Shown: one piece after another, positions 1 to 64,000 of the stretch
Numbering within the stretch: the first letter of the stretch is position 1
How the letters are laid out: every line of letters begins with the position of its first letter
NCBI RefSeq assembly: GCF_003334335.1
Contig: NZ_QOWQ01000017.1
Source of the DNA: Escherichia coli
GTDB taxonomy: Bacteria > Pseudomonadota > Gammaproteobacteria > Enterobacterales > Enterobacteriaceae
Length of the DNA: 64,000 nt
Reading direction: 5' to 3' (one strand)
Notes under the pieces: generated by a model
The model's input: the letters and a program-made list of their open reading frames with translations, nothing else
Databases searched by the model: none
Told to the model about the DNA's origin: nothing
Program-made: the position numbers and the translations under genes

Positions 1-10503: not shown

Positions 10504-11177
10504 TGTACGAGTTTGACTGGAGTTCCATTGTCCCTTCCCTGCCATATCTGCTCGACGGGCTGGTGATCACCCTGAAAATCACCGTCACGGCGGTAGTGAT
10601 TGGTATTTTGTGGGGCACGATGCTGGCGGTGATGCGTTTATCCAGCTTTGCGCCCGTGGCGTGGTTTGCCAAAGCCTACGTTAACGTATTCCGCTCGATT
10701 CCTTTAGTTATGGTTTTGCTGTGGTTTTACCTGATCGTGCCGGGTTTTCTGCAAAACGTGCTGGGATTATCGCCAAAAAATGATATCCGTTTAATTTCGG
10801 CGATGGTGGCGTTTTCGATGTTTGAAGCGGCCTACTATTCAGAGATTATCCGTGCTGGTATTCAAAGTATTTCTCGTGGTCAATCGAGCGCCGCGCTGGC
10901 GTTGGGAATGACTCACTGGCAGTCGATGAAACTGATTATTCTGCCGCAGGCGTTCCGCGCGATGGTGCCGCTGCTGCTCACTCAGGGCATCGTACTGTTC
11001 CAGGATACCTCACTGGTGTATGTGTTATCCCTGGCCGATTTCTTCCGTACCGCCTCAACCATTGGTGAGCGTGATGGTACGCAGGTTGAGATGATCCTGT
11101 TTGCCGGATTTGTTTATTTCGTTATTAGTCTTAGCGCGTCGTTGTTGGTCAGCTACTTGAAAAGAAGGACAGCATAA
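10503..11177 (+). CDS. gltK: glutamate/aspartate ABC transporter permease
   Basis: 224 aa permease; start overlaps gltJ stop (TAATG). Confidence 0.93.
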
Positions 11178-11902
11178 TGATTACCCTGAAAAATGTTTCA
11201 AAATGGTATGGTCACTTTCAGGTGCTGACCGACTGCTCAACCGAAGTGAAAAAAGGCGAAGTGGTGGTGGTTTGCGGCCCGTCTGGTTCCGGCAAATCAA
11301 CGCTGATTAAAACCGTCAACGGCCTCGAACCGGTGCAGCAAGGTGAAATCACCGTCGATGGTATCGTGGTTAACGACAAGAAAACCGATCTGGCAAAGCT
11401 GCGTTCCCGCGTCGGGATGGTATTCCAGCATTTCGAGCTGTTCCCTCATCTGTCGATTATCGAAAACCTGACCCTGGCGCAGGTGAAAGTGCTTAAACGC
11501 GATAAAGCGCCGGCTCGTGAAAAAGCCCTGAAACTGCTGGAGCGTGTCGGGCTTTCTGCTCACGCCAATAAGTTTCCGGCGCAGCTTTCCGGCGGTCAGC
11601 AGCAGCGTGTGGCAATCGCTCGCGCGTTGTGTATGGATCCTATTGCGATGCTGTTTGACGAACCGACATCGGCGCTGGATCCGGAGATGATCAACGAAGT
11701 ACTGGACGTGATGGTGGAACTGGCGAACGAAGGAATGACCATGATGGTGGTGACCCACGAAATGGGCTTTGCCCGTAAAGTGGCGAATCGGGTGATCTTT
11801 ATGGACGAGGGTAAAATTGTCGAAGACTCGCCGAAAGACGCTTTCTTCGATGATCCGAAATCGGACCGCGCAAAAGACTTCCTCGCGAAAATCCTGCATT
11901 AA
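11177..11902 (+). CDS. gltL: glutamate/aspartate ABC transporter ATP-binding protein
   Basis: Walker [13 protein letters not shown] signature LSGGQQQR, Walker [12 protein letters not shown]. Confidence 0.95.
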
Positions 11903-12019
11903 TCACTCTGGCGCGCATACCCAATTGCGCGCCATCTCACGCTTTATCGTTTCGCCCCTCGTATCTGTTACATCCTGGCGTTACCCTTGTCGCAAAGAAG
12001 CACACAACAAGGAGCAACA

Positions 12020-12955
12020 ATGGCACTGCCAATTCTGTTAGATTGCGACCCAGGTCATGACGACGCTATCGCAATAGTTCTCGCCCTCGCCTCACCAGAG
12101 CTTGATGTCAAAGCAATTACGTCTTCCGCCGGAAACCAGACACCAGAAAAAACCTTACGCAATGTTCTGCGTATGCTGACCTTGCTTAATCGCACCGATA
12201 TTCCGGTAGCAGGCGGCGCGGTAAAACCGTTAATGCGTGAGTTGATTATCGCGGACAATGTGCACGGCGAAAGCGGTCTCGACGGCCCGGCATTACCGGA
12301 ACCGACATTCGCACCGCAAAACTGTACGGCGGTAGAGCTGATGGCGAAAACGCTGCGTGAAAGTGCGGAACCTGTCACCATTGTGTCTACCGGACCGCAA
12401 ACTAACGTTGCCTTGCTGCTCAATAGCCATCCGGAACTGCATAGCAAAATTGCCCGTATCGTGATTATGGGTGGCGCTATGGGGCTGGGTAACTGGACGC
12501 CTGCGGCTGAATTTAATATTTACGTTGACCCGGAAGCGGCAGAAATTGTCTTCCAGTCAGGGATCCCGGTGGTGATGGCCGGTCTGGATGTTACTCATAA
12601 AGCACAAATCCACGTTGAAGACACCGAGCGTTTCCGCGCGATTGGTAACCCTGTTTCAACCATTGTTGCCGAACTGCTGGATTTCTTCCTCGAATATCAT
12701 AAAGACGAAAAATGGGGCTTTGTCGGCGCACCACTGCATGACCCATGCACCATCGCCTGGCTGTTGAAACCGGAGTTATTTACCTCTGTTGAGCGCTGGG
12801 TTGGCGTGGAAACACAGGGGAAATATACCCAGGGTATGACGGTTGTTGATTATTATTATCTGACAGGCAATAAACCGAATGCCACCGTAATGGTCGATGT
12901 TGATCGTCAGGGCTTTGTTGATTTACTGGCTGATCGTCTGAAATTTTACGCTTAA
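12020..12955 (+). CDS. rihA: pyrimidine-specific ribonucleoside hydrolase
   Basis: Start ATG 12020 after aaggag RBS; N-terminal DCDPGHDD nucleoside hydrolase motif. Confidence 0.93.
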
Positions 12956-13038
12956 CACACGTCATTGATTAAGATCACCACGCGTTACCTGGGTGGTCTT
13001 AATCTGTTTATCTCTTTTTCTTTCAAGATATAAATGCA

Positions 13039-14709
13039 ATGGATAATGCAGAACTCGCCATTGGTATCGATCTCGGTACTACCAATAGTTTAATTGCCGT
13101 CTGGAAAGACGGTGCCGCGCAATTAATTCCAAATAAGTTCGGTGAATATTTAACACCATCCATAATTAGCATGGATGAAAATAATCATATTTTAGTCGGA
13201 AAACCGGCTGTATCACGGCGTACTTCGCATCCGGATAAAACGGCAGCGTTATTTAAACGTGCAATGGGCAGTAATACCAACTGGCGGTTAGGCAGCGACA
13301 CATTTAACGCGCCAGAACTGTCCTCTTTGGTATTACGCTCATTAAAAGAAGATGCCGAAGAATTTCTGCAACGTCCGATTAAAGATGTGGTGATCTCCGT
13401 TCCGGCTTATTTCAGCGATGAACAACGCAAGCATACCCGTTTAGCAGCGGAGTTAGCCGGGTTAAATGCGGTACGCTTAATTAATGAACCCACAGCAGCT
13501 GCGATGGCGTATGGCCTGCATACCCAACAAAATACCCGTTCGCTGGTGTTTGATCTCGGTGGCGGCACGTTTGACGTTACGGTGCTTGAGTACGCCACGC
13601 CGGTGATTGAAGTTCACGCCTCCGCTGGCGACAACTTTCTTGGTGGCGAAGATTTTACCCATATGCTGGTCGATGAGGTTTTAAAACGCGCGGATGTCGC
13701 CAGGACCACGCTTAACGAGAGTGAACTGGCAGCCTTGTACGCCTGTGTGGAAGCGGCAAAATGTAGCAATCAATCGCCATTGCACATTCGCTGGCAGTAT
13801 CAGGAAGAAACGCGGGAATGCGAATTTTACGAGAACGAACTGGAAGATTTGTGGTTGCCGCTGCTCAATCGCTTGCGAGTGCCGATTGAACAGGCGTTGC
13901 GCGATGCGCGTCTGAAGCCGAGTCAAATCGACAGTCTGGTGCTGGTTGGCGGCGCGTCACAAATGCCGCTGGTGCAGCGAATCGCCGTGCGTCTGTTTGG
14001 CAAATTACCGTATCAAAGTTACGATCCGAGCACCATTGTCGCGCTGGGCGCAGCAATCCAGGCCGCCTGCCGCTTACGCAGTGAAGATATTGAAGAGGTA
14101 ATCCTCACTGATATTTGCCCTTACTCGTTGGGCGTTGAAGTTAACCGCCAGGGCGTTTCCGGCATTTTCTCGCCGATTATTGAACGAAACACCACTGTGC
14201 CCGTGTCGCGTGTAGAAACTTATTCAACCATGCACCCGGAACAGGATTCAATTACGGTTAACGTCTATCAGGGAGAAAACCACAAAGTTAAAAACAACAT
14301 TCTGGTGGAATCCTTCGATGTGCCGTTGAAGAAAACCGGGGCTTATCAGTCGATTGATATTCGCTTTAGTTATGATATCAACGGGTTGCTTGAAGTTGAC
14401 GTGCTTCTGGAAGACGGCAGCGTTAAGTCCAGAGTGATTAACCACAGCCCGGTAACATTGAGCGCGCAGCAGATTGAAGAGAGTCGGACGCGGTTATCCG
14501 CATTGAAAATTTATCCGCGCGATATGCTCATCAATCGCACCTTTAAAGCCAAACTGGAAGAGTTGTGGGCGCGGGCGCTGGGTGACGAGCGAGAAGAGAT
14601 CGGCCGGGTGATCACCGATTTTGATGCGGCGTTGCAGTCAAACGATATGGCCCGCGTGGATGAAGTTCGGCGGCGGGCGAGCGATTATTTAGCCATTGAG
14701 ATCCCATAA
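13039..14709 (+). CDS. hscC: Hsp70-family chaperone HscC
   Basis: 556 aa; Hsp70 signatures IGIDLGTTNS and DLGGGTFD; recognised as HscC, not DnaK or HscA. Confidence 0.93.
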   Translation: MDNAELAIGIDLGTTNSLIAVWKDGAAQLIPNKFGEYLTPSIISMDENNHILVGKPAVSRRTSHPDKTAALFKRAMGSNTNWRLGSDTFNAPELSSLVLRSLKEDAEEFLQRPIKDVVISVPAYFSDEQRKHTRLAAELAGLNAVRLINEPTAAAMAYGLHTQQNTRSLVFDLGGGTFDVTVLEYATPVIEVHASAGDNFLGGEDFTHMLVDEVLKRADVARTTLNESELAALYACVEAAKCSNQSPLHIRWQYQEETRECEFYENELEDLWLPLLNRLRVPIEQALRDARLKPSQIDSLVLVGGASQMPLVQRIAVRLFGKLPYQSYDPSTIVALGAAIQAACRLRSEDIEEVILTDICPYSLGVEVNRQGVSGIFSPIIERNTTVPVSRVETYSTMHPEQDSITVNVYQGENHKVKNNILVESFDVPLKKTGAYQSIDIRFSYDINGLLEVDVLLEDGSVKSRVINHSPVTLSAQQIEESRTRLSALKIYPRDMLINRTFKAKLEELWARALGDEREEIGRVITDFDAALQSNDMARVDEVRRRASDYLAIEIP

Positions 14710-14713
14710 ACAC

Positions 14714-14752
14714 GGCTGCCGGATGCGGCGTAAACGCTGCATCCGGCATCGG
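14714..14752. repeat. REP element between convergent hscC and djlC
   Basis: gctgccggatgcggcgtaaacgctgcatccggcatc, near-perfect REP palindrome. Confidence 0.7.
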
Positions 14753-14768
14753 CGCAAAAAACACATCG

Positions 14769-16220
14769 TCAGCTAAACAACATCGCGATTTTGCCGAGAG
14801 CATAACCTATCACCAGCACCGTTAAACTGATTTTGATAATGCTGGTAATGCTCTGTGGTTTTTCACCCTCATCATTTTTTTCTTCATGATTTTCAGGTGT
14901 TGGCTCATCGACATCTTCATCCTCCGGCTCGAGTTTCACTTTCGTCAAAAGCATCCGGGTGACAATGGCCTCTAATGGATGAGCATCTCCGCCTTCCAGC
15001 CTTGTATTAAGACGGGCCAGCATCTCTTGTTTCGGAAACGCTTCAAGTACTACCTGTTCCGCTACCCGATACAAATCCAGGAACGGTGAATCTTGCTCTG
15101 TCTCGCTACCGACTCTCGATTTCCACCACGCCCATGCTTTGCGCTTGAAGAATAACGACTCAATAAACGATTGACCTAACGGCGATAATTTTCCGCTATG
15201 TAAAATCTCCGCCCATAACAGCCGCGTCCGGGCGCTCTCACCAGGAACATATTTCAGCGGTTGACCTTGCGCATCTACCATGCTCCGCGCTTCGATAACC
15301 ATCACTAATAACGCGAAATAATCCGGGCAATGACGCTTGCTCCACTGCAACAACAAATTATCAGCTTGTATAGATGGGTAACTTTCCCAGTACGCGCAGA
15401 GATCGGCAAGCAGGCTTTCCCCCTCGCCGCAGTACAAACGTTGTGCACACAAGTAATACCGGGCATCTTCGCTTTCTGGTTCTTCCGTTTGCCACTGTTG
15501 AGCGACAGGAATGAGTTCCGCCATACCTGTTTGCACCGAGCTGTACCAGCGCAACAGTTTGCGATGTAACTTTGCATCATCAGGAATTAACCACGGACCT
15601 TCCATCGCCAAAAACGCAGTGACATAGTCAGGATGGTAACGGCAGCAACGTTCCAGCGCGAAGTAATACTCAACAGTCTGGTTCTGCAACGCAATGGGAT
15701 ATTCCAGAAGGCTAAGGAAATCGAAACAATCACCAGCCTGAATGGCCTCAAGAAAAGCCTCCCTTTCTTCCTCATCCATTCCTTCGCTGTCATTAAATGA
15801 ATGCCAGTTCAAACGCTCTGCCAGCAAAGAAGCACAATTTAATGAAAGATATCGCGCTTCTATGGCGATTGCACACAGCGGCCAGCGTAATTGATCGACA
15901 TCCTCCATGTTCCAGGTATTTAATTGCTGAATAAATTTCTGCCAGGCGGAAGGCTGAAAACGATCACTTTCTGAATCCAGTAATGTCCTGAATGCACGTA
16001 GTATTTCATGTTCAACGGCAGCATCTTTTTCTTCATCATCTGCTTCCTCGACAGGATTTACCGCCAGTCGCAGGGCCTCTTCATAGGCCTGGCGTAATGC
16101 TTTAAACCCTTGCGGATCGGTTTCGGGATGACACAACGGTAAGCGAGCAAGATAAGCCTGGCGGATAATGTCTATTTGCGTCGTGCTTTCAATTTCGAGG
16201 ATTTGCCAACATGTTTTCAT
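14769..16220 (-). CDS. djlC: J-domain-like co-chaperone of HscC, C-terminal membrane anchor
   Basis: 483 aa; N-terminal J-like domain with HPE tripeptide, C-terminal hydrophobic tail; paralogue of djlB; 4-nt overlap with ybeU. Confidence 0.88.
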
Positions 16221-16924
16221 AGGTCGCTCACATCCTTAAGCGTTACCGGGCATTCAGACTGGACAGTTAATGGCTGCCAGGGAAGCGTGGCATAGAAACG
16301 ATCGCTTCCCGCTGCCAGCTCTTCGAACATACGACTCCCGGCGCTATCGTATTTGTACAGGGTTAGCGCCTCGCGTAGCGAAGTGTTGTCTTCGCACTGA
16401 GAAGATTGCCAGTAGAGACGTCCTAACGAATAGGCGGAAAAATAGTGCATCCAGCTGTGATAGTAATGGTGAGCTCGTACATAGACGCGCGATTGCAGCC
16501 ATAAACTCTCTTCTTCCGTCAGCCACTTGTTGAGCACACCGACCCGTGACAGAAACCCCATTCGAACATAATCCCAGGCTTTGATTCCCCCTTCCCCACA
16601 GCACATAGCGGTTTGGGCAACGAATTGGGTATAAATCAACCCTCTCTCCGAGCCACCAGCAATTAATGCTTTCCACTCTTCAGGGGAAGAGCGATGCCAT
16701 GTCAGATATAAGCCAGCTAAATCATTGGCATGACCATCATCAGTCATCTGATAAATAGTCTGAATTAAATCATCACGATTATTTATTCCCCAGGATGATG
16801 AGAGCTCGAATTCTTTTATCCCAGTATACATTTTTGGCGAGTCATGCGCGGGTTTGCAACCCTGATTAAGTATTTCCATGGGCGCAGAAAGCGCAAAAAG
16901 AAGATATTGTTCTTCCTTATTCAT
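16217..16924 (-). CDS. ybeU: DUF1266-family protein
   Basis: 235 aa; clear paralogue of YbeR in this window; translationally coupled to djlC. Confidence 0.88.
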
Positions 16925-17025
16925 TTGTTAATAATCCCTTAAGTGCATTAACTGACTACTTTTTTATTATTGATGAGTATAAACTTGACGCTTTCAAAAT
17001 AAAAAGAAAATCGAAGCATTCACAC

Positions 17026-17580
17026 ATGAATAAAAAATTAATGTATATATTCGCAATTTTTATAGTTGCAGCAATTACCTGTATTAGCCAACCCAAGAAA
17101 ACGACGTTGCGTGATAAAGCCATGGTGAATTATGCCTTTGATTATTTAAGCTCACCGGGCAGTCTTCCATTCACCACGGCAGCCACGGAGCTTTCCGCGA
17201 TTCATGGTCACTCAACGTCGCAATATCGCCTTGGAGAATTTTATCTTCATGGTAGCGACGGTAAACCACTGGATTATACACAGGCGAGATACTGGTATGA
17301 GCAATCAGCGGAACAGGAAAATCCACGCGCGCAAAGTAAACTGGGGTGGATCTACCTCAAAGGTCTGGGGGTCAAACCCGACACCCGTAAAGCAATTCTC
17401 TGGTATAAGGAAGCAGCTGAACAAGGGTATGCTCATGCTCAATATACTTTAGGTTTGATCTACAGAAATGGCTCAGGTATTAATGTTAACCATTATGAAT
17501 CTCAAAAATGGTTAAAACTGGCCGCCAAACAACATTACAAAAATGCGGAAAGATTACTTGCCGGGCTTCCCGCACATTAA
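17026..17580 (+). CDS. ybeT: Sel1-repeat (TPR-like) protein
   Basis: 184 aa with N-terminal signal/TM segment and Sel1 repeats ([30 protein letters not shown]); AT-rich gene. Confidence 0.85.
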
Positions 17581-17589
17581 CGTCGACTG

Positions 17590-19017
17590 TCACCCGAACA
17601 GATGGAGTATTTTCCCTATCAAACCAGCAAAGATAAAAATATAGAAAATAATTTTAATGATGCCCAGACAGCCTGGCCCACCATCGTCAACGGGCATTGG
17701 CTGCGGTTGCGGCTCCGGTTCAACAGTTTGCTTCTCGGTAAAATTCGCCGCCTGAATTAATAATCGACGAATAATTAATGCTTCCAGTGGACAACGATTT
17801 TCTGCATCAAGGCGGCTCACAATCGGCATTAATGATTCTTCTGTAGGTTGGCAGGCCTGCACTAATTGTTTGGCAACTAGATATAATGGCCATAAGGTAT
17901 GTTCTGTATCACGCGTGAGTGAGATCCGCGGCTTACGTCCTTTGTGCAAAACCATCTCGACCAGTGAACGCCCCAGCGCAGAGAGTTTTTCATCGCTGAG
18001 TATTTCGTATAAATGAAAACGCGTACGGGCGCTGTCGCCGGGGACATAAAGTAGCGGTTTTCCCTGATCGTTAACCAGATCACGCGCTTCAATCATCATC
18101 ACCAGTAATGGGTAATAATCGACCCGATGCTGACGGCACCATTGCAACATTAAAGCATCCGCCTGGGTGGAGGGATACTCGCGCCAGTAGTCACAAAGTT
18201 CTGCCAACAGGCTTTCGCCTTCTCCACAATAGACGCGTTGCGCGTATTCATAATAAGGCGCATCTTCATTATCAGGTTCAGTTTCCCGCCATGACTGGGC
18301 GTAATCCAGAAGTTCGGGGATATCCAGGCGACCTGCGCTATACCAGCGGAGTAAATTTCTGTGCAGTTTTGCATCATCGGGGATAATCACTGCGCGATGT
18401 TGCGCTAAATACAATGTCAGCCATTGTGGATGCGATGACCAAATCCGAGCGAACATTTGGTAAAAATCGATGGTGTCATTTTGCACGGCAACGGGCAGAT
18501 GCAGAATGGTCTGGAAGTTAAAAACATTCCCCTTCGCAATGGCATATAAAAAGGATTCCAGTTCTTCTTCGTCTATTTCCCCGGTATTTTCCTCCTGTAA
18601 CCACCGCAATCTTTCTGCTAATAACACCACGCACTCGAAGGATAAATGGGCAGTGTTCATGGCGATTGTGCACAGCGACCAGCGTAATTCATCAATCTCC
18701 TCCATCGAGCAATAATTTAATTGCTGAATGAATCGCTGCCAGGCGGAGGGCAGAAAACGTTCACTATCAGAGGCAAGTAACGCACGAAAGGCGAGCAGAA
18801 TTTCATGTTCTGCTACCTCATATTCTTCTGGTTGCCAAACAGATTTAGCAGGCGACTGCGCAATCCGTAGCGCCTCCTCATACGCCTGACGAAGTTGTTT
18901 AAAACCCTGCGGATCGGTTTCTGGATGAAAGGACGGTAACAGCGCCAGATAAGCGCGGCGGATAATATCGACGTCAGTCGTTTCCTCTATATCGAGGATC
19001 TTCCAGCAATTTTTCAT
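17590..19017 (-). CDS. djlB: J-domain-like co-chaperone, C-terminal membrane anchor
   Basis: 475 aa; paralogue of djlC with same HPE tripeptide and hydrophobic C-terminus; 4-nt overlap with ybeR. Confidence 0.88.
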
Positions 19018-19721
19018 AGGTCGCTCATATCCTTAAGCGTTTCCGGGCATGCAGAATAGTAAGCCAATGGTTGCCAGGACAAGGTAGGGTAATACGCATC
19101 ATCACTGGCAAATAATTGATAAAACATATCATTGCCGGAATCGTCGTATTCTTTACGCGCTAAGAATTCGCGTAATAAAGGCAGATGATCATCTTCGGGA
19201 GACTGCCAATATTGCCGACCAAAGGTATAACCGGCAAAGTATTGCCGCCAGTTACTATAATAACGTAGAGCCCGTAGATGAATGCGCGACTGGATCCATA
19301 GACTTTCTTCTTCGCTCAACCAGTTATTAAGTACGCCCATTCGGCTTAAAAAACCCATCCGGACATAATCCCAGGCTTTGATTCCCCCTTCGCCACAGCA
19401 TTCGGCGGTGCTGGCGACAAATTGCGCATAAGCCTGACCTTGCTCATTTAGTTCAGCAAGATAGTCACGCCATTCACATGGCGAATAACGAAACCAGCGG
19501 TGATAAAACCCTGCCAACCGAGCGGCATGACCGTTATCGATCATTCGGTGAATTGTGCGCAGCAGGTCATCACGGTCATCAATTCCCCATGAGGAAGAAA
19601 GGTCAAAAAAGCATGTACCTAAATACATTTTGGGTGATGAATGCGAAGGTAAACAGCATTCATTGCGTATTTCCATCGGAGTGGAAAGTGCAAACAATAT
19701 TTTTTGCGACTCCATGTCCAT
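19014..19721 (-). CDS. ybeR: DUF1266-family protein
   Basis: 235 aa; paralogue of YbeU. Confidence 0.88.
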
Positions 19722-19878
19722 ATAATTTATCCTTAAATATTCATTAAATGAATATTAGCCGCATTGCGAGGCTCGTTTATTTATACTTTTCTGACGCGAC
19801 ATAATACGCATAAAATAAGGCTTACGCAAAAATGGAACACATAAAAATATAATATGTTTTATCTGCAACCATAAGGAA

Positions 19879-20862
19879 ATGATAATGATTTTCACGTCAA
19901 GTTGCTGCGATAATTTATCAATAGATGAGATTATCGAACGTGCTGAAAAAGGCGATTGCGAGGCTCAATATATTGTTGGGTTTTATTATAATCGCGATAG
20001 CGCAATTGATTCTCCGGACGACGAAAAAGCCTTTTACTGGCTGAAGCTGGCCGCTGAGCAAGGTCATTGTGAAGCACAGTATTCCTTAGGGCAAAAGTAT
20101 ACCGAGGATAAAAGCCGTCATAAAGATAATGAGCAAGCCATCTTCTGGCTGAAAAAAGCTGCCCTACAAGGCCATACTTTCGCTTCCAACGCCCTTGGCT
20201 GGACACTGGATCGTGGAGAAGCCCCCAATTATAAAGAAGCGGTTGTCTGGTATCAGATAGCCGCGGAGAGCGGAATGTCTTATGCGCAAAATAATCTTGG
20301 GTGGATGTACAGAAATGGCAACGGAGTCGCAAAAGACTATGCGCTGGCATTTTTCTGGTACAAACAAGCTGCATTACAAGGCCATAGTGACGCGCAAAAC
20401 AATCTGGCCGATCTTTATGAAGACGGAAAAGGCGTTGCTCAAAACAAGACACTCGCCGCATTCTGGTATTTGAAAAGCGCACAGCAGGGTAATCGGCACG
20501 CCCAGTTTCAAATTGCATGGGATTATAACGCTGGCGAAGGGGTGGACCAGGACTATAAGCAAGCGATGTACTGGTATCTGAAGGCTGCCGCTCAGGGGAG
20601 CGTCGGCGCTTACGTCAACATCGGTTATATGTATAAACACGGACAAGGCGTTGAGAAAGATTATCAGGCTGCCTTTGAATGGTTTACGAAAGCCGCTGAA
20701 TGCAATGACGCCACTGCCTGGTATAACCTGGCCATTATGTATCACTACGGAGAAGGAAGACCTGTCGATCTCCGACAGGCTCTCGACCTGTATCGTAAAG
20801 TTCAGTCATCCGGAACCAGAGATGTCAGTCAGGAAATTCGTGAGACTGAAGATTTACTGTAG
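19879..20862 (+). CDS. ybeQ: Sel1-repeat (TPR-like) protein
   Basis: 327 aa with about seven Sel1 repeats (AQYxxG...G); exact start (M1 or M3) uncertain. Confidence 0.85.
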   Translation: MIMIFTSSCCDNLSIDEIIERAEKGDCEAQYIVGFYYNRDSAIDSPDDEKAFYWLKLAAEQGHCEAQYSLGQKYTEDKSRHKDNEQAIFWLKKAALQGHTFASNALGWTLDRGEAPNYKEAVVWYQIAAESGMSYAQNNLGWMYRNGNGVAKDYALAFFWYKQAALQGHSDAQNNLADLYEDGKGVAQNKTLAAFWYLKSAQQGNRHAQFQIAWDYNAGEGVDQDYKQAMYWYLKAAAQGSVGAYVNIGYMYKHGQGVEKDYQAAFEWFTKAAECNDATAWYNLAIMYHYGEGRPVDLRQALDLYRKVQSSGTRDVSQEIRETEDLL

Positions 20863-20931
20863 AGATAAAAACAAGGGCCGGGGAATTTCATTCGGCCCAT
20901 ATTCTCTTTATTGCTGTGCGAAATCAGACTA

Positions 20932-21414
20932 TTACGGCTCAAACGGGCGTCTCTGGAACTGGTCATGACCACATTTCGGGCATAGCGTCAGCACTTCCGG
21001 TGTGTAGATCGGGAGATGGAAGTGACATTTCTCGCAGACCAGATTTCCCAGCCCGACCACTTCTCCGCTGTGATAAACCCCATGATGATTGAGGTCCTGG
21101 AAAACTTCGCGCCATTCAAGCTGCGTTTTATCGGTGATGTCTGCCAGCTCCTGCCACAAGCTTTCTTTAATCACCCGCATAAAGACGCTGTCAGATTCTT
21201 CTTTCAGGCTCTCTTCATAGCTCATGGCGAACTCTTCCAGGTCACGTCTGACAGCTCGCGTCAGCTCATCGACCTCGGTTCGCGTTAACTCCCCTGTTTT
21301 TATTACGCGCTCGCGCGCCTGTTCCACCAGTGCGTCGATATCACGTTCGCCATTGCGCAGGCGTTCGCTCAGTGACGCAACCAGTTCACGGTAATATTGA
21401 GCAACCTTGTTCAT
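20932..21414 (-). CDS. ybeL: zinc-ribbon DUF1451-family protein
   Basis: 160 aa with C-terminal CxxC...CPKC zinc-ribbon; recognised YbeL. Confidence 0.88.
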   Translation of the reverse strand: MNKVAQYYRELVASLSERLRNGERDIDALVEQARERVIKTGELTRTEVDELTRAVRRDLEEFAMSYEESLKEESDSVFMRVIKESLWQELADITDKTQLEWREVFQDLNHHGVYHSGEVVGLGNLVCEKCHFHLPIYTPEVLTLCPKCGHDQFQRRPFEP

Positions 21415-21648
21415 CGTTTCATCTCCCGGGTCGTTAACTGACTATAATAATAGACGTTCTTTGTTCCTTGCTTTGCTAATACGCCCACAAACTCTGTAAA
21501 TTAATGTATGAATAATCCGGGCATCATTTCAACGTCGAGTGCGCGAAAGGCTGTTTTGACGCGGACGTTTGGGCTATGCTATGCGGATCTGAAAAACCAC
21601 CTCAACGCTACATTTGTAGCCGTATTGAAAACAGGACCACTGGCTGCC

Positions 21649-24231
21649 ATGCAAGAGCAATACCGCCCGGAAGAGATAGAATCCAAAGTACAGCTTCATT
21701 GGGATGAGAAGCGCACATTTGAAGTAACCGAAGACGAGAGCAAAGAGAAGTATTACTGCCTGTCTATGCTTCCCTATCCTTCTGGTCGACTACACATGGG
21801 CCACGTACGTAACTACACCATCGGTGACGTGATCGCCCGCTACCAGCGTATGCTGGGCAAAAACGTCCTGCAGCCGATCGGCTGGGACGCGTTTGGTCTG
21901 CCTGCGGAAGGCGCGGCGGTGAAAAACAACACCGCTCCGGCACCGTGGACGTACGACAACATCGCGTATATGAAAAACCAGCTCAAAATGCTGGGCTTTG
22001 GTTATGACTGGAGCCGCGAGCTGGCAACCTGTACGCCGGAATACTACCGTTGGGAACAGAAATTCTTCACCGAGCTGTATAAAAAAGGCCTGGTATATAA
22101 GAAGACTTCTGCGGTCAACTGGTGCCCGAACGACCAGACCGTACTGGCGAACGAACAAGTTATCGACGGCTGCTGCTGGCGCTGCGATACTAAAGTTGAA
22201 CGTAAAGAGATCCCGCAGTGGTTTATCAAAATCACTGCTTACGCTGACGAGCTGCTCAACGATCTGGATAAACTGGATCACTGGCCAGACACCGTTAAAA
22301 CCATGCAGCGTAACTGGATCGGTCGTTCCGAAGGCGTGGAGATCACCTTCAACGTTAACGACTATGACAACACGCTGACCGTTTACACTACCCGCCCGGA
22401 CACCTTTATGGGTTGTACCTACCTGGCGGTAGCTGCGGGTCATCCGCTGGCGCAGAAAGCGGCGGAAAATAATCCTGAACTGGCGGCCTTTATTGACGAA
22501 TGCCGTAACACCAAAGTTGCCGAAGCTGAAATGGCGACGATGGAGAAAAAAGGCGTCGATACTGGCTTTAAAGCGGTTCACCCATTAACGGGCGAAGAAA
22601 TTCCCGTTTGGGCAGCAAACTTCGTATTGATGGAGTACGGCACGGGCGCAGTTATGGCGGTACCGGGGCACGACCAGCGCGACTACGAGTTTGCCTCTAA
22701 ATACGGCCTGAACATCAAACCGGTTATCCTGGCAGCTGACGGCTCTGAGCCAGATCTTTCTCAGCAAGCCCTGACTGAAAAAGGCGTGCTGTTCAACTCT
22801 GGCGAGTTCAACGGTCTTGACCATGAAGCGGCCTTCAACGCCATCGCCGATAAACTGACTGCGATGGGCGTTGGCGAGCGTAAAGTGAACTACCGCCTGC
22901 GCGACTGGGGTGTTTCCCGTCAGCGTTACTGGGGCGCGCCGATTCCGATGGTGACGCTGGAAGACGGTACCGTAATGCCGACCCCGGACGACCAGCTGCC
23001 GGTGATCCTGCCGGAAGATGTGGTAATGGACGGCATTACCAGCCCGATTAAAGCAGATCCGGAGTGGGCGAAAACTACCGTTAACGGTATGCCAGCACTG
23101 CGTGAAACCGACACTTTCGACACCTTTATGGAGTCCTCCTGGTACTATGCGCGCTACACTTGCCCGCAGTACAAAGAAGGTATGCTGGATTCCGAAGCGG
23201 CTAACTACTGGCTGCCGGTGGATATCTACATTGGTGGTATTGAACACGCCATTATGCACCTGCTCTACTTCCGCTTCTTCCACAAACTGATGCGTGATGC
23301 AGGCATGGTGAACTCTGACGAACCAGCGAAACAGTTGCTGTGTCAGGGTATGGTGCTGGCAGATGCCTTCTACTATGTTGGCGAAAACGGCGAACGTAAC
23401 TGGGTTTCCCCGGTTGATGCTATCGTTGAACGTGACGAGAAAGGCCGTATCGTGAAAGCGAAAGATGCGGCAGGCCATGAACTGGTTTATACCGGCATGA
23501 GCAAAATGTCCAAGTCGAAGAACAACGGTATCGACCCGCAGGTGATGGTTGAACGTTACGGCGCGGACACCGTTCGTCTGTTTATGATGTTTGCTTCTCC
23601 GGCTGATATGACTCTCGAATGGCAGGAATCCGGTGTGGAAGGGGCTAACCGCTTCCTGAAACGTGTCTGGAAACTGGTTTACGAGCACACAGCAAAAGGT
23701 GATGTTGCGGCACTGAACGTTGATGCGCTGACTGAAAATCAGAAAGCGCTGCGTCGCGATGTGCATAAAACGATCGCTAAAGTGACCGATGATATCGGCC
23801 GTCGTCAGACCTTCAACACCGCAATTGCGGCGATTATGGAGCTGATGAACAAACTGGCGAAAGCACCAACCGATGGCGAGCAGGATCGCGCTCTGATGCA
23901 GGAAGCACTGCTGGCCGTTGTCCGTATGCTTAACCCGTTCACCCCGCACATCTGCTTCACGCTGTGGCAGGAACTGAAAGGCGAAGGCGATATCGACAAC
24001 GCGCCGTGGCCGGTTGCTGACGAAAAAGCGATGGTGGAAGACTCCACGCTGGTCGTGGTGCAGGTTAACGGTAAAGTCCGTGCCAAAATCACCGTTCCGG
24101 TGGACGCAACGGAAGAACAGGTTCGCGAACGTGCTGGCCAGGAACATCTGGTAGCAAAATATCTTGATGGCGTTACTGTACGTAAAGTGATTTACGTACC
24201 AGGTAAACTCCTCAATCTGGTCGTTGGCTAA
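21649..24231 (+). CDS. leuS: leucyl-tRNA synthetase
   Basis: 860 aa from ATG 21649; HMGH and KMSKS class I motifs; ORF-track 47-codon upstream extension rejected. Confidence 0.95.
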
Positions 24232-24245
24232 GCGCGGGAGGAAGC

Positions 24246-24827
24246 GTGCGATATCTGGCAACATTGTTGTTATCTCTGGCGGTGTTAATCACCGCCGGGT
24301 GTGGCTGGCATCTGCGTGATACCACGCAGGTTCCTTCCACTATGAAGGTCATGATCCTGGACTCAGGCGATCCGAACGGGCCATTAAGCCGTGCGGTGCG
24401 TAACCAGTTACGTCTGAATGGTGTCGAGTTGCTTGATAAAGAAACCACGCGTAAGGACGTTCCATCCTTGCGTTTGGGTAAAGTGAGCATCGCGAAAGAT
24501 ACCGCATCGGTATTCCGTAACGGTCAAACAGCAGAGTATCAGATGATCATGACGGTTAATGCGACCGTGTTGATCCCCGGCCGTGATATCTACCCGATTA
24601 GCGCCAAAGTCTTCCGTTCGTTCTTCGATAACCCGCAAATGGCGTTAGCGAAAGATAACGAACAAGACATGATCGTAAAAGAGATGTACGACCGTGCTGC
24701 CGAACAGCTGATTCGTAAGCTGCCAAGCATCCGTGCTGCGGATATTCGTTCCGACGAAGAACAGACGTCGACCACAACGGATACTCCGGCAACGCCTGCA
24801 CGCGTCTCCACCACGCTGGGTAACTGA
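24246..24827 (+). CDS. lptE: LPS-assembly lipoprotein LptE
   Basis: 193 aa, GTG start, lipobox LITAGC; recognised. Confidence 0.92.
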
Positions 24828-25858
24828 TGATTCGGTTGTACCCGGAACAACTCCGCGCGCAGCTCAATGAAGGGCTGCGCGCGGCGTATCTTTTACTTGG
24901 TAACGATCCTCTGTTATTGCAGGAAAGCCAGGACGCTGTTCGTCAGGTAGCTGCGGCACAAGGATTCGAAGAACACCACACTTTTTCCATTGATCCCAAC
25001 ACTGACTGGAATGCGATCTTTTCGTTATGCCAGGCTATGAGTCTGTTTGCCAGTCGACAAACGCTATTGCTGTTGTTACCAGAAAACGGACCGAATGCGG
25101 CGATCAATGAGCAACTTCTCACACTCACCGGACTTCTGCATGACGACCTGCTGTTGATCGTCCGCGGTAATAAATTAAGCAAAGCGCAAGAAAATGCCGC
25201 CTGGTTTACTGCGCTTGCGAATCGCAGCGTGCAGGTGACCTGTCAGACACCGGAGCAGGCTCAGCTTCCCCGCTGGGTTGCTGCGCGCGCAAAACAGCTC
25301 AACTTAGAACTGGATGACGCGGCAAATCAGGTGCTCTGCTACTGTTATGAAGGTAACCTGCTGGCGCTGGCTCAGGCACTGGAGCGTTTATCGCTGCTCT
25401 GGCCAGACGGCAAATTGACATTACCGCGCGTTGAACAGGCGGTGAATGATGCCGCGCATTTCACCCCTTTTCATTGGGTTGATGCTTTGTTGATGGGAAA
25501 AAGTAAGCGCGCATTGCATATTCTTCAGCAACTGCGTCTGGAAGGCAGCGAACCGGTTATTTTGTTGCGCACATTACAACGTGAACTGTTGTTACTGGTT
25601 AACCTGAAACGCCAGTCTGCCCATACGCCACTGCGTGCGTTGTTTGATAAGCATCGGGTATGGCAGAACCGCCGGGGCATGATGGGCGAGGCGTTAAATC
25701 GCTTAAGTCAGACGCAGTTACGTCAGGCCGTGCAACTCCTGACACGAACGGAACTCACCCTCAAACAAGATTACGGTCAGTCAGTGTGGGCAGAGCTGGA
25801 AGGGTTATCTCTTCTGTTGTGCCATAAACCCCTGGCGGACGTATTTATCGACGGTTGA
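24827..25858 (+). CDS. holA: DNA polymerase III delta subunit
   Basis: 343 aa; start overlaps lptE stop (TGATG); recognised. Confidence 0.93.
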
Positions 25859-25859
25859 T

Positions 25860-26501
25860 ATGAAATCTTTACAGGCTCTGTTTGGCGGCACCTTTGATCC
25901 GGTGCACTATGGTCATCTAAAACCCGTGGAAACGCTGGCGAATTTGATTGGTCTGACGCGGGTCACAATCATCCCTAATAATGTTCCTCCGCATCGTCCC
26001 CAGCCGGAAGCGAACAGCGTGCAGCGTAAACACATGCTTGAACTGGCGATTGCCGACAAGCCATTATTTACTCTTGATGAACGCGAGCTAAAGCGCAATG
26101 CCCCCTCTTACACTGCGCAAACACTGAAAGAGTGGCGGCAGGAACAAGGACCGGACGTGCCGCTGGCGTTTATTATTGGTCAGGATTCACTGCTGACCTT
26201 TCCGACCTGGTACGAATACGAAACGATACTCGACAATGCACATTTGATCGTCTGTCGGCGTCCAGGTTACCCACTTGAAATGGCGCAACCGCAATACCAG
26301 CAATGGCTGGAAGATCATTTGACACATAACCCGGAAGATCTTCACCTTCAGCCTGCCGGTAAAATTTATCTGGCTGAAACGCCGTGGTTTAACATCTCGG
26401 CGACCATCATCCGCGAACGTTTGCAAAACGGTGAATCATGTGAGGATTTATTGCCGGAACCGGTACTGACTTACATTAACCAACAAGGCTTGTATCGCTG
26501 A
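25860..26501 (+). CDS. nadD: nicotinate-mononucleotide adenylyltransferase
   Basis: 213 aa with [11 protein letters not shown] nucleotidyltransferase motif. Confidence 0.95.
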
Positions 26502-26524
26502 TACCTGTCGTTACGGAGGGCATG

Positions 26525-27136
26525 ATGCGACTGTGGTTAATTCGTCATGGTGAAACGCAAGCGAATATCGATGGTCTTTACAGCGGTCATGCGCCCACCC
26601 CCCTGACCGCGCGCGGTATTGAGCAAGCGCAAAATCTGCATACGCTGCTACATGGTGTTTCCTTTGATCTGGTTTTATGCAGTGAACTGGAACGGGCACA
26701 GCATACCGCGCGACTGGTTCTCAGTGACCGCCAGCTCCCCGTGCAAATCATACCTGAACTCAACGAAATGTTTTTTGGCGACTGGGAGATGCGACATCAT
26801 CGCGACCTCATGCAAGAAGATGCCGAAAACTATAGCGCGTGGTGCAATGACTGGCAGCATGCAATCCCCACGAACGGTGAAGGATTTCAGGCATTTTCGC
26901 AACGTGTGGAACGCTTTATCGCAAGGCTTAGTGAATTTCAGCACTATCAGAATATTTTAGTCGTCAGCCATCAGGGTGTACTGAGTCTGTTAATCGCCCG
27001 TTTAATTGGCATGCCTGCCGAGGCTATGTGGCATTTTCGCGTTGACCAGGGGTGTTGGAGCGCCATTGATATCAACCAAAAATTCGCGACGCTACGCGTC
27101 CTCAATAGCCGTGCCATCGGGGTCGAGAATGCATGA
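26525..27136 (+). CDS. cobC: adenosylcobalamin/alpha-ribazole phosphatase (histidine phosphatase family)
   Basis: 203 aa from second ATG; RHGET phosphoglycerate-mutase-like motif. Confidence 0.9.
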   Translation: MRLWLIRHGETQANIDGLYSGHAPTPLTARGIEQAQNLHTLLHGVSFDLVLCSELERAQHTARLVLSDRQLPVQIIPELNEMFFGDWEMRHHRDLMQEDAENYSAWCNDWQHAIPTNGEGFQAFSQRVERFIARLSEFQHYQNILVVSHQGVLSLLIARLIGMPAEAMWHFRVDQGCWSAIDINQKFATLRVLNSRAIGVENA

Positions 27137-27377
27137 CTTTTCTGTTTTTTTACGGGTAAGCCGCAACGACCATTGACAGACCCGGGCAGGCTGATATTCT
27201 CCGCAGCCAGACTTTTTCCGCCAGACACGACTTTGTAGAAATTGTTTTACAAAAATGGCGATGCAATCTGCGGCGCGGGGTGGGATGATAGCCCACTTTC
27301 GAAAGCCGATTCGGCGACAATTGTCCCGAAATCGCCTCTGGTTCAGGTATACTGACAGACCATTTTTATCTATTTGA

Positions 27378-27713
<336 letters not shown>

Positions 27714-27716
27714 TGC

Positions 27717-28184
27717 GTGAAGCTGCAACTTGTCGCCGTGGGAACGAAAATGCCGGACTGGGTACAAACCGGTTTTACCGAGTACCTGCGTCGTTTTCCG
27801 AAAGATATGCCCTTCGAGCTGATTGAAATTCCGGCCGGAAAACGCGGCAAGAATGCGGACATCAAGCGCATACTCGACAAAGAGGGTGAGCAGATGTTGG
27901 CGGCCGCAGGCAAAAACCGCATTGTCACCCTCGATATTCCAGGCAAGCCCTGGGATACGCCGCAGTTAGCCGCTGAGCTGGAACGCTGGAAGCTGGATGG
28001 TCGCGACGTCAGTCTACTGATTGGCGGGCCTGAAGGGTTGTCGCCTGCCTGTAAAGCGGCGGCTGAGCAGAGCTGGTCGCTGTCGGCGCTTACCCTCCCC
28101 CATCCGCTGGTTCGCGTGCTGGTCGCAGAGAGTCTGTACCGGGCGTGGAGCATCACCACCAACCATCCTTATCACCGTGAGTGA
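27717..28184 (+). CDS. rlmH: 23S rRNA m3-pseudouridine1915 methyltransferase
   Basis: 155 aa SPOUT-family protein, GTG start 4 nt after rsfS stop. Confidence 0.92.
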
Positions 28185-28214
28185 TAAGGGAGCTTTGAGT
28201 AGAAAACGCAGCGG

Positions 28215-30116
28215 ATGAAACTACAGAACTCTTTTCGCGACTATACGGCAGAGTCCGCGCTGTTTGTGCGCCGGGCGCTGGTCGCCTTTTTGGGGATTTT
28301 GCTGCTGACCGGCGTGCTTATCGCCAACCTGTATAATCTGCAAATTGTTCGCTTTACCGACTACCAGACCCGCTCTAATGAAAACCGCATTAAGCTGGTG
28401 CCTATCGCGCCCAGCCGCGGCATTATCTACGATCGTAACGGTATCCCTCTGGCCCTCAACCGCACTATCTACCAGATAGAAATGATGCCGGAGAAAGTCG
28501 ATAACGTGCAGCAAACGCTGGACGCTTTGCGCAGCGTGGTAGATCTGACCGATGACGATATTGCTGCATTCCGAAAAGAGCGCGCACGTTCACACCGTTT
28601 CACCTCTATTCCGGTGAAAACTAACCTGACCGAAGTACAAGTAGCTCGCTTTGCCGTCAATCAGTACCGTTTTCCGGGTGTCGAAGTTAAAGGCTATAAA
28701 CGTCGTTACTATCCTTACGGTTCGGCGTTGACCCACGTCATCGGCTATGTGTCGAAAATCAACGATAAAGACGTCGAACGCCTGAATAATGACGGCAAAC
28801 TGGCCAACTATGCGGCAACGCATGATATCGGTAAGCTGGGCATTGAGCGTTACTATGAAGATGTGCTGCACGGTCAGACCGGTTATGAAGAGGTTGAAGT
28901 TAACAACCGTGGGCGTGTTATTCGCCAGTTAAAAGAAGTACCACCGCAAGCCGGACACGATATTTACCTGACGCTGGATCTCAAACTCCAGCAATATATT
29001 GAAACGCTGCTGGCGGGTAGCCGCGCAGCTGTGGTAGTCACCGATCCGCGTACAGGTGGGGTGCTGGCGCTGGTTTCCACGCCTAGTTATGACCCAAACT
29101 TGTTTGTTGACGGTATCTCCAGCAAAGATTATTCCGCCTTGTTGAACGATCCGAATACACCGCTGGTGAACCGCGCCACACAGGGGGTTTATCCTCCCGC
29201 GTCTACAGTTAAACCCTATGTGGCGGTTTCGGCATTGAGCGCCGGGGTGATCACGCGCAATACGACGCTGTTTGACCCAGGCTGGTGGCAACTGCCAGGT
29301 TCGGAAAAACGTTATCGTGACTGGAAAAAATGGGGCCACGGGCGTCTGAATGTCACAAGATCGCTGGAAGAATCTGCGGATACCTTCTTCTATCAGGTGG
29401 CCTACGATATGGGGATCGATCGCCTCTCCGAATGGATGGGTAAATTCGGTTATGGTCATTACACCGGTATCGACCTGGCGGAAGAACGTTCCGGCAACAT
29501 GCCTACCCGCGAATGGAAACAGAAACGCTTTAAAAAACCGTGGTATCAGGGTGACACCATTCCGGTTGGTATCGGTCAGGGTTACTGGACAGCGACCCCA
29601 ATCCAGATGAGTAAGGCACTGATGATCCTGATTAATGACGGTATCGTGAAGGTTCCTCATTTGCTGATGAGCACCGCCGAAGACGGCAAACAGGTGCCAT
29701 GGGTACAGCCGCATGAACCGCCCGTCGGCGATATTCATTCCGGTTACTGGGAGCTGGCGAAAGACGGTATGTACGGTGTTGCTAACCGCCCTAACGGTAC
29801 GGCGCATAAATACTTTGCTAGCGCACCGTACAAAATTGCGGCGAAATCCGGTACCGCTCAGGTCTTCGGTCTGAAAGCGAACGAAACCTATAATGCGCAC
29901 AAAATTGCCGAGCGTTTACGTGACCACAAACTGATGACCGCCTTTGCGCCATACAACAATCCGCAAGTGGCTGTCGCCATGATTCTGGAGAACGGTGGTG
30001 CGGGTCCGGCGGTTGGTACACTGATGCGCCAGATCCTCGACCACATTATGCTGGGTGATAACAACACCGATCTGCCTGCGGAAAATCCAGCGGTTGCCGC
30101 AGCGGAGGACCATTAA
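28215..30116 (+). CDS. mrdA: penicillin-binding protein 2 (elongasome transpeptidase)
   Basis: 633 aa; transpeptidase motifs STVK, SGN, KSGT read directly. Confidence 0.95.
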
Positions 30117-30118
30117 TC

Positions 30119-31231
30119 ATGACGGATAATCCGAATAAAAAAACATTCTGGGATAAAGTCCATCTCGATCCCACAATGCTGCTGATCTTACTGGCATTGC
30201 TGGTTTACAGCGCCCTGGTTATCTGGAGCGCCAGCGGTCAGGATATTGGCATGATGGAGCGTAAAATCGGCCAAATCGCGATGGGTCTGGTCATCATGGT
30301 GGTGATGGCGCAAATTCCTCCACGCGTTTATGAAGGCTGGGCCCCCTATCTCTATATCATCTGTATTATTTTGCTGGTGGCGGTAGATGCTTTCGGTGCC
30401 ATCTCTAAAGGTGCTCAACGCTGGCTGGACCTCGGTATTGTTCGTTTTCAGCCGTCGGAAATTGCCAAAATAGCCGTACCACTGATGGTTGCGCGCTTTA
30501 TCAACCGCGACGTTTGCCCGCCATCGTTGAAGAACACTGGCATCGCGCTGGTGCTGATATTTATGCCCACGCTGCTGGTGGCTGCACAGCCTGACCTGGG
30601 AACATCAATCCTCGTTGCGCTTTCCGGTCTGTTTGTACTGTTCCTCTCTGGCCTTAGCTGGCGTCTGATTGGCGTCGCAGTAGTGCTGGTAGCGGCGTTC
30701 ATTCCGATTCTGTGGTTCTTCCTGATGCATGATTACCAGCGCCAGCGCGTAATGATGCTCCTGGACCCGGAATCAGACCCACTCGGCGCGGGCTATCACA
30801 TTATTCAGTCTAAAATTGCTATTGGCTCCGGCGGATTACGCGGCAAAGGCTGGCTGCACGGCACTCAGTCACAGCTTGAATTTCTCCCCGAACGCCATAC
30901 TGACTTTATCTTCGCGGTACTGGCGGAAGAGCTGGGATTAGTGGGCATTCTGATTCTGCTCGCTCTCTACATTCTGCTGATCATGCGCGGGCTGTGGATA
31001 GCCGCCAGAGCGCAAACCACCTTTGGTCGCGTCATGGCTGGCGGCTTAATGCTGATATTATTCGTTTATGTCTTCGTAAATATTGGTATGGTAAGCGGTA
31101 TTCTGCCGGTTGTAGGGGTTCCGCTCCCACTGGTCAGTTATGGAGGATCGGCGCTAATTGTGCTGATGGCTGGGTTCGGGATTGTAATGTCAATCCACAC
31201 CCACAGGAAAATGTTGTCGAAAAGCGTGTAA
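30119..31231 (+). CDS. mrdB: peptidoglycan glycosyltransferase RodA (SEDS family)
   Basis: 370 aa polytopic SEDS protein; start 3 nt after mrdA stop. Confidence 0.95.
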
Positions 31232-31241
31232 GAGGTGCGCA

Positions 31242-32330
31242 ATGCGTAAGCAGTGGCTCGGGATCTGCATCGCGGCAGGAATGCTCGCGGCATGTACAAG
31301 CGATGATGGTCAGCAACAGACGGTAAGTGTACCGCAGCCTGCGGTATGTAACGGCCCTATAGTTGAAATTAGCGGGGCGGACCCGCGTTTCGAACCACTG
31401 AACGCGACGGCAAATCAGGATTACCAGCGCGACGGTAAAAGCTACAAAATCGTGCAGGATCCGTCTCGATTTAGCCAGGCGGGACTGGCGGCAATCTATG
31501 ATGCCGAACCCGGCAGTAACCTGACGGCCTCTGGCGAAGCATTCGATCCGACACAGCTGACGGCAGCCCATCCAACGCTTCCGATCCCCAGCTACGCCAG
31601 AATCACTAACCTGGCTAACGGGCGAATGATCGTGGTGCGCATTAATGATCGCGGCCCTTACGGCAACGACCGCGTTATTTCACTTTCTCGCGCGGCAGCT
31701 GACCGTCTTAACACGTCAAACAACACCAAAGTTCGTATCGATCCGATTATTGTTGCCCAGGATGGTTCGCTTTCTGGTCCTGGTATGGCTTGTACCACAG
31801 TCGCCAAACAGACTTACGCCCTGCCTGCACCTCCCGATTTAAGCGGTGGCGCGGGAACAAGTTCAGTGTCTGGCCCGCAGGGTGACATTCTTCCGGTCAG
31901 TAATTCGACGCTAAAAAGCGAAGATCCGACCGGCGCGCCGGTAACCAGTAGCGGTTTCCTCGGCGCACCAACGACCTTAGCGCCTGGTGTACTGGAAGGC
32001 AGCGAACCGACGCCTGCGCCACAGCCCGTTGTTACAGCTCCGTCGACAACGCCTGCAACCTCGCCTGCAATGGTGACACCGCAAGCCGTCTCGCAAAGCG
32101 CCAGCGGCAACTTTATGGTGCAAGTCGGGGCCGTAAGCGATCAGGCTCGTGCGCAACAGTACCAACAGCAACTGGGACAGAAGTTCGGCGTCCCCGGTCG
32201 CGTAACTCAAAATGGCGCGGTCTGGCGGATCCAGCTTGGCCCATTCGCCAGCAAAGCCGAAGCCAGTACCTTGCAGCAACGTTTGCAAACCGAAGCCCAA
32301 TTACAGTCATTTATTACTACCGCGCAGTAG
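31242..32330 (+). CDS. rlpA: septal ring lytic transglycosylase lipoprotein RlpA
   Basis: 362 aa; lipobox LAAC, DPBB domain, Pro/Thr-rich linker, C-terminal SPOR domain. Confidence 0.93.
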   Translation: MRKQWLGICIAAGMLAACTSDDGQQQTVSVPQPAVCNGPIVEISGADPRFEPLNATANQDYQRDGKSYKIVQDPSRFSQAGLAAIYDAEPGSNLTASGEAFDPTQLTAAHPTLPIPSYARITNLANGRMIVVRINDRGPYGNDRVISLSRAAADRLNTSNNTKVRIDPIIVAQDGSLSGPGMACTTVAKQTYALPAPPDLSGGAGTSSVSGPQGDILPVSNSTLKSEDPTGAPVTSSGFLGAPTTLAPGVLEGSEPTPAPQPVVTAPSTTPATSPAMVTPQAVSQSASGNFMVQVGAVSDQARAQQYQQQLGQKFGVPGRVTQNGAVWRIQLGPFASKAEASTLQQRLQTEAQLQSFITTAQ

Positions 32331-32468
32331 CGTAAAGCAGGCATCTGATGTGTCAATTTCTGTAAATGACGTTAACAAAGTCACGCGGAAAGTCAGATGC
32401 CTGCCGGTAGTGCATTTGCTATAGTAGGGCACTTTTTTAATTCCATCACGGATGTCGTAGTTCAGACC

Positions 32469-33680
32469 ATGAATACCATTTTTTCCGCTCGTATCATGAA
32501 GCGCCTGGCGCTCACCACGGCTCTTTGCACAGCCTTTATCTCTGCTGCACATGCCGATGACCTGAATATCAAAACTATGATCCCGGGTGTACCGCAGATC
32601 GATGCGGAGTCCTACATCCTGATTGACTATAACTCCGGCAAAGTGCTCGCCGAACAGAACGCAGATGTCCGCCGCGATCCTGCCAGCCTGACCAAAATGA
32701 TGACCAGTTACGTTATCGGCCAGGCAATGAAAGCCGGTAAATTTAAAGAAACTGATTTAGTCACTATCGGCAACGACGCATGGGCCACCGGTAACCCGGT
32801 GTTTAAAGGTTCTTCGCTGATGTTCCTCAAACCGGGCATGCAGGTTCCGGTTTCTCAGCTGATCCGCGGTATTAACCTGCAATCGGGTAACGATGCTTGT
32901 GTCGCCATGGCCGATTTTGCCGCTGGTAGCCAGGACGCTTTTGTTGGCTTGATGAACAGCTACGTTAACGCACTGGGCCTGAAAAATACCCACTTCCAGA
33001 CGGTACATGGTCTGGATGCTGATGGTCAGTACAGCTCCGCGCGAGATATGGCGCTGATCGGCCAGGCATTGATCCGTGACGTACCGAATGAATACTCGAT
33101 CTATAAAGAAAAAGAATTTACGTTTAACGGTATTCGCCAGCTGAACCGTAACGGCCTGTTATGGGATAACAGCCTGAATGTCGACGGCATCAAAACCGGA
33201 CACACTGACAAAGCAGGTTACAACCTTGTTGCTTCTGCGACTGAAGGCCAGATGCGCTTGATTTCTGCGGTAATGGGCGGACGTACTTTTAAAGGCCGTG
33301 AAGCCGAAAGTAAAAAACTGCTAACCTGGGGCTTCCGTTTCTTTGAAACCGTTAACCCACTGAAAGTAGGTAAAGAGTTCGCCTCTGAACCGGTTTGGTT
33401 TGGTGATTCTGATCGCGCTTCGTTAGGGGTTGATAAAGACGTGTACCTGACCATTCCGCGTGGTCGCATGAAAGATCTGAAAGCCAGCTATGTGCTGAAC
33501 AGCAGTGAATTGCATGCGCCGCTGCAAAAGAATCAGGTCGTCGGAACTATCAACTTCCAGCTTGATGGCAAAACGATCGAGCAACGCCCGCTGGTTGTGT
33601 TGCAAGAAATCCCGGAAGGTAACTTCTTCGGCAAAATCATTGATTACATTAAATTAATGTTCCATCACTGGTTTGGTTAA
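32469..33680 (+). CDS. dacA: D-alanyl-D-alanine carboxypeptidase PBP5
   Basis: 403 aa from ATG 32469 with signal peptide; SLTK, SGN, KTG motifs; ORF-track upstream extension rejected. Confidence 0.94.
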
Positions 33681-33789
33681 AAATTAAACACTTGAAAGTG
33701 TAATTTCCGTCCCCATATACTAAGCATCAGTAAAAAACTCCCGCCTTCTGGCGGGAGTTGCTATTTAATTACGTTACGCCGGAGCTGAC

Positions 33790-34053
33790 ATGAAAACCAA
33801 ACTTAACGAACTGCTTGAATTCCCTACTCCTTTTACTTACAAAGTTATGGGGCAGGCGTTACCTGAGCTGGTTGATCAGGTGGTTGAAGTGGTACAGCGC
33901 CATGCGCCAGGTGACTACACCCCAACGGTAAAACCAAGCAGCAAAGGCAACTACCACTCGGTATCTATCACTATCAACGCCACTCATATCGAGCAGGTTG
34001 AAACACTGTATGAAGAACTGGGCAAAATCGATATTGTCCGCATGGTTCTGTAA
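33790..34053 (+). CDS. ybeD: UPF0250 (DUF493) protein YbeD
   Basis: 87 aa; recognised. Confidence 0.9.
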
Positions 34054-34153
34054 CTCGCTTCTCCGTTACCCGGCTCCTGGTCGGGTAACTCCCCTCTCCT
34101 CGCTGTGATATACTTTTCCCCCACTTTTACTCATTCTCCACGGAGATGCCGTT

Positions 34154-34795
34154 TTGTATCAGGATAAAATTCTTGTCCGCCAGCTCGGTCTTCAGCCTTA
34201 CGAGCCAATCTCCCAGGCTATGCATGAATTCACCGATACCCGCGATGATAGTACCCTTGATGAAATCTGGCTGGTCGAGCACTATCCGGTATTCACCCAA
34301 GGTCAGGCAGGAAAAGCGGAGCACATTTTAATGCCGGGTGATATTCCGGTGATCCAGAGCGATCGCGGTGGGCAGGTGACTTATCACGGGCCGGGGCAAC
34401 AGGTGATGTATGTGTTGCTTAACCTGAAACGCCGTAAACTCGGTGTGCGTGAACTGGTGACCTTGCTTGAGCAAACAGTGGTGAATACCCTGGCTGAACT
34501 GGGTATAGAAGCGCATCCTCGGGCTGACGCGCCAGGTGTCTATGTTGGGGAAAAGAAAATTTGCTCACTGGGTTTACGTATTCGACGCGGTTGTTCATTC
34601 CACGGTCTGGCATTAAACGTCAATATGGATCTTTCACCATTTTTACGTATTAATCCTTGTGGGTATGCCGGAATGGAAATGGCTAAAATATCACAATGGA
34701 AACCCGAAGCGACGACTAATAATATTGCTCCACGTTTACTGGAAAATATTTTAGCGCTACTAAACAATCCGGACTTCGAATATATTACCGCTTAA
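34154..34795 (+). CDS. lipB: octanoyltransferase (lipoyl(octanoyl) transferase)
   Basis: 213 aa, TTG start; recognised LipB. Confidence 0.92.
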
Positions 34796-35053
34796 TTCCA
34801 TACATCAATGGCCCAATTTACACTGGGTCATTACTCATAATATCTGCTAATGCTTTACATCTCCTTCGCGTTTGTATATTTTCTTTATCACTTGCAGAAA
34901 TGCGGTGCCACGCCTTGCTCCGTAACTCACCCCATTGATTAACCTATTGAAATAGTTGATTATGGTGAGCAAAAGCGTTCCGTTCCAATTAGACATAAGA
35001 TTATTGTAATTTTTTAAATATTATTTTTCCATGAATAAAATTGGAGTAAGTGC

Positions 35054-36007
35054 GTGGATAGTAATAATCAAATTGAACCCTGTTTAAGCAGAAAGTCGTC
35101 AGAAGGTAAACCACAAATATTTACAACCTTACGAAATATTGATCTTAACCTTCTGACTATTTTTGAAGCTGTATATGTACATAAAGGGATCGTTAATGCA
35201 GCGAAAGTGCTTAATCTGCCCCCCTCGGCAATCAGTCAGTCTATTCAGAAACTGCGCGTTATATTCCCTGACCCATTGTTTATTCGCAAAGGCCAGGGTG
35301 TCACTCCTACCGCATTTGCGATGCATCTACATGAGTATATCAGTCAGGGCCTTGAGTCCATTCTTGGCGCGCTGGATATCGAAGGAAGCTATGATAAGCA
35401 ACGAACGATAACTATTGCGACCACTCCCTCGGTCGGAGCACTGGTCCTTCCTGTCATCTATCGGGCGATTAAAACTCACTATCCGCAGCTTTTACTGCGC
35501 AACCCGCCCATCAGCGACGCGGAAAACCAACTCAGTCAGTTTCAAACCGATCTCATCATCGATAACATGTTTTGCACCAATCGTACGGTGCAACATCATG
35601 TTCTGTTCACCGACAATATGGTGTTAATTTGCCGCGAGGGAAATCCACTACTCTCTTTAGAAGATGACAGAGAGACTATCGACAACGCTGCGCATGTACT
35701 TCTGTTACCGGAAGAGCAAAATTTCAGCGGTCTGCGGCAGAGAGTTCAAGAAATGTTTCCGGACCGGCAAATCAATTTCACCAGCTACAACATTTTGACA
35801 ATCGCTGCACTGGTTGCCAACAGTGACATGTTAGCGATTATTCCCAGCCGTTTTTATAACCTGTTTAGCCGCTGCTGGCCGCTGGAAAAACTGCCTTTTC
35901 CGTCCTTAAATGAGGAGCAAATAGATTTCTCTATCCACTACAACAAATTCAGCCTGCGTGATCCCATCCTGCACGGAGTAATAGATGTTATCCGTAATGC
36001 ATTTTGA
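35054..36007 (+). CDS. ybeF: LysR-family transcriptional regulator
   Basis: 317 aa; N-terminal HTH (LNLLTIFEAVY...SQSIQKLR) LysR signature; GTG start uncertain; AT-rich. Confidence 0.8.
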   Translation: MDSNNQIEPCLSRKSSEGKPQIFTTLRNIDLNLLTIFEAVYVHKGIVNAAKVLNLPPSAISQSIQKLRVIFPDPLFIRKGQGVTPTAFAMHLHEYISQGLESILGALDIEGSYDKQRTITIATTPSVGALVLPVIYRAIKTHYPQLLLRNPPISDAENQLSQFQTDLIIDNMFCTNRTVQHHVLFTDNMVLICREGNPLLSLEDDRETIDNAAHVLLLPEEQNFSGLRQRVQEMFPDRQINFTSYNILTIAALVANSDMLAIIPSRFYNLFSRCWPLEKLPFPSLNEEQIDFSIHYNKFSLRDPILHGVIDVIRNAF

Positions 36008-36215
36008 AAAAGTATTGTTACAGCCAGATCACAGCGCAGAACGATAAAATGGCACAATCCAACAACAATTTTACATTTTCGCGACCGCTTTGGCTGCTTT
36101 CAGGTCCGTTTCAATGATATACTGCCAGTCGTTAATTCAAAAATAGTTGATAATTACAACAATCTATTGAATTGAAACGCTTTCCTTCGTAATTCGCAAC
36201 TGGAACACGCACGCT

Positions 36216-37181
36216 ATGAGTAAACCCATTGTGATGGAACGCGGTGTTAAATACCGCGATGCCGATAAGATGGCCCTTATCCCGGTTAAAAACGTGGCAA
36301 CAGAGCGCGAAGCCCTGCTGCGCAAGCCGGAATGGATGAAAATCAAGCTTCCAGCGGACTCTACACGTATCCAGGGCATCAAAGCCGCAATGCGCAAAAA
36401 TGGCCTGCATTCTGTCTGCGAGGAAGCCTCCTGCCCTAACCTGGCGGAATGCTTCAACCACGGCACAGCAACGTTTATGATCCTCGGCGCTATTTGTACC
36501 CGCCGTTGTCCGTTCTGTGATGTTGCCCACGGTCGCCCGGTAGCTCCTGATGCCAATGAACCAGTGAAACTGGCTCAGACCATTGCCGATATGGCGCTGC
36601 GTTATGTGGTTATCACCTCCGTTGACCGTGATGACCTGCGCGATGGCGGTGCCCAGCACTTTGCGGATTGCATTACTGCCATTCGGGAAAAAAGCCCGCA
36701 AATCAAAATTGAAACTCTGGTGCCGGATTTCCGCGGTCGTATGGATCGTGCTCTGGATATTCTGACTGCAACGCCACCAGATGTGTTCAACCATAACCTG
36801 GAAAACGTACCGCGTATTTACCGTCAGGTACGGCCTGGTGCAGATTACAACTGGTCGCTGAAGCTGCTGGAACGCTTTAAAGAAGCGCATCCGGAAATCC
36901 CGACCAAGTCTGGTCTGATGGTGGGACTGGGTGAAACCAATGAAGAAATTATTGAGGTAATGCGCGACCTGCGCCGTCATGGTGTGACGATGTTAACGCT
37001 GGGGCAATATTTGCAGCCAAGCCGCCATCACCTGCCGGTTCAACGTTACGTTAGCCCGGATGAGTTCGACGAAATGAAAGCCGAAGCGCTGGCGATGGGC
37101 TTTACCCATGCTGCATGCGGTCCGTTTGTCCGCTCTTCTTACCACGCCGATTTGCAGGCGAAAGGGATGGAAGTTAAGTAA
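36216..37181 (+). CDS. lipA: lipoyl synthase (radical SAM)
   Basis: 321 aa with both cluster motifs ([12 protein letters not shown] and CTRRCPFC). Confidence 0.95.
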
Positions 37182-37211
37182 TCCTGTAATAATTACTTAC
37201 ATCTGTCTGAT

Positions 37212-37241
37212 AAAAAACCCGCTTTTTGAAGCGGGTTTTTT
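37212..37241. terminator. bidirectional rho-independent terminator between lipA and tatE
   Basis: aaaaaacccgc-tttttgaa-gcgggtttttt: stem flanked by A-run and T-run. Confidence 0.8.
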
Positions 37242-37281
37242 GTATCGAACAAGATATTGAGGGAGCGTCCTGCTCGCCACG

Positions 37282-37485
37282 TCACTCTTTATGAGAGAGC
37301 TTTTCAGCCTGAAGATCAACGTCTGCGCCTTTTTTCGCCGCAGCATCGTCATCATTCATCGCCTTCTTGAACCCTTTAATGGCCGCTCCAAGGTCTCCGC
37401 CCAGCGTACGTAACTTCTTAGTCCCAAACAGCAGAACGACCAGCGCCGCAACTACCAGCAGTTTGGTAATACTAATCTCACCCAT
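37282..37485 (-). CDS. tatE: Tat translocase subunit TatE
   Basis: 67 aa, TatA/E family N-terminal TM helix followed by amphipathic helix. Confidence 0.92.
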
Positions 37486-37613
37486 AGATACCTTCTTGAC
37501 ATATAACCGGCAACAGAACGCGCCTTAAAAACCAGAGAATATTAACGGTCATTCGACGCGCGCACACAATAGCAATCTGTAACAAGGTGAATCAAGCGCC
37601 GAGTAAAAAAACA

Positions 37614-38407
37614 TCATAATAATTGCGGCGGCGCAAAGCGACGGTTGTTTAAGACGGGCAGTTGCGCGCGCACCTGACGCACACGTTCGGGCGTCACTTC
37701 CGCCATAATGAGTGCAGGCATTTCTGACGCTGCCGCAATGGTGACGCCAAAGGGATCTATAATCCGGCTTTGACCGATATTTTTGTTCCCGCACTCCCCC
37801 GCCGCCACCATATAACAGGTGGTATCCAGCGCACGAGCGGCAAGCAACGTTGACCAGTGATGCTCTTTGAGCGGCCCGCGAACCCAGGCGGCAGGAAGTA
37901 CCAGGATTTCAGCTCCCTGTAATGCCTGTGCCAGCGCCAGCTCTGGAAAGCGTAAGTCATAACAGGTCATCAGCCCGACCTTCATCCCTTCCACCTCCAG
38001 TAACGGAGCGATTTCATTACCAGCATCAACACGGCGTGATTCCTGAATGGCAAATGCATCATAGAGATGCAGTTTGGCATAACGGGCGACGATGTTTCCT
38101 GCCTGAAGTGCCACCAGCATATTCCATGCGCGCCCCGGCGTTGAAGGAACATGAATCGTCAGAATTGTCGTCATCATGTTACGTTTACTTTCTCGCCGTA
38201 AAGTCCGAGGAATTCGCCTTCCAGCAGCTGTGCTGATTTAACCGATAGATCTGCATCATGATCATCGCGCGCCAGCAATGCTTCCGGCAGGACAAACAGC
38301 GATACGTCGTTTTCCGCCGCCTGCGCCATCAACGAGGCACAAATCTCAGCGTTCTTTTCCCACACAGATGTAACAGCAAACTGTCCTGCGGCAACCAGCA
38401 TTGCCAC
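37614..38407 (-). pseudogene. ybeM: C-N hydrolase (nitrilase-superfamily) gene disrupted by frameshift
   Basis: Two adjacent minus-strand ORFs (38174-38407 and 37614-38177) read as N- and C-terminal parts of one C-N hydrolase; frames differ by one nt at about 38175-38180. Confidence 0.75.
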
Positions 38408-38493
38408 CTCCTGTCAGAGTCGTAAAATTCGCCAACGACGATTATTCGGCGTTACACTTATCACTCATACAAATCAAATAGCAGGATTTTGCA

Positions 38494-38877
38494 GTGTTAC
38501 AACTTCTTTTAGCAGTTTTTATTGGCGGTGGTACGGGAAGCGTGGCGAGATGGCTGTTAAGTATGCGATTTAACCCACTGCATCAGGCGATTCCGTTGGG
38601 GACGCTGACAGCAAACCTGATTGGGGCATTCATCATAGGAATAGGATTCGCATGGTTCAGCAGGATGACGAACATTGATCCAGTGTGGAAAGTATTAATC
38701 ACCACCGGATTTTGTGGCGGTCTAACAACCTTCTCAACATTTTCGGCAGAAGTGGTGTTTTTGTTACAAGAGGGCCGCTTTGGCTGGGCATTACTGAACG
38801 TTTTCGTCAACCTTCTGGGGTCTTTTGCCATGACCGCACTGGCATTCTGGCTGTTTTCGGCCTCAACCGCACACTAA
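38494..38877 (+). CDS. crcB: fluoride ion channel CrcB/Fluc
   Basis: 127 aa, four TM segments, recognised CrcB. Confidence 0.92.
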
Positions 38878-38882
38878 AGACC

Positions 38883-38911
38883 AAAAAAAACCCGCTGATT
38901 AAGCGGGTTTT
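38883..38911. terminator. bidirectional rho-independent terminator between crcB and cspE
   Basis: aaaaaaaacccgc-tgattaa-gcgggtttt. Confidence 0.75.
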
Positions 38912-38930
38912 GAATTCTTGCTGACGTATC

Positions 38931-39140
38931 TTACAGAGCGATTACGTTTGCAGCAGAAGGGCCTTTGGCACCGTTAGTGATTTCGAACTCTACGCGCTGA
39001 CCTTCAGCAAGAGTTTTAAAACCATTAGTCTGGATTGCAGAGAAGTGTACGAACACGTCTTTGCTGCCGTCTTCCGGAGTAATGAAACCGAATCCTTTGG
39101 ACTCATTAAACCACTTAACGTTACCTTTAATCTTAGACAT
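38931..39140 (-). CDS. cspE: cold-shock-domain protein CspE
   Basis: 69 aa from internal ATG ([12 protein letters not shown]...); RNP1 motif KGFGFI. Confidence 0.93.
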
Positions 39141-39314
39141 CAAAATTACCTTTACATGAAAAATAGACACAAATGCTGTGTCGGTTACCAGTACACCAAT
39201 TGTGGTACGCTTTGTCCAGTGTAACTTTACTAAAAAGTGATAAAAGTCGCGTTATTTTTGATGTTACTTATTTTAGCTATTGATTTTAAAGAAGTTACTA
39301 AAACTTCATTTGTC

Positions 39315-39875
39315 TCAAAACTGAAAGCGCATCCAGGCAAAGTACACATTGCCATTGTTGTAGGTACCCGGAATGTAGGTCATCTGAAAAGTCACTGGGC
39401 CATAACCCACGGAGGCCAATGGCAGTAGAACCGGGAGAGGGATGTAATTCCAGTTATCGCGTGCCGTTACGCCAGCGGTGAATCCCAGACCTAAATGAAA
39501 ATTTTCATCCGCCAGCGGTCGCCAGGTACTTTCCCATCCGTATCCGGCAATCGGTTCCCATTTGTTCCACGAGTCCTTAAATGCCATGGCATACAGGCCA
39601 TGCCAGTTTCCTTTTTCATCCCAACGCGACAGGCCAAAACCGCCACCCCACGGTCGCTCGTTATAGCGATCGGTTTTTTCTTTGTCGTAAGCGAAACGTG
39701 CATGCCAGGTGATGGCAGGAATATATAAATCATAATGTTCAGGCTGTTGCCAGGTTTGTGCAATATTTTCTCTAAACGTTGTCATCCACTCATCTGCGTT
39801 AGCAAAAACTTTACCAACGCTGATTAACTGAATAAAAACAAAGGAAAAGATAGCGACATATTTACTCACGTTCAT
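39315..39875 (-). CDS. pagP: lipid A palmitoyltransferase PagP (outer membrane)
   Basis: 186 aa from MNVSKY start with signal peptide; recognised. Confidence 0.92.
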
Positions 39876-40360
39876 TTGTGACCATAAAACATTTATCAAA
39901 AATCTACTACTAGCATAGCAAAGCTACAATTAACATAACCTTAATAGACCCAACATAAAGAATAATCTGAATAGCTGCTCTATTTATTTCCGCTTGTTCA
40001 AGTTAAATATTTCCGCGCATCGATTAAAGATGATGCGTCGTTTTCTGCGATGGGAATAGTCAAAAAAGAAAAACCAAGTCTTTTTTGATGACAAAATGCA
40101 ATCAAGGAAAAATTATTTTATTTTTTAACGAGATACAACAATCATCTTAACGAAGTATATAATATATATCGTCAACCTATGCTCATATTAGATTATTTTT
40201 TGAGCGCACAGCCGCAGCTAACACCATTGCAATTAACAAATTTGCATCAATCCACCATCAATTTGCACACATTATTATGTGATAATTGCCAACCGCTAAA
40301 TATGCGTTTTGTTATCTATGTATAAAAACAGCAACTTCAATGTCTTAATGGCAGTTTTTA

Positions 40361-40374
40361 TTGATTTTAATCAG
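40361..40374 (+). promoter_or_regulatory. FNR-like site TTGAT-N4-ATCAg upstream of dcuC
   Basis: 9/10 match to FNR consensus TTGATnnnnATCAA about 95 bp upstream of the dcuC start; dcuC is known to be anaerobically induced via FNR. Confidence 0.45.
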
Positions 40375-40463
40375 CATTCATCGCCAATTTATTGGGCATA
40401 TTTTTTCCTTAAGCTTTAGGAATTTTTTATTATTTACTTTGGGGCCTGGAGACAGGAAAAATT

Positions 40464-41849
40464 ATGCTGACATTCATTGAGCTCCTTATTGGGGTTGTGG
40501 TTATTGTGGGTGTAGCTCGCTACATCATTAAAGGGTATTCCGCCACTGGTGTGTTATTTGTCGGTGGCCTGTTATTGCTGATTATCAGTGCCATTATGGG
40601 GCACAAAGTGTTACCGTCCAGCCAGGCTTCAACAGGCTACAGCGCCACGGATATCGTTGAATACGTTAAAATATTACTAATGAGCCGCGGCGGCGACCTC
40701 GGCATGATGATTATGATGCTGTGTGGATTTGCCGCTTACATGACCCATATCGGCGCGAATGATATGGTGGTCAAGCTGGCGTCAAAACCATTGCAGTATA
40801 TTAACTCCCCTTACCTGCTGATGATTGCCGCCTATTTTGTCGCCTGTCTGATGTCTCTGGCCGTCTCTTCCGCAACCGGTCTGGGTGTTTTGCTGATGGC
40901 AACCCTATTTCCGGTGATGGTAAACGTTGGTATCAGTCGTGGCGCAGCTGCTGCCATTTGTGCCTCCCCGGCGGCGATTATTCTCGCACCGACTTCAGGG
41001 GATGTGGTGCTGGCGGCGCAAGCTTCCGAAATGTCGCTGATTGACTTCGCCTTCAAAACGACGCTGCCTATCTCAATTGCTGCAATTATCGGCATGGCGA
41101 TCGCCCACTTCTTCTGGCAACGTTATCTGGATAAAAAAGAGCACATCTCTCATGAAATGTTAGATGTCAGTGAAATCACCACCACTGCTCCTGCGTTTTA
41201 TGCCATTTTGCCGTTCACGCCGATCATCGGTGTACTGATTTTTGACGGTAAATGGGGTCCGCAATTACACATCATCACTATTCTGGTGATTTGTATGCTG
41301 ATTGCCTCCATTCTGGAGTTCCTCCGCAGCTTTAATACCCAGAAAGTTTTCTCTGGTCTGGAAGTGGCTTATCGCGGGATGGCAGATGCGTTTGCTAACG
41401 TGGTGATGCTGCTGGTTGCCGCTGGGGTATTCGCTCAGGGGCTTAGCACCATCGGCTTTATTCAAAGTCTGATTTCTATCGCTACCTCGTTTGGTTCGGC
41501 GAGTATCATCCTGATGCTGGTATTGGTGATTCTGACAATGCTGGCGGCAGTCACGACCGGTTCAGGCAATGCGCCGTTTTATGCGTTTGTTGAGATGATC
41601 CCGAAACTGGCGCACTCTTCCGGCATTAACCCGGCGTATTTGACTATCCCGATGCTGCAGGCGTCAAACCTTGGCCGTACCCTTTCGCCCGTTTCTGGCG
41701 TAGTCGTTGCGGTTGCCGGGATGGCGAAGATCTCGCCGTTTGAAGTCGTAAAACGCACCTCGGTACCGGTGCTTGTTGGTTTGGTGATTGTTATCGTTGC
41801 TACAGAGCTGATGGTGCCAGGAACGGCAGCAGCGGTCACAGGCAAGTAA
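40464..41849 (+). CDS. dcuC: anaerobic C4-dicarboxylate transporter DcuC
   Basis: 461 aa polytopic membrane protein; recognised. Confidence 0.93.
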   Translation: MLTFIELLIGVVVIVGVARYIIKGYSATGVLFVGGLLLLIISAIMGHKVLPSSQASTGYSATDIVEYVKILLMSRGGDLGMMIMMLCGFAAYMTHIGANDMVVKLASKPLQYINSPYLLMIAAYFVACLMSLAVSSATGLGVLLMATLFPVMVNVGISRGAAAAICASPAAIILAPTSGDVVLAAQASEMSLIDFAFKTTLPISIAAIIGMAIAHFFWQRYLDKKEHISHEMLDVSEITTTAPAFYAILPFTPIIGVLIFDGKWGPQLHIITILVICMLIASILEFLRSFNTQKVFSGLEVAYRGMADAFANVVMLLVAAGVFAQGLSTIGFIQSLISIATSFGSASIILMLVLVILTMLAAVTTGSGNAPFYAFVEMIPKLAHSSGINPAYLTIPMLQASNLGRTLSPVSGVVVAVAGMAKISPFEVVKRTSVPVLVGLVIVIVATELMVPGTAAAVTGK

Positions 41850-41889
41850 ATAGTAATGCCGGAGGCAAGTTTCCTCCGGCTTTATCATG

Positions 41890-42570
41890 TCACCCACTGT
41901 GGTATATGCGTTGTGGTCTGCCAACTTTGCCGTGAACAATTTCAGCAATAATCAGATGGCGGCTGGCGCAATATTCAAGATAACGCCTGGCAGTGGTGCG
42001 GCTGATGGTCAGTGCCTGCGCCACCGTTTCTGCCGTATGTTGCACACCAGGCTCTTTAAACAGTTTTCGCACCGCGTTTAGCGTCAAGGGGTCAATGCCG
42101 GTCGGTAGCTCGTCCTTAGGTTCACCGCGAGCATAAGCATTAAACATCTCATCAATTTGCTTCTGGCTGGCGCTATCAATACTTTCCAGCATATGTTTAC
42201 GCTGGCGGAAACGGGTTAGCGTTTGCCCCAGCCGTTCATAGGCAATGGGCTTAATGAGATAATCAAATACACCACAACGTACGGCTTCAGACACCGTTTC
42301 CATATCGCTGGCTGCAGTGGTAAACACCACGTCGCCGGGATAATGCGCCTGCACCAGTTCATGCAGTAAATTAATCCCTCTACCGTCAGGAAGATAGTTA
42401 TCGAGCAAGATTAGCCCCGGCTTAAAACGCTCGATCATCATTCGGGCCTGCGCCAGATTTCCCGCCAGTAATATCTGACTGAATCCGGGAATGTGACGAA
42501 TATATTCCGCATGCATCTCTGCCAGCGGCGTTTCGTCCTCAACGATCAATAGGGTTAATGGAGCTGTCAT
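41890..42570 (-). CDS. dpiA: two-component response regulator DpiA (CitB)
   Basis: 226 aa; receiver domain followed by HTH output domain. Confidence 0.92.
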   Translation of the reverse strand: MTAPLTLLIVEDETPLAEMHAEYIRHIPGFSQILLAGNLAQARMMIERFKPGLILLDNYLPDGRGINLLHELVQAHYPGDVVFTTAASDMETVSEAVRCGVFDYLIKPIAYERLGQTLTRFRQRKHMLESIDSASQKQIDEMFNAYARGEPKDELPTGIDPLTLNAVRKLFKEPGVQHTAETVAQALTISRTTARRYLEYCASRHLIIAEIVHGKVGRPQRIYHSG

Positions 42571-44197
42571 TAGGTTTCACTTTCGGAATATAGATTGAAA
42601 ATAAGGTACCGCAGGGATCATTATCTTCGAGAGTGATAACACCACCGCAGCGCGTTACGTAGCTGGCAATCAAGTACAACCCAATGCCATGTTCACCGGG
42701 CTCGTCAGCACGCGTACTGACCCCCTGCTCAAATATTTTGTCTCGTAGAGACTCTGGAACGCCGCAGCCCTGATCGGCGACTTCAATCACCACATCATCG
42801 CCTTCATCGCTGAGGAATAATTCAACGATCTTGTTTCCTTCATCGCTACGCAGGCTGGCTTCGAAGGCGTTATCAAGTAAATTGCCCACAATGGCTGCAA
42901 ACTCGGTGCTATCCAGTCCTGGCGGCAGTTGCGAAAGCTGGCTACCGGGGACAATGATCATTTTTAGCCCCAGTTCCCGGGCGCGCTGCACTTTACCAAA
43001 AAGCAGCCCCGCCACCTGGCGATCGGCAAACGCCTCGCGCAGGCTGTCAATAAGCTGTTGCTGGGCCTGAGACTCCCCCTGCACCATCGCCAGCACGCGA
43101 TCATACTCTTTCATCTGCAACAGACCATTGAGCGTCGACATCCAATTGAGATGCTCGTGTCGCAATGTACGAAGGCTCTCAACGTATTGTTTTATTTGCG
43201 TCAGTTGCGCATTGAGGGTGGAAATTTCGTCTTTACTACGAAAGCTGATAATGGCCCCCAGCAAATCATCACCTGAACGAATAGCTTCCCGGTTGGCAAT
43301 AACGCTCAGACCGTTAAAGTTCGCCACCACATCCTGACGTTTTTCATCAATCTGTTCGGTAAAGAAATCGGCGGGCCTGACCACTTCAACAATGGGTTTA
43401 CCCAACCATTGCCGTCCGGGGGAACTCAGCCCCAGCATCTTTCTTGCGTTACGATTGATGGCGGTAATGTAACCATGCGGATCCACCGCAATCAGCCCTT
43501 CATAAACCGAACTAAACAGCGCCTCTTGCTGACGGACCACGCGTGCGATTTGCTTTGGCTCCATGCCCATCATCTGCCGACGGATATGCGCGGCCAGGAA
43601 CCACGACAGCAACATCAGAATCCCTAACAGCACGACAAACACACCTGCCATCGGTAATAAAAACTCAGCCCGCCAGCTATCGATTTTACTCACCAGGTAG
43701 CCAATCGACACCACGCCGATGACTTTTCCATCGTCATCAAAGATTGGCGTTTTGGCGCGCATCGCCATCCCCATTGACCCTTTCCCGGTAATGAAGTAGC
43801 TCTCCCCTTTCTCCAGCGCGCCCTGTTTGGTGAACTGCATAGGATAACCAATTTTCTCCGGATTAGGATGGTAAAGGCGGATCGAGTGCCGGTCCCCAAT
43901 CACCACATAATCAAAATCGGTATCTCTTTGTAATTTGTTAGCGATGGTCGCCAGCCGTTTGTAGTCACGCGTTTTCACCGCAGAGATGACACTGTCATTG
44001 GAGGCAATAATTTTCGCCTGATTCATTGCCATGTCGCGTACATGAAGCGTTAAATAGTCCTCAAAACTGGCCGTAAAATATTGCGCCAGGGCTGCAATGA
44101 CAAATATTGAGAACACCAGAATCAGCAAAAAGATACGCAGCGGAAATGCCAGTCTTTGGAAAAATGCAAACTGTTTATTCTCGTTAAGCTGCAACAT
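42539..44197 (-). CDS. dpiB: two-component sensor histidine kinase DpiB (CitA)
   Basis: 552 aa from ATG with aaggaaaa RBS; two TM segments flanking periplasmic domain, H-box (LRHEHLNWMSTL) and HATPase; 32-nt overlap with dpiA. Confidence 0.92.
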   Translation of the reverse strand: MLQLNENKQFAFFQRLAFPLRIFLLILVFSIFVIAALAQYFTASFEDYLTLHVRDMAMNQAKIIASNDSVISAVKTRDYKRLATIANKLQRDTDFDYVVIGDRHSIRLYHPNPEKIGYPMQFTKQGALEKGESYFITGKGSMGMAMRAKTPIFDDDGKVIGVVSIGYLVSKIDSWRAEFLLPMAGVFVVLLGILMLLSWFLAAHIRRQMMGMEPKQIARVVRQQEALFSSVYEGLIAVDPHGYITAINRNARKMLGLSSPGRQWLGKPIVEVVRPADFFTEQIDEKRQDVVANFNGLSVIANREAIRSGDDLLGAIISFRSKDEISTLNAQLTQIKQYVESLRTLRHEHLNWMSTLNGLLQMKEYDRVLAMVQGESQAQQQLIDSLREAFADRQVAGLLFGKVQRARELGLKMIIVPGSQLSQLPPGLDSTEFAAIVGNLLDNAFEASLRSDEGNKIVELFLSDEGDDVVIEVADQGCGVPESLRDKIFEQGVSTRADEPGEHGIGLYLIASYVTRCGGVITLEDNDPCGTLFSIYIPKVKPNDSSINPIDR

Positions 44198-44575
44198 TGT
44201 TTTCCTTGCGGGTTGTCCCGAGCCTCTTTGACGGATGTAATTAAAATGTTGAATCAAAATACATAGATATTAATTATGATCGTGGCAAATTTTATTCATT
44301 AAATCAATTAAATCACTTAAACCTGCGAGTCATTTCGTAATTACATTAATTAAAAAACTTAAAATCATTAAATAAATAAAAAACCACTAACTCTATGTGA
44401 AATAAATCAAAATTTCACGCCGAAATACTCCTTAGGATGTATAGCGAAAGGAGAAAAAGATATACCTCGATCACCCCCTTTCTCCCAAGTGAAAATAAAA
44501 GGTTATCAGTTTGCAACATTGAACAACATTCGTTGCAAATCGATAACAACATGCACCTTCAGGATACTATTTATT

Positions 44576-45634
44576 ATGTTCGGCAATGATATTTTCACCC
44601 GCGTAAAACGTTCAGAAAATAAAAAAATGGCGGAAATCGCCCAATTCCTGCATGAAAATGATTTGAGCGTTGACACCACAGTCGAAGTATTTATTACCGT
44701 AACCCGCGATGAAAAGCTTATCGCGTGCGGTGGAATTGCCGGAAATATTATTAAATGCGTTGCTATCAGTGAATCCGTCCGCGGTGAAGGACTGGCGCTG
44801 ACATTAGCCACTGAATTGATAAACCTCGCCTATGAGCGGCACAGCACGCATCTGTTTATTTATACCAAAACCGAATACGAGGCGCTGTTCCGCCAGTGCG
44901 GTTTTTCCACGCTGACCAGCGTACCCGGCGTGATGGTGCTGATGGAAAACAGCGCCACGCGACTGAAACGCTATGCCGAATCGCTGAAAAAATTTCGTCA
45001 TCCAGGGAACAAGATTGGCTGCATTGTGATGAACGCCAATCCCTTTACGAATGGTCACCGTTATCTGATTCAACAGGCTGCGGCACAGTGCGACTGGTTG
45101 CATCTGTTTTTAGTCAAAGAAGATTCTTCACGCTTCCCCTATGAAGACCGGCTGGATTTGGTGTTAAAAGGCACCGCCGATATTCCACGCCTGACTGTGC
45201 ATCGTGGCTCCGAATACATCATCTCCCGCGCTACGTTCCCTTGCTACTTCATTAAAGAACAGAGCGTCATTAACCATTGTTACACCGAAATTGATCTGAA
45301 GATTTTCCGTCAGTACCTCGCTCCCGCGCTGGGTGTAACTCACCGCTTTGTCGGTACTGAACCCTTTTGTCGCGTTACCGCCCAGTACAACCAGGATATG
45401 CGCTACTGGCTGGAAACGCCGACTATCTCCGCACCGCCCATCGAACTGGTTGAAATTGAGCGGCTGCGTTACCAGGAGATGCCGATATCCGCTTCCCGGG
45501 TACGTCAACTGCTGGCGAAAAACGATCTCACGGCTATCGCGCCGCTGGTCCCTGCAGTCACGCTGCATTATTTGCAGAACCTGCTTGAGCACTCCCGCCA
45601 GGACGCGGCAGCTCGTCAAAAGACCCCCGCATGA
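44576..45634 (+). CDS. citC: [citrate (pro-3S)-lyase] ligase
   Basis: 352 aa from MFGNDIF; ORF-track 29-codon upstream extension rejected. Confidence 0.9.
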   Translation: MFGNDIFTRVKRSENKKMAEIAQFLHENDLSVDTTVEVFITVTRDEKLIACGGIAGNIIKCVAISESVRGEGLALTLATELINLAYERHSTHLFIYTKTEYEALFRQCGFSTLTSVPGVMVLMENSATRLKRYAESLKKFRHPGNKIGCIVMNANPFTNGHRYLIQQAAAQCDWLHLFLVKEDSSRFPYEDRLDLVLKGTADIPRLTVHRGSEYIISRATFPCYFIKEQSVINHCYTEIDLKIFRQYLAPALGVTHRFVGTEPFCRVTAQYNQDMRYWLETPTISAPPIELVEIERLRYQEMPISASRVRQLLAKNDLTAIAPLVPAVTLHYLQNLLEHSRQDAAARQKTPA

Positions 45635-45648
45635 GAAACAGGTGAAAA

Positions 45649-45945
45649 ATGAAAATAAACCAGCCCGCCGTTGCAGGCACCCTTGAGTCTGGGGATGTGA
45701 TGATACGCATCGCCCCACTCGATACGCAGGATATCGACCTGCAAATCAATAGCAGCGTTGAGAAACAGTTTGGCGATGCAATTCGCACCACCATTCTGGA
45801 CGTTCTCGCCCGCTACAACGTGCGCGGCGTACAGCTGAATGTCGATGACAAAGGCGCACTGGACTGCATTTTACGTGCACGACTGGAAGCCCTGCTGGCA
45901 CGCGCCAGCGGTATCCCGGCTCTGCCATGGGAGGATTGCCAATGA
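45649..45945 (+). CDS. citD: citrate lyase acyl carrier protein (gamma subunit)
   Basis: 98 aa; recognised CitD. Confidence 0.93.
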
Positions 45946-46850
45946 TTTCCGCTTCGCTGCAACAACGTAAAACTCGCACCCGCCGCAGCATGTTGTTTGT
46001 GCCTGGTGCCAATGCCGCGATGGTCAGCAACTCCTTCATCTACCCGGCTGATGCCCTGATGTTTGACCTCGAAGACTCCGTAGCATTGCGTGAAAAAGAC
46101 ACCGCCCGCCGCATGGTTTACCACGCGCTGCAACATCCGCTGTATCGCGATATTGAAACCATTGTGCGTGTCAACGCGCTGGATTCCGAATGGGGTGTTA
46201 ACGACCTGGAAGCCGTCGTTCGCGGTGGTGCGGACGTTGTGCGTCTGCCGAAAACCGATACCGCTCAGGATGTTCTGGATATTGAAAAAGAGATCCTGCG
46301 TATCGAAAAAGCCTGTGGTCGTGAACCCGGCAGCACCGGCCTGCTGGCGGCGATTGAATCTCCGCTGGGGATTACCCGCGCAGTGGAAATCGCTCACGCT
46401 TCCGAGCGTTTGATCGGTATCGCCCTCGGTGCAGAAGACTATGTGCGCAACCTGCGTACAGAACGCTCCCCGGAAGGAACTGAACTGCTGTTCGCACGCT
46501 GTTCCATTTTGCAGGCCGCGCGCTCTGCGGGTATTCAGGCGTTCGATACCGTCTATTCCGACGCTAACAACGAAGCCGGATTTCTGCAAGAAGCCGCCCA
46601 CATCAAACAGCTGGGCTTTGACGGCAAATCGCTGATCAACCCGCGTCAGATTGATCTGCTGCACAACCTCTACGCACCGACCCAGAAAGAAGTGGATCAC
46701 GCCCGCCGCGTCGTAGAAGCCGCTGAAGCCGCCGCTCGCGAAGGCCTCGGCGTGGTTTCCCTGAACGGCAAGATGGTGGACGGTCCGGTTATCGATCGCG
46801 CCCGTCTGGTGCTCTCCCGTGCAGAACTTTCCGGCATCCGCGAAGAATAA
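45942..46850 (+). CDS. citE: citrate lyase beta subunit (citryl-CoA lyase)
   Basis: 302 aa; ATGA overlap with citD. Confidence 0.93.
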
Positions 46851-46860
46851 GGCAATCAAA

Positions 46861-48393
46861 ATGACGCAGAAAATTGAACAATCTCAACGACAAGAACGGG
46901 TAGCGGCCTGGAATCGTCGCGCTGAATGCGATCTTGCCGCTTTCCAGAACTCGCCAAAGCAAACCTACCAGGCTGAAAAAGCGCGCGATCGCAAACTGTG
47001 CGCCAACCTGGAAGAAGCGATTCGTCGCTCTGGTTTACAGGACGGCATGACGGTTTCCTTCCATCACGCTTTCCGTGGCGGTGACCTGACCGTCAATATG
47101 GTGATGGACGTCATCGCGAAGATGGGCTTTAAAAACCTGACCCTGGCGTCCAGCTCCCTGAGTGATTGCCATGCGCCGCTGGTAGAACACATTCGCCAGG
47201 GCGTGGTTACCCGCATTTATACCTCCGGCCTGCGTGGTCCACTGGCGGAAGAGATCTCCCGTGGTCTGCTGGCAGAACCGGTGCAGATCCACTCTCACGG
47301 CGGTCGTGTGCATCTGGTACAGAGCGGCGAACTGAATATCGACGTGGCTTTCCTCGGCGTCCCGTCCTGTGATGAATTCGGTAATGCCAACGGCTACACC
47401 GGTAAAGCCTGCTGCGGCTCCCTCGGCTATGCAATGGTTGATGCCGACAACGCAAAACAGGTCGTGATGCTTACCGAAGAACTGCTGCCTTATCCGCATA
47501 ATCCGGCAAGCATTGAGCAAGATCAGGTTGATTTGATCGTCAAAGTTGACCGCGTTGGCGATGCTGCAAAAATCGGCGCTGGCGCGACCCGTATGACCAC
47601 TAACCCGCGCGAACTGCTTATTGCCCGTAGCGCTGCGGATGTGATTGTCAACTCTGGCTACTTCAAAGAAGGTTTCTCCATGCAAACCGGCACCGGCGGC
47701 GCATCGCTGGCGGTAACCCGTTTCCTGGAAGACAAAATGCGTAGCCGCGATATTCGCGCCGACTTCGCCCTTGGCGGTATTACCGCGACGATGGTTGACC
47801 TGCACGAAAAAGGTCTGATCCGCAAACTGCTGGATGTGCAGAGCTTTGACAGCCATGCTGCGCAATCGCTGGCCCGTAACCCCAATCACATCGAAATCAG
47901 CGCCAACCAGTACGCTAACTGGGGTTCGAAAGGCGCATCGGTTGATCGTCTCGACGTGGTGGTACTGAGCGCGCTGGAAATTGACACCCAGTTCAACGTT
48001 AACGTGCTGACCGGCTCTGACGGCGTACTGCGTGGTGCTTCCGGTGGTCACTGCGATACCGCGATTGCCTCTGCGCTTTCCATCATCGTCGCGCCGCTGG
48101 TACGCGGTCGTATTCCGACTCTGGTGGATAACGTACTGACCTGCATCACCCCAGGCTCCAGTGTCGATATTCTGGTCACAGACCACGGTATCGCAGTTAA
48201 CCCGGCACGTCCGGAACTGGCAGAACGTCTGCAGGAAGCGGGCATTAAAGTGGTTTCCATTGAGTGGCTGCGCGAACGTGCGCGTCTGCTGACCGGTGAA
48301 CCACAGCCGATTGAATTCACAGACCGCGTCGTTGCCGTTGTGCGTTACCGCGATGGCTCGGTGATCGATGTTGTGCATCAGGTGAAGGAATAA
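46861..48393 (+). CDS. citF: citrate lyase alpha subunit (citrate CoA-transferase)
   Basis: 510 aa from ATG 46861. Confidence 0.93.
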   Translation: MTQKIEQSQRQERVAAWNRRAECDLAAFQNSPKQTYQAEKARDRKLCANLEEAIRRSGLQDGMTVSFHHAFRGGDLTVNMVMDVIAKMGFKNLTLASSSLSDCHAPLVEHIRQGVVTRIYTSGLRGPLAEEISRGLLAEPVQIHSHGGRVHLVQSGELNIDVAFLGVPSCDEFGNANGYTGKACCGSLGYAMVDADNAKQVVMLTEELLPYPHNPASIEQDQVDLIVKVDRVGDAAKIGAGATRMTTNPRELLIARSAADVIVNSGYFKEGFSMQTGTGGASLAVTRFLEDKMRSRDIRADFALGGITATMVDLHEKGLIRKLLDVQSFDSHAAQSLARNPNHIEISANQYANWGSKGASVDRLDVVVLSALEIDTQFNVNVLTGSDGVLRGASGGHCDTAIASALSIIVAPLVRGRIPTLVDNVLTCITPGSSVDILVTDHGIAVNPARPELAERLQEAGIKVVSIEWLRERARLLTGEPQPIEFTDRVVAVVRYRDGSVIDVVHQVKE

Positions 48394-48396
48394 GCC

Positions 48397-49801
<1,405 letters not shown>

Positions 49802-49851
49802 TTATTTAAGCACTTGATAAATTTGGAAATATTAATTTTCGGAGAACCCGT

Positions 49852-51315
49852 ATGTCTTTAGCAAAAGATAATATATGGAAACTATTGGCCCCACTGGTGG
49901 TGATGGGTGTCATGTTTCTTATCCCTGTCCCCGACGGTATGCCGCCGCAGGCATGGCATTACTTCGCTGTGTTTGTGGCAATGATTGTCGGCATGATCCT
50001 CGAGCCAATTCCGGCAACAGCGATCAGTTTTATTGCGGTTACTATTTGCGTTATTGGCAGTAATTACCTGCTCTTTGATGCCAAAGAATTAGCTGACCCA
50101 GCGTTTAATGCGCAAAAACAGGCGCTGAAATGGGGCCTGGCTGGTTTTTCCAGCACCACGGTATGGCTGGTATTTGGCGCATTTATTTTTGCATTAGGGT
50201 ATGAAGTTTCCGGGTTAGGTCGTCGCATTGCCCTTTTCCTGGTGAAATTCATGGGCAAACGCACGCTGACGTTGGGTTATGCGATTGTCATTATCGACAT
50301 TCTGCTGGCACCGTTTACACCTTCCAACACCGCGCGTACCGGGGGTACGGTTTTTCCGGTCATTAAAAACCTGCCGCCGTTGTTTAAATCATTCCCGAAC
50401 GATCCGTCCGCGCGTCGTATTGGCGGCTATTTGATGTGGATGATGGTCATTAGTACCAGTCTGAGTTCGTCCATGTTTGTCACCGGTGCGGCACCAAACG
50501 TGCTGGGTCTGGAGTTCGTCAGCAAAATTGCCGGTATCCAGATTAGCTGGTTGCAGTGGTTCCTCTGCTTCCTGCCGGTTGGGGTTATCTTGCTTATCAT
50601 TGCGCCGTGGCTTTCCTACGTGCTGTACAAACCGGAAATCACACACAGTGAAGAAGTGGCAACCTGGGCGGGTGATGAACTGAAAACCATGGGTGCGCTG
50701 ACACGCAGAGAGTGGACACTGATTGGCCTTGTATTGCTCAGCTTAGGTTTGTGGGTATTTGGCAGTGAAGTCATTAATGCTACTGCGGTTGGTCTGCTGG
50801 CAGTTTCGCTAATGCTGGCCCTGCACGTTGTGCCTTGGAAAGACATTACCCGCTATAACAGCGCATGGAACACACTGGTCAACCTGGCAACTCTGGTTGT
50901 GATGGCTAACGGCCTGACTCGTTCTGGTTTTATTGACTGGTTCGCCGGTACCATGAGTACGCACCTGGAAGGATTCTCACCAAACGCAACGGTGATTGTA
51001 CTGGTTCTGGTGTTCTACTTTGCACACTACCTGTTTGCCAGCCTGTCTGCGCACACCGCAACCATGCTGCCGGTTATTCTGGCCGTCGGTAAAGGTATTC
51101 CGGGCGTACCAATGGAACAACTGTGTATCCTGCTGGTGCTGTCTATCGGTATCATGGGCTGTCTGACGCCGTATGCAACCGGTCCTGGGGTGATTATTTA
51201 CGGCTGTGGCTATGTGAAATCAAAAGATTACTGGCGTCTTGGCGCAATCTTCGGGGTGATTTACATCTCTATGTTGCTGTTGGTTGGCTGGCCGATTCTC
51301 GCCATGTGGAACTAA
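49852..51315 (+). CDS. citT: citrate:succinate antiporter
   Basis: 487 aa polytopic DASS-family transporter. Confidence 0.93.
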   Translation: MSLAKDNIWKLLAPLVVMGVMFLIPVPDGMPPQAWHYFAVFVAMIVGMILEPIPATAISFIAVTICVIGSNYLLFDAKELADPAFNAQKQALKWGLAGFSSTTVWLVFGAFIFALGYEVSGLGRRIALFLVKFMGKRTLTLGYAIVIIDILLAPFTPSNTARTGGTVFPVIKNLPPLFKSFPNDPSARRIGGYLMWMMVISTSLSSSMFVTGAAPNVLGLEFVSKIAGIQISWLQWFLCFLPVGVILLIIAPWLSYVLYKPEITHSEEVATWAGDELKTMGALTRREWTLIGLVLLSLGLWVFGSEVINATAVGLLAVSLMLALHVVPWKDITRYNSAWNTLVNLATLVVMANGLTRSGFIDWFAGTMSTHLEGFSPNATVIVLVLVFYFAHYLFASLSAHTATMLPVILAVGKGIPGVPMEQLCILLVLSIGIMGCLTPYATGPGVIIYGCGYVKSKDYWRLGAIFGVIYISMLLLVGWPILAMWN

Positions 51316-51345
51316 TACGTTCGCCAAACGCTGAATAAATCATCA

Positions 51346-51381
51346 CGCCCGCCAGGTAAGCCCACCTGGCGGGCTTTTTTA
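51346..51381 (+). terminator. rho-independent terminator after citT
   Basis: cgcccgccaggt-aagccc-acctggcgggc followed by tttttt. Confidence 0.85.
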
Positions 51382-51428
51382 TGATTTAATAGATAGTATT
51401 CAGTGTATGTATGAGTTCCACACCCATT

Positions 51429-52235
51429 ATGAAAGCATTCTGGCGTAACGCCGCGTTGCTCGCGGTTTCTCTGCTTCCCTTCTCTTCTGCCAACGCCTTA
51501 GCGTTGCAGGCAAAACAGTATGGCGATTTTGATCGCTATGTCCTGGCCCTCTCCTGGCAAACCGGATTTTGCCAGAGTCAACACGATCGAAATCGTAACG
51601 AACGAGATGAATGTCGCCTGCAAACCGAAACGACCAACAAAGCTGATTTTCTGACCGTACATGGTCTGTGGCCAGGATTGCCTAAATCGGTTGCTGCCCG
51701 TGGTGTTGATGAACGCCGCTGGATGCGCTTCGGTTGCGCTACTCGCCCAATCCCGAATCTACCAGAAGCGCGCGCCAGCCGAATGTGTTCATCGCCGGAA
51801 ACCGGATTATCACTGGAAACGGCCGCTAAACTAAGTGAAGTCATGCCAGGAGCTGGCGGACGTTCCTGCCTGGAACGCTACGAATATGCCAAACACGGTG
51901 CCTGCTTTGGTTTTGATCCGGACGCATACTTCGGTACGATGGTACGCCTGAATCAAGAAATTAAAGAGAGCGAAGCCGGAAAATTCCTTGCGGATAATTA
52001 CGGTAAAACAGTGAGCCGCCGTGACTTTGACGCCGCCTTTGCCAAAAGCTGGGGAAAAGAGAACGTGAAAGCAGTTAAGCTAACGTGCCAGGGTAACCCT
52101 GCGTATTTGACTGAAATTCAGATCTCGATCAAAGCTGACGCCATCAACGCTCCGCTTTCTGCAAACTCATTCTTGCCACAACCTCACCCAGGTAACTGTG
52201 GCAAAACCTTTGTGATTGATAAAGCGGGTTATTAA
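51429..52235 (+). CDS. rna: periplasmic ribonuclease I (RNase T2 family)
   Basis: 268 aa from MKAFWRN with signal peptide; catalytic motifs HGLWP and KHGxC. Confidence 0.93.
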   Translation: MKAFWRNAALLAVSLLPFSSANALALQAKQYGDFDRYVLALSWQTGFCQSQHDRNRNERDECRLQTETTNKADFLTVHGLWPGLPKSVAARGVDERRWMRFGCATRPIPNLPEARASRMCSSPETGLSLETAAKLSEVMPGAGGRSCLERYEYAKHGACFGFDPDAYFGTMVRLNQEIKESEAGKFLADNYGKTVSRRDFDAAFAKSWGKENVKAVKLTCQGNPAYLTEIQISIKADAINAPLSANSFLPQPHPGNCGKTFVIDKAGY

Positions 52236-52382
52236 TCATCTGATTTACAAAACACGCTAATTCGTCTTCCATAAACCAAGGCGATTAAGATTTATACATA
52301 ATGCGCTGCATTGAGGAATTCCCTGAATGTGACGCAAATCACTTCAAAGAGTGAGCAACAGTCAGTATCATCATGTGAGTTA

Positions 52383-52417
52383 AACCCTCGCCGCCTGACG
52401 GTGAGGGTTTTCTTTTG
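52383..52417 (+). terminator. rho-independent terminator between rna and rnk
   Basis: aaccctcgcc-gcctgac-ggtgagggtt followed by ttcttttggg. Confidence 0.65.
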
Positions 52418-52464
52418 GGTATGTTTATCTGCGACACTCGCAGCACCGACGACATGGAGTAAAA

Positions 52465-52875
52465 ATGTCCAGACCAACTATCATCATTAACGACCTGGAT
52501 GCCGAACGCATCGATATTCTGCTGGAGCAACCCGCCTATGCTGGTTTGCCAATCGCCGACGCGTTAAACGCAGAGTTGGATCGCGCCCAAATGTGTTCGC
52601 CAGAAGAGATGCCACACGACGTGGTGACAATGAACAGCCGGGTTAAATTCCGCAATCTTAGCGATGGCGAAGTGCGTGTGCGCACGCTGGTGTATCCGGC
52701 AAAAATGACCGATAGCAATACTCAGCTTTCCGTTATGGCTCCGGTAGGTGCCGCACTGCTGGGGCTGCGCGTTGGCGATTCCATTCACTGGGAACTTCCG
52801 GGCGGCGTTGCAACCCACCTTGAAGTGCTGGAACTCGAATACCAGCCAGAAGCTGCTGGCGACTACCTGCTTTAA
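52465..52875 (+). CDS. rnk: regulator of nucleoside diphosphate kinase (GreA/GreB-like C-terminal domain)
   Basis: 136 aa; recognised Rnk. Confidence 0.92.
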
Positions 52876-53105
52876 TCCCATCTGCACAAGCGATAACTCG
52901 CTTTGCCCAGAGGATGCACTCGCATCCTCTTTACGCAAAATCAGCAATTTTTCCTGGTTCTCACTGTTCACTTTTGCTGCAAAATTATTCCGTTTCGTTT
53001 GTGGGAATAACCATGGCAGAAGCATTTTACATCCTGATAGGATTTCTGATTATGGCGGCGATTATCGTCATGGCTGTCCTTTACCTCGAAAACCACTCCT
53101 GACGA

Positions 53106-54344
53106 TCATATTGTTCCCCCCGGCATCGCATTCACCAGACCTGAAACCGCCTTCTGCGCCGCCTCTGCGCTTTGTGCACCGGGTACCAGAATCACCTTAC
53201 GGCACTCCTCTTCACGTTTTTCGAAAATCTCATATCCCCGGGCGGCCTCTTCAAACGGCATATAGTGGGTAACAATTTCTTCTGGTTTCAGTAATCCTTT
53301 CTCAATTAACGGTAATAATTCTCCCAGCCATGCGTGAACGTGGGTCTGTCCCATTTTAAACGACAACCCTTTATCAAAGGCGTCGCCAAACAGGAAACCG
53401 TGAATAAATCCAGCGTAGACGCCCGGTACGCTAACAATGCCGCCACGCCTGACCGCCGCAATACACTGACGCAACGCTTTACCGCTGCTGCCCTCCAGTT
53501 TCAGGTTAGTCAGCACCGTTTCCGTGGTGCTGCCTTTCGCTTCAAAACCGACGGCGTCTATTACTGCATCCACGCCCCGGTGACCTGCCGTTTGTTCAAT
53601 AATTGACTGTGCCGGATCGCTGTCTTCATCAAAATTAATCGGGATCGCGCCGTAGCGGTCGGCGGCGAAATGCAAGCGGTAGGGATGATGATCAACAACA
53701 AAAATCTGTTCCGCACCGAGCAACCGTGCACAGGCGATTGTCAACAATCCCACAGGACCAGCACCATAGACTGCAACGCTTGAACCTTGTTGGATCTGCG
53801 CATTTTTTGCTGCCTGCCATGCCGTTGGCAGAATATCAGAAAGGAAAAGCGCTTTATCATCTGAAAGCAAAGGCGGTACTTTAAACGGCCCCACATTCCC
53901 TTTAGGGACGCGGACATATTCCGCCTGCCCACCAGGAACGCCGCCATACAGGTGACTATAACCAAACAATGCCGCTGGAGCTGGTATCTGTTTTTTATTG
54001 AGCGCAGCGCCTTTACCCGCATTGGTATTTTCGCAGGCGGCATATTGTTGCAATCGACAGAAAAAACAGTCGCCACAAGCAATGACGAACGGAATTACCA
54101 CTCGGTCGCCTTTTTGCAAATTTTTTACGTCCTTTCCGGTTTCAACTACTTCCCCCATAAATTCATGACCAAAAATATCGCCATGTTTAACCTGAGGTAT
54201 TTTGCCTCGATAAAGATGGAGGTCAGAGCCACAGATCGCCGTTGCCGTAATACGCAGAATAATATCATCTGCCTGTTCAACGCCCGGATCGGGAACATTT
54301 TCTACCTGAACGTGATGTGGGCCGTGATAAGTCAATGCTTTCAT
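53106..54344 (-). CDS. ybdR: zinc-dependent alcohol dehydrogenase family protein
   Basis: 412 aa; catalytic zinc ligands (CGSDLH), structural zinc CxxC cluster, GxGxxG NAD fold. Confidence 0.92.
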
Positions 54345-54564
54345 GCAACCTCCAGAGACAGTTCAAAAAAGAGTCAGTCTTTAAGGGTAGCTATCACAGC
54401 GGGAAAACGGGCGGTACCACAGGTTTTGGGAGAATTCCTGGTGTTCAGTGAGAATATATTCATCACAGAAACAGTTCGTAAGGAAAAAGAACCAGACAAA
54501 TATCAGGGATAAATATTATAATCATGGCGAATGATTTGTTCATGATTAACAGGGAGAAAGGGTT

Positions 54565-54993
54565 ATGTATAAGACAATCATTATGCCAGTTGATGTATTT
54601 GAAATGGAATTGAGCGACAAAGCTGTTCGCCACGCTGAATTCCTCGCCCAGGATGACGGAGTTATTCATCTACTTCACGTACTACCCGGGTCAGCCAGCC
54701 TGAGCCTGCACCGTTTTGCCGCTGATGTGCGTCGTTTTGAAGAGCATCTGCAACATGAAGCACAAGAACGTCTGCAAACGATGGTCAGCCACTTCACCAT
54801 CGATCCTTCCCGCATTAAACAACATGTCCGTTTTGGTAGCGTGCGGGATGAAGTCAATGAGTTGGCAGAAGAACTGGGGGCTGATGTTGTAGTTATTGGT
54901 TCTCGCAACCCATCGATTTCGACCCATCTGTTAGGTTCTAACGCCTCGAGCGTGATCCGCCACGCCAATCTGCCGGTGCTGGTTGTGCGTTAA
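54565..54993 (+). CDS. uspG: universal stress protein G
   Basis: 142 aa UspA-fold protein; recognised. Confidence 0.93.
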
Positions 54994-55008
54994 TTGCCAG
55001 AATAAGTA

Positions 55009-55046
55009 TCCCGCCCTGCCCGGAGCCATCCCGGCGGGGCTTTTTA
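55009..55046 (+). terminator. imperfect rho-independent terminator after uspG
   Basis: GC-rich imperfect hairpin cccgcc...ggcggggc followed by ttttt. Confidence 0.5.
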
Positions 55047-55053
55047 ATGCCAT

Positions 55054-55083
55054 AAAAAAGCCGCCAGGTTTGACCCCGGCGGC
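55054..55083 (-). terminator. rho-independent terminator after ahpF (minus strand)
   Basis: On minus strand: hairpin gccgccgggg-tcaaa-cctggcggc followed by tttttt. Confidence 0.7.
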
Positions 55084-55113
55084 TAAGCAATTGCAGGTGA
55101 ATCTTACTTCTTC

Positions 55114-56679
55114 TTATGCAGTTTTGGTGCGAATCAGGTAGTCAAAAGCACTCAGAGAGGCTTTGGCACCTTCGCCAGTGGCGATGATGATCTGCTTGTA
55201 CGGAACCGTCGTACAGTCACCCGCTGCGAACACGCCTTTCACGTTGGTTTCGCATTTCGCATCAATGATAATCTCGCCCATGCGGTTACGTTCGACTGCG
55301 CCTTCGAGCCAGTTGGTGTTCGGCAGCAGACCAATCTGGACGAAAATACCGGCCAGTTCGATGTTGTGAATATCGCCGCTGACACGATCTCGATATTCCA
55401 GACCAACGACTTTGCTGCCGTCGCCTTTCACTTCCGTGGTTTGCGCATTCAGAATAATGTCGACGTTTTTCAGGCTGCGCAGTTTGTCCTGCAGAACCTG
55501 GTCGGCTTTCATTTCTGGCGCAAATTCCAGCAGCGTTACGTGCTCAACGATACCCGCCAGGTCAATTGCCGCTTCCACGCCGGAGTTACCGCCGCCGATA
55601 ACCGCTACGCGTTTACCTTTAAACAGCGGGCCGTCGCAGTGCGGGCAGTAGGTCACGCCTTTGGTGCGATACTGATCTTCGCCCGGAACGTTCATGTTGC
55701 GCCATTTTGCACCGGTCGCCACGATAATGCTGCGTGCTTTCAGTACCGCGCCAGAAGCTGTTTCAATCTGATGCAGACCACCTTCAACTGCTGCTGGGAT
55801 CAGTTTGCTGGCGCTCTGGCTGTCGATCACATCAACGTCGTATTCATCAACGTGAACTTTCAGTGCGCCTGCCAGCTTCTGCCCTTCAGTCTTCGGTACA
55901 GAAATGTAGTTTTCGATATCAACGGTATCGAGGATCTGACCACCAAAACGTTCGCCCATCAGACCGGTACGGATGCCTTTACGTGCGGAGTAAATTGCTG
56001 CCGCTGCACCCGCCGGGCCGGAACCGACGATTAATACGTCATAAGCATCACGCTTGTTCAGCTCTTCTGCCGCACGTTTTTCCGCGCCAGTATCAATTTT
56101 GGCAACGATTTCAGTCAACGTCATGCGGCCCTGACCAAACTCTTTCCCGTTTACGAACACTGCCGGAACGCCCATCACGTTGCGATCGGTGATTTCGTTC
56201 TGGAAGGTGCCGCCGTCAATTGCAGTGTGCTTGATGCGCGGGTTCAGTACGCTCATCAGGTTCAGCGCCTGCACCACGTCCGGGCAGTTGTGGCAAGAGA
56301 GCGAGTAATAGGTTTCGAATTCAAAATCACCGTCAATATGGCGAATCTGCTCCAGCAGAGACTGCGCTTCTTTCGACGGATGACCACCGGTCCACAGCAA
56401 CGCCAGTACCAGCGAGGTGAACTCGTGGCCCAGCGGGGAGCCTGCAAAACGTGGCCCCTGGTTGGAACCTGGGTTGGTGATCAGGAAAGACGGCTTACGC
56501 ACCGGCAAGCTGTTATCTTCTTTAAAGGTGACTTTGTCTGACAGTTCTGCGATTTCAGCCAACAGTTCCTTGATTTCTGCCGATTTAGCGCTGTCATCCA
56601 GCGTGGCAATTAACTCAACAGGCTTGGTCAATTTCTCAAGGTAAGCCTTGAGTTGAGTTTTCATATTTGTGTCGAGCAT
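55114..56679 (-). CDS. ahpF: alkyl hydroperoxide reductase subunit F (flavoprotein disulfide reductase)
   Basis: 521 aa from MLDTNMK start with aggag RBS; redox CxxC motifs (CHNC, CPHC) and FAD/NAD folds. Confidence 0.95.
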
Positions 56680-56923
56680 GTTTATCTCCTGGGCTTTAAA
56701 CATCATCATGCAAGCGGCCTCTGCGGCTACCTGGATGCAGCTTGCATCATGGTGCGGGGAAGAAAATCGGGTGCCGCAGCACCCGAAGAATTAGGTGAAT
56801 TTCCGAAGTATTTCGCGTCAGAGCAAGGCGGCTAGCCTGTGAATCCCCGGGAGCTTACACAAGTAAGTGACCGGGGTGAGCGGGCGACGCCAACGCCGCT
56901 ATGGCGTGAAAGACGAAGGAAAT

Positions 56924-57487
56924 TTAGATTTTACCAACCAGGTCCAGAGACGGAGCCAGAGTTGCTTCACCTTCTTTCCATTTAGCCGGGCAAACTTCAC
57001 CTGGGTGAGAAGCTACGTACTGTGCTGCTTTGATTTTACGCAGCAGGTCAGACGCGTCACGGCCAATGCCTTCAGCGGTAACTTCGATTGCCTGGATGAT
57101 ACCCTGCGGGTCAACAACGAAGGTCGCACGGTCAGCCAGACCTTCATCTTCACGCATGTTGTCGAAGTTACGGGTCAGGGCGCCAGTCGGGTCGCCGATC
57201 ATCGCATATTTGATTTTAGCGATGGTTTCAGAACTGCTGTGCCATGCTTTGTGGGTGAAGTGAGTATCGGTAGATACTGCGTATACGTCTACGCCCAGTT
57301 TCTGCAGTTCTTCGTAGTGGTCAGCAACGTCACCCAGTTCGGTCGGGCATACGAAAGTAAAGTCAGCCGGGTAGAAGAAGAAGACGCTCCAGCGGCCTTC
57401 GGTATCTTTTTCGGTGATTTCGATGAATTCGCCGTTTTTGAATGCCTGGTTTTTAAAAGGTTTAATTTTGGTGTTAATCAAGGACAT
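56924..57487 (-). CDS. ahpC: alkyl hydroperoxide reductase subunit C (2-Cys peroxiredoxin)
   Basis: 187 aa; peroxidatic motif FTFVCPTE and resolving Cys near C-terminus (EVCP). Confidence 0.96.
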
Positions 57488-57858
57488 CTATACTTCCTCC
57501 GTGTTTTCGATGAGATGTAAGGTAACCAATTTTTGCCGATTCGGCTAATGCGTTTCCATTATCAAATCGATAAGTTTTACCTTACAACCTTCGTAAGACA
57601 ACTTTGTGAACTTTGCACCGCCAGCGGCGATAAAAAGTAAAATGGCCCCCTTTCCAGGTGACCGTGTAATCTGAACTACCCTTTGGTATCTTCAGTGCCT
57701 GCCTGCAGGCTGAGGTGTTGCCCTTACAAATGCAACAACGACATGGATTACAACACCCTCATAAACAAAGGGCAATCACCTGATCTAAGCTCTTACCTAT
57801 GACAGTGATAGGTTATGCCTTTTACTCGACTTTTGCACTGACTGAAAAGGACAAATTA
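57488..57858. promoter_or_regulatory. divergent ahpC / dsbG control region with OxyR-type inverted repeat (CTAT-N7-ATAG at 57797-57811)
   Basis: 371-bp spacer between divergent ahpC and dsbG; both are established OxyR regulon members; partial match to the ATAG-N7-CTAT OxyR motif seen at 57786-57822. Confidence 0.5.
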
Positions 57859-58605
57859 ATGTTAAAAAAGATACTTTTACTGGCTCTGCTTCCTGCAATC
57901 GCCTTCGCAGAGGAACTTCCTGCTCCAGTAAAAGCGATTGAAAAACAGGGCATTACAATCATCAAAACATTCGATGCCCCCGGAGGAATGAAAGGTTATC
58001 TCGGAAAGTATCAGGATATGGGCGTCACCATCTACCTGACTCCAGATGGTAAGCACGCTATCTCTGGTTACATGTACAACGAGAAAGGTGAAAACCTGAG
58101 TAACACACTTATCGAAAAAGAAATTTACGCACCAGCCGGACGCGAAATGTGGCAACGGATGGAACAATCCCACTGGCTCCTCGACGGTAAAAAAGATGCG
58201 CCGGTCATTGTCTACGTCTTCGCCGATCCGTTCTGCCCATATTGTAAACAGTTCTGGCAGCAGGCGCGCCCGTGGGTAGATTCTGGCAAAGTGCAATTAA
58301 GAACATTGTTGGTTGGGGTTATCAAGCCAGAAAGCCCGGCGACAGCAGCGGCAATTCTTGCCTCCAAAGATCCCGCAAAAACCTGGCAACAATATGAAGC
58401 CTCTGGTGGCAAGCTTAAGCTAAACGTGCCTGCAAACGTAAGTACAGAGCAAATGAAAGTGTTAAGTGACAATGAGAAACTGATGGACGATCTGGGGGCA
58501 AATGTCACGCCGGCTATCTATTACATGAGTAAGGAAAATACGCTACAACAGGCCGTGGGGTTGCCCGATCAGAAAACGCTTAATATCATTATGGGGAATA
58601 AATAA
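57859..58605 (+). CDS. dsbG: periplasmic thiol:disulfide interchange protein DsbG
   Basis: 248 aa from [17 protein letters not shown] signal peptide; CPYC active site; ORF-track upstream extension rejected. Confidence 0.94.
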
Positions 58606-58813
58606 AAGGTAATTCATGGATGGTTGAACTATATCCCTGCTTTTCAACCATCCTAAAAAAGCATGAATTGCTCGCTCTGCCCTAAGTGGCTGTGCTATTT
58701 TAGAAAAACTTAATCCTGAGTTAAGCAAAAAAACATAATCAATAAAAATATATACGCAAAAAACATTGATTAAGTGAATATATCATGGAAGAAAAATATA
58801 ACCGGAGTAGTGT

Positions 58814-64000: not shown

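Follow-up and report, generated by a model that had tools for sequence, protein, structure and literature searches.

HscC and its J-proteins DjlC and DjlB (Hsc62-Hsc56) constitute the third Hsp70 system of Escherichia coli (Kluck et al., 2002; reviewed in PMC8215388), HscC being one of only three Hsp70s in this organism. DjlC stimulates the ATPase of HscC, purified DjlC alone being enough, and the same is assumed for DjlB (PMC8215388). The approximately 50% identity between the two J-proteins, their HPE motif and their tail anchor have been published (PMC8215388); HPE is the one tolerated replacement of HPD in J-domains, and DjlC carrying it stimulates HscC (PMC13254874). HscC is reported to prefer positively charged peptides (PMC8215388). 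Both hscC mutants and djlB djlC mutants are sensitive to Cd2+ (PMC8215388, PMC13254874), and reviews from 2021 and 2026 speculate on Cd2+ detoxification and on membrane clients. Neither review of the HscC system mentions the DUF1266 (YbeU/YbeR) or Sel1 genes; the HscC-DjlB/C partnership is published, a role of DUF1266 is not, and within the literature searched a single paper uses the term DUF1266. An earlier note on the DNA analysed here had regarded hscC as an orphan, which is untenable: that it works with DjlC, and presumably with DjlB, has been in print since 2002 (PMC8215388).

The locus described below consists of the same genes, with a specialised Hsp70 that responds to no J-protein but its own, which is of the HPE type and tail-anchored. 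It differs from the published two-component system in that a DUF1266 protein is added.

Organisation of the hscC locus

The DNA analysed (the window) is a stretch of 64,000 nt from E. coli contig NZ_QOWQ01000017.1 (assembly GCF_003334335.1), and it carries the known E. coli hscC locus. The ORF called as hscC (13039–14709, plus strand) encodes the specialised Hsp70 of 556 aa and is convergent with djlC (14769–16220, minus strand). The sequence of the spacer between them (14710–14768, GC 0.61) contains the palindrome GCCGGATGCGGCGTAAACGCTGCATCCGGC, putatively REP-like by the E. coli REP consensus. Directly before djlC lies ybeU (16217–16924, minus strand), encoding a DUF1266 protein of 235 aa; the ybeU stop and the djlC start overlap by 4 nt (16217–16220). 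A divergent promoter spacer (16925–17025) separates ybeU from ybeT (17026–17580, plus strand), which encodes a Sel1-repeat protein of 184 aa. The second set comprises djlB (17590–19017, minus strand), a paralogue of djlC; ybeR (19014–19721, minus strand), the DUF1266 paralogue of ybeU, its stop overlapping the djlB start by 4 nt (19014–19017); a further divergent promoter spacer (19722–19878); and ybeQ (19879–20862, plus strand), for a Sel1-repeat protein of 327 aa. A terminator-like hairpin (20875–20898, plus strand) 3' of ybeQ marks the right edge of the islet. In the RefSeq annotation of BL21, the ybeQ allele starts 6 nt past the first in-frame ATG, corresponding to window position 19885.

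In the window djlC abuts hscC, and the first pair together with ybeT separates djlB from hscC. All six ORFs reported in the earlier note, and hscC in addition, were recovered with exactly matching coordinates, and a divergent Sel1 gene (ybeT, ybeQ) does lie beside each DUF1266/J-protein pair here.

The two DUF1266/J-protein pairs are ancient paralogues

The DUF1266/J-protein pairs are true paralogues, as had been read from the translations. YbeR and YbeU share 59% identity across all 235 aa without a gap (E 1e-104), and DjlB and DjlC share 49% over their full length (E 3e-160), with the near-identical N-termini and hydrophobic C-termini previously described. At the DNA level the two modules aligned colinearly with approximately 67% identity over the 5' half of djl and the DUF1266 gene; dS between the paralogues is saturated. 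Both stop/start junctions read ...cctATGAaa..., and the overlap measured 4 nt in 77 of 82 DUF1266-Djl pairs and 1 nt in the remaining 5, which bears out the proposed translational coupling. The HPE motif was found in 80 of these 82 pairs and C-terminal hydrophobic segments in every Djl protein examined.

Salmonella keeps both a YbeU/DjlC-type and a YbeR/DjlB-type pair in the same order, directly in tandem with a gap of 12 bp and with ybeT absent. One Salmonella copy falls into the YbeU clade and one into the YbeR clade; the duplication is therefore older than the split between Escherichia and Salmonella. Since the Salmonella pairs abut without an intervening Sel1 gene, the duplicated unit is demonstrably the DUF1266-Djl pair, whereas inclusion of the Sel1 genes in the duplication is not shown. 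Of the suggested acquisition followed by segmental duplication, the accessory islet stands (see below), but the duplication was no recent event, as it predates the Escherichia/Salmonella split.

Domain structure of the encoded proteins

YbeU is a DUF1266 protein (PF06889; Pfam E 4.7e-45, model positions 2–175 of 175), and its AF2 model (pLDDT 93.7) shows a confident all-alpha globule of 12 helices. Structure comparison returned no solved fold neighbour. The family has a near-invariant polar/aromatic cluster (W45, H65, W117, D118, R121, R127, E139, W158, W172, W216) and a conserved C-terminal tail motif that includes P226 and L229.

DjlC has the J-domain fold at its N-terminus that characterises class C J-domain proteins. 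According to AF2, the J-domain (aa 1–55, with the HPE motif) is followed by an all-alpha TPR-like solenoid (aa ~72–430), a low-confidence acidic linker (aa 434–455) and a TM tail anchor (aa 458–482). DjlB likewise carries the HPE motif in its N-terminal J-domain, and has a TM segment at aa 446–475. The canonical HPD tripeptide is absent, HPE taking its place in DjlC, DjlB and 80/82 homologues.

The Hsp70 gene, named HscC in RefSeq, encodes a protein of Hsp70 architecture that is neither DnaK nor HscA; it scored 377–385 bits with the NCBIfam DnaK and HscA models, under their equivalog cut-offs of 620–822. Identity to the Hsp70 of every triad locus (see below) is 52–61%. Sel1 repeats (PF08238) number 3 in YbeT, and 7 significant plus 1 weak in YbeQ.

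A conserved DUF1266/J-protein/HscC triad

Related loci, 78 in all, were retrieved with one peptide pattern; Pseudomonas dominates this sample (61/78). A triad was defined as a DUF1266 gene directly upstream of and overlapping a gene for an HPE J-protein, with an HscC-type Hsp70 gene adjacent. This arrangement, with a membrane-anchored J-protein, was present at 74 of the 78 loci, the four exceptions being truncated loci, and was distributed over eight genera (Pseudomonas, Erwinia, Pectobacterium, Rahnella, Brenneria, Marinobacter, Klebsiella and Escherichia). The HscC gene is convergent in 73 of the 74 triad loci. Both pairs in the window conform to the definition, and the triad also surrounds DUF1266 proteins that are just 22–25% identical to YbeU. 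No other neighbouring gene family common to several genera was found around it. Leminorella has the DUF1266-Djl pair without HscC within 10 kb, and Escherichia sp. MOD1-EC7003 has a third Djl-like gene without a DUF1266 gene upstream.

More distant DUF1266 proteins have different surroundings or carry fused domains of extracellular type (such as Cu_amine_oxidN1 and SLH), so the family is not intrinsically a chaperone cofactor; none of 41 multidomain DUF1266 proteins was a fusion with a J-domain. Among the loci sampled, which cover many gamma-proteobacteria, it is the DUF1266 protein and not the Sel1 proteins that constantly accompanies the membrane-anchored J-protein and HscC, with its translation coupled to that of the J-protein. 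The dedicated HscC module suggested earlier thus holds for DUF1266, which is tied to the HscC system, but not for Sel1, which is not conserved with it.

Possible roles of the DUF1266 protein

We consider it probable that the islet specifies a membrane-tethered Hsp70 machine of three components, in which two J-protein/DUF1266 pairs serve one HscC as alternative means of targeting. Its core would be HscC as the specialised Hsp70; a membrane-anchored class C J-protein (DjlC or DjlB) combining the HPE J-domain with a TPR-like helical scaffold; and the small all-alpha DUF1266 protein (YbeU or YbeR), whose gene directly precedes and overlaps that of the J-protein. Coupled translation would supply DUF1266 and J-protein in fixed proportion. 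At the inner membrane, we infer, each J-protein would bind its own DUF1266 protein through the TPR-like domain, and the pair would act as an adaptor choosing the targets of HscC, whose ATP hydrolysis the J-domain would then set off. In Escherichia and Salmonella, the two anciently duplicated and co-diverged pairs may represent alternative targeting modules.

DUF1266 might instead be a dedicated client of HscC, as IscU is for HscB/HscA, with the helical domain of the J-protein presenting it and HscC remodelling it so as to switch some activity. The genetic logic is isc-like, an Hsp70, a J-protein and one small conserved protein being encoded together, and both the co-divergence of each DUF1266 with its own J-protein and the near-invariant residues and tail motif of the family agree with such a role. 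However, DUF1266 has neither a solved fold neighbour nor a known activity, and no exposed positively charged motif was identified in it, although HscC is reported to prefer such peptides (PMC8215388). The present evidence does not discriminate between client and adaptor; we regard the client role as rather unlikely, though the best placed of the alternatives.

A role as regulator or inhibitor of its own J-protein, which would be inactive until a signal arrives, appears improbable. CbpM, which acts on CbpA (PMC8215388), sets a precedent for a small modulator that is encoded in the operon of the single J-protein it serves, and Pam16 is a comparable case for the membrane-anchored Pam18; the gene overlap moreover implies 1:1 production. 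On the other hand, the DUF1266 fold is unrelated to CbpM or Pam16, and the DUF1266 gene lies upstream and not downstream of the J-protein gene. Purified DjlC is reported to stimulate HscC by itself (PMC8215388), so basal stimulation does not depend on DUF1266; the same report is silent on inhibition.

The Sel1 genes lie outside the conserved core

The presence of a divergent Sel1 gene at each pair in the window would fit a Sel1/DUF1266/J-protein triad duplicated as a unit, with the Sel1 proteins as integral client-targeting parts of the HscC system. Consistent with this, the best protein alignment of YbeQ and YbeT is colinear, pairing aa 56 with aa 55, their genes share a single colinear DNA match of 84 nt (72.6% identity), both are under purifying selection, and TPR repeats occur in 4–5 of the 41 multidomain DUF1266 proteins. 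However, YbeQ and YbeT align at 32–36% identity in several register shifts, i.e. at the generic level of Sel1 repeats and no better than with unrelated Sel1 proteins; an unrelated metagenomic Sel1 protein even outscores YbeQ against YbeT. Besides their unequal lengths, the two differ in a hydrophobic N-terminal segment (aa 2–23) that only YbeT has, from which YbeT appears to be extracytoplasmic or membrane-anchored, and so probably not cytosolic.

Distribution weighs further against a common unit. In genera other than Escherichia and Salmonella, the locus of K. spallanzanii included, no Sel1 ORF came within 10 kb of the triad, and none lies between the Salmonella pairs, so the view of Sel1 as part of a conserved unit is not supported. 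Homologues of YbeT with at least 71% identity are confined to Escherichia, making ybeT genus-specific, and ybeQ has a 49%-identical counterpart in Salmonella, the loci of other genera having no Sel1 gene. Joint duplication with a Sel1 role in targeting is hence unlikely; the best explanation, and a fairly probable one, is that both genes joined the locus later and in particular lineages, outside the core: ybeQ in Escherichia and Salmonella, ybeT in Escherichia alone.

Composition, distribution and regulation of the islet

The islet has a GC content of 0.47 versus 0.507 in the rest of the window, a modest deviation, and GC3 is 0.38–0.48 from djlC to ybeQ versus 0.51–0.62 in the flanks. The flanking genes rihA, ybeL and leuS have GC 0.51–0.53 and GC3 0.51–0.61, whereas djlC, ybeU, djlB, ybeR and ybeQ lie at GC 0.458–0.476 and ybeT at 0.429 (GC3 0.384); hscC itself is not AT-rich (GC 0.50). 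The two divergent spacers (GC 0.277 for 16925–17025 and 0.293 for 19722–19878) belong to the lowest ~1% of 100-nt windows in the 64 kb, the whole of which has 50% GC. The AT-richness noted earlier for the Sel1 genes and spacers is therefore real.

Among 5426 complete E. coli genomes, 4410 contain hscC, which is absent from 19%; an allele without the island, with 44 bp between rihA and ybeL, exists, and single-module alleles occur in natural strains. This presence/absence polymorphism and the deviant base composition both agree with horizontal acquisition as previously suggested. Mobility genes, a tRNA site and repeats that would mark such an islet were not found: the window contains no integrase or transposase ORF, and no direct repeat of at least 8 nt is common to the islet borders. 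The genomic context of the triad differs from genus to genus. The islet occupies the rihA-ybeL slot in Escherichia and Salmonella and adjoins ybeL in Klebsiella, and this shared slot implies long vertical residence. All seven genes, both Sel1 genes included, are under purifying selection (dN/dS 0.02–0.13 between E. coli and E. whittamii; ybeT 0.11).

Overexpression of SlyA induces ybeT and ybeU-djlC, and the same genes appear in H-NS regulon data sets (PMC5797941); control of the islet by H-NS/SlyA has been reported (PMC5797941, PMC7582179). Probably, 13039–20862 is best explained as an accessory, H-NS-silenced chromosomal islet. The patchy distribution of the triad in changing contexts, its H-NS silencing (PMC5797941), its polymorphism in E. 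coli and its membrane anchoring might suggest a mobile module for conflict or for defence against phages, in which DUF1266 or the J-protein would be the sensor or effector. This is very unlikely given the long residence of the islet, the absence of flanking repeats, mobility genes and effector-type domains, PADLOC-DB models that matched none of HscC, DjlB/C and YbeU/R and gave just marginal repeat-level PtuA matches for the Sel1 proteins, and PHROGs matches limited to generic Sel1 and Hsp70 families.

Discussion

An uncharacterised protein family, DUF1266, is welded to the HscC J-protein by gene overlap at every informative locus sampled, which provides a testable handle on this Hsp70 and makes YbeU and YbeR candidates for a client, a regulator or a cofactor. 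To count the Sel1 proteins among the core components, natural as it may seem, proves mistaken. E. coli possesses two ancient pairs that may serve as alternative targeting modules, and natural strains missing one pair or the whole islet are ready-made material for comparison.

Tentatively, a membrane-tethered Hsp70 machine of a distinct, tripartite kind could have DUF1266 as its obligatory third subunit, either as a new type of cofactor or as a dedicated, switch-like client, which would explain why HscC has been without an assigned function for more than 20 years. Taken furthest, this idea would make the horizontally spreading, H-NS-silenced triad a module sufficient in itself for stress or conflict, in which DUF1266 would serve as sensor or effector.

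Several known systems invite comparison. Like the eukaryotic Hsp70 cofactors with Hop-type TPR clamps and Sel1L/Hrd3, the HscC locus has helical-repeat scaffolds with or within an Hsp70 system, namely the TPR-like middle domain of DjlC and YbeQ/YbeT. Unlike them, YbeQ and YbeT are lineage-specific, YbeT is apparently extracytoplasmic or membrane-anchored, and contact with HscC is only putative. In CbpA-CbpM and Pam18(Tim14)-Pam16(Tim16), too, a small dedicated partner modulates the J-protein, and Pam18 is likewise membrane-anchored and brings Hsp70 to a membrane site; DUF1266, however, shares neither sequence nor fold with CbpM or Pam16, and gene order and the TPR-like scaffold differ. HscA-HscB-IscU resembles the present locus in that one small conserved protein is encoded alongside an Hsp70 and a J-protein, both specialised, and in that no GrpE-type exchange factor is needed (PMC8215388). 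There, the system is soluble and IscU is an Fe-S scaffold with an LPPVK recognition motif, whereas the HscC locus combines a J-protein anchored in the membrane with a partner that is all-alpha, unrelated to IscU and encoded by a gene overlapping that of the J-protein.

Layout and composition of the islet

The ORF list places hscC (13039–14709, + strand) after gltK-gltL-rihA, followed by djlC (14769–16220, −), ybeU (16217–16924, −), ybeT (17026–17580, +), djlB (17590–19017, −), ybeR (19014–19721, −) and ybeQ (19879–20862, +), with ybeL and leuS on the right flank. Chromosomes of the E. coli K-12 type match this region at 100% identity, and the RefSeq annotation gives exactly the same genes. In Pfam, YbeU belongs to DUF1266 (E 4.7e-45), YbeT contains three and YbeQ seven to eight Sel1 repeats, and DjlC shows a weak DnaJ match (E 0.036).

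The two divergent spacers, described as AT-rich in the earlier note, have a GC content of 0.277 and 0.293 and fall within the lowest ~1% of 100-nt windows of the 64 kb. GC3 is 0.38–0.48 in the genes from djlC to ybeQ, compared with 0.51–0.62 in gltK, gltL, rihA, ybeL and leuS. The composition of hscC is ordinary (GC 0.50, GC3 0.53). Other AT-rich troughs in the window, at least as deep as those of the islet, lie at ~34500–35400, 39500–40700, 43850–44870 and 58340–60130, where GC over 500 nt drops to 0.31–0.35. A consensus scan for promoters and terminators returned a terminator-like hairpin 3' of ybeQ and fewer promoter-like sites in the sequence than in shuffles; Rfam gave no match within 12000–22000. 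The convergent hscC/djlC spacer (14710–14768) contains the palindrome GCCGGATGCGGCGTAAACGCTGCATCCGGC, which we take to be REP-like. In an island-less E. coli allele (L003, 3057–3100) a different hairpin with identical GCCGGATG...CATCCGGC arms is found between rihA and ybeL.

Two paralogous, translationally overlapping pairs

The paralogy that had been read from the translations was borne out by alignment: YbeR and YbeU show 59% identity in a gapless end-to-end alignment (E 1e-104), and DjlB and DjlC 49% over their full length (E 3e-160). At the DNA level the modules are colinear, the 5' half of djl and the DUF1266 gene being ~67% identical, and dS between the paralogues is saturated. The proposed 4-nt overlap of the DUF1266 stop with the J-protein start is present at both junctions (...cctATGAaa...), and the ORF list contains a divergent Sel1 gene beside each pair.

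The triad across genera

The DUF1266 family is modest in size, comprising 373 clusters at E ≤ 0.001 in a search of a representative library. A locus scan using the DUF1266 alignment as query against one genome per GTDB species gave 78 loci, 61 from Pseudomonas and the others from Erwinia, Rahnella, Pectobacterium, Brenneria, Marinobacter, Bowmanella, Klebsiella spallanzanii and three Escherichia; ORFs were called in all of them and compared with the window proteins. The order DUF1266, same-strand J-protein, HscC-type Hsp70 was found in 74/78 loci, the remaining four being truncated. The Hsp70 of triad loci is 52–61% identical to E. coli HscC, its gene being convergent with the J-protein gene in 73 loci and in the same orientation in Marinobacter. 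DUF1266 and J-protein genes overlap by 4 nt in 77 of the 82 pairs and by 1 nt in five; the J-domain tripeptide is HPE in 80/82, and all 82 J-proteins carry hydrophobic segments close to their C-terminal end. The J-proteins of genera other than Escherichia, Salmonella and Klebsiella are ~880–930 aa long; DjlB and DjlC correspond to their first ~310–370 residues with a membrane anchor added. DUF1266 proteins with just 22–25% identity to YbeU likewise lie within the triad; still remoter members occur in other gene contexts or form fusions with Cu_amine_oxidN1, SLH or TPR domains. Besides the triad, no neighbouring gene family was common to different genera in the sampled loci.

Several loci showed additional features. 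In 43/74 loci (Pseudomonas, e.g. L019 6911–6914) the convergent genes for Djl and HscC share 4–7 nt at their 3' ends, which is unusually tight. In 26 Pseudomonas loci the DUF1266 gene is immediately preceded by a gene for an IbpA/IbpB-like small heat-shock protein (including L018 749–1195, whose product matches at 6.6e-42 in NCBIfam, under the equivalog cut-off); this could be plain within-genus synteny or a chaperone neighbourhood. Leminorella richardii has a DUF1266 gene paired with a 906-aa Djl, no Hsp70 gene within 10 kb, and a hipBA toxin-antitoxin pair ~3 kb downstream. Escherichia sp. MOD1-EC7003 (L007 3648–5986) carries a third Djl-like gene between ybeL and ybeQ, with no DUF1266 gene upstream; it is broken into two ORFs, one of 93 aa with the HPE J-domain and one of 344 aa with the TM tail. 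The 321-aa protein encoded next begins with a signal-like sequence and matches no family. A ybeU fragment at the end of a contig labelled Paenibacillus sp. USDA918EY, its translation 100% identical to E. coli YbeU, is probably assembly contamination.

Sel1 genes and history of the duplication

The Sel1 genes were the weak point of the earlier observation. When the ORFs of every locus were searched by phmmer with YbeQ and YbeT as queries, Sel1 proteins were found in Escherichia and Salmonella only, which sets the Sel1 genes outside the conserved unit. The two proteins are of unequal length, and a hydrophobic segment at the N-terminus is found in YbeT only. They align at 32–36% identity in several repeat registers, with one colinear DNA match of 84 nt; YbeT is matched with a higher score by an unrelated metagenomic Sel1 protein than by YbeQ. 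Relatives of YbeT with at least 71% identity are confined to Escherichia. The Salmonella locus reads ybeL, a divergent YbeQ-like gene (49% identity), YbeR-like DUF1266, DjlB-like, a 12-bp gap, YbeU-like DUF1266, DjlC-like, convergent hscC, an extra ORF and rihA; ybeT is absent from its ORFs. In K. spallanzanii one YbeR/DjlB-type pair separates ybeL from hscC, and Sel1 genes are absent. The extra Salmonella ORF (L004 16082–17320) encodes 412 aa without a family match, and a sugar-acid dehydratase/KdgT/sigma-54 activator block (L004 3798–8276) is inserted there between leuS and ybeL.

In a neighbour-joining tree of DUF1266, one Salmonella copy groups with YbeU, in a clade that also takes in Citrobacter and Kluyvera, and the other with YbeR, together with E. 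fergusonii, Pseudocitrobacter and K. spallanzanii; resolution was lower in the Djl tree. As judged from paralogy and trees, the unit demonstrably duplicated is the DUF1266/J-protein pair, and since the Salmonella copies are split between the two clades, its duplication predates the Escherichia/Salmonella divergence. The proposed segmental duplication is upheld for the pair and not for the Sel1 genes. The simplest history adds ybeQ, then ybeT, after the pair was duplicated; alternatively, the whole triad with Sel1 may have been duplicated, with a clean loss of ybeT in Salmonella.

Residence, loss and silencing

Of 5426 complete E. coli genomes, 4410 carry hscC, 3657 the whole two-module locus, 3713 an intact djlB-ybeR and 4246 ybeU-ybeT. 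Strain SCU-387 lacks the islet, ybeL starting 44 bp after rihA, and DFK.1 retains only the hscC-proximal module. BL21 has one collapsed module, with a frameshifted djlB/djlC hybrid and an internal stop in ybeQ, and this looks like the product of unequal recombination between the paralogues. IS1, IS903B and ISVsa5 insertions within hscC, djlB/ybeR and ybeU/ybeT of several E. coli strains (H31–H39) agree with selection on the islet being relaxed in parts of the species.

No mobility genes or flanking repeats were seen at the islet, its borders have no direct repeat of at least 8 nt in common, and no word of at least 10 nt is common to the island-less spacer and the islet region. The rihA-ybeL slot is the same in Salmonella, and the islet adjoins ybeL in Klebsiella, which indicates, on positional grounds, that the islet has long been resident, with sporadic losses, and is not a recently arrived mobile island. 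Its accessory distribution and its low GC3 relative to the flanks agree with the suggested horizontal acquisition.

Frameshifted or stop-containing copies occur in single strains, BL21 among them. A reading of the genes as decaying remnants was rejected because dN/dS between E. coli and E. whittamii is 0.02–0.13 for all seven, i.e. they are under purifying selection. SlyA overexpression raises ybeT 4.1-fold and ybeU-djlC 2.8-fold, and both are included in H-NS regulon data sets (PMC5797941); in an hns mutant of EAEC 042 at 25°C a DUF1266 gene is derepressed ~300-fold (PMC7582179). The islet is accessory and, as the literature supports, silenced; it is nonetheless functional.

A proposed tripartite machine and its rivals

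According to reviews (PMC8215388, PMC13254874, PMC10410713), HscC is stimulated by DjlC only; DjlB, 50% identical to DjlC, is presumed to do the same. Both carry a tail anchor, and HPE is a tolerated variant of HPD. Mutants in hscC and djlB djlC are sensitive to Cd2+, and the sporadic distribution of HscC has suggested horizontal transfer. These reviews mention neither DUF1266, YbeU/YbeR nor the Sel1 genes.

The best-supported reading is that the DUF1266/J-protein pairs and HscC form a tripartite machine. It builds on the gene order, overlap, co-retention of the pairs, folds and selection observed here, and on HscC-DjlC activity from the literature. DUF1266 and its cognate J-protein would be produced together by coupled translation; we infer that DUF1266 contacts Djl, docking on its TPR-like domain at the inner membrane, and serves as an adaptor. 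The pair would pick the target and the HPE J-domain would trigger HscC, with two targeting pairs per single HscC in Escherichia and Salmonella. Alternatively, DUF1266 may be a dedicated, IscU-like client of HscC, or a regulator resembling CbpM or Pam16. The Sel1-inclusive triad put forward earlier agrees with the window and is disfavoured by the restriction of Sel1 proteins to two genera. Overall, the earlier observation is confirmed and its interpretation partly supported. A defence module is the weakest rival, as PADLOC matched no core component to a defence system; PHROGs returned generic Sel1 and Hsp70 families and nothing more specific.

A comparative study (PMC6935094) had recorded the five genes of Salmonella LT2 and K-12 as a 'cassette' and analysed them no further; within the literature searched, DUF1266 is named in one paper. 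The locus and the Hsp70/J-protein partnership were already known. What is new is the invariant, translationally coupled DUF1266 partner, which opens the function of HscC to more direct tests, and the recognition that the Sel1 genes are lineage-specific additions and not core members.

Follow-up and report, generated by a model that had tools for sequence, protein, structure and literature searches.

DjlC and DjlB, the two J-like proteins encoded in the window (the whole 64,000-nucleotide stretch of Escherichia coli DNA that was analysed), carry His-Pro-Glu (HPE) at the position of the J-domain tripeptide His-Pro-Asp (HPD). The substitution is real, ordinary and already known. It is a signature shared throughout the family of J-like proteins that partner HscC, a specialised Hsp70, and no new discovery, as HPE has been explicitly stated for both proteins (PMC10410713, PNAS 2023; PMC13254874, Cell Stress Chaperones 2026).

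Position of the tripeptide and fold of the J-like domain

An earlier note on this DNA had placed HPE at codons 31-33 of both genes, and these codons were indeed read there, as CAT CCC GAA in djlC and CAT CCA GAA in djlB (Table 1). When family profiles of 13 and 77 sequences were compared with the PDB, J-domains were the sole matches (42 chains at E≤0.01, every one a J-domain, with a best value of 1e-8). Both profiles aligned HPE column for column with the HPD of DnaJ, CbpA and DNAJA1, and the tripeptide of DjlB fell in the same profile column as that of DjlC. HPE therefore occupies the true tripeptide position, homologous to HPD, and is no chance tripeptide; His-Pro-Asp, the mark of a J-domain, is replaced in both proteins. 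The sole other HPD, at residues 196-198 of DjlC, lies in the helical domain, is unmatched by the J-domain profile and corresponds to HPQ in DjlB, so that no true HPD was found elsewhere.

When the two translations were compared directly, their J-like domains were identical at 41 of 53 residues. The full-length E. coli proteins matched the Pfam DnaJ model (PF00226) weakly (E=0.036 for DjlC and 0.0017 for DjlB), the match ending in both at model position 51 of 63. With the J-like region of DjlC as an isolated fragment the value was 0.00099, and 76 of 77 family N-termini, taken as 72-aa fragments, were matched at E≤1e-3 (best 2.2e-10). A single-sequence PDB search with DjlC 1-101 was drawn by the acidic linker and returned designed helical repeats only; family profiles were therefore required to reach J-domains.

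The AF2 model of DjlC displayed a short helix I (4-8), helix II (16-26/29) and helix III (36-54), with HPE within the loop 27-35 that connects helices II and III in an antiparallel hairpin. The hairpin had a pLDDT of about 89 when the fragment was modelled and of 90-95 when the full-length protein was. All the best Foldseek matches of the J-like model were J-domains, 5NRO_B being superimposed with an rmsd of 2.1 Å over 53 columns. No helix IV was predicted at residues 55-71. A disordered acidic linker directly follows the J-like domain, residues 58-68 being disordered, and the next helix is 72-82, which might pack on the hairpin. DnaJ, CbpA and DjlA (PDB 5NRO, 1XBL, 2KQX) thus share this hairpin and have their tripeptide in the corresponding loop. 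Unlike these, DjlB and DjlC have Glu for Asp, a loop after the tripeptide that is 3-6 residues shorter, a less basic helix II and no predicted helix IV.

Table 1. Features of the hscC-djlC-djlB region of the window.
Feature	Position	Strand	Remarks
hscC, 556 aa, specialised Hsp70	13039..14709	+	convergent with djlC
djlC, 483 aa	14769..16220	-	J-like domain, acidic linker, DjlB_C 72-427, C-terminal membrane anchor
DjlC tail-anchor helix, residues 458-482	14775..14849	-	AF2 helix 458-482; best hydropathy window 464-482
DjlC J-like domain, residues 1-54	16059..16220	-	Pfam DnaJ 4-47; AF2; Foldseek
DjlC codons 31-33	16122..16130	-	CAT CCC GAA = His-Pro-Glu, helix II/III loop
ybeU (DUF1266)	16217..16924	-	stop overlaps djlC start by 4 nt (ATGA)
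ybeT, Sel1/TPR-repeat protein	17026..17580	+	divergent from ybeU-djlC
djlB, 475 aa	17590..19017	-	djlC paralogue, 49% identity
DjlB C-terminal hydrophobic tail, about residues 449-475	17593..17673	-	best hydropathy window 449-467
DjlB J-like domain, residues 1-54	18856..19017	-	Pfam DnaJ 4-47, E=0.0017
DjlB codons 31-33	18919..18927	-	CAT CCA GAA = His-Pro-Glu; profile column same as DjlC's
ybeR (DUF1266)	19014..19721	-	stop overlaps djlB start by 4 nt (ATGA)
ybeQ, Sel1/TPR-repeat protein	19879..20862	+	divergent from ybeR-djlB

Gene neighbourhood

The gene names djlC and djlB follow the RefSeq annotation, and over positions 13000-21500 the window agrees with E. coli strain WG5 in every base (100% identity). 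In precomputed matches the J-like domain was followed by the helical domain DjlB_C (PF27158) in nearly all homologues and in distant members. In DjlC this domain spans residues 72-427 of the AF2 model; Foldseek with the full-length model gave weak TPR-like likenesses only (E about 0.1, TM about 0.2), and no known fold could therefore be assigned to it. Membrane insertion of DjlC is reported in the passage of PMC8215388 that cites Peschke 2018. The NCBIfam collection held no model for DjlB, DjlC or YbeR and gave one sub-threshold match for YbeU, and PADLOC returned chance-level matches only, on the Sel1 proteins; these results therefore provide no evidence of a known defence system. A scan of 12900-21500 for promoters and terminators found sites no more numerous than in shuffled sequence.

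Conservation in the DjlB/DjlC family

Close homologues were inspected as 90%-identity cluster representatives, and HPE was present in all of the approximately 110 with an intact N-terminus. Thousands of sequences from E. coli, Salmonella, Citrobacter and Enterobacter are represented by these clusters. Among distant cluster representatives 88/102 carried HPE and none HPD, giving 196 HPE and no HPD in the 210 motif-bearing family proteins. The survey of orthologues for HPE versus HPD that the earlier note had proposed was thereby answered in favour of HPE.

Residues H31, P32, E33, P36, G38 and F39 were invariant in 44 full-length members, and DjlB and DjlC present both the signature of the subfamily, HPE-x-DP-x-GF, and its short loop. 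Y23, H31, P32 and F39, the counterparts of DnaJ Y25, H33, P34 and F47, were invariant or nearly so in the family. The codons of the tripeptide differed widely: GAA (49) and GAG (31) for Glu, CAT (42) and CAC (33) for His, and all four codons for Pro. To judge from the codons, this synonymous turnover with the amino acids kept is purifying selection on HPE. Variants in which His is replaced (SPE, NPE, KPE and RPD) also occur in the family. Some of them adjoin an HscC-type gene, and the loop may thus not work exactly as that of DnaJ; for one RPD protein the contig was too short for neighbouring genes to be read.

Linkage to HscC-type Hsp70 genes

A query with the J motif would be circular for counting HPE. 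Genomes were therefore scanned with patterns of the HscC substrate-binding domain, which are unbiased for the J motif, and the 80 loci closest to E. coli, of at least 588, were taken from Gammaproteobacteria and Bacillota. A J-like gene was adjacent at 79 of these 80 closest loci, separated from the Hsp70 gene by a median of 3 nt. The 84 J-like domains found beside the HscC-type genes of the same 80 loci comprised 75 HPE, 4 SPE, 4 RPD, 1 NPE and no HPD; among more distant HscC-like systems HPD partners may exist. From the J side, a neighbouring Hsp70 of about 560 aa was present at 5/5 distant loci. The pair is usually found with a DUF1266 protein, DUF1266-J-HscC being a conserved module, and the 4-nt gene overlaps suggest that YbeU and YbeR may be partners of DjlC and DjlB.

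HscC is stimulated by DjlC, while DnaJ, CbpA and HscB are without effect, according to PMC8215388 where it cites Kluck 2002. The section of PMC13254874 citing the same work likewise gives stimulation of the HscC ATPase by DjlC; for DjlB no such stimulation is reported. In the reverse direction, the J-domain of DnaJ is not replaceable by that of DjlC, as stated in the lines of PMC1906734 that refer to Kluck 2002. The specialised coupling to HscC suggested by the earlier note fits both the linkage at 79/80 loci and this published stimulation.

HscC side of the interface

In the window hscC and djlC are convergent and 59 bp apart. HscC displays the features of its type: about 550-580 aa, no GrpE signature and, in alignment with DnaK, deletions of 76-101 and 208-211 and an insertion in the substrate-binding domain, a pattern which agrees with the description in PMC8215388. 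In DnaK, R167 and Q378 bind Asp35 of DnaJ, and both are kept, as HscC R146 (13474-13476) and Q341 (14059-14061); R167 was kept in 77/80 and Q378 in 80/80 of the HscC relatives (closest 80 of at least 588). L391 and P419 (DnaK numbering) are also kept, so that the Hsp70 residues reading the tripeptide are those of DnaK. Unlike DnaK, HscC has no acidic 208-211 loop (absent in 80/80 of the closest relatives, of at least 588) and shows L392T (T357 of HscC), D477S/T (S444 of HscC) and G379A/G380A, with T at 392 and S/T at 477 constant in the relatives surveyed. In the published passages cited above (PMC8215388, PMC1906734), no cross-stimulation between the two systems is reported. Both Hsp70s with Lys at the position of DnaK R167, one of them from Pseudomonas, pair with RPD J-proteins, which may point to compensatory co-evolution of the trigger site itself.

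Discussion

The most probable explanation, and one we hold with good confidence, is that HPE serves as the functional catalytic-loop motif in an old and distinct J subfamily dedicated to HscC-type Hsp70s, in which Glu33 would contact R146/Q341 through an interface that co-evolved and is insulated from DnaK. Homology, conservation and linkage, the stimulation of HscC by DjlC and the absence of cross-talk with DnaJ/DnaK, on which this explanation draws, are established here or in the literature. We infer from them the contact of Glu33 with R146/Q341, together with the reason for Glu over Asp. The N-terminal J-like hairpin of DjlB or DjlC would dock on ATP-bound HscC. As in DnaJ-DnaK, the contacts of His31 and Pro32 would be with the interdomain linker and with the substrate-binding domain. 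Glu33, in the place of Asp35, would bond to R146 and Q341 and so trigger ATP hydrolysis. HscC retains the residues that the acidic one would meet directly, hence nothing obvious requires the longer side chain; its extra methylene may have been retained because the remaining interface co-evolved, by a shorter loop and a less basic helix II on the J side and by the loss of the acidic 208-211 loop, L392T, D477S/T and G379A/G380A on the HscC side. Through these changes the HscC system would be kept separate from both DnaK and the J-proteins that serve DnaK. A further proposal is put forward only tentatively: the third-position Glu and the shortened loop may together be a true specificity switch that separates the membrane-bound DUF1266-DjlB/C-HscC module from DnaK and, relatedly, the canonical His may not be strictly needed.

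The unchanged counterparts of R167 and Q378 could also be read as a sign that a near-neutral Asp to Glu change was fixed once in the ancestor of DjlB and DjlC and kept by descent, specificity residing wholly in other interface residues such as the 208-211 deletion, L392T, D477S/T and the less basic helix II. However, Glu to Asp takes a single nucleotide, and HPD was found in 0/210 family proteins and 0/84 HscC-linked domains from two phyla (80 closest loci of at least 588), although the codons of HPE turn over freely; canonical families are inversely near-invariant, with about 99% HPD (PMC10410713). Each of the two tripeptides thus seems to be under selection in the setting where it occurs, and such a frozen accident is considered rather unlikely. 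Loss of function is a far weaker candidate. The low scores of the full-length proteins against Pfam DnaJ, the unpredicted helix IV and the His-less variants would suit a degenerate domain, a non-stimulating binding or structural module like the 'type IV' proteins without HPD; against it stand the retained loop and DnaJ-essential positions (Y23, H31, P32, F39), the tight gene linkage to an Hsp70 and the published stimulation of HscC by DjlC, as far as it is given where PMC8215388 and PMC13254874 cite Kluck 2002, which together make degeneration very improbable. An error of sequencing and a change peculiar to this strain can both be dismissed, and nothing was found in their favour. The same residue is found in both paralogues, an argument already made in the earlier note. 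The Pro codon differs synonymously between them (CCC vs CCA), and HPE also occurs in the E. coli, Salmonella, Citrobacter and Enterobacter clusters and in distant genera.

The preferred reading, a J subfamily dedicated to HscC, has a parallel in HscB-HscA, where a dedicated J-protein gene also lies beside that of a specialised, GrpE-independent Hsp70, in a closed two-component system parallel to DnaK (PMC8215388). Unlike DjlB and DjlC, which have HPE and are membrane-anchored, HscB has HPD and a single client, IscU. HPE J-domains were catalogued by Malinverni et al. 2023 (2,921 sequences, about 1% of J-domains), who named DjlB and DjlC among roughly 1,600 HPE proteins without another annotated domain (PMC10410713). 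These share the third-position Glu, but the eukaryotic ones differ in architecture, including sodium/calcium-exchanger domains, and presumably have canonical Hsp70 partners. The 'type IV' J-like proteins with a broken HPD, such as DNAJB13 (PMC13254874), resemble DjlC in their non-canonical tripeptide and are presumed to be non-stimulating, in contrast to the activity reported for DjlC on its own Hsp70 in the passages citing Kluck 2002. A literature search found no published DnaJ D35E mutant.

What is added here is a wider survey, in which HPE strictly tracks HscC-type Hsp70s across two phyla at the closest 80 of at least 588 loci, together with the usual DUF1266 companion, the unchanged Hsp70 trigger residues and the rare His-less variants; the DUF1266-J-HscC module and the His-less variants are modest side observations. 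No element of the Hsp70 co-chaperone system is more conserved than HPD, and function is normally lost when it is mutated. A natural, active Glu variant bound to one Hsp70 subfamily is therefore useful, as has already been pointed out in the literature for DjlB and DjlC: it offers a means of studying how ATP hydrolysis is triggered by J-domains, and how cross-talk is avoided between Hsp70 systems that run side by side in one cell.

The HPE tripeptide and its place in the J-domain

The region carries the gene order hscC-djlC-ybeU-ybeT-djlB-ybeR-ybeQ (names according to the RefSeq annotation), and positions 13000-21500 of the window are 100% identical to E. coli strain WG5. His-Pro-Glu (HPE), which an earlier note had read in both DjlC and DjlB in place of the canonical His-Pro-Asp (HPD), was found exactly at the expected codons of both genes (see table).

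Features of the window, of the DjlC protein and of surveyed loci (AF2, AlphaFold2; window positions unless residues or a locus are named)
Feature	Position	Strand	Remark
djlC ORF	14769..16220	-	483 aa
DjlC codons 31-33, CAT CCC GAA (HPE)	16130..16122	-	translation of ORF
djlB ORF	17590..19017	-	475 aa
DjlB codons 31-33, CAT CCA GAA (HPE)	18927..18919	-	translation of ORF
DjlC J-like domain	residues 1-54		AF2 model
DjlC disordered region	residues 58-68		AF2 model
DjlC helical domain (DjlB_C)	residues 72-427; 14940-16007		AF2 model, confident all-helical
DjlC disordered region	residues 434-455		AF2 model
DjlC C-terminal helix	residues 458-482		AF2 model; hydropathy peak at same place
ATGA overlap, ybeU/djlC	16217-16220
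ATGA overlap, ybeR/djlB	19014-19017
ATGA overlap, distant locus L001	8001-8004
ATGA overlap, distant locus L002	6677-6680
ATGA overlaps, distant locus L006	8001-8004; 9362-9365
Five-tRNA cluster	719-1198		Rfam match
sroC sRNA	9589-9751		Rfam match
cspA-type thermoregulator leader	38883-39325	-	Rfam match
rnk leader	52311-52419		Rfam match
STnc70	57632-57725	-	Rfam match just above threshold

Full-length DjlC and DjlB were weakly matched by Pfam DnaJ (E = 0.036 and 0.0017; residues 4-47 on model positions 2-51 of 63), and a PDB search with a single sequence returned nothing relevant. Two family profiles, built from 13 sequences and then from 77 N-termini, matched exclusively J-domains in the PDB. 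The larger one recognized 42 PDB chains at E ≤ 0.01 (best 1e-8), including E. coli DnaJ (1BQZ, 1XBL, 5NRO_B) and CbpA (2KQX, 3UCS). In the profile alignments HPE falls on HPD column for column, the loop after the tripeptide being 3-6 residues shorter in the DjlB/DjlC family. When the 77 N-termini were scanned as isolated fragments, 76 matched Pfam DnaJ at E ≤ 1e-3. In the AlphaFold2 model of DjlC 1-72, residues 4-8, 16-26 and 36-54 are helical, HPE sits in the loop spanning 27-35, and the acidic tail is disordered. The PDB structures that Foldseek ranked closest to this model were without exception J-domains, e.g. 5NRO_B (rmsd 2.1 Å, 53 columns). Judged by the family profiles, the question is settled: HPE occupies the position of the J-domain tripeptide. 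On the J side, Y25, H33, P34 and F47 of DnaJ are retained as Y23, H31, P32 and F39. Helix II is less basic (e.g. K26 of DnaJ is L24).

HPD occurs just once in the two proteins, as RYHPDYV at DjlC residues 196-198 (window 15627-15635). This site is within the helical domain, outside any J-domain context, and has HPQ in DjlB; the objection that the true HPD is elsewhere therefore fails. This internal HPD could mislead a motif scan. The full-length DjlC model had a pLDDT of 86.5, and its helical domain showed weak TPR-like structural neighbours at best (Foldseek E about 0.1, TM about 0.2). According to PMC8215388, which cites Peschke 2018 on this point, DjlC inserts into the membrane.

Conservation of HPE

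Every close homologue whose N-terminus is intact had HPE at 31-33. These homologues form about 110 clusters (90% identity) of Escherichia, Salmonella, Citrobacter and Enterobacter proteins, some of which represent thousands of sequences; within E. coli, the cluster representatives at 90% identity were inspected. When 1.84 billion representative proteins were scanned in full, 1,575 matched at E ≤ 1e-3. The 150 best matches included 102 with the aligned motif (HPE 88, NPE 10, RPD 2, KPE 1 and one HPPE insertion), and HPD occurred in none of the 102. The tripeptide is thus no strain-specific mutation. Since many distant members comprise 800-1,200 aa, the 480-aa E. coli form is the family's short version; some distant relatives carry additional TPR or DUF805 regions.

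Linkage to HscC-type Hsp70 genes

Counting HPE in the results of a search built on the motif itself would be circular, so genomes were scanned with substrate-binding-domain patterns of HscC-type Hsp70s. Matches came from at least 588 species genomes; the analysis covered the best 80 loci, those closest to E. coli. They cover Gammaproteobacteria (Budvicia, Yersinia, Erwinia, Gilliamella, Pectobacterium, Pseudomonas, Shewanella, Aeromonas, Vibrio and others) and Bacillota (Paenibacillus, Cohnella, Saccharibacillus, Clostridium, Terribacillus and others). A J-like ORF adjoined the Hsp70 gene in 79 of these 80 loci, the median gap being 3 nt. Their 84 J-like domains read HPE (75), SPE (4), RPD (4) or NPE (1), and HPD in no case. 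Looked up from the J side, five of five distant family members likewise adjoined an Hsp70 of about 560 aa. These counts fit the altered or specialised coupling to HscC proposed in the earlier note. In one locus of the 80 (L060, Paenibacillus sp. Root52) no J-like ORF lay within 8 kb, and the ORFs flanking the Hsp70 gene gave no J-like match; by eye, we take these to be flagellar-motor-like and UvrB-like.

Natural J-like domains lacking His also stand beside an HscC-type Hsp70: SPE (loci L065, L067, L071, L085), NPE (L073 and P0246/L003), RPD (L070, L077, L086) and KPE (P0243/L090, next to an Hsp70 of about 560 aa). Wherever the third residue was Asp, the first was Arg.

The homology, the conservation and the linkage of the HPE J-like family to HscC-type genes are direct observations. 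At the DNA level the tripeptide drifts while its amino acids are held: in the 80 loci Glu is encoded by GAA (49) and GAG (31), His by CAT (42) and CAC (33), and all four Pro codons are in use. As Glu and Asp are just one base change apart, this turnover argues for selection on Glu. The main rival explanation treats Glu as a conservative change that became frozen, specificity residing elsewhere in the interface; it is less likely, because HPD is completely absent from the J-like domains surveyed despite the synonymous turnover.

The Hsp70 side of the interface

In the DnaJ-DnaK co-crystal (5NRO, reviewed in PMC8215388), H33 of DnaJ bonds the backbone of DnaK L391, P34 packs on P419, D35 bonds R167 and Q378, and K48 bonds D477, with D211 as an additional contact. 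HscC was aligned to a DnaK sequence verified against PDB entries. R167, Q378, L391 and P419 are conserved as R146, Q341, L356 and P388. D477 corresponds to S444, and HscC lacks the 208-211 loop. Among 80 HscC-type proteins (the best 80 of at least 588), R167 is R in 77 and K in 2, Q378 and P419 are invariant, and L391 is L in 74 and M in 6. The 208-211 loop is missing from all 80, L392 is T in 80, D477 is S or T in 80, T475 is R in 79 and G379-G380 is mostly Ala-Ala. Judging from the alignment, the residues reading the acidic third position are unchanged and their surroundings remodelled. The two Hsp70s with Lys at R167 (L070, L077) are both paired with RPD proteins; both are from Pseudomonas and may not be independent events.

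In the most likely mechanism, ATP-bound HscC would be engaged by the J-like hairpin in the way that DnaK is by DnaJ, with Glu33 standing in for Asp35 opposite R146 and Q341. The greater length of the Glu side chain would suit an interface displaced by shortening of the J loop and loss of the acidic loop. Glu itself may also contribute to insulation from DnaK; this idea and the Glu33 contact are inferences.

DUF1266 companion genes and variation of the island

A DUF1266 ORF accompanied the J/Hsp70 pair in 66 of the 80 loci (best 80 of at least 588). In both E. coli modules, where the DUF1266 genes are ybeU and ybeR, and in three distant loci it shares the 4 nt ATGA with the start of the J gene, an arrangement suggestive of translational coupling. 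The literature search on DUF1266 found almost nothing.

E. coli has two J+DUF1266 modules (window 16217-19721) and a single hscC. Among the loci compared with E. coli (L058, L068, L069, L082 and L077), such pairs are duplicated beside one Hsp70 in Paenibacillus, and one Pseudomonas locus has two J-like genes beside a single Hsp70, with no DUF1266 match. These duplications look independent. The island (13000-21500) is variably present, at least 80% of it being found in 3,657 of 5,426 complete E. coli genomes. Some genomes lack the djlB-ybeR-ybeQ part (match H9, 68% covered), and in others nothing is left but ybeL, alone or with ybeQ (H10-H12). The Rfam matches outside the HPE region are ordinary.

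Relation to published work

A survey (PMC10410713, PNAS 2023) counted 2,921 J-domains with HPE (about 1% of all J-domains), roughly 1,700 of them prokaryotic, and named DjlB and DjlC as examples; the HPE of these proteins is therefore real but already known. What is added here is the quantification of the HPE-HscC link from the Hsp70 side, the retention in HscC of the residues that bind Asp35, the DUF1266 gene as a companion of the J/Hsp70 pair, and natural variants without His.

Follow-up and report, generated by a model that had tools for sequence, protein, structure and literature searches.

We present an analysis of DjlC and DjlB of Escherichia coli, which are very probably HPE-variant class C J-domain paralogues, anchored in the inner membrane by their C-terminal tails and directing the soluble Hsp70 HscC to membrane clients. 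The tail anchoring of the two proteins has already been published, with experiments for DjlC, and the finding adds no new knowledge in this respect.

Organization of the hscC-djlC-djlB locus

The window, that is, the whole stretch of 64,000 nucleotides that was analysed, belongs to the E. coli chromosome (RefSeq assembly GCF_003334335.1, contig NZ_QOWQ01000017.1) and bears the genes in the order hscC, djlC-ybeU, ybeT, djlB-ybeR, ybeQ. The features, with the evidence for each in brackets, are as follows.

13039..14709, plus strand: hscC, a specialised Hsp70, 556 aa (ORF; RefSeq "molecular chaperone HscC")
14769..16220, minus strand: djlC (ybeV), co-chaperone bearing a tail anchor and an HPE-type J domain, 483 aa (ORF; RefSeq "co-chaperone DjlC")
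16056..16220, minus strand: J-like domain of DjlC, residues 1-55, HPE at 31-33 (weak Pfam DnaJ match; alignment; PMC13254874, PMC10410713)
14850..14939, minus strand: acidic linker of DjlC with some proline, residues 428-457 (composition; AlphaFold2 pLDDT)
14772..14852, minus strand: C-terminal membrane tail of DjlC, residues 457-483, modelled helix 458-481 (hydropathy; model; hydrophobic moment; Peschke et al. 2018 as quoted in PMC6794478)
16217..16924, minus strand: ybeU, DUF1266 protein, 235 aa (ORF; RefSeq DUF1266 domain-containing protein)
17026..17580, plus strand: ybeT, Sel1/TPR-repeat protein, 184 aa (ORF; RefSeq tetratricopeptide repeat protein; Sel1-type NCBIfam matches)
17590..19017, minus strand: djlB (ybeS), DjlC paralogue, 475 aa (ORF; RefSeq "J domain-containing protein"; BLASTP)
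17593..17673, minus strand: predicted C-terminal membrane tail of DjlB, residues 449-475 (hydropathy; Hessa scale; moment; PMC8215388)
17674..17739, minus strand: proline-rich linker of DjlB, residues 427-448 (composition)
18853..19017, minus strand: J-like domain of DjlB, residues 1-55, HPE at 31-33 (Pfam DnaJ match; alignment)
19014..19721, minus strand: ybeR, DUF1266 protein, 235 aa (ORF; RefSeq annotation)
19885..20862, plus strand: ybeQ, Sel1-repeat protein, divergent from ybeR-djlB (ORF; RefSeq; NCBIfam matches)

The open reading frames of djlC (14769-16220) and djlB (17590-19017), both on the minus strand, lie where an earlier, sequence-only reading of this DNA had placed them. The range of 14769-17665 which it gave for the two tails does run from the djlC stop codon through the djlB codon 25 from the end, but it also spans ybeU and ybeT, which the claim does not concern. 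The stop codon of ybeU overlaps the start of djlC by 4 nt, and the stop codon of ybeR overlaps the start of djlB to the same extent. The hscC and djlC genes are convergent with 59 nt between them, and so are ybeT and djlB, whose stop codons are separated by 9 nt. DjlB and DjlC are 49% identical over their full length (BLASTP E 2e-154), while YbeR and YbeU share 59% identity.

Hydropathy analysis revealed an N-terminal hydrophobic segment in YbeT (residues 5-23, hydropathy 2.00), and no hydrophobic N-terminus was found by this means in YbeQ. The scan for promoters and terminators yielded sites no commoner than in shuffled sequences. PADLOC, applied to the seven proteins of the cluster, returned only sub-threshold Sel1/TPR noise and gave no pointer to a known anti-phage system. 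The NCBIfam collection provided no model for DjlB, DjlC or YbeR, and the YbeU match was only weak.

DjlC and DjlB end in a single hydrophobic segment

To describe the tails, we used the Kyte-Doolittle hydropathy (19-residue window, threshold 1.6) along with the Hessa 2005 and Eisenberg scales and AlphaFold2, which is the kind of topology check that the sequence-only reading had proposed. The top Kyte-Doolittle window reaches 1.99 in DjlC (residues 464-482) and 2.39 in DjlB (residues 450-468), and in each protein it is the sole window of at least 1.6, in line with the earlier claim that each chain has one hydrophobic stretch, placed at its very end. The runner-up windows (1.36 in DjlC and 1.53 in DjlB) are at residues 115-133, within a confidently folded helical domain. 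No N-terminal signal sequence or second membrane segment was found in either protein by hydropathy, and both N-termini are polar stretches that belong to the J domain. The summed Hessa 2005 values of +1.4 kcal/mol for DjlC and -0.7 (-0.67) kcal/mol for DjlB mark the tails as moderately hydrophobic membrane segments.

In the AlphaFold2 model of DjlC, the tail is a helix of 24 residues (458-481, about 36 A), preceded by a disordered linker with pLDDT below 50 at residues 435-456, and only 2 of the 483 residues lie beyond it. The hydrophobic tail of DjlB (449-475) likewise reaches the C-terminus, the best window ending at residue 468 of 475. The linker, of low complexity in both proteins, had been described as charged and proline-rich, which turned out to be half true for each: the 34 residues ahead of the DjlC tail are charged, with 13 D/E (38% vs. 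17% overall) and 4 P, whereas those ahead of the DjlB tail are proline-rich, with 6 P (18% vs. 6% overall) and 5 D/E.

The mean hydrophobicity of the tail is 0.50-0.65 in DjlC and 0.72-0.84 in DjlB, and the hydrophobic moment is 0.19-0.27 and 0.16-0.31, respectively. Because the mean hydrophobicity is high and the moment low, we assign the tails to the membrane-spanning type rather than to surface helices; an amphipathic helix lying in the membrane plane was rejected owing to the low moment.

A point against a spanning tail is the shortness of its unbroken hydrophobic core, 13 residues in either protein, flanked by a conserved basic pair, K463/K477 in DjlC and K455/K469 in DjlB. With only 12-13 residues between the basic residues, a true membrane span needs both of them to snorkel, and one positive charge should be near the periplasmic side or cross to it. 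The same register is kept across the homologues, namely a basic residue, 12-13 hydrophobic residues, a second basic residue, and 3-6 further residues to the end.

Membrane insertion in published experiments

As quoted in PMC6794478, DjlC is a "bona fide" tail-anchored inner-membrane protein; its targeting and insertion depend on the transmembrane domain, which also suffices for both (Peschke et al. 2018, J Mol Biol 430:389, pmid 29246766). According to the same source, the insertion needs SRP, FtsY, YidC and DnaK and is Sec-independent, the protein cross-links to YidC, and the DjlC tail by itself is enough to bring a fluorescent reporter to the membrane. As quoted in PMC8215388, DjlC raises the ATPase activity of HscC (Kluck et al. 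2002, J Biol Chem 277:41060, pmid 12183460); there DjlB is called tail-anchored, and DjlB, DjlC and HscC are all reported to lie under the limit of detection during exponential growth. That DjlB, too, stimulates the HscC ATPase is an assumption of the literature. The E. coli DjlC of these studies is the same gene as ours, for which tail anchoring, post-translational insertion and the stimulation of HscC have all been reported. For DjlB, the same conclusions follow from its 49% identity to the characterised DjlC and from prediction; in the literature searched, we found no experiments on DjlB insertion or HscC localisation.

The short core between two basic residues suggests another arrangement, to which we give a low probability: a monotopic, interfacial anchor that stays within the cytoplasmic leaflet and does not cross the membrane, the basic pair being placed among the head-groups of that side. 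In its favour, the unbroken hydrophobic stretch is of just 12-13 residues between two conserved basic residues, these residues project from one helical face, 40 degrees apart, and the transmembrane domain of DjlC is termed the "less hydrophobic" one (PMC6794478). Such an anchor is, however, hard to reconcile with a 24-residue helix whose low hydrophobic moment (0.15-0.38) is unlike that of in-plane amphipathic anchors, and with the hydrophobic residues that continue outside the basic pair (ITSII, IAMLF). Moreover, the DjlC transmembrane domain is YidC-dependent and cross-linked to YidC, and the authors treat it as inserted (PMC6794478).

An inner-membrane tail anchor, with the J-like domain in the cytoplasm, as the sequence-only reading had suggested, is the topology we prefer, being supported by hydropathy, AlphaFold2, the hydrophobic moment and the conservation among homologues.

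The tail is conserved among homologues

The tail is kept in 81 of the 83 full-length homologues (from Escherichia, Salmonella, Citrobacter and Enterobacter), and of the two exceptions, one is truncated and the other carries a point substitution. It is also present in internally deleted variants, and it is absent from variants that appear to be frameshifted and have C-termini unrelated to the family. When the sequences were shuffled, an equally hydrophobic window arose within the last 26 residues in only 28 of 20,000 cases for DjlC and 9 of 20,000 for DjlB. This rarity counts against the reading that the terminal stretches are functionless products of chance or decay, in favour of which there is nothing more than the low expression of djlB, djlC and hscC (PMC8215388). 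The presence of the tail in both paralogues, 49% identical, and in nearly all homologues, together with the published experiments, refutes that reading and leaves it a negligible probability.

More distant homologues of about 890 aa (e.g., P0023 and P0046) resemble DjlB and DjlC in having the HPE J domain and the PF27158 middle domain, and also in their gene neighbourhood, with DUF1266 upstream and an HscC orthologue as a neighbour. They differ in being about twice as long and in ending not in a single tail but in a multi-pass anchor of 1-3 membrane segments with a Pfam DUF805 match (E 1.9e-5) and an "NRYGPPP" motif. The replacement of the tail by a multi-pass DUF805 region indicates that it is the attachment to the membrane that is conserved.

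This observation also bears on whether the tail might mainly bind protein, either as a built-in mimic of a client peptide, recognised by HscC or DnaK, or as a docking helix for the DUF1266 protein. HscC prefers peptides with positive charge and hydrophobic residues (PMC8215388), and the tail combines hydrophobicity with a conserved basic pair; the biogenesis of DjlC needs DnaK (PMC6794478), and the DUF1266 gene is always directly upstream. Nevertheless, the delivery of a fluorescent reporter to the membrane by the DjlC tail alone (PMC6794478) and the multi-pass domain at its place in the distant homologues, where the membrane location is the conserved property, make such a role very improbable.

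The J-like domain and the middle domain

In the Pfam search, the J-like domains gave DnaJ matches below significance at residues 4-47, with an E of 0.036 for DjlC, a weak match, and 0.0017 for DjlB, while for P0023, a homologue of 30% identity, the E value was 4.7e-6. In DjlC and DjlB, HPE replaces HPD, and each of the 65 aligned homologues has the same H31, P32 and E33; the canonical invariant His-Pro-Asp tripeptide is absent from DjlC, DjlB and all of these 65. In the literature HPE is described as the sole tolerated replacement of HPD, and DjlB and DjlC are named as its example (PMC13254874, PMC10410713). The atypical character of the J domain, with its HPE and weak Pfam DnaJ matches, counts against the explanation we favour, in which the tail-anchored J proteins serve HscC.

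The AlphaFold2 model of DjlC is all-helical with a mean pLDDT of 86.9, and the middle domain of the DjlB/DjlC type corresponds to PF27158. A PDB fold search with this model gave no match at E of 0.001 or below, TM-scores being about 0.2. The resemblances to TPR and alpha-solenoid proteins were set aside as generic, the middle domain being without a solved relative.

HscC and the DUF1266 gene accompany the J gene

In 9 of the 10 loci with enough flank, an HscC orthologue is either adjacent to the J gene or close by. Orthologues of 45-81% identity are present in L002, L003, L004, L008, L009, L010, L012 and L013, and none was found within the visible flank of L011. HscC itself matches the DnaK and HscA models of NCBIfam below their cut-offs. 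No membrane segment was found in it, the best 19-residue hydropathy window being 1.19; HscC is soluble and the presumed partner of DjlC and DjlB. Our literature search found nothing that links HscC with DUF1266, nor HscC as an Hsp70 with phage defence, and DUF1266 alone was encountered in an unrelated context only.

In all the related loci examined, the immediate upstream neighbour of the J gene is a DUF1266 gene.

Discussion

Taken together, the data point to DjlC and DjlB as tail-anchored co-chaperones that would act as follows. The C-terminal helix, lying within about 30 residues of the end of the chain, would exit the ribosome only after translation has ended, so that insertion of the tail would be post-translational. 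The N-terminus would stay inside and the last few residues would be outside, thereby leaving in the cytoplasm the N-terminal J domain and an all-helical middle domain of about 370 residues, tethered by a flexible linker of 20-30 residues. The J domain held at the membrane would then stimulate ATP hydrolysis by soluble HscC, which may be loaded onto its clients at the membrane surface. DjlB, judging from its sequence, is probably inserted like DjlC. DjlB and DjlC would in this way recruit HscC physically, and its putative clients would be met at the membrane.

Among the known systems that resemble them, DjlA of E. coli also belongs to the class C J-domain proteins and is likewise attached to the inner membrane for an Hsp70 acting there, though it pairs with DnaK and not with HscC. 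Its layout is the reverse of that of DjlC and DjlB, with a membrane segment at the N-terminus and a canonical HPD J domain at the C-terminus. The J domain of DjlB is about 23% identical to that of DjlA, which is listed among the DnaK partners (PMC8215388). Flk and similar tail-anchored proteins share with DjlC the single C-terminal membrane segment and the Sec-independent insertion aided by SRP and YidC, but their cytoplasmic domains are unrelated, and the transmembrane domain of Flk exceeds that of DjlC both in hydrophobicity and in its dependence on SRP (PMC6794478).

A further likeness is seen in eukaryotes. Yeast Hlj1 is a tail-anchored J protein of the ER membrane, which has a cytosolic N-terminal J domain and recruits cytosolic Hsp70 to the membrane surface; unlike DjlC and DjlB, it possesses the canonical HPD motif, is inserted by the GET pathway and is devoid of their middle domain. 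The resemblance should be regarded as an analogy, not as homology.

We tentatively suggest, while thinking it somewhat less than an even chance, that the tail is one interchangeable form of an obligatory anchor in a three-gene unit, not described as such, of DUF1266, HPE-J and HscC. The DUF1266 gene would overlap or abut the start of the J gene, the anchor of the HPE-J protein could be either a single tail or DUF805, and the DUF1266 protein might be an adaptor or a client. The conserved register might then serve beyond anchoring, e.g., in pairing with a membrane partner.

As the literature has set out before, tail anchoring shows how a specialised soluble Hsp70, HscC, could be directed to the inner membrane, and it makes DjlC a model substrate for the insertion of tail-anchored proteins in bacteria.

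Organization of the locus

The ORF list and the RefSeq annotation concur on the following gene layout.

13039-14709, + strand, hscC
14769-16220, - strand, djlC
16217-16924, - strand, ybeU (DUF1266), preceding djlC
17026-17580, + strand, ybeT (Sel1/TPR)
17590-19017, - strand, djlB
19014-19721, - strand, ybeR (DUF1266), preceding djlB
19885-20862, + strand, ybeQ (Sel1)

The region is flanked by gltJKL and rihA on one side and by ybeL and leuS on the other. The segment 13000-21000 showed 100% identity to E. coli chromosomes and found a match in 5,368 of 5,426 complete genomes. Only 3,663 of the 5,368 matching E. coli genomes contain 80% or more of these 8 kb. DjlC and DjlB share 49% identity along their entire length, and YbeU and YbeR share 59%; a Sel1/DUF1266/J-protein module is thus tandemly duplicated beside hscC, as ybeQ-ybeR-djlB and ybeT-ybeU-djlC. 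A protein of 422 aa (P0253, on 97 contigs) is 42% identical to DjlC and bears a DjlB-type tail at its end; it could therefore have arisen by recombination or by internal deletion of a DjlB-type protein.

Most of the 59-nt convergent gap between hscC and djlC is occupied by a REP-like imperfect palindrome, gccggatgcggcgtaaacgctgcatccggc (14717-14748). Just 9 nt separate the stop codons of ybeT and djlB, another convergent pair, and no terminator was recognisable there (17580-17590). A PADLOC scan gave no defence-system match.

The C-terminal tails of DjlC and DjlB

The sequence-only reading proposed that both J-like proteins end in a single hydrophobic segment that anchors them in the inner membrane, where they recruit HscC. 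ORF translation yielded exactly the C-termini quoted there, and the tails lie at 14772-14852 (djlC, -) and 17593-17673 (djlB, -). The best 19-residue Kyte-Doolittle window reached 1.99 in DjlC (residues 464-482) and 2.39 in DjlB (residues 450-468); all remaining windows stayed below 1.6, so that the segment is indeed single in both proteins. Only 28 of 20,000 shuffles of DjlC and 9 of 20,000 of DjlB placed a window at least as hydrophobic within the final 26 residues. The summed Hessa 2005 values (+1.4 kcal/mol for DjlC, -0.7 kcal/mol for DjlB) are as in moderately hydrophobic membrane helices. Hydropathy revealed no comparable segment in HscC, YbeU, YbeR or YbeQ. The preceding linker, described as charged and proline-rich, fits this only partly in each protein: over 34 residues it is acidic in DjlC (13 D/E, 4 P) and proline-rich in DjlB (6 P, 5 D/E).

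The N-terminus of YbeT (17026-17100, +) is also hydrophobic (hydropathy 2.0), and its paralogous neighbour YbeQ carries no such segment; the YbeT sequence points to a signal peptide or signal anchor, which would place the protein in the periplasm or in a membrane.

The AlphaFold2 model of DjlC, built on an alignment of 65 sequences, is all-helical (mean pLDDT 86.9) and contains a helix of 24 residues (458-481; block-mean pLDDT 87-89, dropping to 69 at the last residues), preceded by a stretch with pLDDT below 50 (435-456). Eisenberg-scale values for the tails (mean hydrophobicity 0.42-0.84, moment 0.14-0.41) fall in the membrane-spanning region of the plot and not among surface helices.

Among 83 full-length homologues from Escherichia, Salmonella, Citrobacter and Enterobacter (90% clustering level), a C-terminal window of at least 1.6 was kept in 81; one exception is truncated inside the tail and the other has an Ile-to-Asn change. 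Internally deleted variants retain the tail, and it is absent in apparently frameshifted variants, whose C-termini are unrelated to the family. Across homologues the tails keep a fixed register: a first basic residue is followed by 12-13 uncharged residues, including a Gly near position 8-9, then by another basic residue and a final 3-6 residues; GYALG in the DjlC tail is a GxxxG motif.

The chief remaining doubt is the geometry of the tail. The uninterrupted hydrophobic core has just 13 residues in DjlC and DjlB (12-13 across homologues), and the two conserved basic residues that bracket it share one helical face; a monotopic anchor therefore keeps a small probability. Still less probable is a tail serving mainly as a protein-binding element, since the DjlC tail alone sends a reporter to the membrane, as described in PMC6794478, and distant homologues carry a real membrane domain at the tail position.

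The J domain and distant relatives

The J domain of DjlC and DjlB is atypical. Its match to Pfam DnaJ is weak (E 0.036 and 0.0017, respectively), and its tripeptide is HPE, invariant in 65/65 aligned sequences. Published work describes HPE as the sole substitution for HPD that is tolerated and cites DjlB and DjlC as the example (PMC13254874; PMC10410713). A PDB fold search with the DjlC model found no significant structural relative of its middle domain; in precomputed annotations, the newer Pfam family PF27158 ('DjlB_C_2nd') spans part of this domain.

Among 1.84 billion representative proteins searched, 1,575 matched, 43 of them at E <= 1e-30. A large group of ~890-aa homologues (P0018-P0056; L004, 6677-9376; L013, 5001-7730) has both the HPE J domain and the middle domain, with 30-38% identity. 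Unlike DjlC and DjlB with their single tail, these proteins end in 1-3 hydrophobic segments with an 'NRYGPPP'-like motif, in a region matching the Pfam multi-pass inner-membrane domain DUF805 (E 1.9e-5). Membrane attachment is therefore conserved, with a variable type of anchor. Another subgroup carries TPR repeats at the C-terminus and lacks a membrane segment.

An HscC orthologue (45-81% identity) adjoins the J gene or lies a few genes away in 9 of the 10 loci with usable flank (the window, L002, L003, L004, L008, L009, L010, L012 and L013); none was found within the visible flank of L011. All the membrane-anchored HPE-J genes examined have a DUF1266 gene directly upstream (16217-16924 and 19014-19721, -, in the window; L003, L004, L005, L007, L008, L010-L013), usually with a 4-nt overlap (stop/start ATGA in the window), and this arrangement persists in homologues down to 30% identity. 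It is absent for the TPR-type relative in L009 and for the third Salmonella paralogue (P0028 in L007). In the literature searched, no paper connected DUF1266 with HscC.

Discussion

Optimal insertion of DjlC needs SRP, FtsY, YidC and DnaK; its transmembrane domain forms cross-links with YidC and is inserted independently of Sec (Peschke 2018, pmid 29246766, as cited in PMC6794478). [quoted passage not shown] Deletion of hscC, or of djlB and djlC together, increases Cd2+ sensitivity (PMC8215388).

Taken together, hydropathy, the Eisenberg plot, the AlphaFold2 helix, the conservation in 81/83 homologues and the published insertion of DjlC support a membrane-anchored topology. The observation is thus confirmed and its interpretation supported; given the published insertion and HscC stimulation by DjlC, that interpretation is the view already in print. 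Very probably, once translation ends, SRP and DnaK would help to capture the tail and YidC would insert it in an N-in orientation, such that the J domain and the middle domain would remain cytoplasmic and flexibly tethered. The HPE J domain would then set off ATP hydrolysis by HscC, so that the chaperone becomes locked on clients at the surface of the membrane. DjlB presumably inserts as DjlC does, and HscC would be physically recruited to the membrane. The most useful outcome for this family is the upstream DUF1266 gene, the anchor that takes the form of either a tail or DUF805, and the basic-12/13-basic register of the tail.

Follow-up and report, generated by a model that had tools for sequence, protein, structure and literature searches.

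The split ybeM gene found in the window (a stretch of 64,000 nucleotides of Escherichia coli DNA) is a known, already catalogued and inherited pseudogene allele. We consider it highly probable that this allele, c.200delG, is the product of a single recent event, has been vertically inherited and is non-functional. The initial annotation reported two open reading frames on the minus strand of the window, and both are present as described: one at 38174..38407 (77 codons, beginning with GTG) and the other at 37614..38177 (187 codons, beginning with ATG). Their frames are offset by one nucleotide, and they overlap at gtaaacgtaacaTGAtgacg, which is found at 38188..38169 in the minus-strand sense. 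The neighbours of these reading frames, lipA (+), tatE (-), crcB (+), cspE (-) and pagP (-), are those of the E. coli ybeM locus. The claim that a single-nucleotide frameshift splits the gene is confirmed by alignment with intact alleles, which yields a one-base gap, and by length as well, since ybeM spans 788 nt in the window versus 789 nt in the intact gene. Measured from the ATG at 38401 to the stop at 37614, these 788 nt leave a remainder of 2 on division by 3, and therefore exactly one base is missing. The features of the locus are as follows.

38402..38412, minus strand: Shine-Dalgarno region cAGGAGGtggca for ATG 38401, duplex -11.6 kcal/mol

37614..38401, minus strand: ybeM pseudogene (nitrilase superfamily; deaminated glutathione amidase), 788 nt, native ATG through native TGA

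38177..38401, minus strand: N-terminal fragment of 75 codons, with residues 1-66 native and residues 67-75 out of frame (LYGEKVNVT), followed by TGA 38176-38174

between 38203 (C) and 38202 (T), minus strand: the lesion, one deleted G (c.200delG), placed by alignment with intact alleles

38174..38177, minus strand: ATGA overlap of the premature stop TGA (38176-38174) with the native Met76 ATG (38177-38175)

37614..38177, minus strand: C-terminal fragment ORF of 187 codons, native residues 76-262, starting Met76-Met77

The lesion was placed in an alignment of five alleles: that of the window, the frameshifted ones of strain 300709 and a K-12 derivative, and the intact ones of YPE10 and ECA64. 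A single gap is the only length difference among the five; at this point, CTCGGACGTTTACGG in the intact alleles corresponds to CTCGGAC-TTTACGG in the window. The deleted G is the middle base of codon 67 (CGT, Arg67) and lies in the context GGAC[G]TTTAC, which contains no homopolymer. The exact indel, which the initial annotation had left to orthologue comparison, thus turns out to lie 26 nt upstream of the premature TGA in the quoted overlap, and the overlap of the two reading frames is consequently a result of the lesion and not its site.

For the assignment of family and fold, we used the repaired (ancestral) sequence, in which the missing G is put back. Its product had been expected to comprise roughly 262 residues with a nitrilase fold, and it is indeed a protein of 262 aa, which scores 452 bits on the NCBIfam model NF033621 (de_GSH_amidase; curated cut-off, 355 bits). 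The fragments as encoded score 85.3 bits (N) and 344.6 bits (C), both below that cut-off, and they cover consecutive profile positions (2-65 and 76-260, respectively). Pfam CN_hydrolase (PF00795) matches residues 3-245 of the repaired protein along model positions 2-255/256 (E=9.4e-41). Modelled with AlphaFold2 from 18 orthologues (pLDDT 82.3, pTM 0.86), the repaired protein has the alpha-beta-beta-alpha sandwich fold. A Foldseek comparison of this model with the PDB returned yeast Nit2, K. lactis Nit2, mouse Nit2 and NitFhit, with probability 1.00 for yeast Nit2, mouse Nit2 and NitFhit and TM scores of 0.82-0.85, the best matches being the yeast and K. lactis Nit2 proteins; by sequence, the nearest solved structures are NitFhit (1ems) and yeast Nit2 (4h5u). 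Based upon these matches, intact ybeM is predicted to encode a 262-aa deaminated glutathione (dGSH) amidase, a metabolite-repair enzyme of the Nit1 type within the nitrilase superfamily. Deaminated glutathione amidase (EC 3.5.1.128) converts dGSH to 2-oxoglutarate and Cys-Gly, and an active E. coli homologue is reportedly among the enzymes of this kind. The dGSH amidase role was assigned to Nit1-type enzymes by Peracchi et al. (2017 PNAS 114:E3233). The eukaryotic members, namely mammalian Nit1 and yeast Nit2 (4h5u, 7elf and, for NitFhit, 1ems), share the fold, the catalytic triad and the family function of deaminated glutathione amidase with YbeM at TM 0.82-0.85. However, they are distant homologues of about 28-30% identity, and they are intact and longer than YbeM owing to insertions and, in worms and flies, a fusion to Fhit. 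It was also conceivable that the two reading frames correspond to separate genes. This is contradicted by 14 orthologues from at least 8 genera (E. fergusonii, Citrobacter, Salmonella, Leclercia, Kosakonia, Enterobacter and others), each of which is a single 262-aa protein that aligns without a gap across the junction.

The lesion also divides the catalytic residues, which had been raised as a point to check. Residues E40, K110 and C147 of YbeM align with E54, K127 and C169 of NitFhit, which we take to be the catalytic triad of that protein, and all three are invariant in an alignment of 18 orthologues. In the window allele, the 75-aa fragment carries E40, and the 187-aa ORF carries K110 and C147. 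According to the model of the repaired protein, the native part of the N fragment consists of strand 1 (2-7), helix 1 (14-30), strand 2 (35-37), the catalytic Glu40 in an LPE motif and the first half of the helix at 63-72. The lesion falls within that last helix, and the C fragment opens at the strand at 78-86 and holds Lys110, Cys147 and the Glu154 of an RFPE motif. Native residues 67-75 (RLRRESKRN) are encoded in neither fragment. As judged from the model, both the active site and the sheet would be incomplete in either fragment. The intact E. coli protein (WP_000959109.1, strain YPE10; NF033621) carries the Glu-Lys-Cys triad on one 262-aa chain, which the window allele cannot do, even though the two coding sequences are the same except for the deleted G and one synonymous SNP.

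Several steps would follow from this arrangement. Translation from ATG 38401 should shift frame past Gly66, add nine wrong residues and end at TGA 38176-38174, presumably yielding a 75-aa product that keeps Glu40 and is missing Lys110 and Cys147. The downstream ORF, if translated at all, would keep the Lys and the Cys and would be without Glu40 and without the opening strand-helix-strand unit of the alpha-beta-beta-alpha sandwich. Since Glu40 is separated from Lys110 and Cys147 and the fold is incomplete, no active enzyme is expected from the window allele.

The same allele is present in E. coli K-12. In the MG1655 reference (NC_000913.3), ybeM (b4581) is annotated as a 788-nt pseudogene at 658031-658818 between crcB (b0624) and tatE (b0627). 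It shares with the window the locus order (crcB, ybeM, tatE, lipA), the 788-nt span and, as both the alignment and the table of differences reveal, the identical c.200delG. The statement in the initial annotation that ybeM is likewise a pseudogene in K-12, and its suggestion that the lesion is probably inherited, are both supported by this shared deletion. In RefSeq, strain 300709, K-12 and five further carriers all have the 788-nt span recorded as frameshifted or as a pseudogene, and PGAP applies its "frameshifted" flag to ybeM in seven carriers. Among complete genomes, an exact 58-mer across the deletion occurs in at least 860 of the 5,424 matching E. coli genomes (about one in six), and the exact intact 59-mer occurs in 3,626. 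The remaining 938 or so match the intact query with one difference fewer than the deleted query, and are thus intact at the lesion site with 1-2 SNPs. K-12 differs from the window in two additional changes located 12 nt apart, 98T>C (V33A) and 110T>C (V37A), both of which the window lacks. A 67-mer search for this K-12 haplotype gave 367 records and identified 365 genomes; it was used solely to count genomes of the K-12 type, to which it is limited as the two SNPs deprive other strains of a 28-nt seed. Nearly all of the 40 such genomes listed bear K-12 or laboratory-strain names, and the 365 look like laboratory derivatives. Setting these aside, some 495 of the other genomes (about 5,060), or roughly 10%, are natural carriers, a figure that presupposes the deletion in all 365 K-12-haplotype genomes; the deletion was verified in two of these. 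In E. coli B derivatives, ybeM is intact (922-nt matches).

Strain 300709 and five sampled carriers (from chicken, human blood, human urine and bovine mastitis, plus ML35) are identical throughout the gene to the intact allele of YPE10, save for c.200delG, which suggests that the lesion is recent and that its intact parental haplotype is extant. The deletion would accordingly have arisen once on a haplotype that still circulates in intact form, and it would then have passed down vertically in a lineage holding K-12 and roughly a tenth of the non-laboratory complete genomes. The shared position, the non-repetitive context and the common haplotype in this small sample all point to a single origin. 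V37 is invariant in the 18 orthologues and is situated three residues from Glu40, and its replacement by alanine in K-12 fits relaxed constraint. One independent lesion was encountered in E. coli O166:H15 JNE21-003 (locus L006, 3073-5990), where the IS21-like element ISEc62 (istA/istB) lies near the 3' end of ybeM and leaves a 726-nt CDS and a 99-nt remnant. In a single genome out of 5,426, the ybeM locus was without any match.

The window itself comes from a non-K-12 carrier, because neither V33A nor V37A is present and a synonymous SNP private to it, c.429T>G (Gly143, GGT>GGG), is found at position 37974 (a G on the minus strand). Against 5,425 complete RefSeq E. coli genomes, the best match of a 921-nt ybeM query from the window was 99.9%, and there was none at 100%. 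In its 23-kb surroundings the window is nearly identical to BR1220, A14, MB10, NCTC9041, NCTC9100 and others, with which it ties at a score that fits about 2 mismatches.

Given that single-base indels are the commonest type of assembly error, one might propose that the gene is really intact, with a true sequence of GGACGTTTAC, and that the deletion was introduced during sequencing or assembly. Error-prone assemblies, with pagP and lipA split too, are indeed the source of some truncated YbeM entries in the protein database. In the window, however, lipA, tatE, crcB, cspE and pagP are all intact, the deletion is located outside any homopolymer, and the identical allele recurs in the 860 complete genomes mentioned above, one of them the K-12 MG1655 reference with its curated pseudogene. 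We therefore regard such an error as extremely improbable. The large protein-database clusters of truncated YbeM, P0040, P0049, P0057 and P0070 (loci L007-L010), were not counted as independent alleles; the contigs carrying P0040 and P0049 also have pagP and lipA split, and the clusters probably reflect error-prone assemblies rather than real alleles. Among the truncated forms, one of 215 aa starts with MMQILSVK, implying a +1 insertion near codon 52, and another of 214 aa has a frameshift in an AAAAA run at codons 206-208.

A further question is whether any function could persist at the translational level. The native start, ATG 38401, has an AGGAGG 5 nt upstream with a Shine-Dalgarno/anti-Shine-Dalgarno duplex of -11.6 kcal/mol, and it is the RefSeq start of ybeM in all genomes inspected. 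The GTG at 38407, with which the mechanical ORF call had opened the first reading frame, sits inside this Shine-Dalgarno element and is not the real start. The proposal that the downstream ATG-ATG might give a truncated product is unsupported: no Shine-Dalgarno sequence precedes Met76 or Met77, where the best duplex is -3.6 kcal/mol at 13-16 nt spacing. The C fragment is therefore unlikely to be initiated independently, and this possibility was rejected. Such a product would also lack the catalytic Glu. This leaves the ATGA as the sole feature able to allow termination-reinitiation at ybeM. Conceivably, the N fragment could be made from the native Shine-Dalgarno sequence and the C fragment through reinitiation at the ATGA, with the two polypeptides reassembling non-covalently into an active split amidase. 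A stop/start overlap of this form is a classical arrangement for coupling; the break is located at residues 63-77, in a helix and loop lying between blocks of secondary structure, and not within a strand; and the C fragment by itself reaches 344.6 bits on NF033621. Against this, Met76 has no Shine-Dalgarno sequence (the -3.6 kcal/mol duplex being at 13-nt spacing), residues 67-75 are absent from both fragments even though L68, E71, S72 and N75 are invariant in the orthologues, the K-12 branch has gained V37A at an invariant position close to Glu40, and ybeM is routinely disrupted as a neutral site. Reassembly of this kind is thus very unlikely.

Alternatively, full-length YbeM might be restored between codon 67 and the premature stop by programmed -1 frameshifting or by transcriptional slippage. 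The shift that would be needed (-1) is the commonest type of programmed frameshift, but no X XXY YYZ heptamer exists from nt 200 to the stop (nt 226-228), the only two in ybeM being at nt 41 and 648, and the longest homopolymer in this 27-nt interval is AAA, which is too short for transcriptional slippage. Moreover, the intact alleles hold the extra G and the frame of the relatives is uninterrupted, indicating that the frameshifted form is derived and is not a conserved recoding site. With neither a slippery heptamer nor a long homopolymer in the 27-nt interval, recoding was rejected and has practically no likelihood in our estimation. An alternative-frame ORF of 56 codons was also observed on the minus strand at 37982..38152; it shares the frame of the N fragment and begins 7 codons past its TGA.

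There is, lastly, a slim chance that the locus is still alive, with the 187-aa fragment reinitiated at the ATGA either joining the 75-aa N fragment in a low-activity split dGSH amidase or serving in some other role, or that loss of dGSH amidase was selected in a K-12/ST10-like lineage. If true, this would explain how the allele could reach a non-laboratory frequency near 10% without further decay of its reading frames. A non-functional allele of recent and single origin, whose loss of function would be neutral, is by far the preferred reading.

Across the aligned stretch, the ybeM promoter region is the same as that of intact alleles. In strain CFT073, whose ybeM is presumably intact, NO stress down-regulates the gene, at which an NsrR ChIP peak is also located (PMC5320621). 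Since the promoter region is unaltered and ybeM is transcribed in CFT073, the locus is probably still transcribed in carriers of the deletion. Our own scan for promoters and terminators returned matches no more numerous than in shuffled sequence. About 560 nt of ybeM RNA go untranslated after the premature stop, and tatE (37282..37485) is located 128 nt downstream on the same strand, across the intergenic region 37486..37613. Because of this untranslated RNA, Rho-dependent polarity could in principle affect read-through transcription into tatE.

The pseudogene status of ybeM has practical correlates. In MG1655, the gene has been described and used as a pseudogene and neutral insertion site (PMC7242477; PMC6207328), and its inactive state would explain why it is a safe place for neutral integration. 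Judging by their sequences, carriers of the deletion, K-12 and hence most laboratory E. coli among them, are probably devoid of the dGSH metabolite-repair amidase, which most wild E. coli and related Enterobacteriaceae retain. Some caution is consequently advisable where glutathione metabolism or the control of metabolite damage is studied in K-12 as a model. In addition, c.200delG (38203/38202) should be a convenient lineage marker. Beyond annotation hygiene, the significance of the allele is small.

Out-of-frame sub-fragments of UTI89 ybeM cause filamentation when over-expressed, including a 29-bp fragment encoding MFLQRRGAH that was over-expressed from pBAD24, and the authors consider this effect unrelated to the evolved function of the gene (PMC6206680). 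With respect to structured RNAs, an Rfam scan of 36000-40000 (E<=1) gave no match inside ybeM, and there was no fluoride riboswitch before crcB in the 92-nt divergent intergenic region between ybeM and crcB. The only match above its gathering score in this interval was the cspA thermoregulator (RF01766), which covers the cspE gene and its 5' UTR (38883..39325, minus strand) over the full length of the model at 124 bits versus a gathering score of 78.

Follow-up and report, generated by a model that had tools for sequence, protein, structure and literature searches.

The dcuC gene of Escherichia coli encodes a succinate exporter and is a textbook member of the FNR regulon. Among described systems, its promoter is closest to class II FNR promoters such as those of dmsA, yfiD, ynfE, nikA and pykA, in which the FNR site stands at -40.5 or -41.5 (Myers 2013, Table 1). 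These promoters and dcuC share the same TTGAT-N4-ATCAA-type inverted repeat, a weak -10 element with no recognisable -35 element, anaerobic FNR-dependent induction and occupancy in vivo, and the spacing from the site to the putative -10 element of dcuC is identical to theirs. Unlike them, dcuC has a start that is only predicted, a right half-site that never reads ATCAA in the 84 loci compared here, and a promoter located at one margin of a spacer enriched in H-NS. The other anaerobic C4-dicarboxylate carrier genes, dcuB-fumB and dcuA, have products functionally related to that of dcuC. The dcuB gene is, like dcuC, FNR-bound and anaerobically induced, but its top FNR site lies at -132.5, unlike that of dcuC. 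Expression of dcuB reportedly needs DcuS-DcuR and fumarate and is repressed by glucose; dcuC is said to be independent of DcuR and not to be glucose-repressed.

The divergent neighbour of dcuC, pagP, is reportedly dependent on PhoP in E. coli. Its counterpart in Salmonella, a PhoP promoter of 'architecture IV' (Zwir 2012), carries a homologous direct repeat with TGTTAA-type halves at 11-bp spacing; a -10 element stands at the same offset in both species, TATTAT in Salmonella and, by prediction, TATGCT in E. coli, where the two halves of the repeat are TATTAA and TGTTAA. A further group of related systems is formed by genes that are silenced by H-NS and counter-silenced by SlyA or RcsB, namely E. 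coli pagP itself, hlyE and Salmonella pagC, all of which have an AT-rich, H-NS-enriched upstream region, as is the case here. Unlike these genes, the spacer between pagP and dcuC hosts at one end an FNR site that is occupied despite H-NS.

The pagP-dcuC spacer and its genomic context

The spacer was analysed within a 64-kb stretch of E. coli DNA, referred to in full as the window. It occupies positions 39876-40463, between the divergent ATG codons of pagP (39875, minus strand) and dcuC (40464, plus strand), and comprises 588 bp with about 31% G+C, or 0.29-0.35 in 200-bp windows compared with about 0.5 in the flanking genes. The length, coordinates and AT-richness given in an earlier sequence-only reading of this DNA were thus correct. 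The near-repeats mentioned there do exist as short two-copy matches, but such matches are typical of AT-rich DNA, include no tandem repeat and carry no information. The spacer has no RefSeq annotation and no Rfam match. Used as a 588-bp query, it matched strain 300709 at 100% identity and K-12 MG1655, from which it differs by one base, at 99.8%; it was found in 5382 of 5426 complete genomes and is single-copy in E. coli genomes. The gene order around it is ybeM (frameshifted), crcB, cspE, pagP (minus strand), dcuC (plus strand), dpiA and dpiB. A likely Shine-Dalgarno sequence of dcuC, AGGA at 40454-40457 (plus strand), ends 6 nt before the ATG and is invariant in four E. coli alleles.

Published positions were transferred by a coordinate map, in which the U00096.2 coordinate equals 695,655 minus the window coordinate and which rests on the identity of the 14-mer described below. 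The start of cspE, which we take to lie at 656,515 in U00096.2, agrees with this map.

Several features of the neighbourhood were observed in passing. The ybeM gene (deaminated glutathione amidase; 37614-38407, minus strand) is split into two open reading frames, as it is in K-12, in which RefSeq labels the gene frameshifted, whereas the other E. coli strains fetched have an intact copy. The leader and gene of cspE (38883-39325, minus strand) match the Rfam cspA thermoregulator family RF01766, the only hit of the Rfam scan, with 124 bits and an E value of 7e-33. By the coordinate map, the strongest Cappable-seq start near cspE (U00096.2 656,590, score 431) falls at about 39065, some 75 nt inside the cspE coding sequence (38931-39140, minus strand), and a very strong sigma-70 ChIP peak at 656,472 falls about 43 bp upstream of the cspE ATG. 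In E. coli MINF_8D, the spacer is interrupted about 150 bp from its pagP end by an IS1 element, and the remaining spacer, dcuC, dpiA and dpiB are deleted, so that pagP is joined to citC.

Published occupancy of an FNR motif upstream of dcuC

The sequence-only reading had singled out a 9/10 match to the FNR consensus TTGAT-N4-ATCAA at 40361-40374, and both its sequence, TTGATTTTAATCAG, and its coordinates proved exact. The centre of the motif, at 40367.5, lies 96.5 bp upstream of the dcuC ATG. Matches of this quality are not rare: with at most one mismatch allowed, the consensus occurs eight times in the 64-kb window compared with 2.9 expected, most of these sites being surely non-functional, and an equally good match arose in 9.2% of 5000 dinucleotide-preserving shuffles of the spacer. 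By itself, the motif is therefore weak evidence and not beyond chance. These figures would suit a reading in which the match is an accident of AT-rich DNA and the anaerobic induction of dcuC is indirect. What raises the site above chance is its published occupancy in vivo together with its conservation.

The occupancy was reported in the genome-wide study of Myers 2013 (PMC3688515). Table S6 of that study lists, at 655281, the predicted and bound FNR site CTGATTAAAATCAA, which is the reverse complement of the 14-mer in the window, with a PatSer score of 12.38 and an ln p of -10.96, above the precision-recall threshold. An FNR ChIP-seq summit at 655,298, within about 10 bp of the 14-mer, was assigned to dcuC with one FNR motif, and a ChIP-chip peak was placed at 655,340; the FNR ChIP signal that the sequence-only reading had called for as a check is thus present at the site in both kinds of data. 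In the same study, dcuC belongs to Category 1, 'directly activated', is listed as 'Activated' in the RNA-seq comparison of the wild type with an fnr mutant (Table S8) and has an aerobic/anaerobic expression ratio of 0.05, and Zientz 1999 is cited for FNR-regulated dcuC expression. A dcuC-lacZ fusion was likewise FNR-dependent under anaerobic conditions (Oberto 2009). The supplements of the ArcA/Fnr ChIP-chip study of Federowicz 2014 mention neither dcuC nor pagP. An FNR site upstream of dcuC, as the sequence-only reading proposed, is therefore borne out by in vivo binding of the exact 14-mer and by direct activation of the gene.

The only base of the spacer that differs from K-12 MG1655, position 40360, lies directly 5' of the FNR half-site. 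Here the window carries A (TTTTTATTGAT), the base that predominates in other genera, whereas MG1655 and the three further E. coli alleles fetched carry C. The exact 100-bp promoter sequence of the window is common to at least 109 complete E. coli genomes (megablast).

Conservation of the site across enterobacterial dcuC loci

We compared the upstream regions of dcuC from 80 species representatives of about 20 enterobacterial genera and from four E. coli alleles, giving 84 loci. The genera include Escherichia, Citrobacter, Salmonella, Enterobacter, Klebsiella, Raoultella, Lelliottia, Leclercia, Buttiauxella, Pluralibacter and Mangrovibacter; Salmonella was represented by S. enterica subsp. arizonae, other Salmonella not being among the 80 kept. 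A pair of the TTGAT-N4-(A/G)TCA(G/T) type was found within 350 bp upstream of dcuC in all 84 loci, and a pair of the same type occurred in just 0.8% of shuffled upstream regions. The left half reads TTGAT in 82 loci. The right half reads ATCAG in 63, GTCAG in 16, ATCAT in 4 and GTCAT in 1, and the consensus ATCAA was found in none of the 84 at the positions orthologous to 40370-40374 of the window. The N4 takes 13 forms and the flanks vary. Such constancy of the pair amid variable neighbouring bases, and the published ChIP-seq and ChIP-chip peaks on this very sequence, contradict a chance match with indirect induction, and we regard that explanation as almost certainly wrong. On the strength of occupancy, expression and conservation, 40361-40374 is very likely the operator at which FNR brings about the anaerobic induction of dcuC.

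Within this set, the last base of the right half-site is kept sub-optimal across genera. In S. enterica subsp. arizonae, where the site also lies 96.5 bp upstream of dcuC, the left half reads GTGAT in place of TTGAT, and it is this G that separates CRP-type from FNR-type half-sites.

When the loci were stacked without gaps on the site, the only blocks with at least 90% conservation were the two half-sites and a GGCAcATT block, in a stack that is anchored on the motif itself and is drawn from related species, so that the 84 loci are not independent. A hexamer CAnATT or TACATT is found at exactly +36 to +41 from the start of the site in 82 of the 84 loci, and CACAAT one base closer to the site in the other two; the 14 bp between site and hexamer are not conserved. 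The distance from the site to the dcuC ATG ranges from 61.5 to 157.5 bp, with 334.5 bp in one locus. Given this wide range, it is the leader that varies in length and the spacing from the site to the putative -10 element that is fixed. Within E. coli, 5377 of 5398 genomes show an identity of 95% or more over the dcuC-proximal 100 bp (blastn).

A run of A residues at 40322-40328, about 28-38 nt upstream of the FNR site and about -76 to -86 from the predicted dcuC start, is shared by Escherichia, Citrobacter, Enterobacter and Lelliottia but not by Klebsiella. This run could serve as an alpha-CTD-contacting or UP-like tract.

Predicted geometry of the dcuC promoter

The fixed hexamer suggests a -10 element of dcuC, CATATT at 40397-40402 (plus strand), which is CACATT in most genera. 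It is a poor one, with three to four of six positions matching. If the hexamer is taken as -12 to -7, the FNR site is centred at -41.5; the start predicted from this geometry, at 40409-40412 (plus strand), places the centre at -41.5 to -44.5 and gives a 5' untranslated region of about 52-55 nt. FNR was found in the class II position in 19 of 23 activated promoters with known starts (Myers 2013). A published anaerobic sigma-70 ChIP-seq peak at 655,235 maps to about 40,420, roughly 11 bp from the predicted start. The anaerobic rise in sigma-70 that was statistically tested under the label dcuC/pagP (Myers 2013) concerns the peak at 655,742, which is adjacent to pagP, and not this dcuC-proximal peak. 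The supplements of Kim 2012 list no start for dcuC or pagP, and the plus-strand Cappable-seq data hold no start in the pagP direction at 655,3xx-655,9xx. The literature searched contained no mapped dcuC start, and none that is incompatible with the site. The class II placement proposed from sequence thus gains support from the spacing of the hexamer, fixed in 82 of 84 loci, and from the nearby sigma-70 peak. We consider it probable that the site acts as a class II operator with a start near 40409, the exact start and the class II contacts being those that we infer from this geometry.

An alternative is that the operator is genuine but not of class II, with the start lying distally or further downstream, in which case FNR would act from a class I site, from a remote one or chiefly through displacement of H-NS. 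Myers 2013 annotated dcuC with the remark 'TSS not in peak region', and the start site known to those authors therefore lay elsewhere. A distal candidate exists in ATGACA-17-AATTAT at 40088-40116 (plus strand), the only promoter-like match of our consensus scan in the spacer, which was proposed as a dcuC-direction promoter from RpoD holoenzyme SELEX (Shimada 2014); moreover, the FNR site lies within an H-NS ChIP-chip region. Against this stand the -10-like hexamer at exactly the class II distance, the sigma-70 peak next to the class II start, and the position of the distal candidate in the least conserved stretch of the spacer, where it is altered in other E. coli alleles and is probably not functional as a dcuC promoter. 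The FNR ChIP signal at this spacer also speaks against the alternative, being nearly equal in the wild type (0.87) and an hns/stpA mutant (0.86) (Myers 2013, Table S7). Taken as a whole, we judge the non-class II alternative distinctly improbable.

According to the preferred class II model, a [4Fe-4S] FNR dimer would bind 40361-40374 of an FNR-dependent sigma-70 dcuC promoter when oxygen is lacking. With its centre some 41.5 bp upstream of the start, where it overlaps the -35 region, it would recruit and activate RNA polymerase at the weak -10 element CATATT (40397-40402), and dcuC would be transcribed from about 40409-40412, behind a leader of some 55 nt.

The pagP promoter at the opposite end of the spacer

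Upstream of pagP, at 39930-39946 (minus strand), lies the direct repeat TATTAAggttaTGTTAA, which is of the PhoP-box type and also fits an ArcA-type repeat. It is the only sequence in the 64-kb window that matches TGTTAA-N5-TGTTAA with at most one mismatch, and its halves differ at three positions from the PhoP consensus (T/G)GTTTA-N5-(T/G)GTTTA. A predicted -10 element of pagP, TATGCT at 39912-39917 (minus strand), follows 12 nt downstream of the repeat and would place the start at about 39905. The same arrangement, a TGTTAA-type direct repeat followed after 12 nt by a TAnnAT-like hexamer, is found upstream of pagP in other genera. In Salmonella, the PhoP box of pagP has been footprinted and a -10 element TATTAT reported (Zwir 2012); TATTAAggttaTGTTAA is homologous to that box and TATGCT occupies the position of TATTAT, which was seen in the S. 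enterica arizonae locus of our comparison. The published sigma-70 ChIP-seq peak at 655,742, with an occupancy of 37 aerobically and 366 anaerobically, maps to about 39,913, on the predicted -10 element. The pagP promoter would thus consist of a PhoP-type direct repeat and a -10 element within 70 bp of the pagP ATG, and the spacer outside the dcuC promoter would belong mainly to pagP.

The anaerobic behaviour of pagP raises the question of a shared control. Its transcript (listed as crcA) is about 3.4-fold higher anaerobically and the sigma-70 occupancy at the pagP-proximal peak rises 10-fold, as would be expected if the FNR site were a bidirectional element that also raises pagP. However, the site lies about 460 bp from the predicted pagP start, at a distance from pagP that differs between genera (about 180 to 800 bp), and pagP is absent from the operons that differ between the wild type and the fnr mutant (Myers 2013, Table S8). 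In an arcA mutant, dcuC is down 4.1-fold and pagP 2.8-fold, and the latter change points to ArcA, acting directly or indirectly. A bidirectional FNR element is accordingly highly unlikely.

We also considered that the pagP repeat at 39930-39946 is read by both PhoP and ArcA-P, making the spacer a two-way anaerobic control region in which FNR would activate dcuC while ArcA-P, bound to the PhoP box at the opposite end, would raise pagP. If true, this would explain why pagP rises 3.4-fold anaerobically and independently of FNR, why sigma-70 next to it increases 10-fold under anaerobic conditions and why pagP drops 2.8-fold in the arcA mutant. In the data of Park 2013, the region upstream of dcuC/crcA contains an ArcA weight-matrix site scoring 15 bits or more, yet it gave no ArcA ChIP peak. 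An ArcA SELEX peak at 655,330, which coincides with an SdiA SELEX peak, maps to about 40,325, nearer to dcuC and not to the repeat. We regard dual reading of the pagP repeat as unlikely.

H-NS and candidate inputs by ArcA and other factors

The sequence-only reading had taken the length and composition of the spacer as signs of nucleoid-protein binding or of extra regulatory inputs, and published data agree on both counts. Two anaerobic H-NS ChIP-chip regions, 654,590-655,558 and 655,584-656,283 (Myers 2013, Table S3), map to 39,372-41,065 and cover the whole spacer, which was flagged as H-NS-bound in the RpoD SELEX study as well (Shimada 2014). Mutation of hns raised the expression of a pagP-lacZ fusion 18-fold, and the pagP promoter region was described as containing three putative SlyA sites (Chalabaev 2014); together with the ArcA and SdiA SELEX peaks, the latter sites are candidates for the additional inputs. 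Table S6 of Myers 2013 lists the FNR site as one that lacks nucleoid proteins, though the H-NS region of Table S3 spans it. H-NS thus coats the AT-rich DNA between the two promoters and silences pagP.

The block TTTTGTTATCTATGTATAAAAACAG at 40308-40332, about 90 bp upstream of the predicted dcuC start, is a candidate ArcA-binding area, at which the ArcA SELEX peak (about 40,325) maps. It holds a weak TGTTA-type repeat with three mismatches and is conserved in Escherichia species only, not in other genera. Roles of ArcA and of the A-tract in the spacer are put forward here as putative. Scans with consensus strings found no CRP site (TGTGA-N6-TCACA with at most two mismatches) anywhere in the spacer and no match to the NarL heptamer, IHF or SlyA consensus; only weak matches came up for the RcsB-type box and for the high-affinity H-NS motif.

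The centre of the spacer

Between the two promoters, the stretch at 40025-40215 is poorly conserved, variable in length among lineages and present as two deep haplotypes in E. coli. Across 40076-40175, identity to three other E. coli alleles is 80-87%, compared with 96-100% in the flanking genes, and 1755 of 5377 E. coli genomes are only 80-90% identical there; both ends of the spacer are nearly invariant within the species. The total length of the spacer ranges from 281 to 899 bp across genera, with 281-307 bp in Klebsiella and Raoultella, 403 bp in Salmonella enterica arizonae, mostly 411-465 bp in Citrobacter, 558-588 bp in Escherichia and up to 899 bp in Enterobacter. The centre of the spacer is thus under little sequence constraint.

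The centre is diverged even where PagP and DcuC are identical to those of K-12, for example in strain DSM 103246, and by a rough estimate its divergence is about twice that expected for unconstrained sites from the flanking coding sequence. Relaxed constraint, recombination and selection are candidate causes.

Other elements that could be drawn from the sequence did not withstand comparison. A terminator-like hairpin at 40015-40038 has its arms disrupted in other E. coli alleles, with no compensatory changes, an AT hairpin at 40060-40088 falls in the hypervariable centre and is not conserved, and a 48-amino-acid open reading frame at 40179-40325 lacks its start codon in one E. coli allele and carries a frameshift in a second. 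These elements, like the distal promoter candidate, are regarded as non-functional because they are not conserved or are disrupted in other alleles. Neither a small RNA, a small protein nor a mobile element was found in the spacer by Rfam search, open reading frame conservation and copy number, respectively. Since the centre is unconserved, the length lineage-specific and the ends nearly invariant, the long spacer is best described as two compact promoters joined by AT-rich, H-NS-binding filler, and not as a dense array of conserved operators.

Discussion

The FNR site described here had already been published in a genome-wide table, and the role of H-NS on the pagP side is published as well. 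To these, our analysis adds an argument for class II activation from the comparison of 84 loci, a predicted -10 element and start for dcuC, a base-level map of the spacer and the recognition of its unconstrained centre as two deep haplotypes in E. coli. These additions are mostly bookkeeping and leave the understanding of the locus unchanged; the predicted -10 element and start could help the curators of EcoCyc and RegulonDB to place dcuCp.

Follow-up and report, generated by a model that had tools for sequence, protein, structure and literature searches.

A conserved TGTGA-N6-TCAA dyad and an Escherichia-confined palindrome in the dpiB-citC spacer of Escherichia coli

Described citrate-lyase promoters and the dpiB-citC spacer

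Sites for CitB and for CRP have been reported in the citS-citC spacer of Klebsiella pneumoniae, where they activate both promoters. CitB footprints in K. pneumoniae cover long A+T-rich regions, and both CRP sites of the spacer are reportedly centred at -41.5, with CRP binding stimulated by CitB. At class II CRP promoters, galP1 being an example, a CRP dimer at -41.5 replaces the -35 element, and -41.5 is also the usual centre of the sites from which FNR activates. For E. coli, citCDEFXG is described in RegulonDB-derived text as regulated by ArcA, Crp, DpiA, FNR and NarL, and DpiAB, NarL and cAMP-CRP have been given as regulators of PcitC (PMC12405535). A binding site for DpiA (CitB) lies 190-280 bp upstream of the citC ATG, according to Scheu et al. 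2012 as cited in PMC10610042. The architecture of the citC promoter is ordinary and largely catalogued, its regulators DpiA, CRP, FNR, ArcA and NarL having already been described for E. coli, and the arrangement of a CRP-type site over the citC -35 region appears to have been catalogued as well. With the Klebsiella counterpart dissected more than 20 years ago, the gain from the present analysis is mainly a tidier annotation.

We analysed a stretch of 64,000 nucleotides of an E. coli contig (NZ_QOWQ01000017.1 of assembly GCF_003334335.1), referred to here as the window, in which dpiB and citC are transcribed divergently (Table 1). Between their start codons (dpiB ATG at 44197 on the minus strand, citC ATG at 44576) lies a spacer of 378 bp (44198-44575) with a G+C content of 31%, as AT-rich (69% A+T) as the first-pass annotation of this DNA had described it. 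Positions published in older MG1655 coordinates were converted with a 778-bp offset, checked against the FNR site of dcuC. The 501 bases around the palindrome discussed below match 5420 of the 5426 complete E. coli genomes in RefSeq, where dpiB and citC are the annotated flanking genes.

The E. coli and K. pneumoniae systems have in common their dependence on CitA/CitB, upstream CitB sites that are rich in A+T and, nearer the promoter, a dyad of the TGTGA type. They also have the same order of blocks, TAATTAA ... AAAACCATwAA ... TGTGA. In the K. pneumoniae spacer (L086), TGTGACTTAAATACAA faces citC and lies 34 nt after an AAAACCATAAA block, the corresponding distance in E. coli-type loci being 35 nt, and a near-consensus TGTGATTATCTTCACT faces citS, with TACTAT at +38. 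No dpiB-facing counterpart of this citS-facing CRP site was found in the E. coli spacer. The loci differ further in gene content (citS-oadGAB-citAB in K. pneumoniae, dpiBA in E. coli), in their CitC proteins, which are 51% identical, and in the right half of the citC dyad, which reads TACAA in K. pneumoniae and TCAAA in E. coli.

Table 1 Features of the dpiB-citC region and of the neighbouring dcuC control site, in coordinates of the window
Feature	Coordinates	Strand	Basis and remarks
dcuC FNR site, TTGATTTTAATCAG	40361..40374		90 bp upstream of dcuC; differs from the FNR consensus at one position
dpiB (citA), sensor kinase	42539..44197	-	Open reading frame, translation MLQLNENKQ..., RefSeq; divergent from citC
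Published DpiA (CitB) interval	44296..44386	none	PMC10610042, citing Scheu 2012
CRP/FNR-type dyad TGTGA-AATAAA-TCAAA (TGTGAAATAAATCAAA)	44396..44411	+	Centre 44403.5; comprises the left arm and spacer of the palindrome; MG1655 652,021-652,036 (U00096.3)
Palindrome GTGAAAT-aaatcaaa-ATTTCAC	44397..44418	none	Read directly; 7-bp arms, 8-bp spacer, 22 bp
Right arm ATTTCAC, Escherichia-specific	44412..44418	+	Predicted promoter position about -33 to -27 (-35/spacer region)
NarL-like 7-2-7 element TACTCCT-TA-GGATGTA, tentative	44426..44441	+	Overlaps the predicted -10
Predicted -10 hexamer of the citC promoter, TAGGAT	44433..44438	+	Predicted from its fixed phasing with the dyad
Predicted citC transcription start region	44444..44447	+	Predicted from the -10; near MG1655 651,987; 5'UTR about 130 nt
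citC, [citrate (pro-3S)-lyase] ligase, first gene of citCDEFXGT	44576..45634	+	Open reading frame, RefSeq

The palindrome and the DpiA region

The first-pass annotation had singled out a perfect 7-bp inverted repeat, GTGAAAT-N8-ATTTCAC, at 44397-44419 and had proposed this symmetric site as a candidate operator. The sequence is as described, although the end coordinate was one base too far. GTGAAAT occupies 44397-44403, aaatcaaa 44404-44411 and ATTTCAC 44412-44418, placing the repeat at -179 to -158 relative to the citC ATG, and the pairing extends neither outward nor inward. Within the dpiB-citC spacer it is the sole perfect 7-bp inverted repeat with 0-12 bp between the arms. As a statistically unusual feature the palindrome could be ruled out, since 45% of dinucleotide-preserving shuffles of the spacer hold at least one repeat of this kind (17% when each arm is to contain at least two G/C), and 112 such repeats occur in the 64-kb window. 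A second copy, which would have been a sign of a regulon, was sought throughout the window, including ybdO, and none with fewer than two mismatches was present; the best other matches have two mismatches and lie in unrelated places. A hairpin, cruciform or terminator was also rejected. The single-stranded DNA, with a 7-bp A+T-rich stem and an 8-nt loop, folds with only -4.5 kcal/mol, the palindrome lies upstream of the predicted transcription start, and a terminator scan was empty.

For comparison we gathered 80 loci encoding CitC relatives, one genome per species, of which 78 were usable upstream of citC; about half of the 80 have a divergent dpiB and a spacer of similar length. Among the 60 loci that carry the dyad of Table 1, all seven arm pairs are kept in only five, all of them from Escherichia (L001-L005), so that across orthologous spacers the arms are neither conserved nor co-varying. 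The remaining dyad loci keep between 0 and 6 pairs, with 5 in the commonest form, ATTTACC. The equivalents of the right arm in other genera are ATTTACC, ATTTATC, AATTACC or unrelated sequence, and in an anchored alignment the information content per column drops from 1.1 bits to about 0 over the seven positions of the right arm. The palindrome is largely coincidental and restricted to Escherichia; the left arm belongs to a deeply conserved regulator site. From the alignments, the right arm appears to be an Escherichia CA/AC difference from the ATTTACC of sister genera that mirrors the left half-site by chance, and no role is demonstrated for the 7-N8-7 symmetry itself. What survives of the operator proposal is that a conserved element of CRP/FNR form overlaps the repeat. 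It would be a mistake to read the eye-catching palindrome as the operator; the unit of function would instead be TGTGA-N6-TCAA, at a predicted position of about -41.5.

The full palindrome could still be the operator of a regulator found only in Escherichia, for example the LysR-type YbdO/CitR or YbeF, both of which have a reported effect on citC expression. Within the genus its perfect symmetry is invariant, from the E. coli lineages and cryptic clades to E. whittamii and E. albertii, and variation sets in with the 4 nt directly 3' of it; deletion of citR raises citCDEF expression. However, the invariant Escherichia block is 70 nt long (44350-44419), so the invariance of the right arm says nothing specific to that arm, and the frequency of equivalent palindromes in shuffled spacers and the lack of a second copy in the window, at ybdO as elsewhere, tell against an operator as well. 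No CitR ChIP-exo peak has been reported at citC, and the even spacing of the repeat is unlike the T-N11-A LysR box. We consider an Escherichia-specific operator extremely improbable.

DpiA had been suggested in the first pass as a protein that might bind the palindrome, and repeated ttaaatca motifs had been noticed in the same spacer. The motifs form a direct-repeat family (44291-44321, 44333-44363 and 44342-44372) that falls in the published DpiA interval, and it is these upstream ttaaatca repeats that should be regarded as the DpiA sites. Conserved blocks in the interval are TTAAATCAATTAAA (44299-44312) and TAATTAAAAAACTTAAAAyCATTAAA (44347-44372), and the most conserved blocks upstream of the dyad are TTAAATCAATTAAA and TAATTAA..AAAT.AAAACCATTAA. 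The suggestion for the palindrome itself is not supported: in the description of the DpiA site that PMC10610042 takes from Scheu 2012, the bound interval stops 10 bp short of the palindrome, which at 44397-44418 lies outside it.

A reporter construct points the same way. A Citrobacter rodentium PcitC sensor deprived of its 'DpiA operator sites', which were placed by alignment with EcoCyc, lost its response to citrate (PMC12405535 and its preprint). In this construct, DTR305, the forward primer anneals at CATCTAACTCTTTGTGAAATAAATCAAA, a sequence present verbatim in four Citrobacter loci of our comparison set. Because DTR305 starts at CATCTAACTCTTTGTGAAATAAATCAAA, just left of TGTGAAATAAATCAAA, the dyad was kept in the construct that did not respond. 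A construct that carries the dyad and is not induced by citrate places the dyad outside the annotated DpiA operators and indicates that it is not sufficient for citrate induction.

These observations also bear on whether the dyad or the palindrome might be an additional DpiA (CitB) site close to the promoter. In ATAAATCAAAAT, the spacer of the palindrome, the TAAATCAA motif of the upstream DpiA region recurs; it is found at 44300-44307 in the DpiA interval and again at 44403-44410 in the palindrome, and the palindrome has in common with the DpiA operators annotated in EcoCyc and Scheu 2012 its location in the same spacer, its adjacency, its A+T-richness and this octamer. The published interval ends at -190, about 10 bp before the palindrome, which is retained in the construct without DpiA-dependent induction. 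Moreover, distant genera have unrelated, G+C-containing N6 sequences (ACAGGT and GCAGAT) while TGTGA and TCAA persist, so that the conserved contacts are the half-sites and not the A+T-rich centre. An additional DpiA site here is in our view very improbable.

An amoxicillin-selected E. coli variant is reported to have a single mutation, the loss of 1 bp at 193 bp upstream of citC (PMC10610042). This corresponds to position 44383 (MG1655 652,049), in the A-run 13 nt left of TGTGA, and would bring the proximal DpiA block one base closer to the dyad. Where PcitC is used as a citrate or gut biosensor, the segment 44296-44445 is the part to be left intact.

The conserved dyad and the predicted geometry of the citC promoter

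When 24 Enterobacteriaceae spacers (from Escherichia, Citrobacter, Salmonella, Intestinirhabdus, Enterobacter and Hafnia) were aligned with MAFFT without an anchor, TGTGAAATAAATCAAAA proved nearly invariant and the right arm of the palindrome changed outside Escherichia. TGTGA-N6-TCA occurs within 420 nt upstream of citC in 60 of the 78 usable loci. The remaining 1.01 Mb of the same loci contains it 15 times on both strands, a background of 0.006 per 420 nt. The N6 differs by genus (AATAAA, AATATA, AACAGT, AGCAGA, ATCAGG or AATAGG) and the half-sites are fixed, the pattern expected of a dimer that contacts two half-sites. The left half is of CRP type (GTGA) and the right half of FNR type (TCAA). 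An anchored alignment of 29 representatives with less than 80% mutual identity, in which the TGTGA and TCA columns are invariant by construction, has an A after TGTGA in 28 and an A after TCA in 25, these columns being unforced. By hand count, the right half is TCAA in 53 of the 60 loci and TCAC in only 2. Pantoea, Erwinia and Providencia have ATGA as their left half (ATGA-N6-TCAA), and the Moellerella dyad, TTGAA-ATAG-GTCAA, is FNR-like in both halves. On this comparative evidence, the conserved element is best taken to be the dyad TGTGA-N6-TCAA, and not the palindrome.

The dyad keeps a fixed distance to a hexamer resembling a -10 element. In 22 of the 29 representatives the distance from the T of TGTGA to TAnnAT is exactly 37 nt, and in 27 it is within 1 nt of this value; at none of the other offsets from 18 to 61 does the score exceed 2. 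The hexamer is TAGGAT in the window and TACGAT, TAAGAT, TATGAT, TACTAT or TACCAT in other genera. With its centre 29.5 bp before this predicted -10, the dyad would sit at -41.5 for a start near 44445, and the fixed phasing has the geometry that a class II site for a CRP/FNR-family activator, centred near -41.5, would be expected to show. A scan of 44150-44650 with the sigma-70 consensus found no promoter with two good hexamers and no recognizable -35, as expected for an activator-dependent promoter, for which such a scan is uninformative. A full-text literature search for the sequence of the site gave no match, and a search for a paper giving '-41.5' returned nothing relevant.

The predicted citC 5'UTR yielded no conserved RNA structure. 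It contains a 16-nt inverted repeat (44502-44517, GTTATCAGTTTGCAAC, and 44532-44547, GTTGCAAATCGATAAC; 88% complementary) that is restricted to Escherichia and has a fold z-score of -1.2, and the blocks GTTATCA, CAACA and ACAA are kept across genera in the 24-spacer alignment.

In L024, L029, L031 and L033, a same-strand gene for a DcuC-type transporter precedes citC in place of the divergent dpiB; TGTGA-N6-TCA(T/A) is kept there with TACGAT or TACCAT at +37, 86-99 nt from the ATG. The Vibrio loci (L069-L077) have TATGA-N6-TCAT about 90 nt upstream of citC with GATAAT at +37, which is the geometry of E. coli with half-sites that fit the discriminating base of neither CRP nor FNR. In Klebsiella spallanzanii (L067), citC lies behind a same-strand transporter gene and the locus was uninformative.

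Candidate regulators of the dyad

We favour, with moderate confidence, the view that the dyad is a site for a CRP/FNR-family dimer, most likely cAMP-CRP, in a class II position at about -41.5, acting together with phospho-DpiA. The dyad TGTGAAATAAATCAAA agrees with the CRP consensus TGTGA-N6-TCACA at nine of ten positions, and only 3 matches of this quality occur in the window on both strands, against 1.9 expected. The mismatch is at the C of TCAC, a base that is read by CRP. In common with class II CRP promoters, the citC promoter has the site centre 29.5 bp before a -10-like hexamer, no recognizable -35 and a nine-of-ten match to the consensus; it differs from them in the conserved A for the C of TCAC, and in that its predicted CRP site is accompanied by a need for an upstream response regulator.

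The arrangement suggests how the promoter could work. A CRP/FNR-family dimer, most likely cAMP-CRP, would bind 44396-44411, about 41.5 bp before the citC start, and would make contact with RNA polymerase at the -35 region of a promoter with TAGGAT as its -10 and no usable -35. Its partner would be phospho-DpiA (CitB), which binds the A+T-rich repeats at 44296-44386 (about -59 to -149) and without which there is no induction by citrate. One consensus half-site and one sub-optimal half-site for CRP would fit a weak site in need of help from DpiA, and the CitB-stimulated binding of CRP that is said to occur in Klebsiella would explain a CRP site that is deliberately weak.

Several points speak against CRP. 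The conserved TCAA is sub-optimal for this protein and would not be predicted by simple drift of a CRP site, and in the ATGA forms of Pantoea, Erwinia and Providencia, as in the Vibrio forms, the G read by CRP on both halves is missing. Neither citC nor dpiB appears among the targets of CRP genomic SELEX in the available portions of Shimada 2011 (text and supplements). CRP is nevertheless the best-fitting candidate, given the consensus match, the naming of CRP among the citC regulators and the CRP and CitB sites reported in Klebsiella, with FNR as the main rival on account of the FNR-type right half. The first-pass suggestion of a global anaerobic regulator was right in direction, in that the conserved dyad has the form of a CRP/FNR-family site, although CRP is favoured over FNR.

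The dyad could alternatively be a class II FNR site at -41.5, through which FNR would provide oxygen control while DpiA conveys the citrate signal. The half nearer the promoter is a perfect half-site for FNR (ATCAA, or TTGAT on the other strand), with the discriminating A in 25 of the 29 representatives, and in Moellerella both halves are FNR-like. With class II FNR sites such as that of dcuC, the citC site has in common the TGA-N6-TCA core, the typical -41.5 position and an anaerobic physiology. FNR is also among the regulators of citCDEFXG in RegulonDB-derived text, and the operon is induced anaerobically (PMC12405535). Against these stands the left half, which is GTGA and not TTGA, its CRP-type G being kept in 60 loci. 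As a whole, GTGAA-ATAA-ATCAA matches TTGAT-N4-ATCAA at eight of ten positions, and the window has 52 places that are equally good or better, where 35 are expected, so the dyad does not exceed background as an FNR consensus site. In addition, the equivalent K. pneumoniae dyad has TACAA and not TCAA as its right half.

Genome-wide binding data are also negative for FNR at this locus. Myers 2013 reports no FNR ChIP-chip or ChIP-seq peak between fepB/entC and dcuC/pagP, and neither a site predicted by position weight matrix nor a peak from the hns/stpA mutant is named citC or dpiB. The dcuC site 4 kb away was detected in that study while citC/dpiB was not; TTGATTTTAATCAG coincides with the dcuC/pagP FNR peak and thereby served as a positive control for the coordinate conversion. 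The cultures of Myers 2013 were grown in glucose minimal medium without citrate, and citC, citD, citE, citF, citX and citT showed oxygen-dependent expression only in the hns/stpA mutant (fold about 0.2-0.27; Table S11). With citrate absent and the oxygen response of the cit genes seen only without hns/stpA, FNR occupancy could have been masked. Even so, we regard a class II FNR site here as unlikely. The same expression data suggest that H-NS silences the A+T-rich cit control region; H-NS and IHF coordinates were checked in the supplements of Myers 2013 and gave no usable match.

The hybrid composition, CRP-like on the left and FNR-like on the right, may itself be the point, with a single site at -41.5 that either protein could use through one good half-site. 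CRP and FNR have reportedly been described as able to recognize hybrid and heterologous sites. Across Enterobacterales both discriminating positions are conserved, each in the opposite 'flavour' to the other, and CRP and FNR are both named as regulators in RegulonDB-derived text. The pattern is not kept in K. pneumoniae and Vibrio, though, and the FNR ChIP lists and the accessible part of the CRP SELEX lists are both negative at citC/dpiB. We judge such dual use decidedly unlikely, and rate no higher the broader proposal that both halves are under selection across Enterobacterales and the site is either used in this way or read by a third, uncharacterized protein of the CRP/FNR family. Dual use, if true, would bring carbon and oxygen status together at the citrate-lyase promoter; a third family member would account for the ATGA...TCAT versions of Vibrio as well. 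The conserved 'half CRP, half FNR' composition is the small point of interest that remains beside our preferred reading of the dyad as a weak CRP site.

A NarL-like element overlaps the predicted -10. Compared with TACYYMT-NN-AKRRGTA, its left heptamer is perfect and its right heptamer matches at 5 of 7 positions, a quality found 3 times in the window against 3.1 expected, and its conservation does not reach beyond the closer genera (Escherichia, Citrobacter, Salmonella and Hafnia). Repression of citC by nitrate and NarL has been reported (PMC12405535; NarL is also named in RegulonDB-derived text), and the element may tentatively be matched to it.

Two further observations concern dpiB and its upstream region. 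A sigma-70 ChIP-seq peak with altered aerobic/anaerobic occupancy (651,824 in the older MG1655 coordinates; Myers 2013 Table S2) maps to about 43830, some 370 bp into dpiB, with about 615 bp separating it from the predicted citC promoter. ArcA was set aside as a candidate, no peak in Park 2013 (text and supplements) being named citC or dpiB. At 44236-44252, about 40 bp before the dpiB ATG, the sequence TGTAATTAAAATGTTG is conserved in 24 of 24 close spacers. It resembles the direct-repeat box of ArcA, TGTTA-N6-TGTTA, and could alternatively be part of the dpiB promoter or the DcuR site reported upstream of citAB.

Follow-up and report, generated by a model that had tools for sequence, protein, structure and literature searches.

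The segment 53013-53102 on the plus strand of the window, i.e., the whole 64,000 nt stretch of Escherichia coli DNA analyzed here, is almost certainly yldA, a genuine and previously catalogued protein-coding gene. On the basis of its homology with the small membrane protein YoaI, we propose, with a probability of about 0.25-0.4, that the YldA protein acts at the inner membrane by modulating a larger membrane protein, for which a sensor kinase is the most plausible candidate and which it would contact via its conserved C-terminal half and the residue Glu26. The gene call itself is not new, yldA having been annotated, named and experimentally detected since 2018, and adds nothing in its own right; the remaining interest lies in the function of YldA, which belongs to the core small proteins of E. 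coli and is uncharacterised, and its value is in two features, namely the functional parallel between YldA and YoaI and the deep allelic dimorphism of the locus.

The yldA coding sequence consists of 29 codons and a TGA stop, starts with the ATG at 53013-53015, ends at 53100-53102 and encodes MAEAFYILIGFLIMAAIIVMAVLYLENHS; this assignment is supported by the sequence and its translation, by the RefSeq mapping, by the NCBIfam and Pfam models and by Table 1 of PMC6001520. A 29-codon ORF running from ATG 53013 to TGA 53102 had already been pointed out in the first-pass annotation, and both the sequence and the translation agree with that reading. Likewise, the end of rnk at 52875 and the 3' end of ybdR at 53106, between which the ORF had been placed, are the same in the ORF list and in RefSeq. 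The first-pass claim that the ORF is translated into a small protein with a single transmembrane (TM) segment is supported by the RefSeq entry for yldA and by SPA-tag detection of an identical sequence. At this locus, the first-stage reader proved able to recover a validated small membrane protein gene from raw sequence.

The RefSeq CDS of yldA from the K-12 record ("small membrane protein YldA," WP_000796528.1) maps exactly onto 53013-53102, and a 301-nt query spanning the region matches K-12 with 100% identity, with yldA as the annotation beneath the match; the same query has matches in 5423 of 5426 complete E. coli genomes. The protein is recognized over its entire length by the NCBIfam equivalog model NF041476 (57.9 bits against a cutoff of 45 bits; residues 1-29 of the 29-position model) and by the Pfam family PF23689, "YldA-like" (70.3 bits, E = 8.9e-20, model positions 1-29). 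Furthermore, MAEAFYILIGFLIMAAIIVMAVLYLENHS is the YldA sequence reported by VanOrsdel et al. (2018; Proteomics 18:1700064, PMC6001520), where yldA is listed in Table 1 as a 29 aa ORF with ybdR and rnk on either side (NC_000913.3 643330-643419), so that length, strand and place relative to rnk and ybdR are also the same. That table comprises the 36 of 80 small ORFs for which the product, chromosomally tagged with SPA, was seen by immunoblot in LB cultures; 7 of the 36 proteins were detected only weakly, and YldA could belong to either class (PMC6001520).

The protein is strongly hydrophobic, with a GRAVY of 1.69, and the mean Kyte-Doolittle value of 2.71 over residues 4-25 fits, by hydropathy only, one TM helix. 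Dozens of database entries of 16 aa (MAAIIVMAVLYLENHS and its point variants) start at an internal ATG of K-12-type yldA, corresponding to Met14 (53052-53102). Other genera do not conserve Met14 but have I, F, L or V at the respective position, and these entries are therefore likely to be artefacts of small-ORF callers. A different annotation issue affects the ortholog from Citrobacter koseri (P0027), which is named "Protein MgtR" in UniRef. We know of no obvious similarity between the Salmonella MgtR sequence and this ortholog, and our guess is that the name is a mis-annotation.

An ORF of 29 codons in an intergenic region is not, on its own, beyond chance expectation. The yldA ORF rises above chance because it is conserved in other genera, with a fixed length, substitutions in third codon positions and pN below pS. 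We compared the loci from the second E. coli haplotype (L002), Enterobacter soli and E. asburiae (L003, L004), metagenome contigs (L005-L010) and E. wuhouensis (L011-L014), in all of which rnk is followed by the same hairpin and then by the yldA ORF. Altogether, seven distinct coding sequences were available, from E. coli (two alleles), E. soli, E. asburiae, E. wuhouensis and metagenomes. All seven contain 29 codons, without a single indel, and the position of the stop is constant even as the stop codon itself alternates among TGA, TAG and TAA across the loci. In all pairs of these sequences, pN is lower than pS, with omega between 0.12 and 0.77 where dS is unsaturated. The codon-level conservation that had been proposed as a check in the first-pass annotation thus holds with respect to length, pN/pS and third-position pattern alike. 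The signature is particularly clear in codons 16-26 (AIIVxAVLYLE), where third positions vary in 11 of 11 codons and first and second positions in one codon each. With the variation sitting in these third positions, selection acts on the YldA peptide rather than on an RNA or DNA element.

YldA is a narrow enterobacterial family. A profile search at a threshold of E <= 0.001 yielded only 57 matches among 1.84 billion cluster representatives. In the cluster names and in a homology search with the two E. coli alleles concatenated into one query, the members with a taxon name belong to Escherichia, Enterobacter, Citrobacter and Phytobacter, a taxonomic spread that rests on cluster names and fetched contigs and does not imply absence from Salmonella or Klebsiella. 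A scan of contigs with the YldA alignment confirmed two Enterobacter loci among 266 pattern matches, tblastn being weak for a query of 29 aa.

Within E. coli, yldA was detected in 5423 of 5426 complete genomes, in the form of one of two deeply diverged alleles. Allele 1, the K-12 type with a convergent ybdR gene, is represented in 3605 genomes, and allele 2 in the other 1818. Allele 2 (MSEALGITAFYIFIAAIIVAAVLYLEQRW, WP_001287361.1) is encoded between rnk and uspG in a haplotype that lacks ybdR (positions 3088-3381 of L002). The two alleles differ at 39 of 87 nt, with saturated synonymous sites and a protein identity of 52%, yet neither has lost the AAIIVxAVLYLE motif, and length and hydrophobic profile are maintained in both. 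The dimorphism is not confined to yldA itself, given that the segment of the K-12 haplotype corresponding to positions 52936-54344 of the window and beyond is dimorphic as well. The Rnk protein is identical in the two haplotypes. The presence or absence of ybdR also varies among Enterobacter species, and because the same polymorphism recurs there, the data suggest that the ybdR-side segment is ancient or has been horizontally exchanged. A YldA variant of 40 aa, in which the C-terminus is replaced and longer (...AVLYLESKRQRSTVLTLIYW), was found on 94 E. coli contigs (P0011/P0010) and may indicate that the locus has a third haplotype or that a rearrangement has taken place where yldA ends.

Upstream of yldA, on the same strand, lies rnk (52465-52875, plus strand), and this gene order is kept in all 14 fetched loci. 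The space between the two genes includes a 9-bp GC-rich hairpin (52909-52930, plus strand) that starts 34 nt past the rnk stop, is followed by a short U run and is apparent from both the fold and the alignment. The hairpin had been placed in the first-pass annotation at approximately 52909-52935, with the arms agaggatgc and gcatcctct; the start and the arms are as described there, at 52909-52917 and 52922-52930, respectively, with the loop ACTC, whereas the end is to be corrected to 52930. The predicted folding energy is -14.9 kcal/mol (z = -5.1), and none of 200 shuffled sequences folds as well. Six sequences were aligned, from three named species of Enterobacter, the two E. coli alleles and one metagenome contig, and among them only the loop varies, with the stem (GAGGATGC/GCATCCTC) the same throughout; in all six, the hairpin precedes the yldA ATG by 83-88 nt. 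It also marks the boundary at which the two E. coli haplotypes start to diverge. Because the U run is short, the hairpin was not called an intrinsic terminator in the consensus scan, and it is probably a weak rnk terminator or a 3' stabiliser.

The hairpin bears directly on the question of which start codon is used. As noted in the first-pass annotation and borne out by the ORF list, that list contains only a longer frame, 52914-53102, of 62 aa, the ATG of which is located inside the hairpin. On one alternative reading, the 62 aa protein would be the real product and the 29 aa form nothing but its C-terminal part. The frame is indeed open from 52914, and several database entries are versions of 42-98 aa, but there are four observations to the contrary. 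In allele 2 of E. coli, the upstream frame is blocked 9 codons ahead of the ATG, and in E. asburiae 25 codons ahead of it; the distance between the hairpin and the yldA ATG is 83, 84, 85 or 88 nt, so that at other loci the hairpin ATG reads in another frame; only residues 34-62 are covered by the Pfam and NCBIfam models; and ATG 52914 is buried in the -14.9 kcal/mol stem, with no sequence resembling a Shine-Dalgarno (SD) element. The probability of a 62 aa product is accordingly negligible, and we rejected the frame 52914-53102, the upstream extension of which other loci interrupt by stops or frame shifts.

By contrast with ATG 52914, the start at 53013 is preceded by an SD-like GGGA (53003-53006, plus strand), a putative ribosome-binding site with a 6 nt spacer to the ATG; its location 7-10 nt upstream of the start had been given correctly in the first-pass annotation. 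A purine-rich GG(G/A)(G/A)A sequence occurs at the same distance from the ATG in allele 2 of E. coli, in Enterobacter and in one metagenome contig. The minimum free energy fold contains a stem that would sequester this site (UUAUUCC/GGAAUAA, 52986-53010); we discarded it, with z = -0.04 relative to shuffled sequences and no conservation in other alleles.

In the consensus scan, no sigma-70 promoter came up in the interval from the hairpin to the yldA ATG, and it is possible that yldA is transcribed by read-through from rnk or from an unrecognised promoter. Two further candidates located inside the coding sequence, a promoter-like site at 53026-53053 and a terminator-like site at 53050-73, are at the chance level for the region and were dismissed. 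A PhoP/PhoB box perceived by eye (TGGTTC-N4-TGTTCA, 52955-52970) was dismissed as well; it has the wrong spacing and is not kept in the other allele or in Enterobacter. Comparison with Rfam detected no RNA family at yldA, the only one nearby being the cis-regulatory rnk leader upstream. This element (rnk_leader, RF01771; 52311-52419, plus strand; 124.9 bits) precedes rnk and includes a terminator-like hairpin at 52382-52410.

On the other side, yldA faces ybdR, the gene for a zinc-dependent alcohol dehydrogenase (53106-54344, minus strand; coordinates and RefSeq). The two genes are convergent, and their stop codons are 3 nt apart (53100-53108); therefore, the transcripts must overlap. The gap between the genes is similarly short elsewhere, 8 nt in the metagenome contigs (L005-L010) and 10 nt in E. 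wuhouensis (L011-L014), so that the 3-10 nt at these loci leave no space for a terminator. This tight spacing of the stops agrees with the published ExcludonFinder list, in which ybdR-yldA is a convergent excludon, seen in 50% or more of the RNA-seq samples (PMC12288877).

This arrangement of the two genes raises the question whether yldA is conserved for the sake of its neighborhood. The ORF could be translated into a peptide without a function of its own, with the conservation reflecting a nucleic-acid element (the ybdR 3' UTR/terminator region or the rnk 3' UTR) or regulation of a neighbour, for example, transcriptional interference with ybdR. The 3 nt between the convergent stops and the excludon listing of the pair fit this possibility, as does the fact that no yldA phenotype has been reported. 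Nevertheless, such a scenario hardly seems credible to us in view of the third-position substitutions and the almost invariant amino acids 16-26, of the two alleles that differ at nearly half of their nucleotides and still retain length, hydrophobicity and motif, and of the persistence of the ORF where ybdR is missing. A functional peptide is the reading that we retain.

A second possibility suggested by the convergent overlap is that YldA works as a membrane peptide akin to type I toxins, which would be repressed by the antisense 3' end of ybdR and would damage the membrane if over-produced. YldA is short and very hydrophobic, transcription of ybdR does overlap yldA convergently, and over-expression of the homologous protein YoaI (see below) results in a prolonged lag phase (PMC11429745). 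However, tagged YldA is detectable from the native locus in ordinary LB, and yldA is a single-copy, syntenic core gene present in all but three of the complete E. coli genomes. Moreover, it is kept under purifying selection in the E. coli haplotype and in the Enterobacter species that do not have ybdR and in which the supposed antisense partner is, consequently, missing too. Finally, neither an antitoxin sRNA nor any other RNA family was identified at the locus with Rfam, and there was no PADLOC match. Taken against these observations, a toxin function is, in our opinion, very unlikely, and we continue with YldA as a candidate modulator.

The principal clue to what YldA might modulate comes from YoaI, a C-in membrane protein of 34 aa that binds the sensor kinase EnvZ in the BACTH assay and raises OmpR-dependent transcription (Vellappan et al., 2025, PMC11429745). 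Three YoaI residues, Ser26, Val27 and Glu31, are invariant, and the substitutions E31A and E31Q each abolish EnvZ binding along with omrB activation (PMC11429745). Scored with the NCBIfam YoaI model NF041475 (cutoff of 45 bits), allele 2 of YldA reaches 30 bits (E = 4e-7) and K-12 YldA 22.5 bits; being below the cutoff, YldA is therefore not a YoaI equivalog. The reciprocal match between the YldA model and YoaI, at 14 bits, is also below the curated NCBIfam cutoff. Our own YldA HMM gave YoaI a score of 11.9 bits, which was equalled by 1 of 5000 full shuffles and by 13 of 5000 shuffles of the TM core.

Similarity scores of this kind are inflated by TM segments, which bears on the YldA-YoaI comparison as a whole; profile-profile alignment with hhalign yielded a probability of 97.4%, or of 95.2% (P = 2.9e-8) without the Cedecea sequence. 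In the latter setting, none of 300 column-shuffled controls reached the observed score (maximum of 21.8 vs. 32.6). Precomputed annotations of PF23689.3 are found on both YldA and YoaI proteins; the scan with PF23689.1 produced no match to YoaI. The Cedecea sequence, a YoaI ortholog from Cedecea davisae (P0048, named YoaI by UniRef; MNDPAFFDTLCITAVFLVIASALVMSVLYLERRW), combines an N-terminus of the YoaI type (MND..F..TL.IT) with a tail of the YldA type (VLYLERRW) and bridges the two families. Judging by these alignments, YldA is a distant homolog of YoaI at the superfamily level. We found no paper in the searchable literature that connects YldA to YoaI, and no experiment on the function, localisation, topology or partners of YldA.

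On this basis, the following scheme can be envisaged. YldA would be translated from ATG 53013, with the upstream GGGA as the ribosome-binding site, from a transcript that originates by read-through beyond the weak rnk hairpin or from an unrecognised promoter, and the 3' end of which must overlap the convergent ybdR transcript. By homology with YoaI, the protein is predicted to span the inner membrane once, so that a very short stretch at the N-terminus (M-x-E) would reach into the periplasm and the tail (Y-L-E-x-x-x), also short, would lie in the cytoplasm. For K-12 YldA, the topology is not settled by the positive-inside rule because its tail, ENHS, contains no basic residue. Within the membrane, YldA might bind a larger protein, the most plausible partner being a sensor histidine kinase such as EnvZ; the contact would be made by the conserved C-terminal half, AIIVxAVLYLE, with Glu26 in the role of YoaI Glu31.

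In its more specific form, which we advance tentatively, the hypothesis holds that YldA might be a functional paralog of YoaI, the second member of a small enterobacterial family of single-pass peptides that dock onto sensor histidine kinases, EnvZ or another, through a conserved juxtamembrane glutamate, here Glu26. The two E. coli alleles of YldA might then differ in partner or in strength. If this is true, two-component signalling would receive through YldA an input not recognised so far, which might be osmotic, envelope or fluoride stress. The link between YldA and YoaI, in which the glutamate that binds EnvZ is conserved, makes for a concrete and cheap hypothesis. With regard to expression, yldA belongs to a cluster of 100 genes that show dose-dependent induction by NaF under anaerobiosis, and the same cluster includes psp genes, osmotic-stress genes, phoPQ, rstAB and mgtA/mgtS (PMC10100675).

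Compared with known systems, the gene in the window does not differ from yldA of E. coli K-12 and is the same gene. More generally, several small modulators, in particular MgrB and SafA (both with PhoQ), MzrA (with EnvZ), MgtS (with MgtA) and AcrZ (with AcrB), are single-pass inner-membrane proteins, from <50 to ~130 aa, that bind a bigger membrane protein (summarized in PMC11429745). YldA would resemble these proteins in general design only, given that no sequence similarity to any of them was found; in this comparison, YldA stands as a protein that is stress-induced, under NaF.

The closest parallel is YoaI. Like YoaI, YldA is predicted to form a single TM helix, and residues 3-29 of YldA align with residues 8-34 of YoaI without gaps, the two sharing E-x-L-x-I-T at the N-terminal edge of this region and V-L-x-x-E-R at the C-terminal edge. 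Opposite Glu31, the residue with which YoaI binds EnvZ, stands Glu26, which is invariant in YldA, and Val27 pairs with Val22, which is present in 17 of 18 YldA sequences, whereas the invariant Ser26 is matched by an equally invariant Ala21, so that the serine is not conserved. Unlike YoaI, YldA lacks the N-terminal extension of 5 residues, MNDQM. The genomic settings are different as well: yoaI is located elsewhere on the chromosome and is under PhoB control, whereas yldA resides between rnk and ybdR.

Follow-up and report, generated by a model that had tools for sequence, protein, structure and literature searches.

The ahpC-ahpF spacer of Escherichia coli holds an ERIC repeat, a conserved intrinsic terminator and a hairpin cut by RNase III

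Few proteins of E. coli are more abundant than AhpC and AhpF, with the AhpC decamer acting together with the AhpF dimer, and because this stoichiometry is unequal, unequal output of one operon is a fair question. Read-through terminators within the rpsU-dnaG-rpoD operon are intra-operon attenuators that set subunit stoichiometry, and double ahpC and ahpCF transcripts have been reported in other bacteria. Among extragenic repeats, the enterobacterial repetitive intergenic consensus (ERIC), also known as IRU or RU-1, was reportedly described by Sharples and Lloyd in 1990 and by Hulton and colleagues in 1991. Published accounts of ERIC list its length, terminal inverted repeats (TIRs), TA termini and long RNA hairpin as family features, put the number of K-12 copies, enumerated genome-wide, at 19–21, and report that ERICs beside stop codons in Yersinia change the stability of the upstream mRNA. 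RNase III cleavage sites have been reported in ahpC-ahpF, pflB-pflA and yajQ (Gordon, Cameron & Pfleger 2017).

Each module that we describe here belongs to a known class, and the RNase III site and the terminator 3' end of this locus have already been published. Our analysis establishes the identities and boundaries of the elements, their conservation and covariation, and their polymorphism in the E. coli population, whereas the RNA 3' ends, the dependence on RNase III, the cleavage in vitro, the effect on ahpC half-life and the 5'-monophosphate (5'-P) ends come from published experiments, which we mapped onto the sequence. We conclude, with a probability of roughly 0.85, that the spacer consists of an ERIC, a conserved intrinsic terminator and a hairpin cut by RNase III, with termination and processing setting ahpC above ahpF. 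The original prediction, made from the sequence alone, that attenuation or processing favors ahpC was essentially right and is largely covered by published data (Term-seq ends, RNase III site and 5'-P ends).

The spacer occupies positions 56680–56923 (244 bp) of the window, the whole 64-kb stretch of DNA analyzed, between the end of the ahpC stop codon at 56924 and the ahpF ATG at 56679, as originally predicted. Alignment showed a 100% match to positions 639509–639752 of MG1655, and the gene ends flanking the spacer matched K-12 b0605 exactly over the aligned stretch. The region is K-12-like, with ahpCF lying between dsbG and uspG. The spacer had been called unusually long, which holds in comparison with a typical operon junction but not with ahpC-ahpF spacers generally, as 73 such spacers from the sampled loci ranged from 68 to 410 bp with a median of 135 bp. 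It had also been called GC-rich, and here the difference is modest (55.3% versus 50.3% for the whole window). The inverted repeats named in the original prediction are all present, although their true positions differ from those given by between one and a few bases. The repeat given at 56769–56782 is found at 56770–56783 (ggtgccgcagcacc), where it forms the core of the terminator stem TCGGGTGC/GCACCCGA (56767–56786), and the segment described as cccggg-centred is really the arm pair CCCCGGGAGCTTAC (56845–56858) and GTAAGTGACCGGGG (56863–56876) within the ERIC palindrome. That description of the structure was incomplete, since over half of the spacer, this segment included, is a 127-bp ERIC. 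Folding, which had been proposed as a check, gave a minimum free energy (MFE) of −87.6 kcal/mol for the whole spacer transcript (z = −2.8 against shuffled controls); for the spacer, and likewise for the terminator and the ERIC described below, the structure exceeds chance. None of the ERIC, the terminator and the RNase III hairpin is annotated in NC_000913.3. The coordinates of the features are summarized in Table 1.

Table 1. Features of the ahpC-ahpF locus in window coordinates
Feature	Position	Strand	Evidence
ahpC CDS (187 aa)	56924..57487	-	ORF and RefSeq annotation at best matches; stop codon TAA at 56926-56924
ERIC/IRU repeat, 127 bp	56798..56924	.	Arms, core match, full-length alignment with other copies, folding of both strands
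ERIC central core GTGAATCCCCGGGAGCTTACACAAGTAAGTGACCGGGGTGAGCG	56839..56882	+	Degenerate core pattern, 0 mismatches
Intrinsic terminator/attenuator of ahpC	56759..56786	-	Consensus scan, folding, Term-seq, conservation, covariation
Hairpin with published RNase III site	56704..56751	-	Fold; cleavage data in vivo and in vitro (Gordon 2017); sequence conservation
5'-monophosphate processing sites	56700..56701	-	Lacoux 2020, coordinate mapping
ahpF Shine-Dalgarno AGGAG	56686..56690	-	Sequence; 6 nt upstream of ATG
ahpF CDS	55114..56679	-	True start is the ATG at 56679

A scan with the degenerate ERIC core pattern revealed a single match in the window, where 0 were expected by chance. The PCR primers ERIC1R and ERIC2 are directed at this core. 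The repeat is an imperfect palindrome with outer arms at 56798–56824 and 56898–56924 and perfect 7-bp TIRs (AATTTCC/GGAAATT). The terminal GGAAATT finishes on the final base of the ahpC TAA, so that the ERIC abuts the coding sequence; its flanks are TA on the ahpC side, within the TAA stop codon, and CA on the other side. With the 127-bp repeat as query and a cut-off of E ≤ 1e-3, we counted 41,233 ERIC places across the 5,426 complete E. coli genomes. A genome had a median of 8 and at most 15 of them, and strain CJ236, whose genome is of K-12 length, had 11. The best places outside the ahp locus were rpsB-tsf, the interval between a GH31 gene and ybiT, and the region upstream of gyrA, and the spacer ERIC aligned end to end with these E. 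coli copies at 72–74% identity. The 127-bp length, the conserved core, the dispersed copies in transcribed intergenic positions and the short, internally deleted variants are all those of the ERIC family.

The REP/BIME consensus, with which a comparison had been suggested, had no match within 56680–56923. A REP/BIME cluster might have been expected from the REP/PU-like palindromes in the equivalent slot of approximately 30 of 70 related enterobacterial spacers, but the sole good match to the consensus in the 64-kb window lies at 1289–1324 on the plus strand (GTCGGATGCGACGCTGCCGCGTCTTATCCGACCTAC, two mismatches), and the repeat of the spacer aligns with ERIC copies instead. This reading is refuted for the window, and we give it virtually no weight.

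RNA folding predicted a single long stem-loop for the ERIC on either strand, the hairpin characteristic of the family, with −46.1 kcal/mol (z = −3.3) for the ahpCF mRNA strand and −70.5 kcal/mol (z = −8.9) for the opposite strand. In all copies tested, the ERIC strand reading GTGAATCCCC... was more stable than its complement by 6–24 kcal/mol; the ahpCF mRNA carries the less stable strand and the rpsB-tsf mRNA the more stable one. The rpsB-tsf copy (L085:601–717; −65 versus −51 kcal/mol), transcribed in the stabler orientation and thus opposite to that of ahpCF, likewise lies within an operon whose two genes have unequal expression. An Rfam search of 56000–57600 (E ≤ 10) returned no family that reached its gathering threshold, and the best scores, 22.8 bits for V_AS5 (threshold 96) and 19.4 bits for CssrA (threshold 93), both fell over the ERIC. 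These sub-threshold matches to V_AS5 (RF02818, a Vibrio antisense RNA) and CssrA (RF02798, a Shigella sRNA), located at 56799–56969 on the plus strand, probably reflect ERIC-like sequence within those families, and the seed sequences of both may be ERIC-derived.

Population analysis revealed that the ERIC is polymorphic at this site. An alignment of representative genomes distinguished three spacer alleles. Of the 5,426 complete E. coli genomes, 5,423 matched the locus query, and all but 3 of these (5,420) had one of the three: a 244-bp spacer with the full ERIC (approximately 1,764 genomes), a 170-bp spacer that keeps both ERIC ends and is missing the central 74 bp (2,545 genomes), and a 128-bp spacer with no ERIC, found for example in O157:H7 (1,111 genomes). 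Approximately 20% of E. coli genomes therefore have no ERIC here and approximately 47% have the short form, and because some two thirds of the genomes lack the repeat or have only a truncated copy, it is not essential to the mechanism. The ERIC-less allele differs at 14 nt and offers no clean empty site, so that insertion or excision of the ERIC is not exactly reconstructible. The 115 nt adjoining ahpF showed no variation in five aligned E. coli sequences.

The equivalent slot in relatives was compared in sampled loci that did not include Salmonella and Klebsiella reference genomes, metagenomic contigs being used in their place. A full ERIC with matching position and orientation was found in Citrobacter werkmanii, an Enterobacter, Superficieibacter electus and a soil metagenome-assembled genome, and short ERIC forms were also found in E. 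albertii and metagenomic relatives. Among 70 distinct metagenomic spacers (L089–L196), 34 carried a full ERIC, approximately 6 a short ERIC and approximately 30 REP/PU-type palindromes, which also occupied the slot in three further loci (L010, L012 and L015). Since ERICs, short ERICs or REP palindromes are found in this slot, the stretch from the ahpC stop codon to the terminator appears to be a place where extragenic repeats can land and be tolerated. The Superficieibacter electus ERIC (L018:2065–2191) was 95% identical to the K-12 copy, compared with 70% at synonymous third positions of ahpC and 71% in the terminator region; this similarity reflects either strong selection on the ERIC or transfer or conversion.

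These observations bear on whether the ERIC is itself regulatory. Ribosomes terminating at the ahpC stop codon would, on such a reading, melt the base of the hairpin and so uncover or mask a site for RNase E, tuning ahpC mRNA stability and AhpC:AhpF, and the three alleles would be functional variants. The contact of the ERIC with the stop codon is in keeping with this, as are its recurrence, with site and orientation unchanged, in Citrobacter, Enterobacter and Superficieibacter as well as in 34 of the 70 metagenomic spacers, and the excess identity of the Superficieibacter copy (95%, versus 70% at the synonymous sites). However, about a fifth of E. coli genomes lack the ERIC and nearly half (~47%) lack its central 74 bp, unrelated REP-type palindromes fill the slot in relatives, and the mRNA has the weaker-folding strand, and we consider a regulatory ERIC unlikely. 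Its distribution suggests an old, non-essential insertion that would be a functional passenger and neutral. Two points count against the passenger reading: orthologous ERICs persist here in several genera, one of them 95% identical to the K-12 copy, and ERICs beside stop codons reportedly change upstream mRNA stability in Yersinia. Our literature search found nothing specific on ERIC in connection with ahpC, ERIC catalogues lying outside this search, and a search for ahpC in Term-seq papers likewise gave nothing specific. The 244/170/128-bp allele series and the interchange of ERIC and REP in relatives provide a ready-made test of whether 3' UTR repeats matter.

The original prediction saw no T-tract terminator in the spacer, and this was wrong. 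A consensus scan of the minus strand revealed TCGGGTGC-TGCG-GCACCCGA at 56786–56767 followed by TTTTCTTCCC, which in the transcript corresponds to a stem-loop UCGGGUGC-UGCG-GCACCCGA followed by the U-tract UUUUCUUC at 56766–56759. The stem has 8 perfect base pairs, of which 6 are GC pairs, with a loop of 4 nt and the tail TTTTCTTC, and the tract directly 3' of it is interrupted (UUUUCUU, or TTTTCTT in the DNA). The predicted fold of this hairpin is −16.6 kcal/mol (z = −4.8). Term-seq placed RNA 3' ends in the same sequence context at K-12 positions 639668 (two data sets) and 639670 (one data set) (Adams 2021), which correspond to 56764, the third U of the tract, and 56762, the C after the fourth U. 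A lack of RNA 3' ends in the spacer had been named as evidence that would refute the original prediction; with these ends in the U-tract, that refutation does not apply. At 160 nt from the stop codon, the terminator 3' end is labeled 'orphan' on account of this distance (Adams 2021); the terminator itself is 137 nt downstream of that codon because the ERIC is interposed. The same Term-seq study reports another orphan RNA 3' end on the ahpC strand, at approximately 57636 of the window (K-12 638796), in the dsbG-ahpC intergenic region 149 nt 5' of the ahpC start.

The terminator is conserved well beyond Escherichia. An equivalent hairpin with a U-rich tail was present in all 22 Enterobacterales ahpC-ahpF spacers examined (−10.8 to −17.1 kcal/mol), and in Pantoea, Erwinia, Providencia, Brenneria and Arsenophonus the ahpF ribosome-binding site follows it immediately. 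In a dedicated alignment of this hairpin (17 sequences), whose loop is variable, 98.5% of cells were paired, compared with 26–48% in slid controls, and three of the eight pairs had changed on both sides. The covariation score was 0.279 versus 0.153 in shuffles, with none of 500 shuffles reaching the observed value. A simple scan found a terminator-like site in 26 of 68 ahpC-ahpF spacers, compared with 4.8% of shuffles. The stem CGGGUGC/GCACCCG is nearly letter-for-letter the same from Escherichia to Providencia, Arsenophonus and Brenneria (L014, L016, L021–L025 and L046), and some betaproteobacteria have a similar CCCGGGUGC...GC(A/G)CCCGGG stem 3' of ahpC (also L042, L057 and L076). Longer uninterrupted U-tracts tend to occur in species without the RNase III hairpin.

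A structured spacer that lacks a terminator and acts through RNA folding and processing only would account for the RNase III site and the 5'-P ends, since processing is real, but it is contradicted by the Term-seq 3' ends in the U-tract and by a canonical GC stem with U-tract that is conserved with covariation at the mapped ends; we regard it as extremely improbable. The interrupted U-tract and the fact that ahpF is expressed suggest that termination would be partial.

Downstream of the terminator, the inverted repeat atgcaagc/gcttgcat (56708–56715 and 56740–56747) lies within longer arms (56701–56721 and 56734–56754) that are 81% complementary. It belongs to a predicted hairpin with the lower stem CAUGAUGCAAG/CUUGCAUGAUG and a variable apical part. 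Gordon et al. (2017) place an RNase III site at K-12 639695 in the ahpC-ahpF intergenic region; the signal was rnc-dependent in vivo, and the RNA was cut by the purified enzyme. This position maps to 56737, in the upper stem of the hairpin, the coordinate being the peak of an RNA-seq coverage ratio and not necessarily the scissile bond. The half-life of ahpC mRNA was reported there as approximately 14 min in the wild type versus approximately 6 min in an rnc deletion, with ahpF stability unchanged, and the authors' model is that the upstream RNA, ending in the terminator stem, is protected from 3' exonucleases (Gordon 2017).

Mapping by tagRNA-seq identified 5'-P sites at K-12 639731 and 639732, and the part of that report dealing with ahpCF classes them as processing sites, not transcription start sites (TSSs), and names TSSs upstream of ahpC only (Lacoux 2020). 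They correspond to 56701 and 56700, 3–4 nt past the base of the hairpin and 21–22 nt before the ahpF ATG. Three more pairs (A171-U222, C170-G223 and G169·U224 in spacer numbering) can lengthen the helix, and because the extended helix puts the 5'-P sites at its base, RNase III may excise the whole hairpin; such an excision would also explain the mid-hairpin peak of the rnc/wild-type coverage ratio.

The hairpin is unremarkable by folding alone (z = −0.8 for a 97-nt segment), with 3 + 8 predicted basal pairs and another 6 that are interrupted, where RNase III substrates have approximately two helical turns; some genera have an uninterrupted run of 11–12 bp above a conserved internal mismatch. 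Its sequence is conserved in, and restricted to, Escherichia, Citrobacter, Enterobacter, Leclercia and Superficieibacter. None of the 13 consensus pairs showed compensated changes, and several uncompensated breaks were observed, so that the structure rests on thermodynamic prediction and the published cleavage. Among 50 distinct versions, the 5' arm included the uncompensated variants AUGAUUCAAG and AUGACGCAAG, and the 3' arm GCUUGCAUGAUGAUG was nearly constant. Metagenomic spacers entered the comparison through an exact match to the 3' arm, which biases that set; the unbiased, genome-derived set showed the same pattern, and the 3' arm GCUUGCAUGAUGAUGUUU (56698–56747 region, minus strand) was nearly invariant across genera.

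This asymmetry points to constraint on sequence rather than on pairing, and the ahpF-proximal part of the spacer may have a role beyond RNase III cleavage, in which a sequence-specific partner (for example a protein, an sRNA or a ribosome standby site) engages the 3' arm. Our literature search found nothing specific on Hfq or RIL-seq links to ahpC. The same asymmetry, with arms conserved in primary sequence without covariation, a 3' arm that is almost invariant and a 5' arm that tolerates pair-breaking changes, might indicate that the inverted repeat is not an RNA hairpin but a DNA element, for example a promoter for ahpF within the spacer or a site bound by a regulator. Several results stand against a DNA element, which we judge very unlikely: the consensus scan found no sigma-70-like match within the spacer, the ahpCF section of the tagRNA-seq report treats the 5' ends as processing sites rather than TSSs (Lacoux 2020), and Gordon et al. 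(2017) describe cleavage of the transcript by RNase III in vitro and an rnc-dependent signal in vivo. In addition, a gap of 24 nt between 8-nt arms would be atypical of a dimeric DNA-binding site. It is also rather improbable that the full, short and absent ERIC forms set heritable differences in AhpC:AhpF stoichiometry among E. coli lineages, in parallel with a sequence-specific partner of the ahpF-proximal 3' arm that controls ahpF translation.

The GGA of the ahpF Shine-Dalgarno was invariant in the cross-genus alignment. Alternative features around the ahpF start did not hold up. A 531-aa AhpF ORF starting at 56709, with 10 extra in-frame codons, was rejected because the extension is not conserved in other genera, and a mini-ORF from AUGAUGAUG had no conserved frame or stop across genera. 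A 7-bp helix, AUGUUUA/UAAACAU (56703–56697 and 56684–56678), that would mask the ahpF start appeared in the MFE structure only, was absent from the centroid and, by eye, was not conserved outside Escherichia. This helix would leave the Shine-Dalgarno in the loop, and the published 5'-P cut would destroy it.

In the combined model of ERIC, terminator and RNase III hairpin, transcription would start at one OxyR-controlled promoter 5' of ahpC and pass through ahpC and then the ERIC, whose transcript would fold into an extended, imperfect hairpin within the 3' UTR of ahpC. Some polymerases would stop at the terminator, yielding a monocistronic ahpC mRNA with a protective 3' hairpin, and the interrupted U-tract would let the remaining polymerases read through into ahpF. 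In the read-through RNA, the downstream hairpin of approximately 50 nt is cut by RNase III, which would give a stable ahpC RNA that ends at the terminator hairpin and an ahpF RNA with a leader of approximately 21 nt carrying the Shine-Dalgarno. Partial termination and processing together would leave more ahpC message than ahpF message. The question of unequal AhpC and AhpF output would thus be answered by known parts, a leaky terminator and RNase III processing, with the visible structure being mostly ERIC, and a precise annotation of the ahpC-ahpF locus is now possible.

Comparison with the known systems revealed close correspondence for each element. Like REP and BIME sequences in 3' UTRs, the spacer places a structured extragenic repeat 3' of a highly expressed gene and 5' of a terminator, but its repeat comes from a different sequence family and the REP consensus is absent. 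With ERIC/IRU, the element shares the length, core, palindrome, 7-bp TIRs, contact with a stop codon, transcribed intergenic position and short variants; unlike a typical ERIC it has TA at one flank only, and nothing essential differs. The hairpin has a short stem (approximately 11 bp in the lower part plus an interrupted upper part) and no covariation, in contrast to the usual RNase III substrate, and its site is identical to the ahpC-ahpF site of Gordon, Cameron & Pfleger (2017), where the RNase III cut stabilizes the upstream product, as in the group that also includes pflB-pflA and yajQ. The ahpC terminator differs from the rpsU-dnaG-rpoD type in lying far past its stop codon (137 nt) with an ERIC between, and it shares with that type a GC stem and U-tract between cistrons, 3' ends within the tract and a downstream gene that is still expressed.
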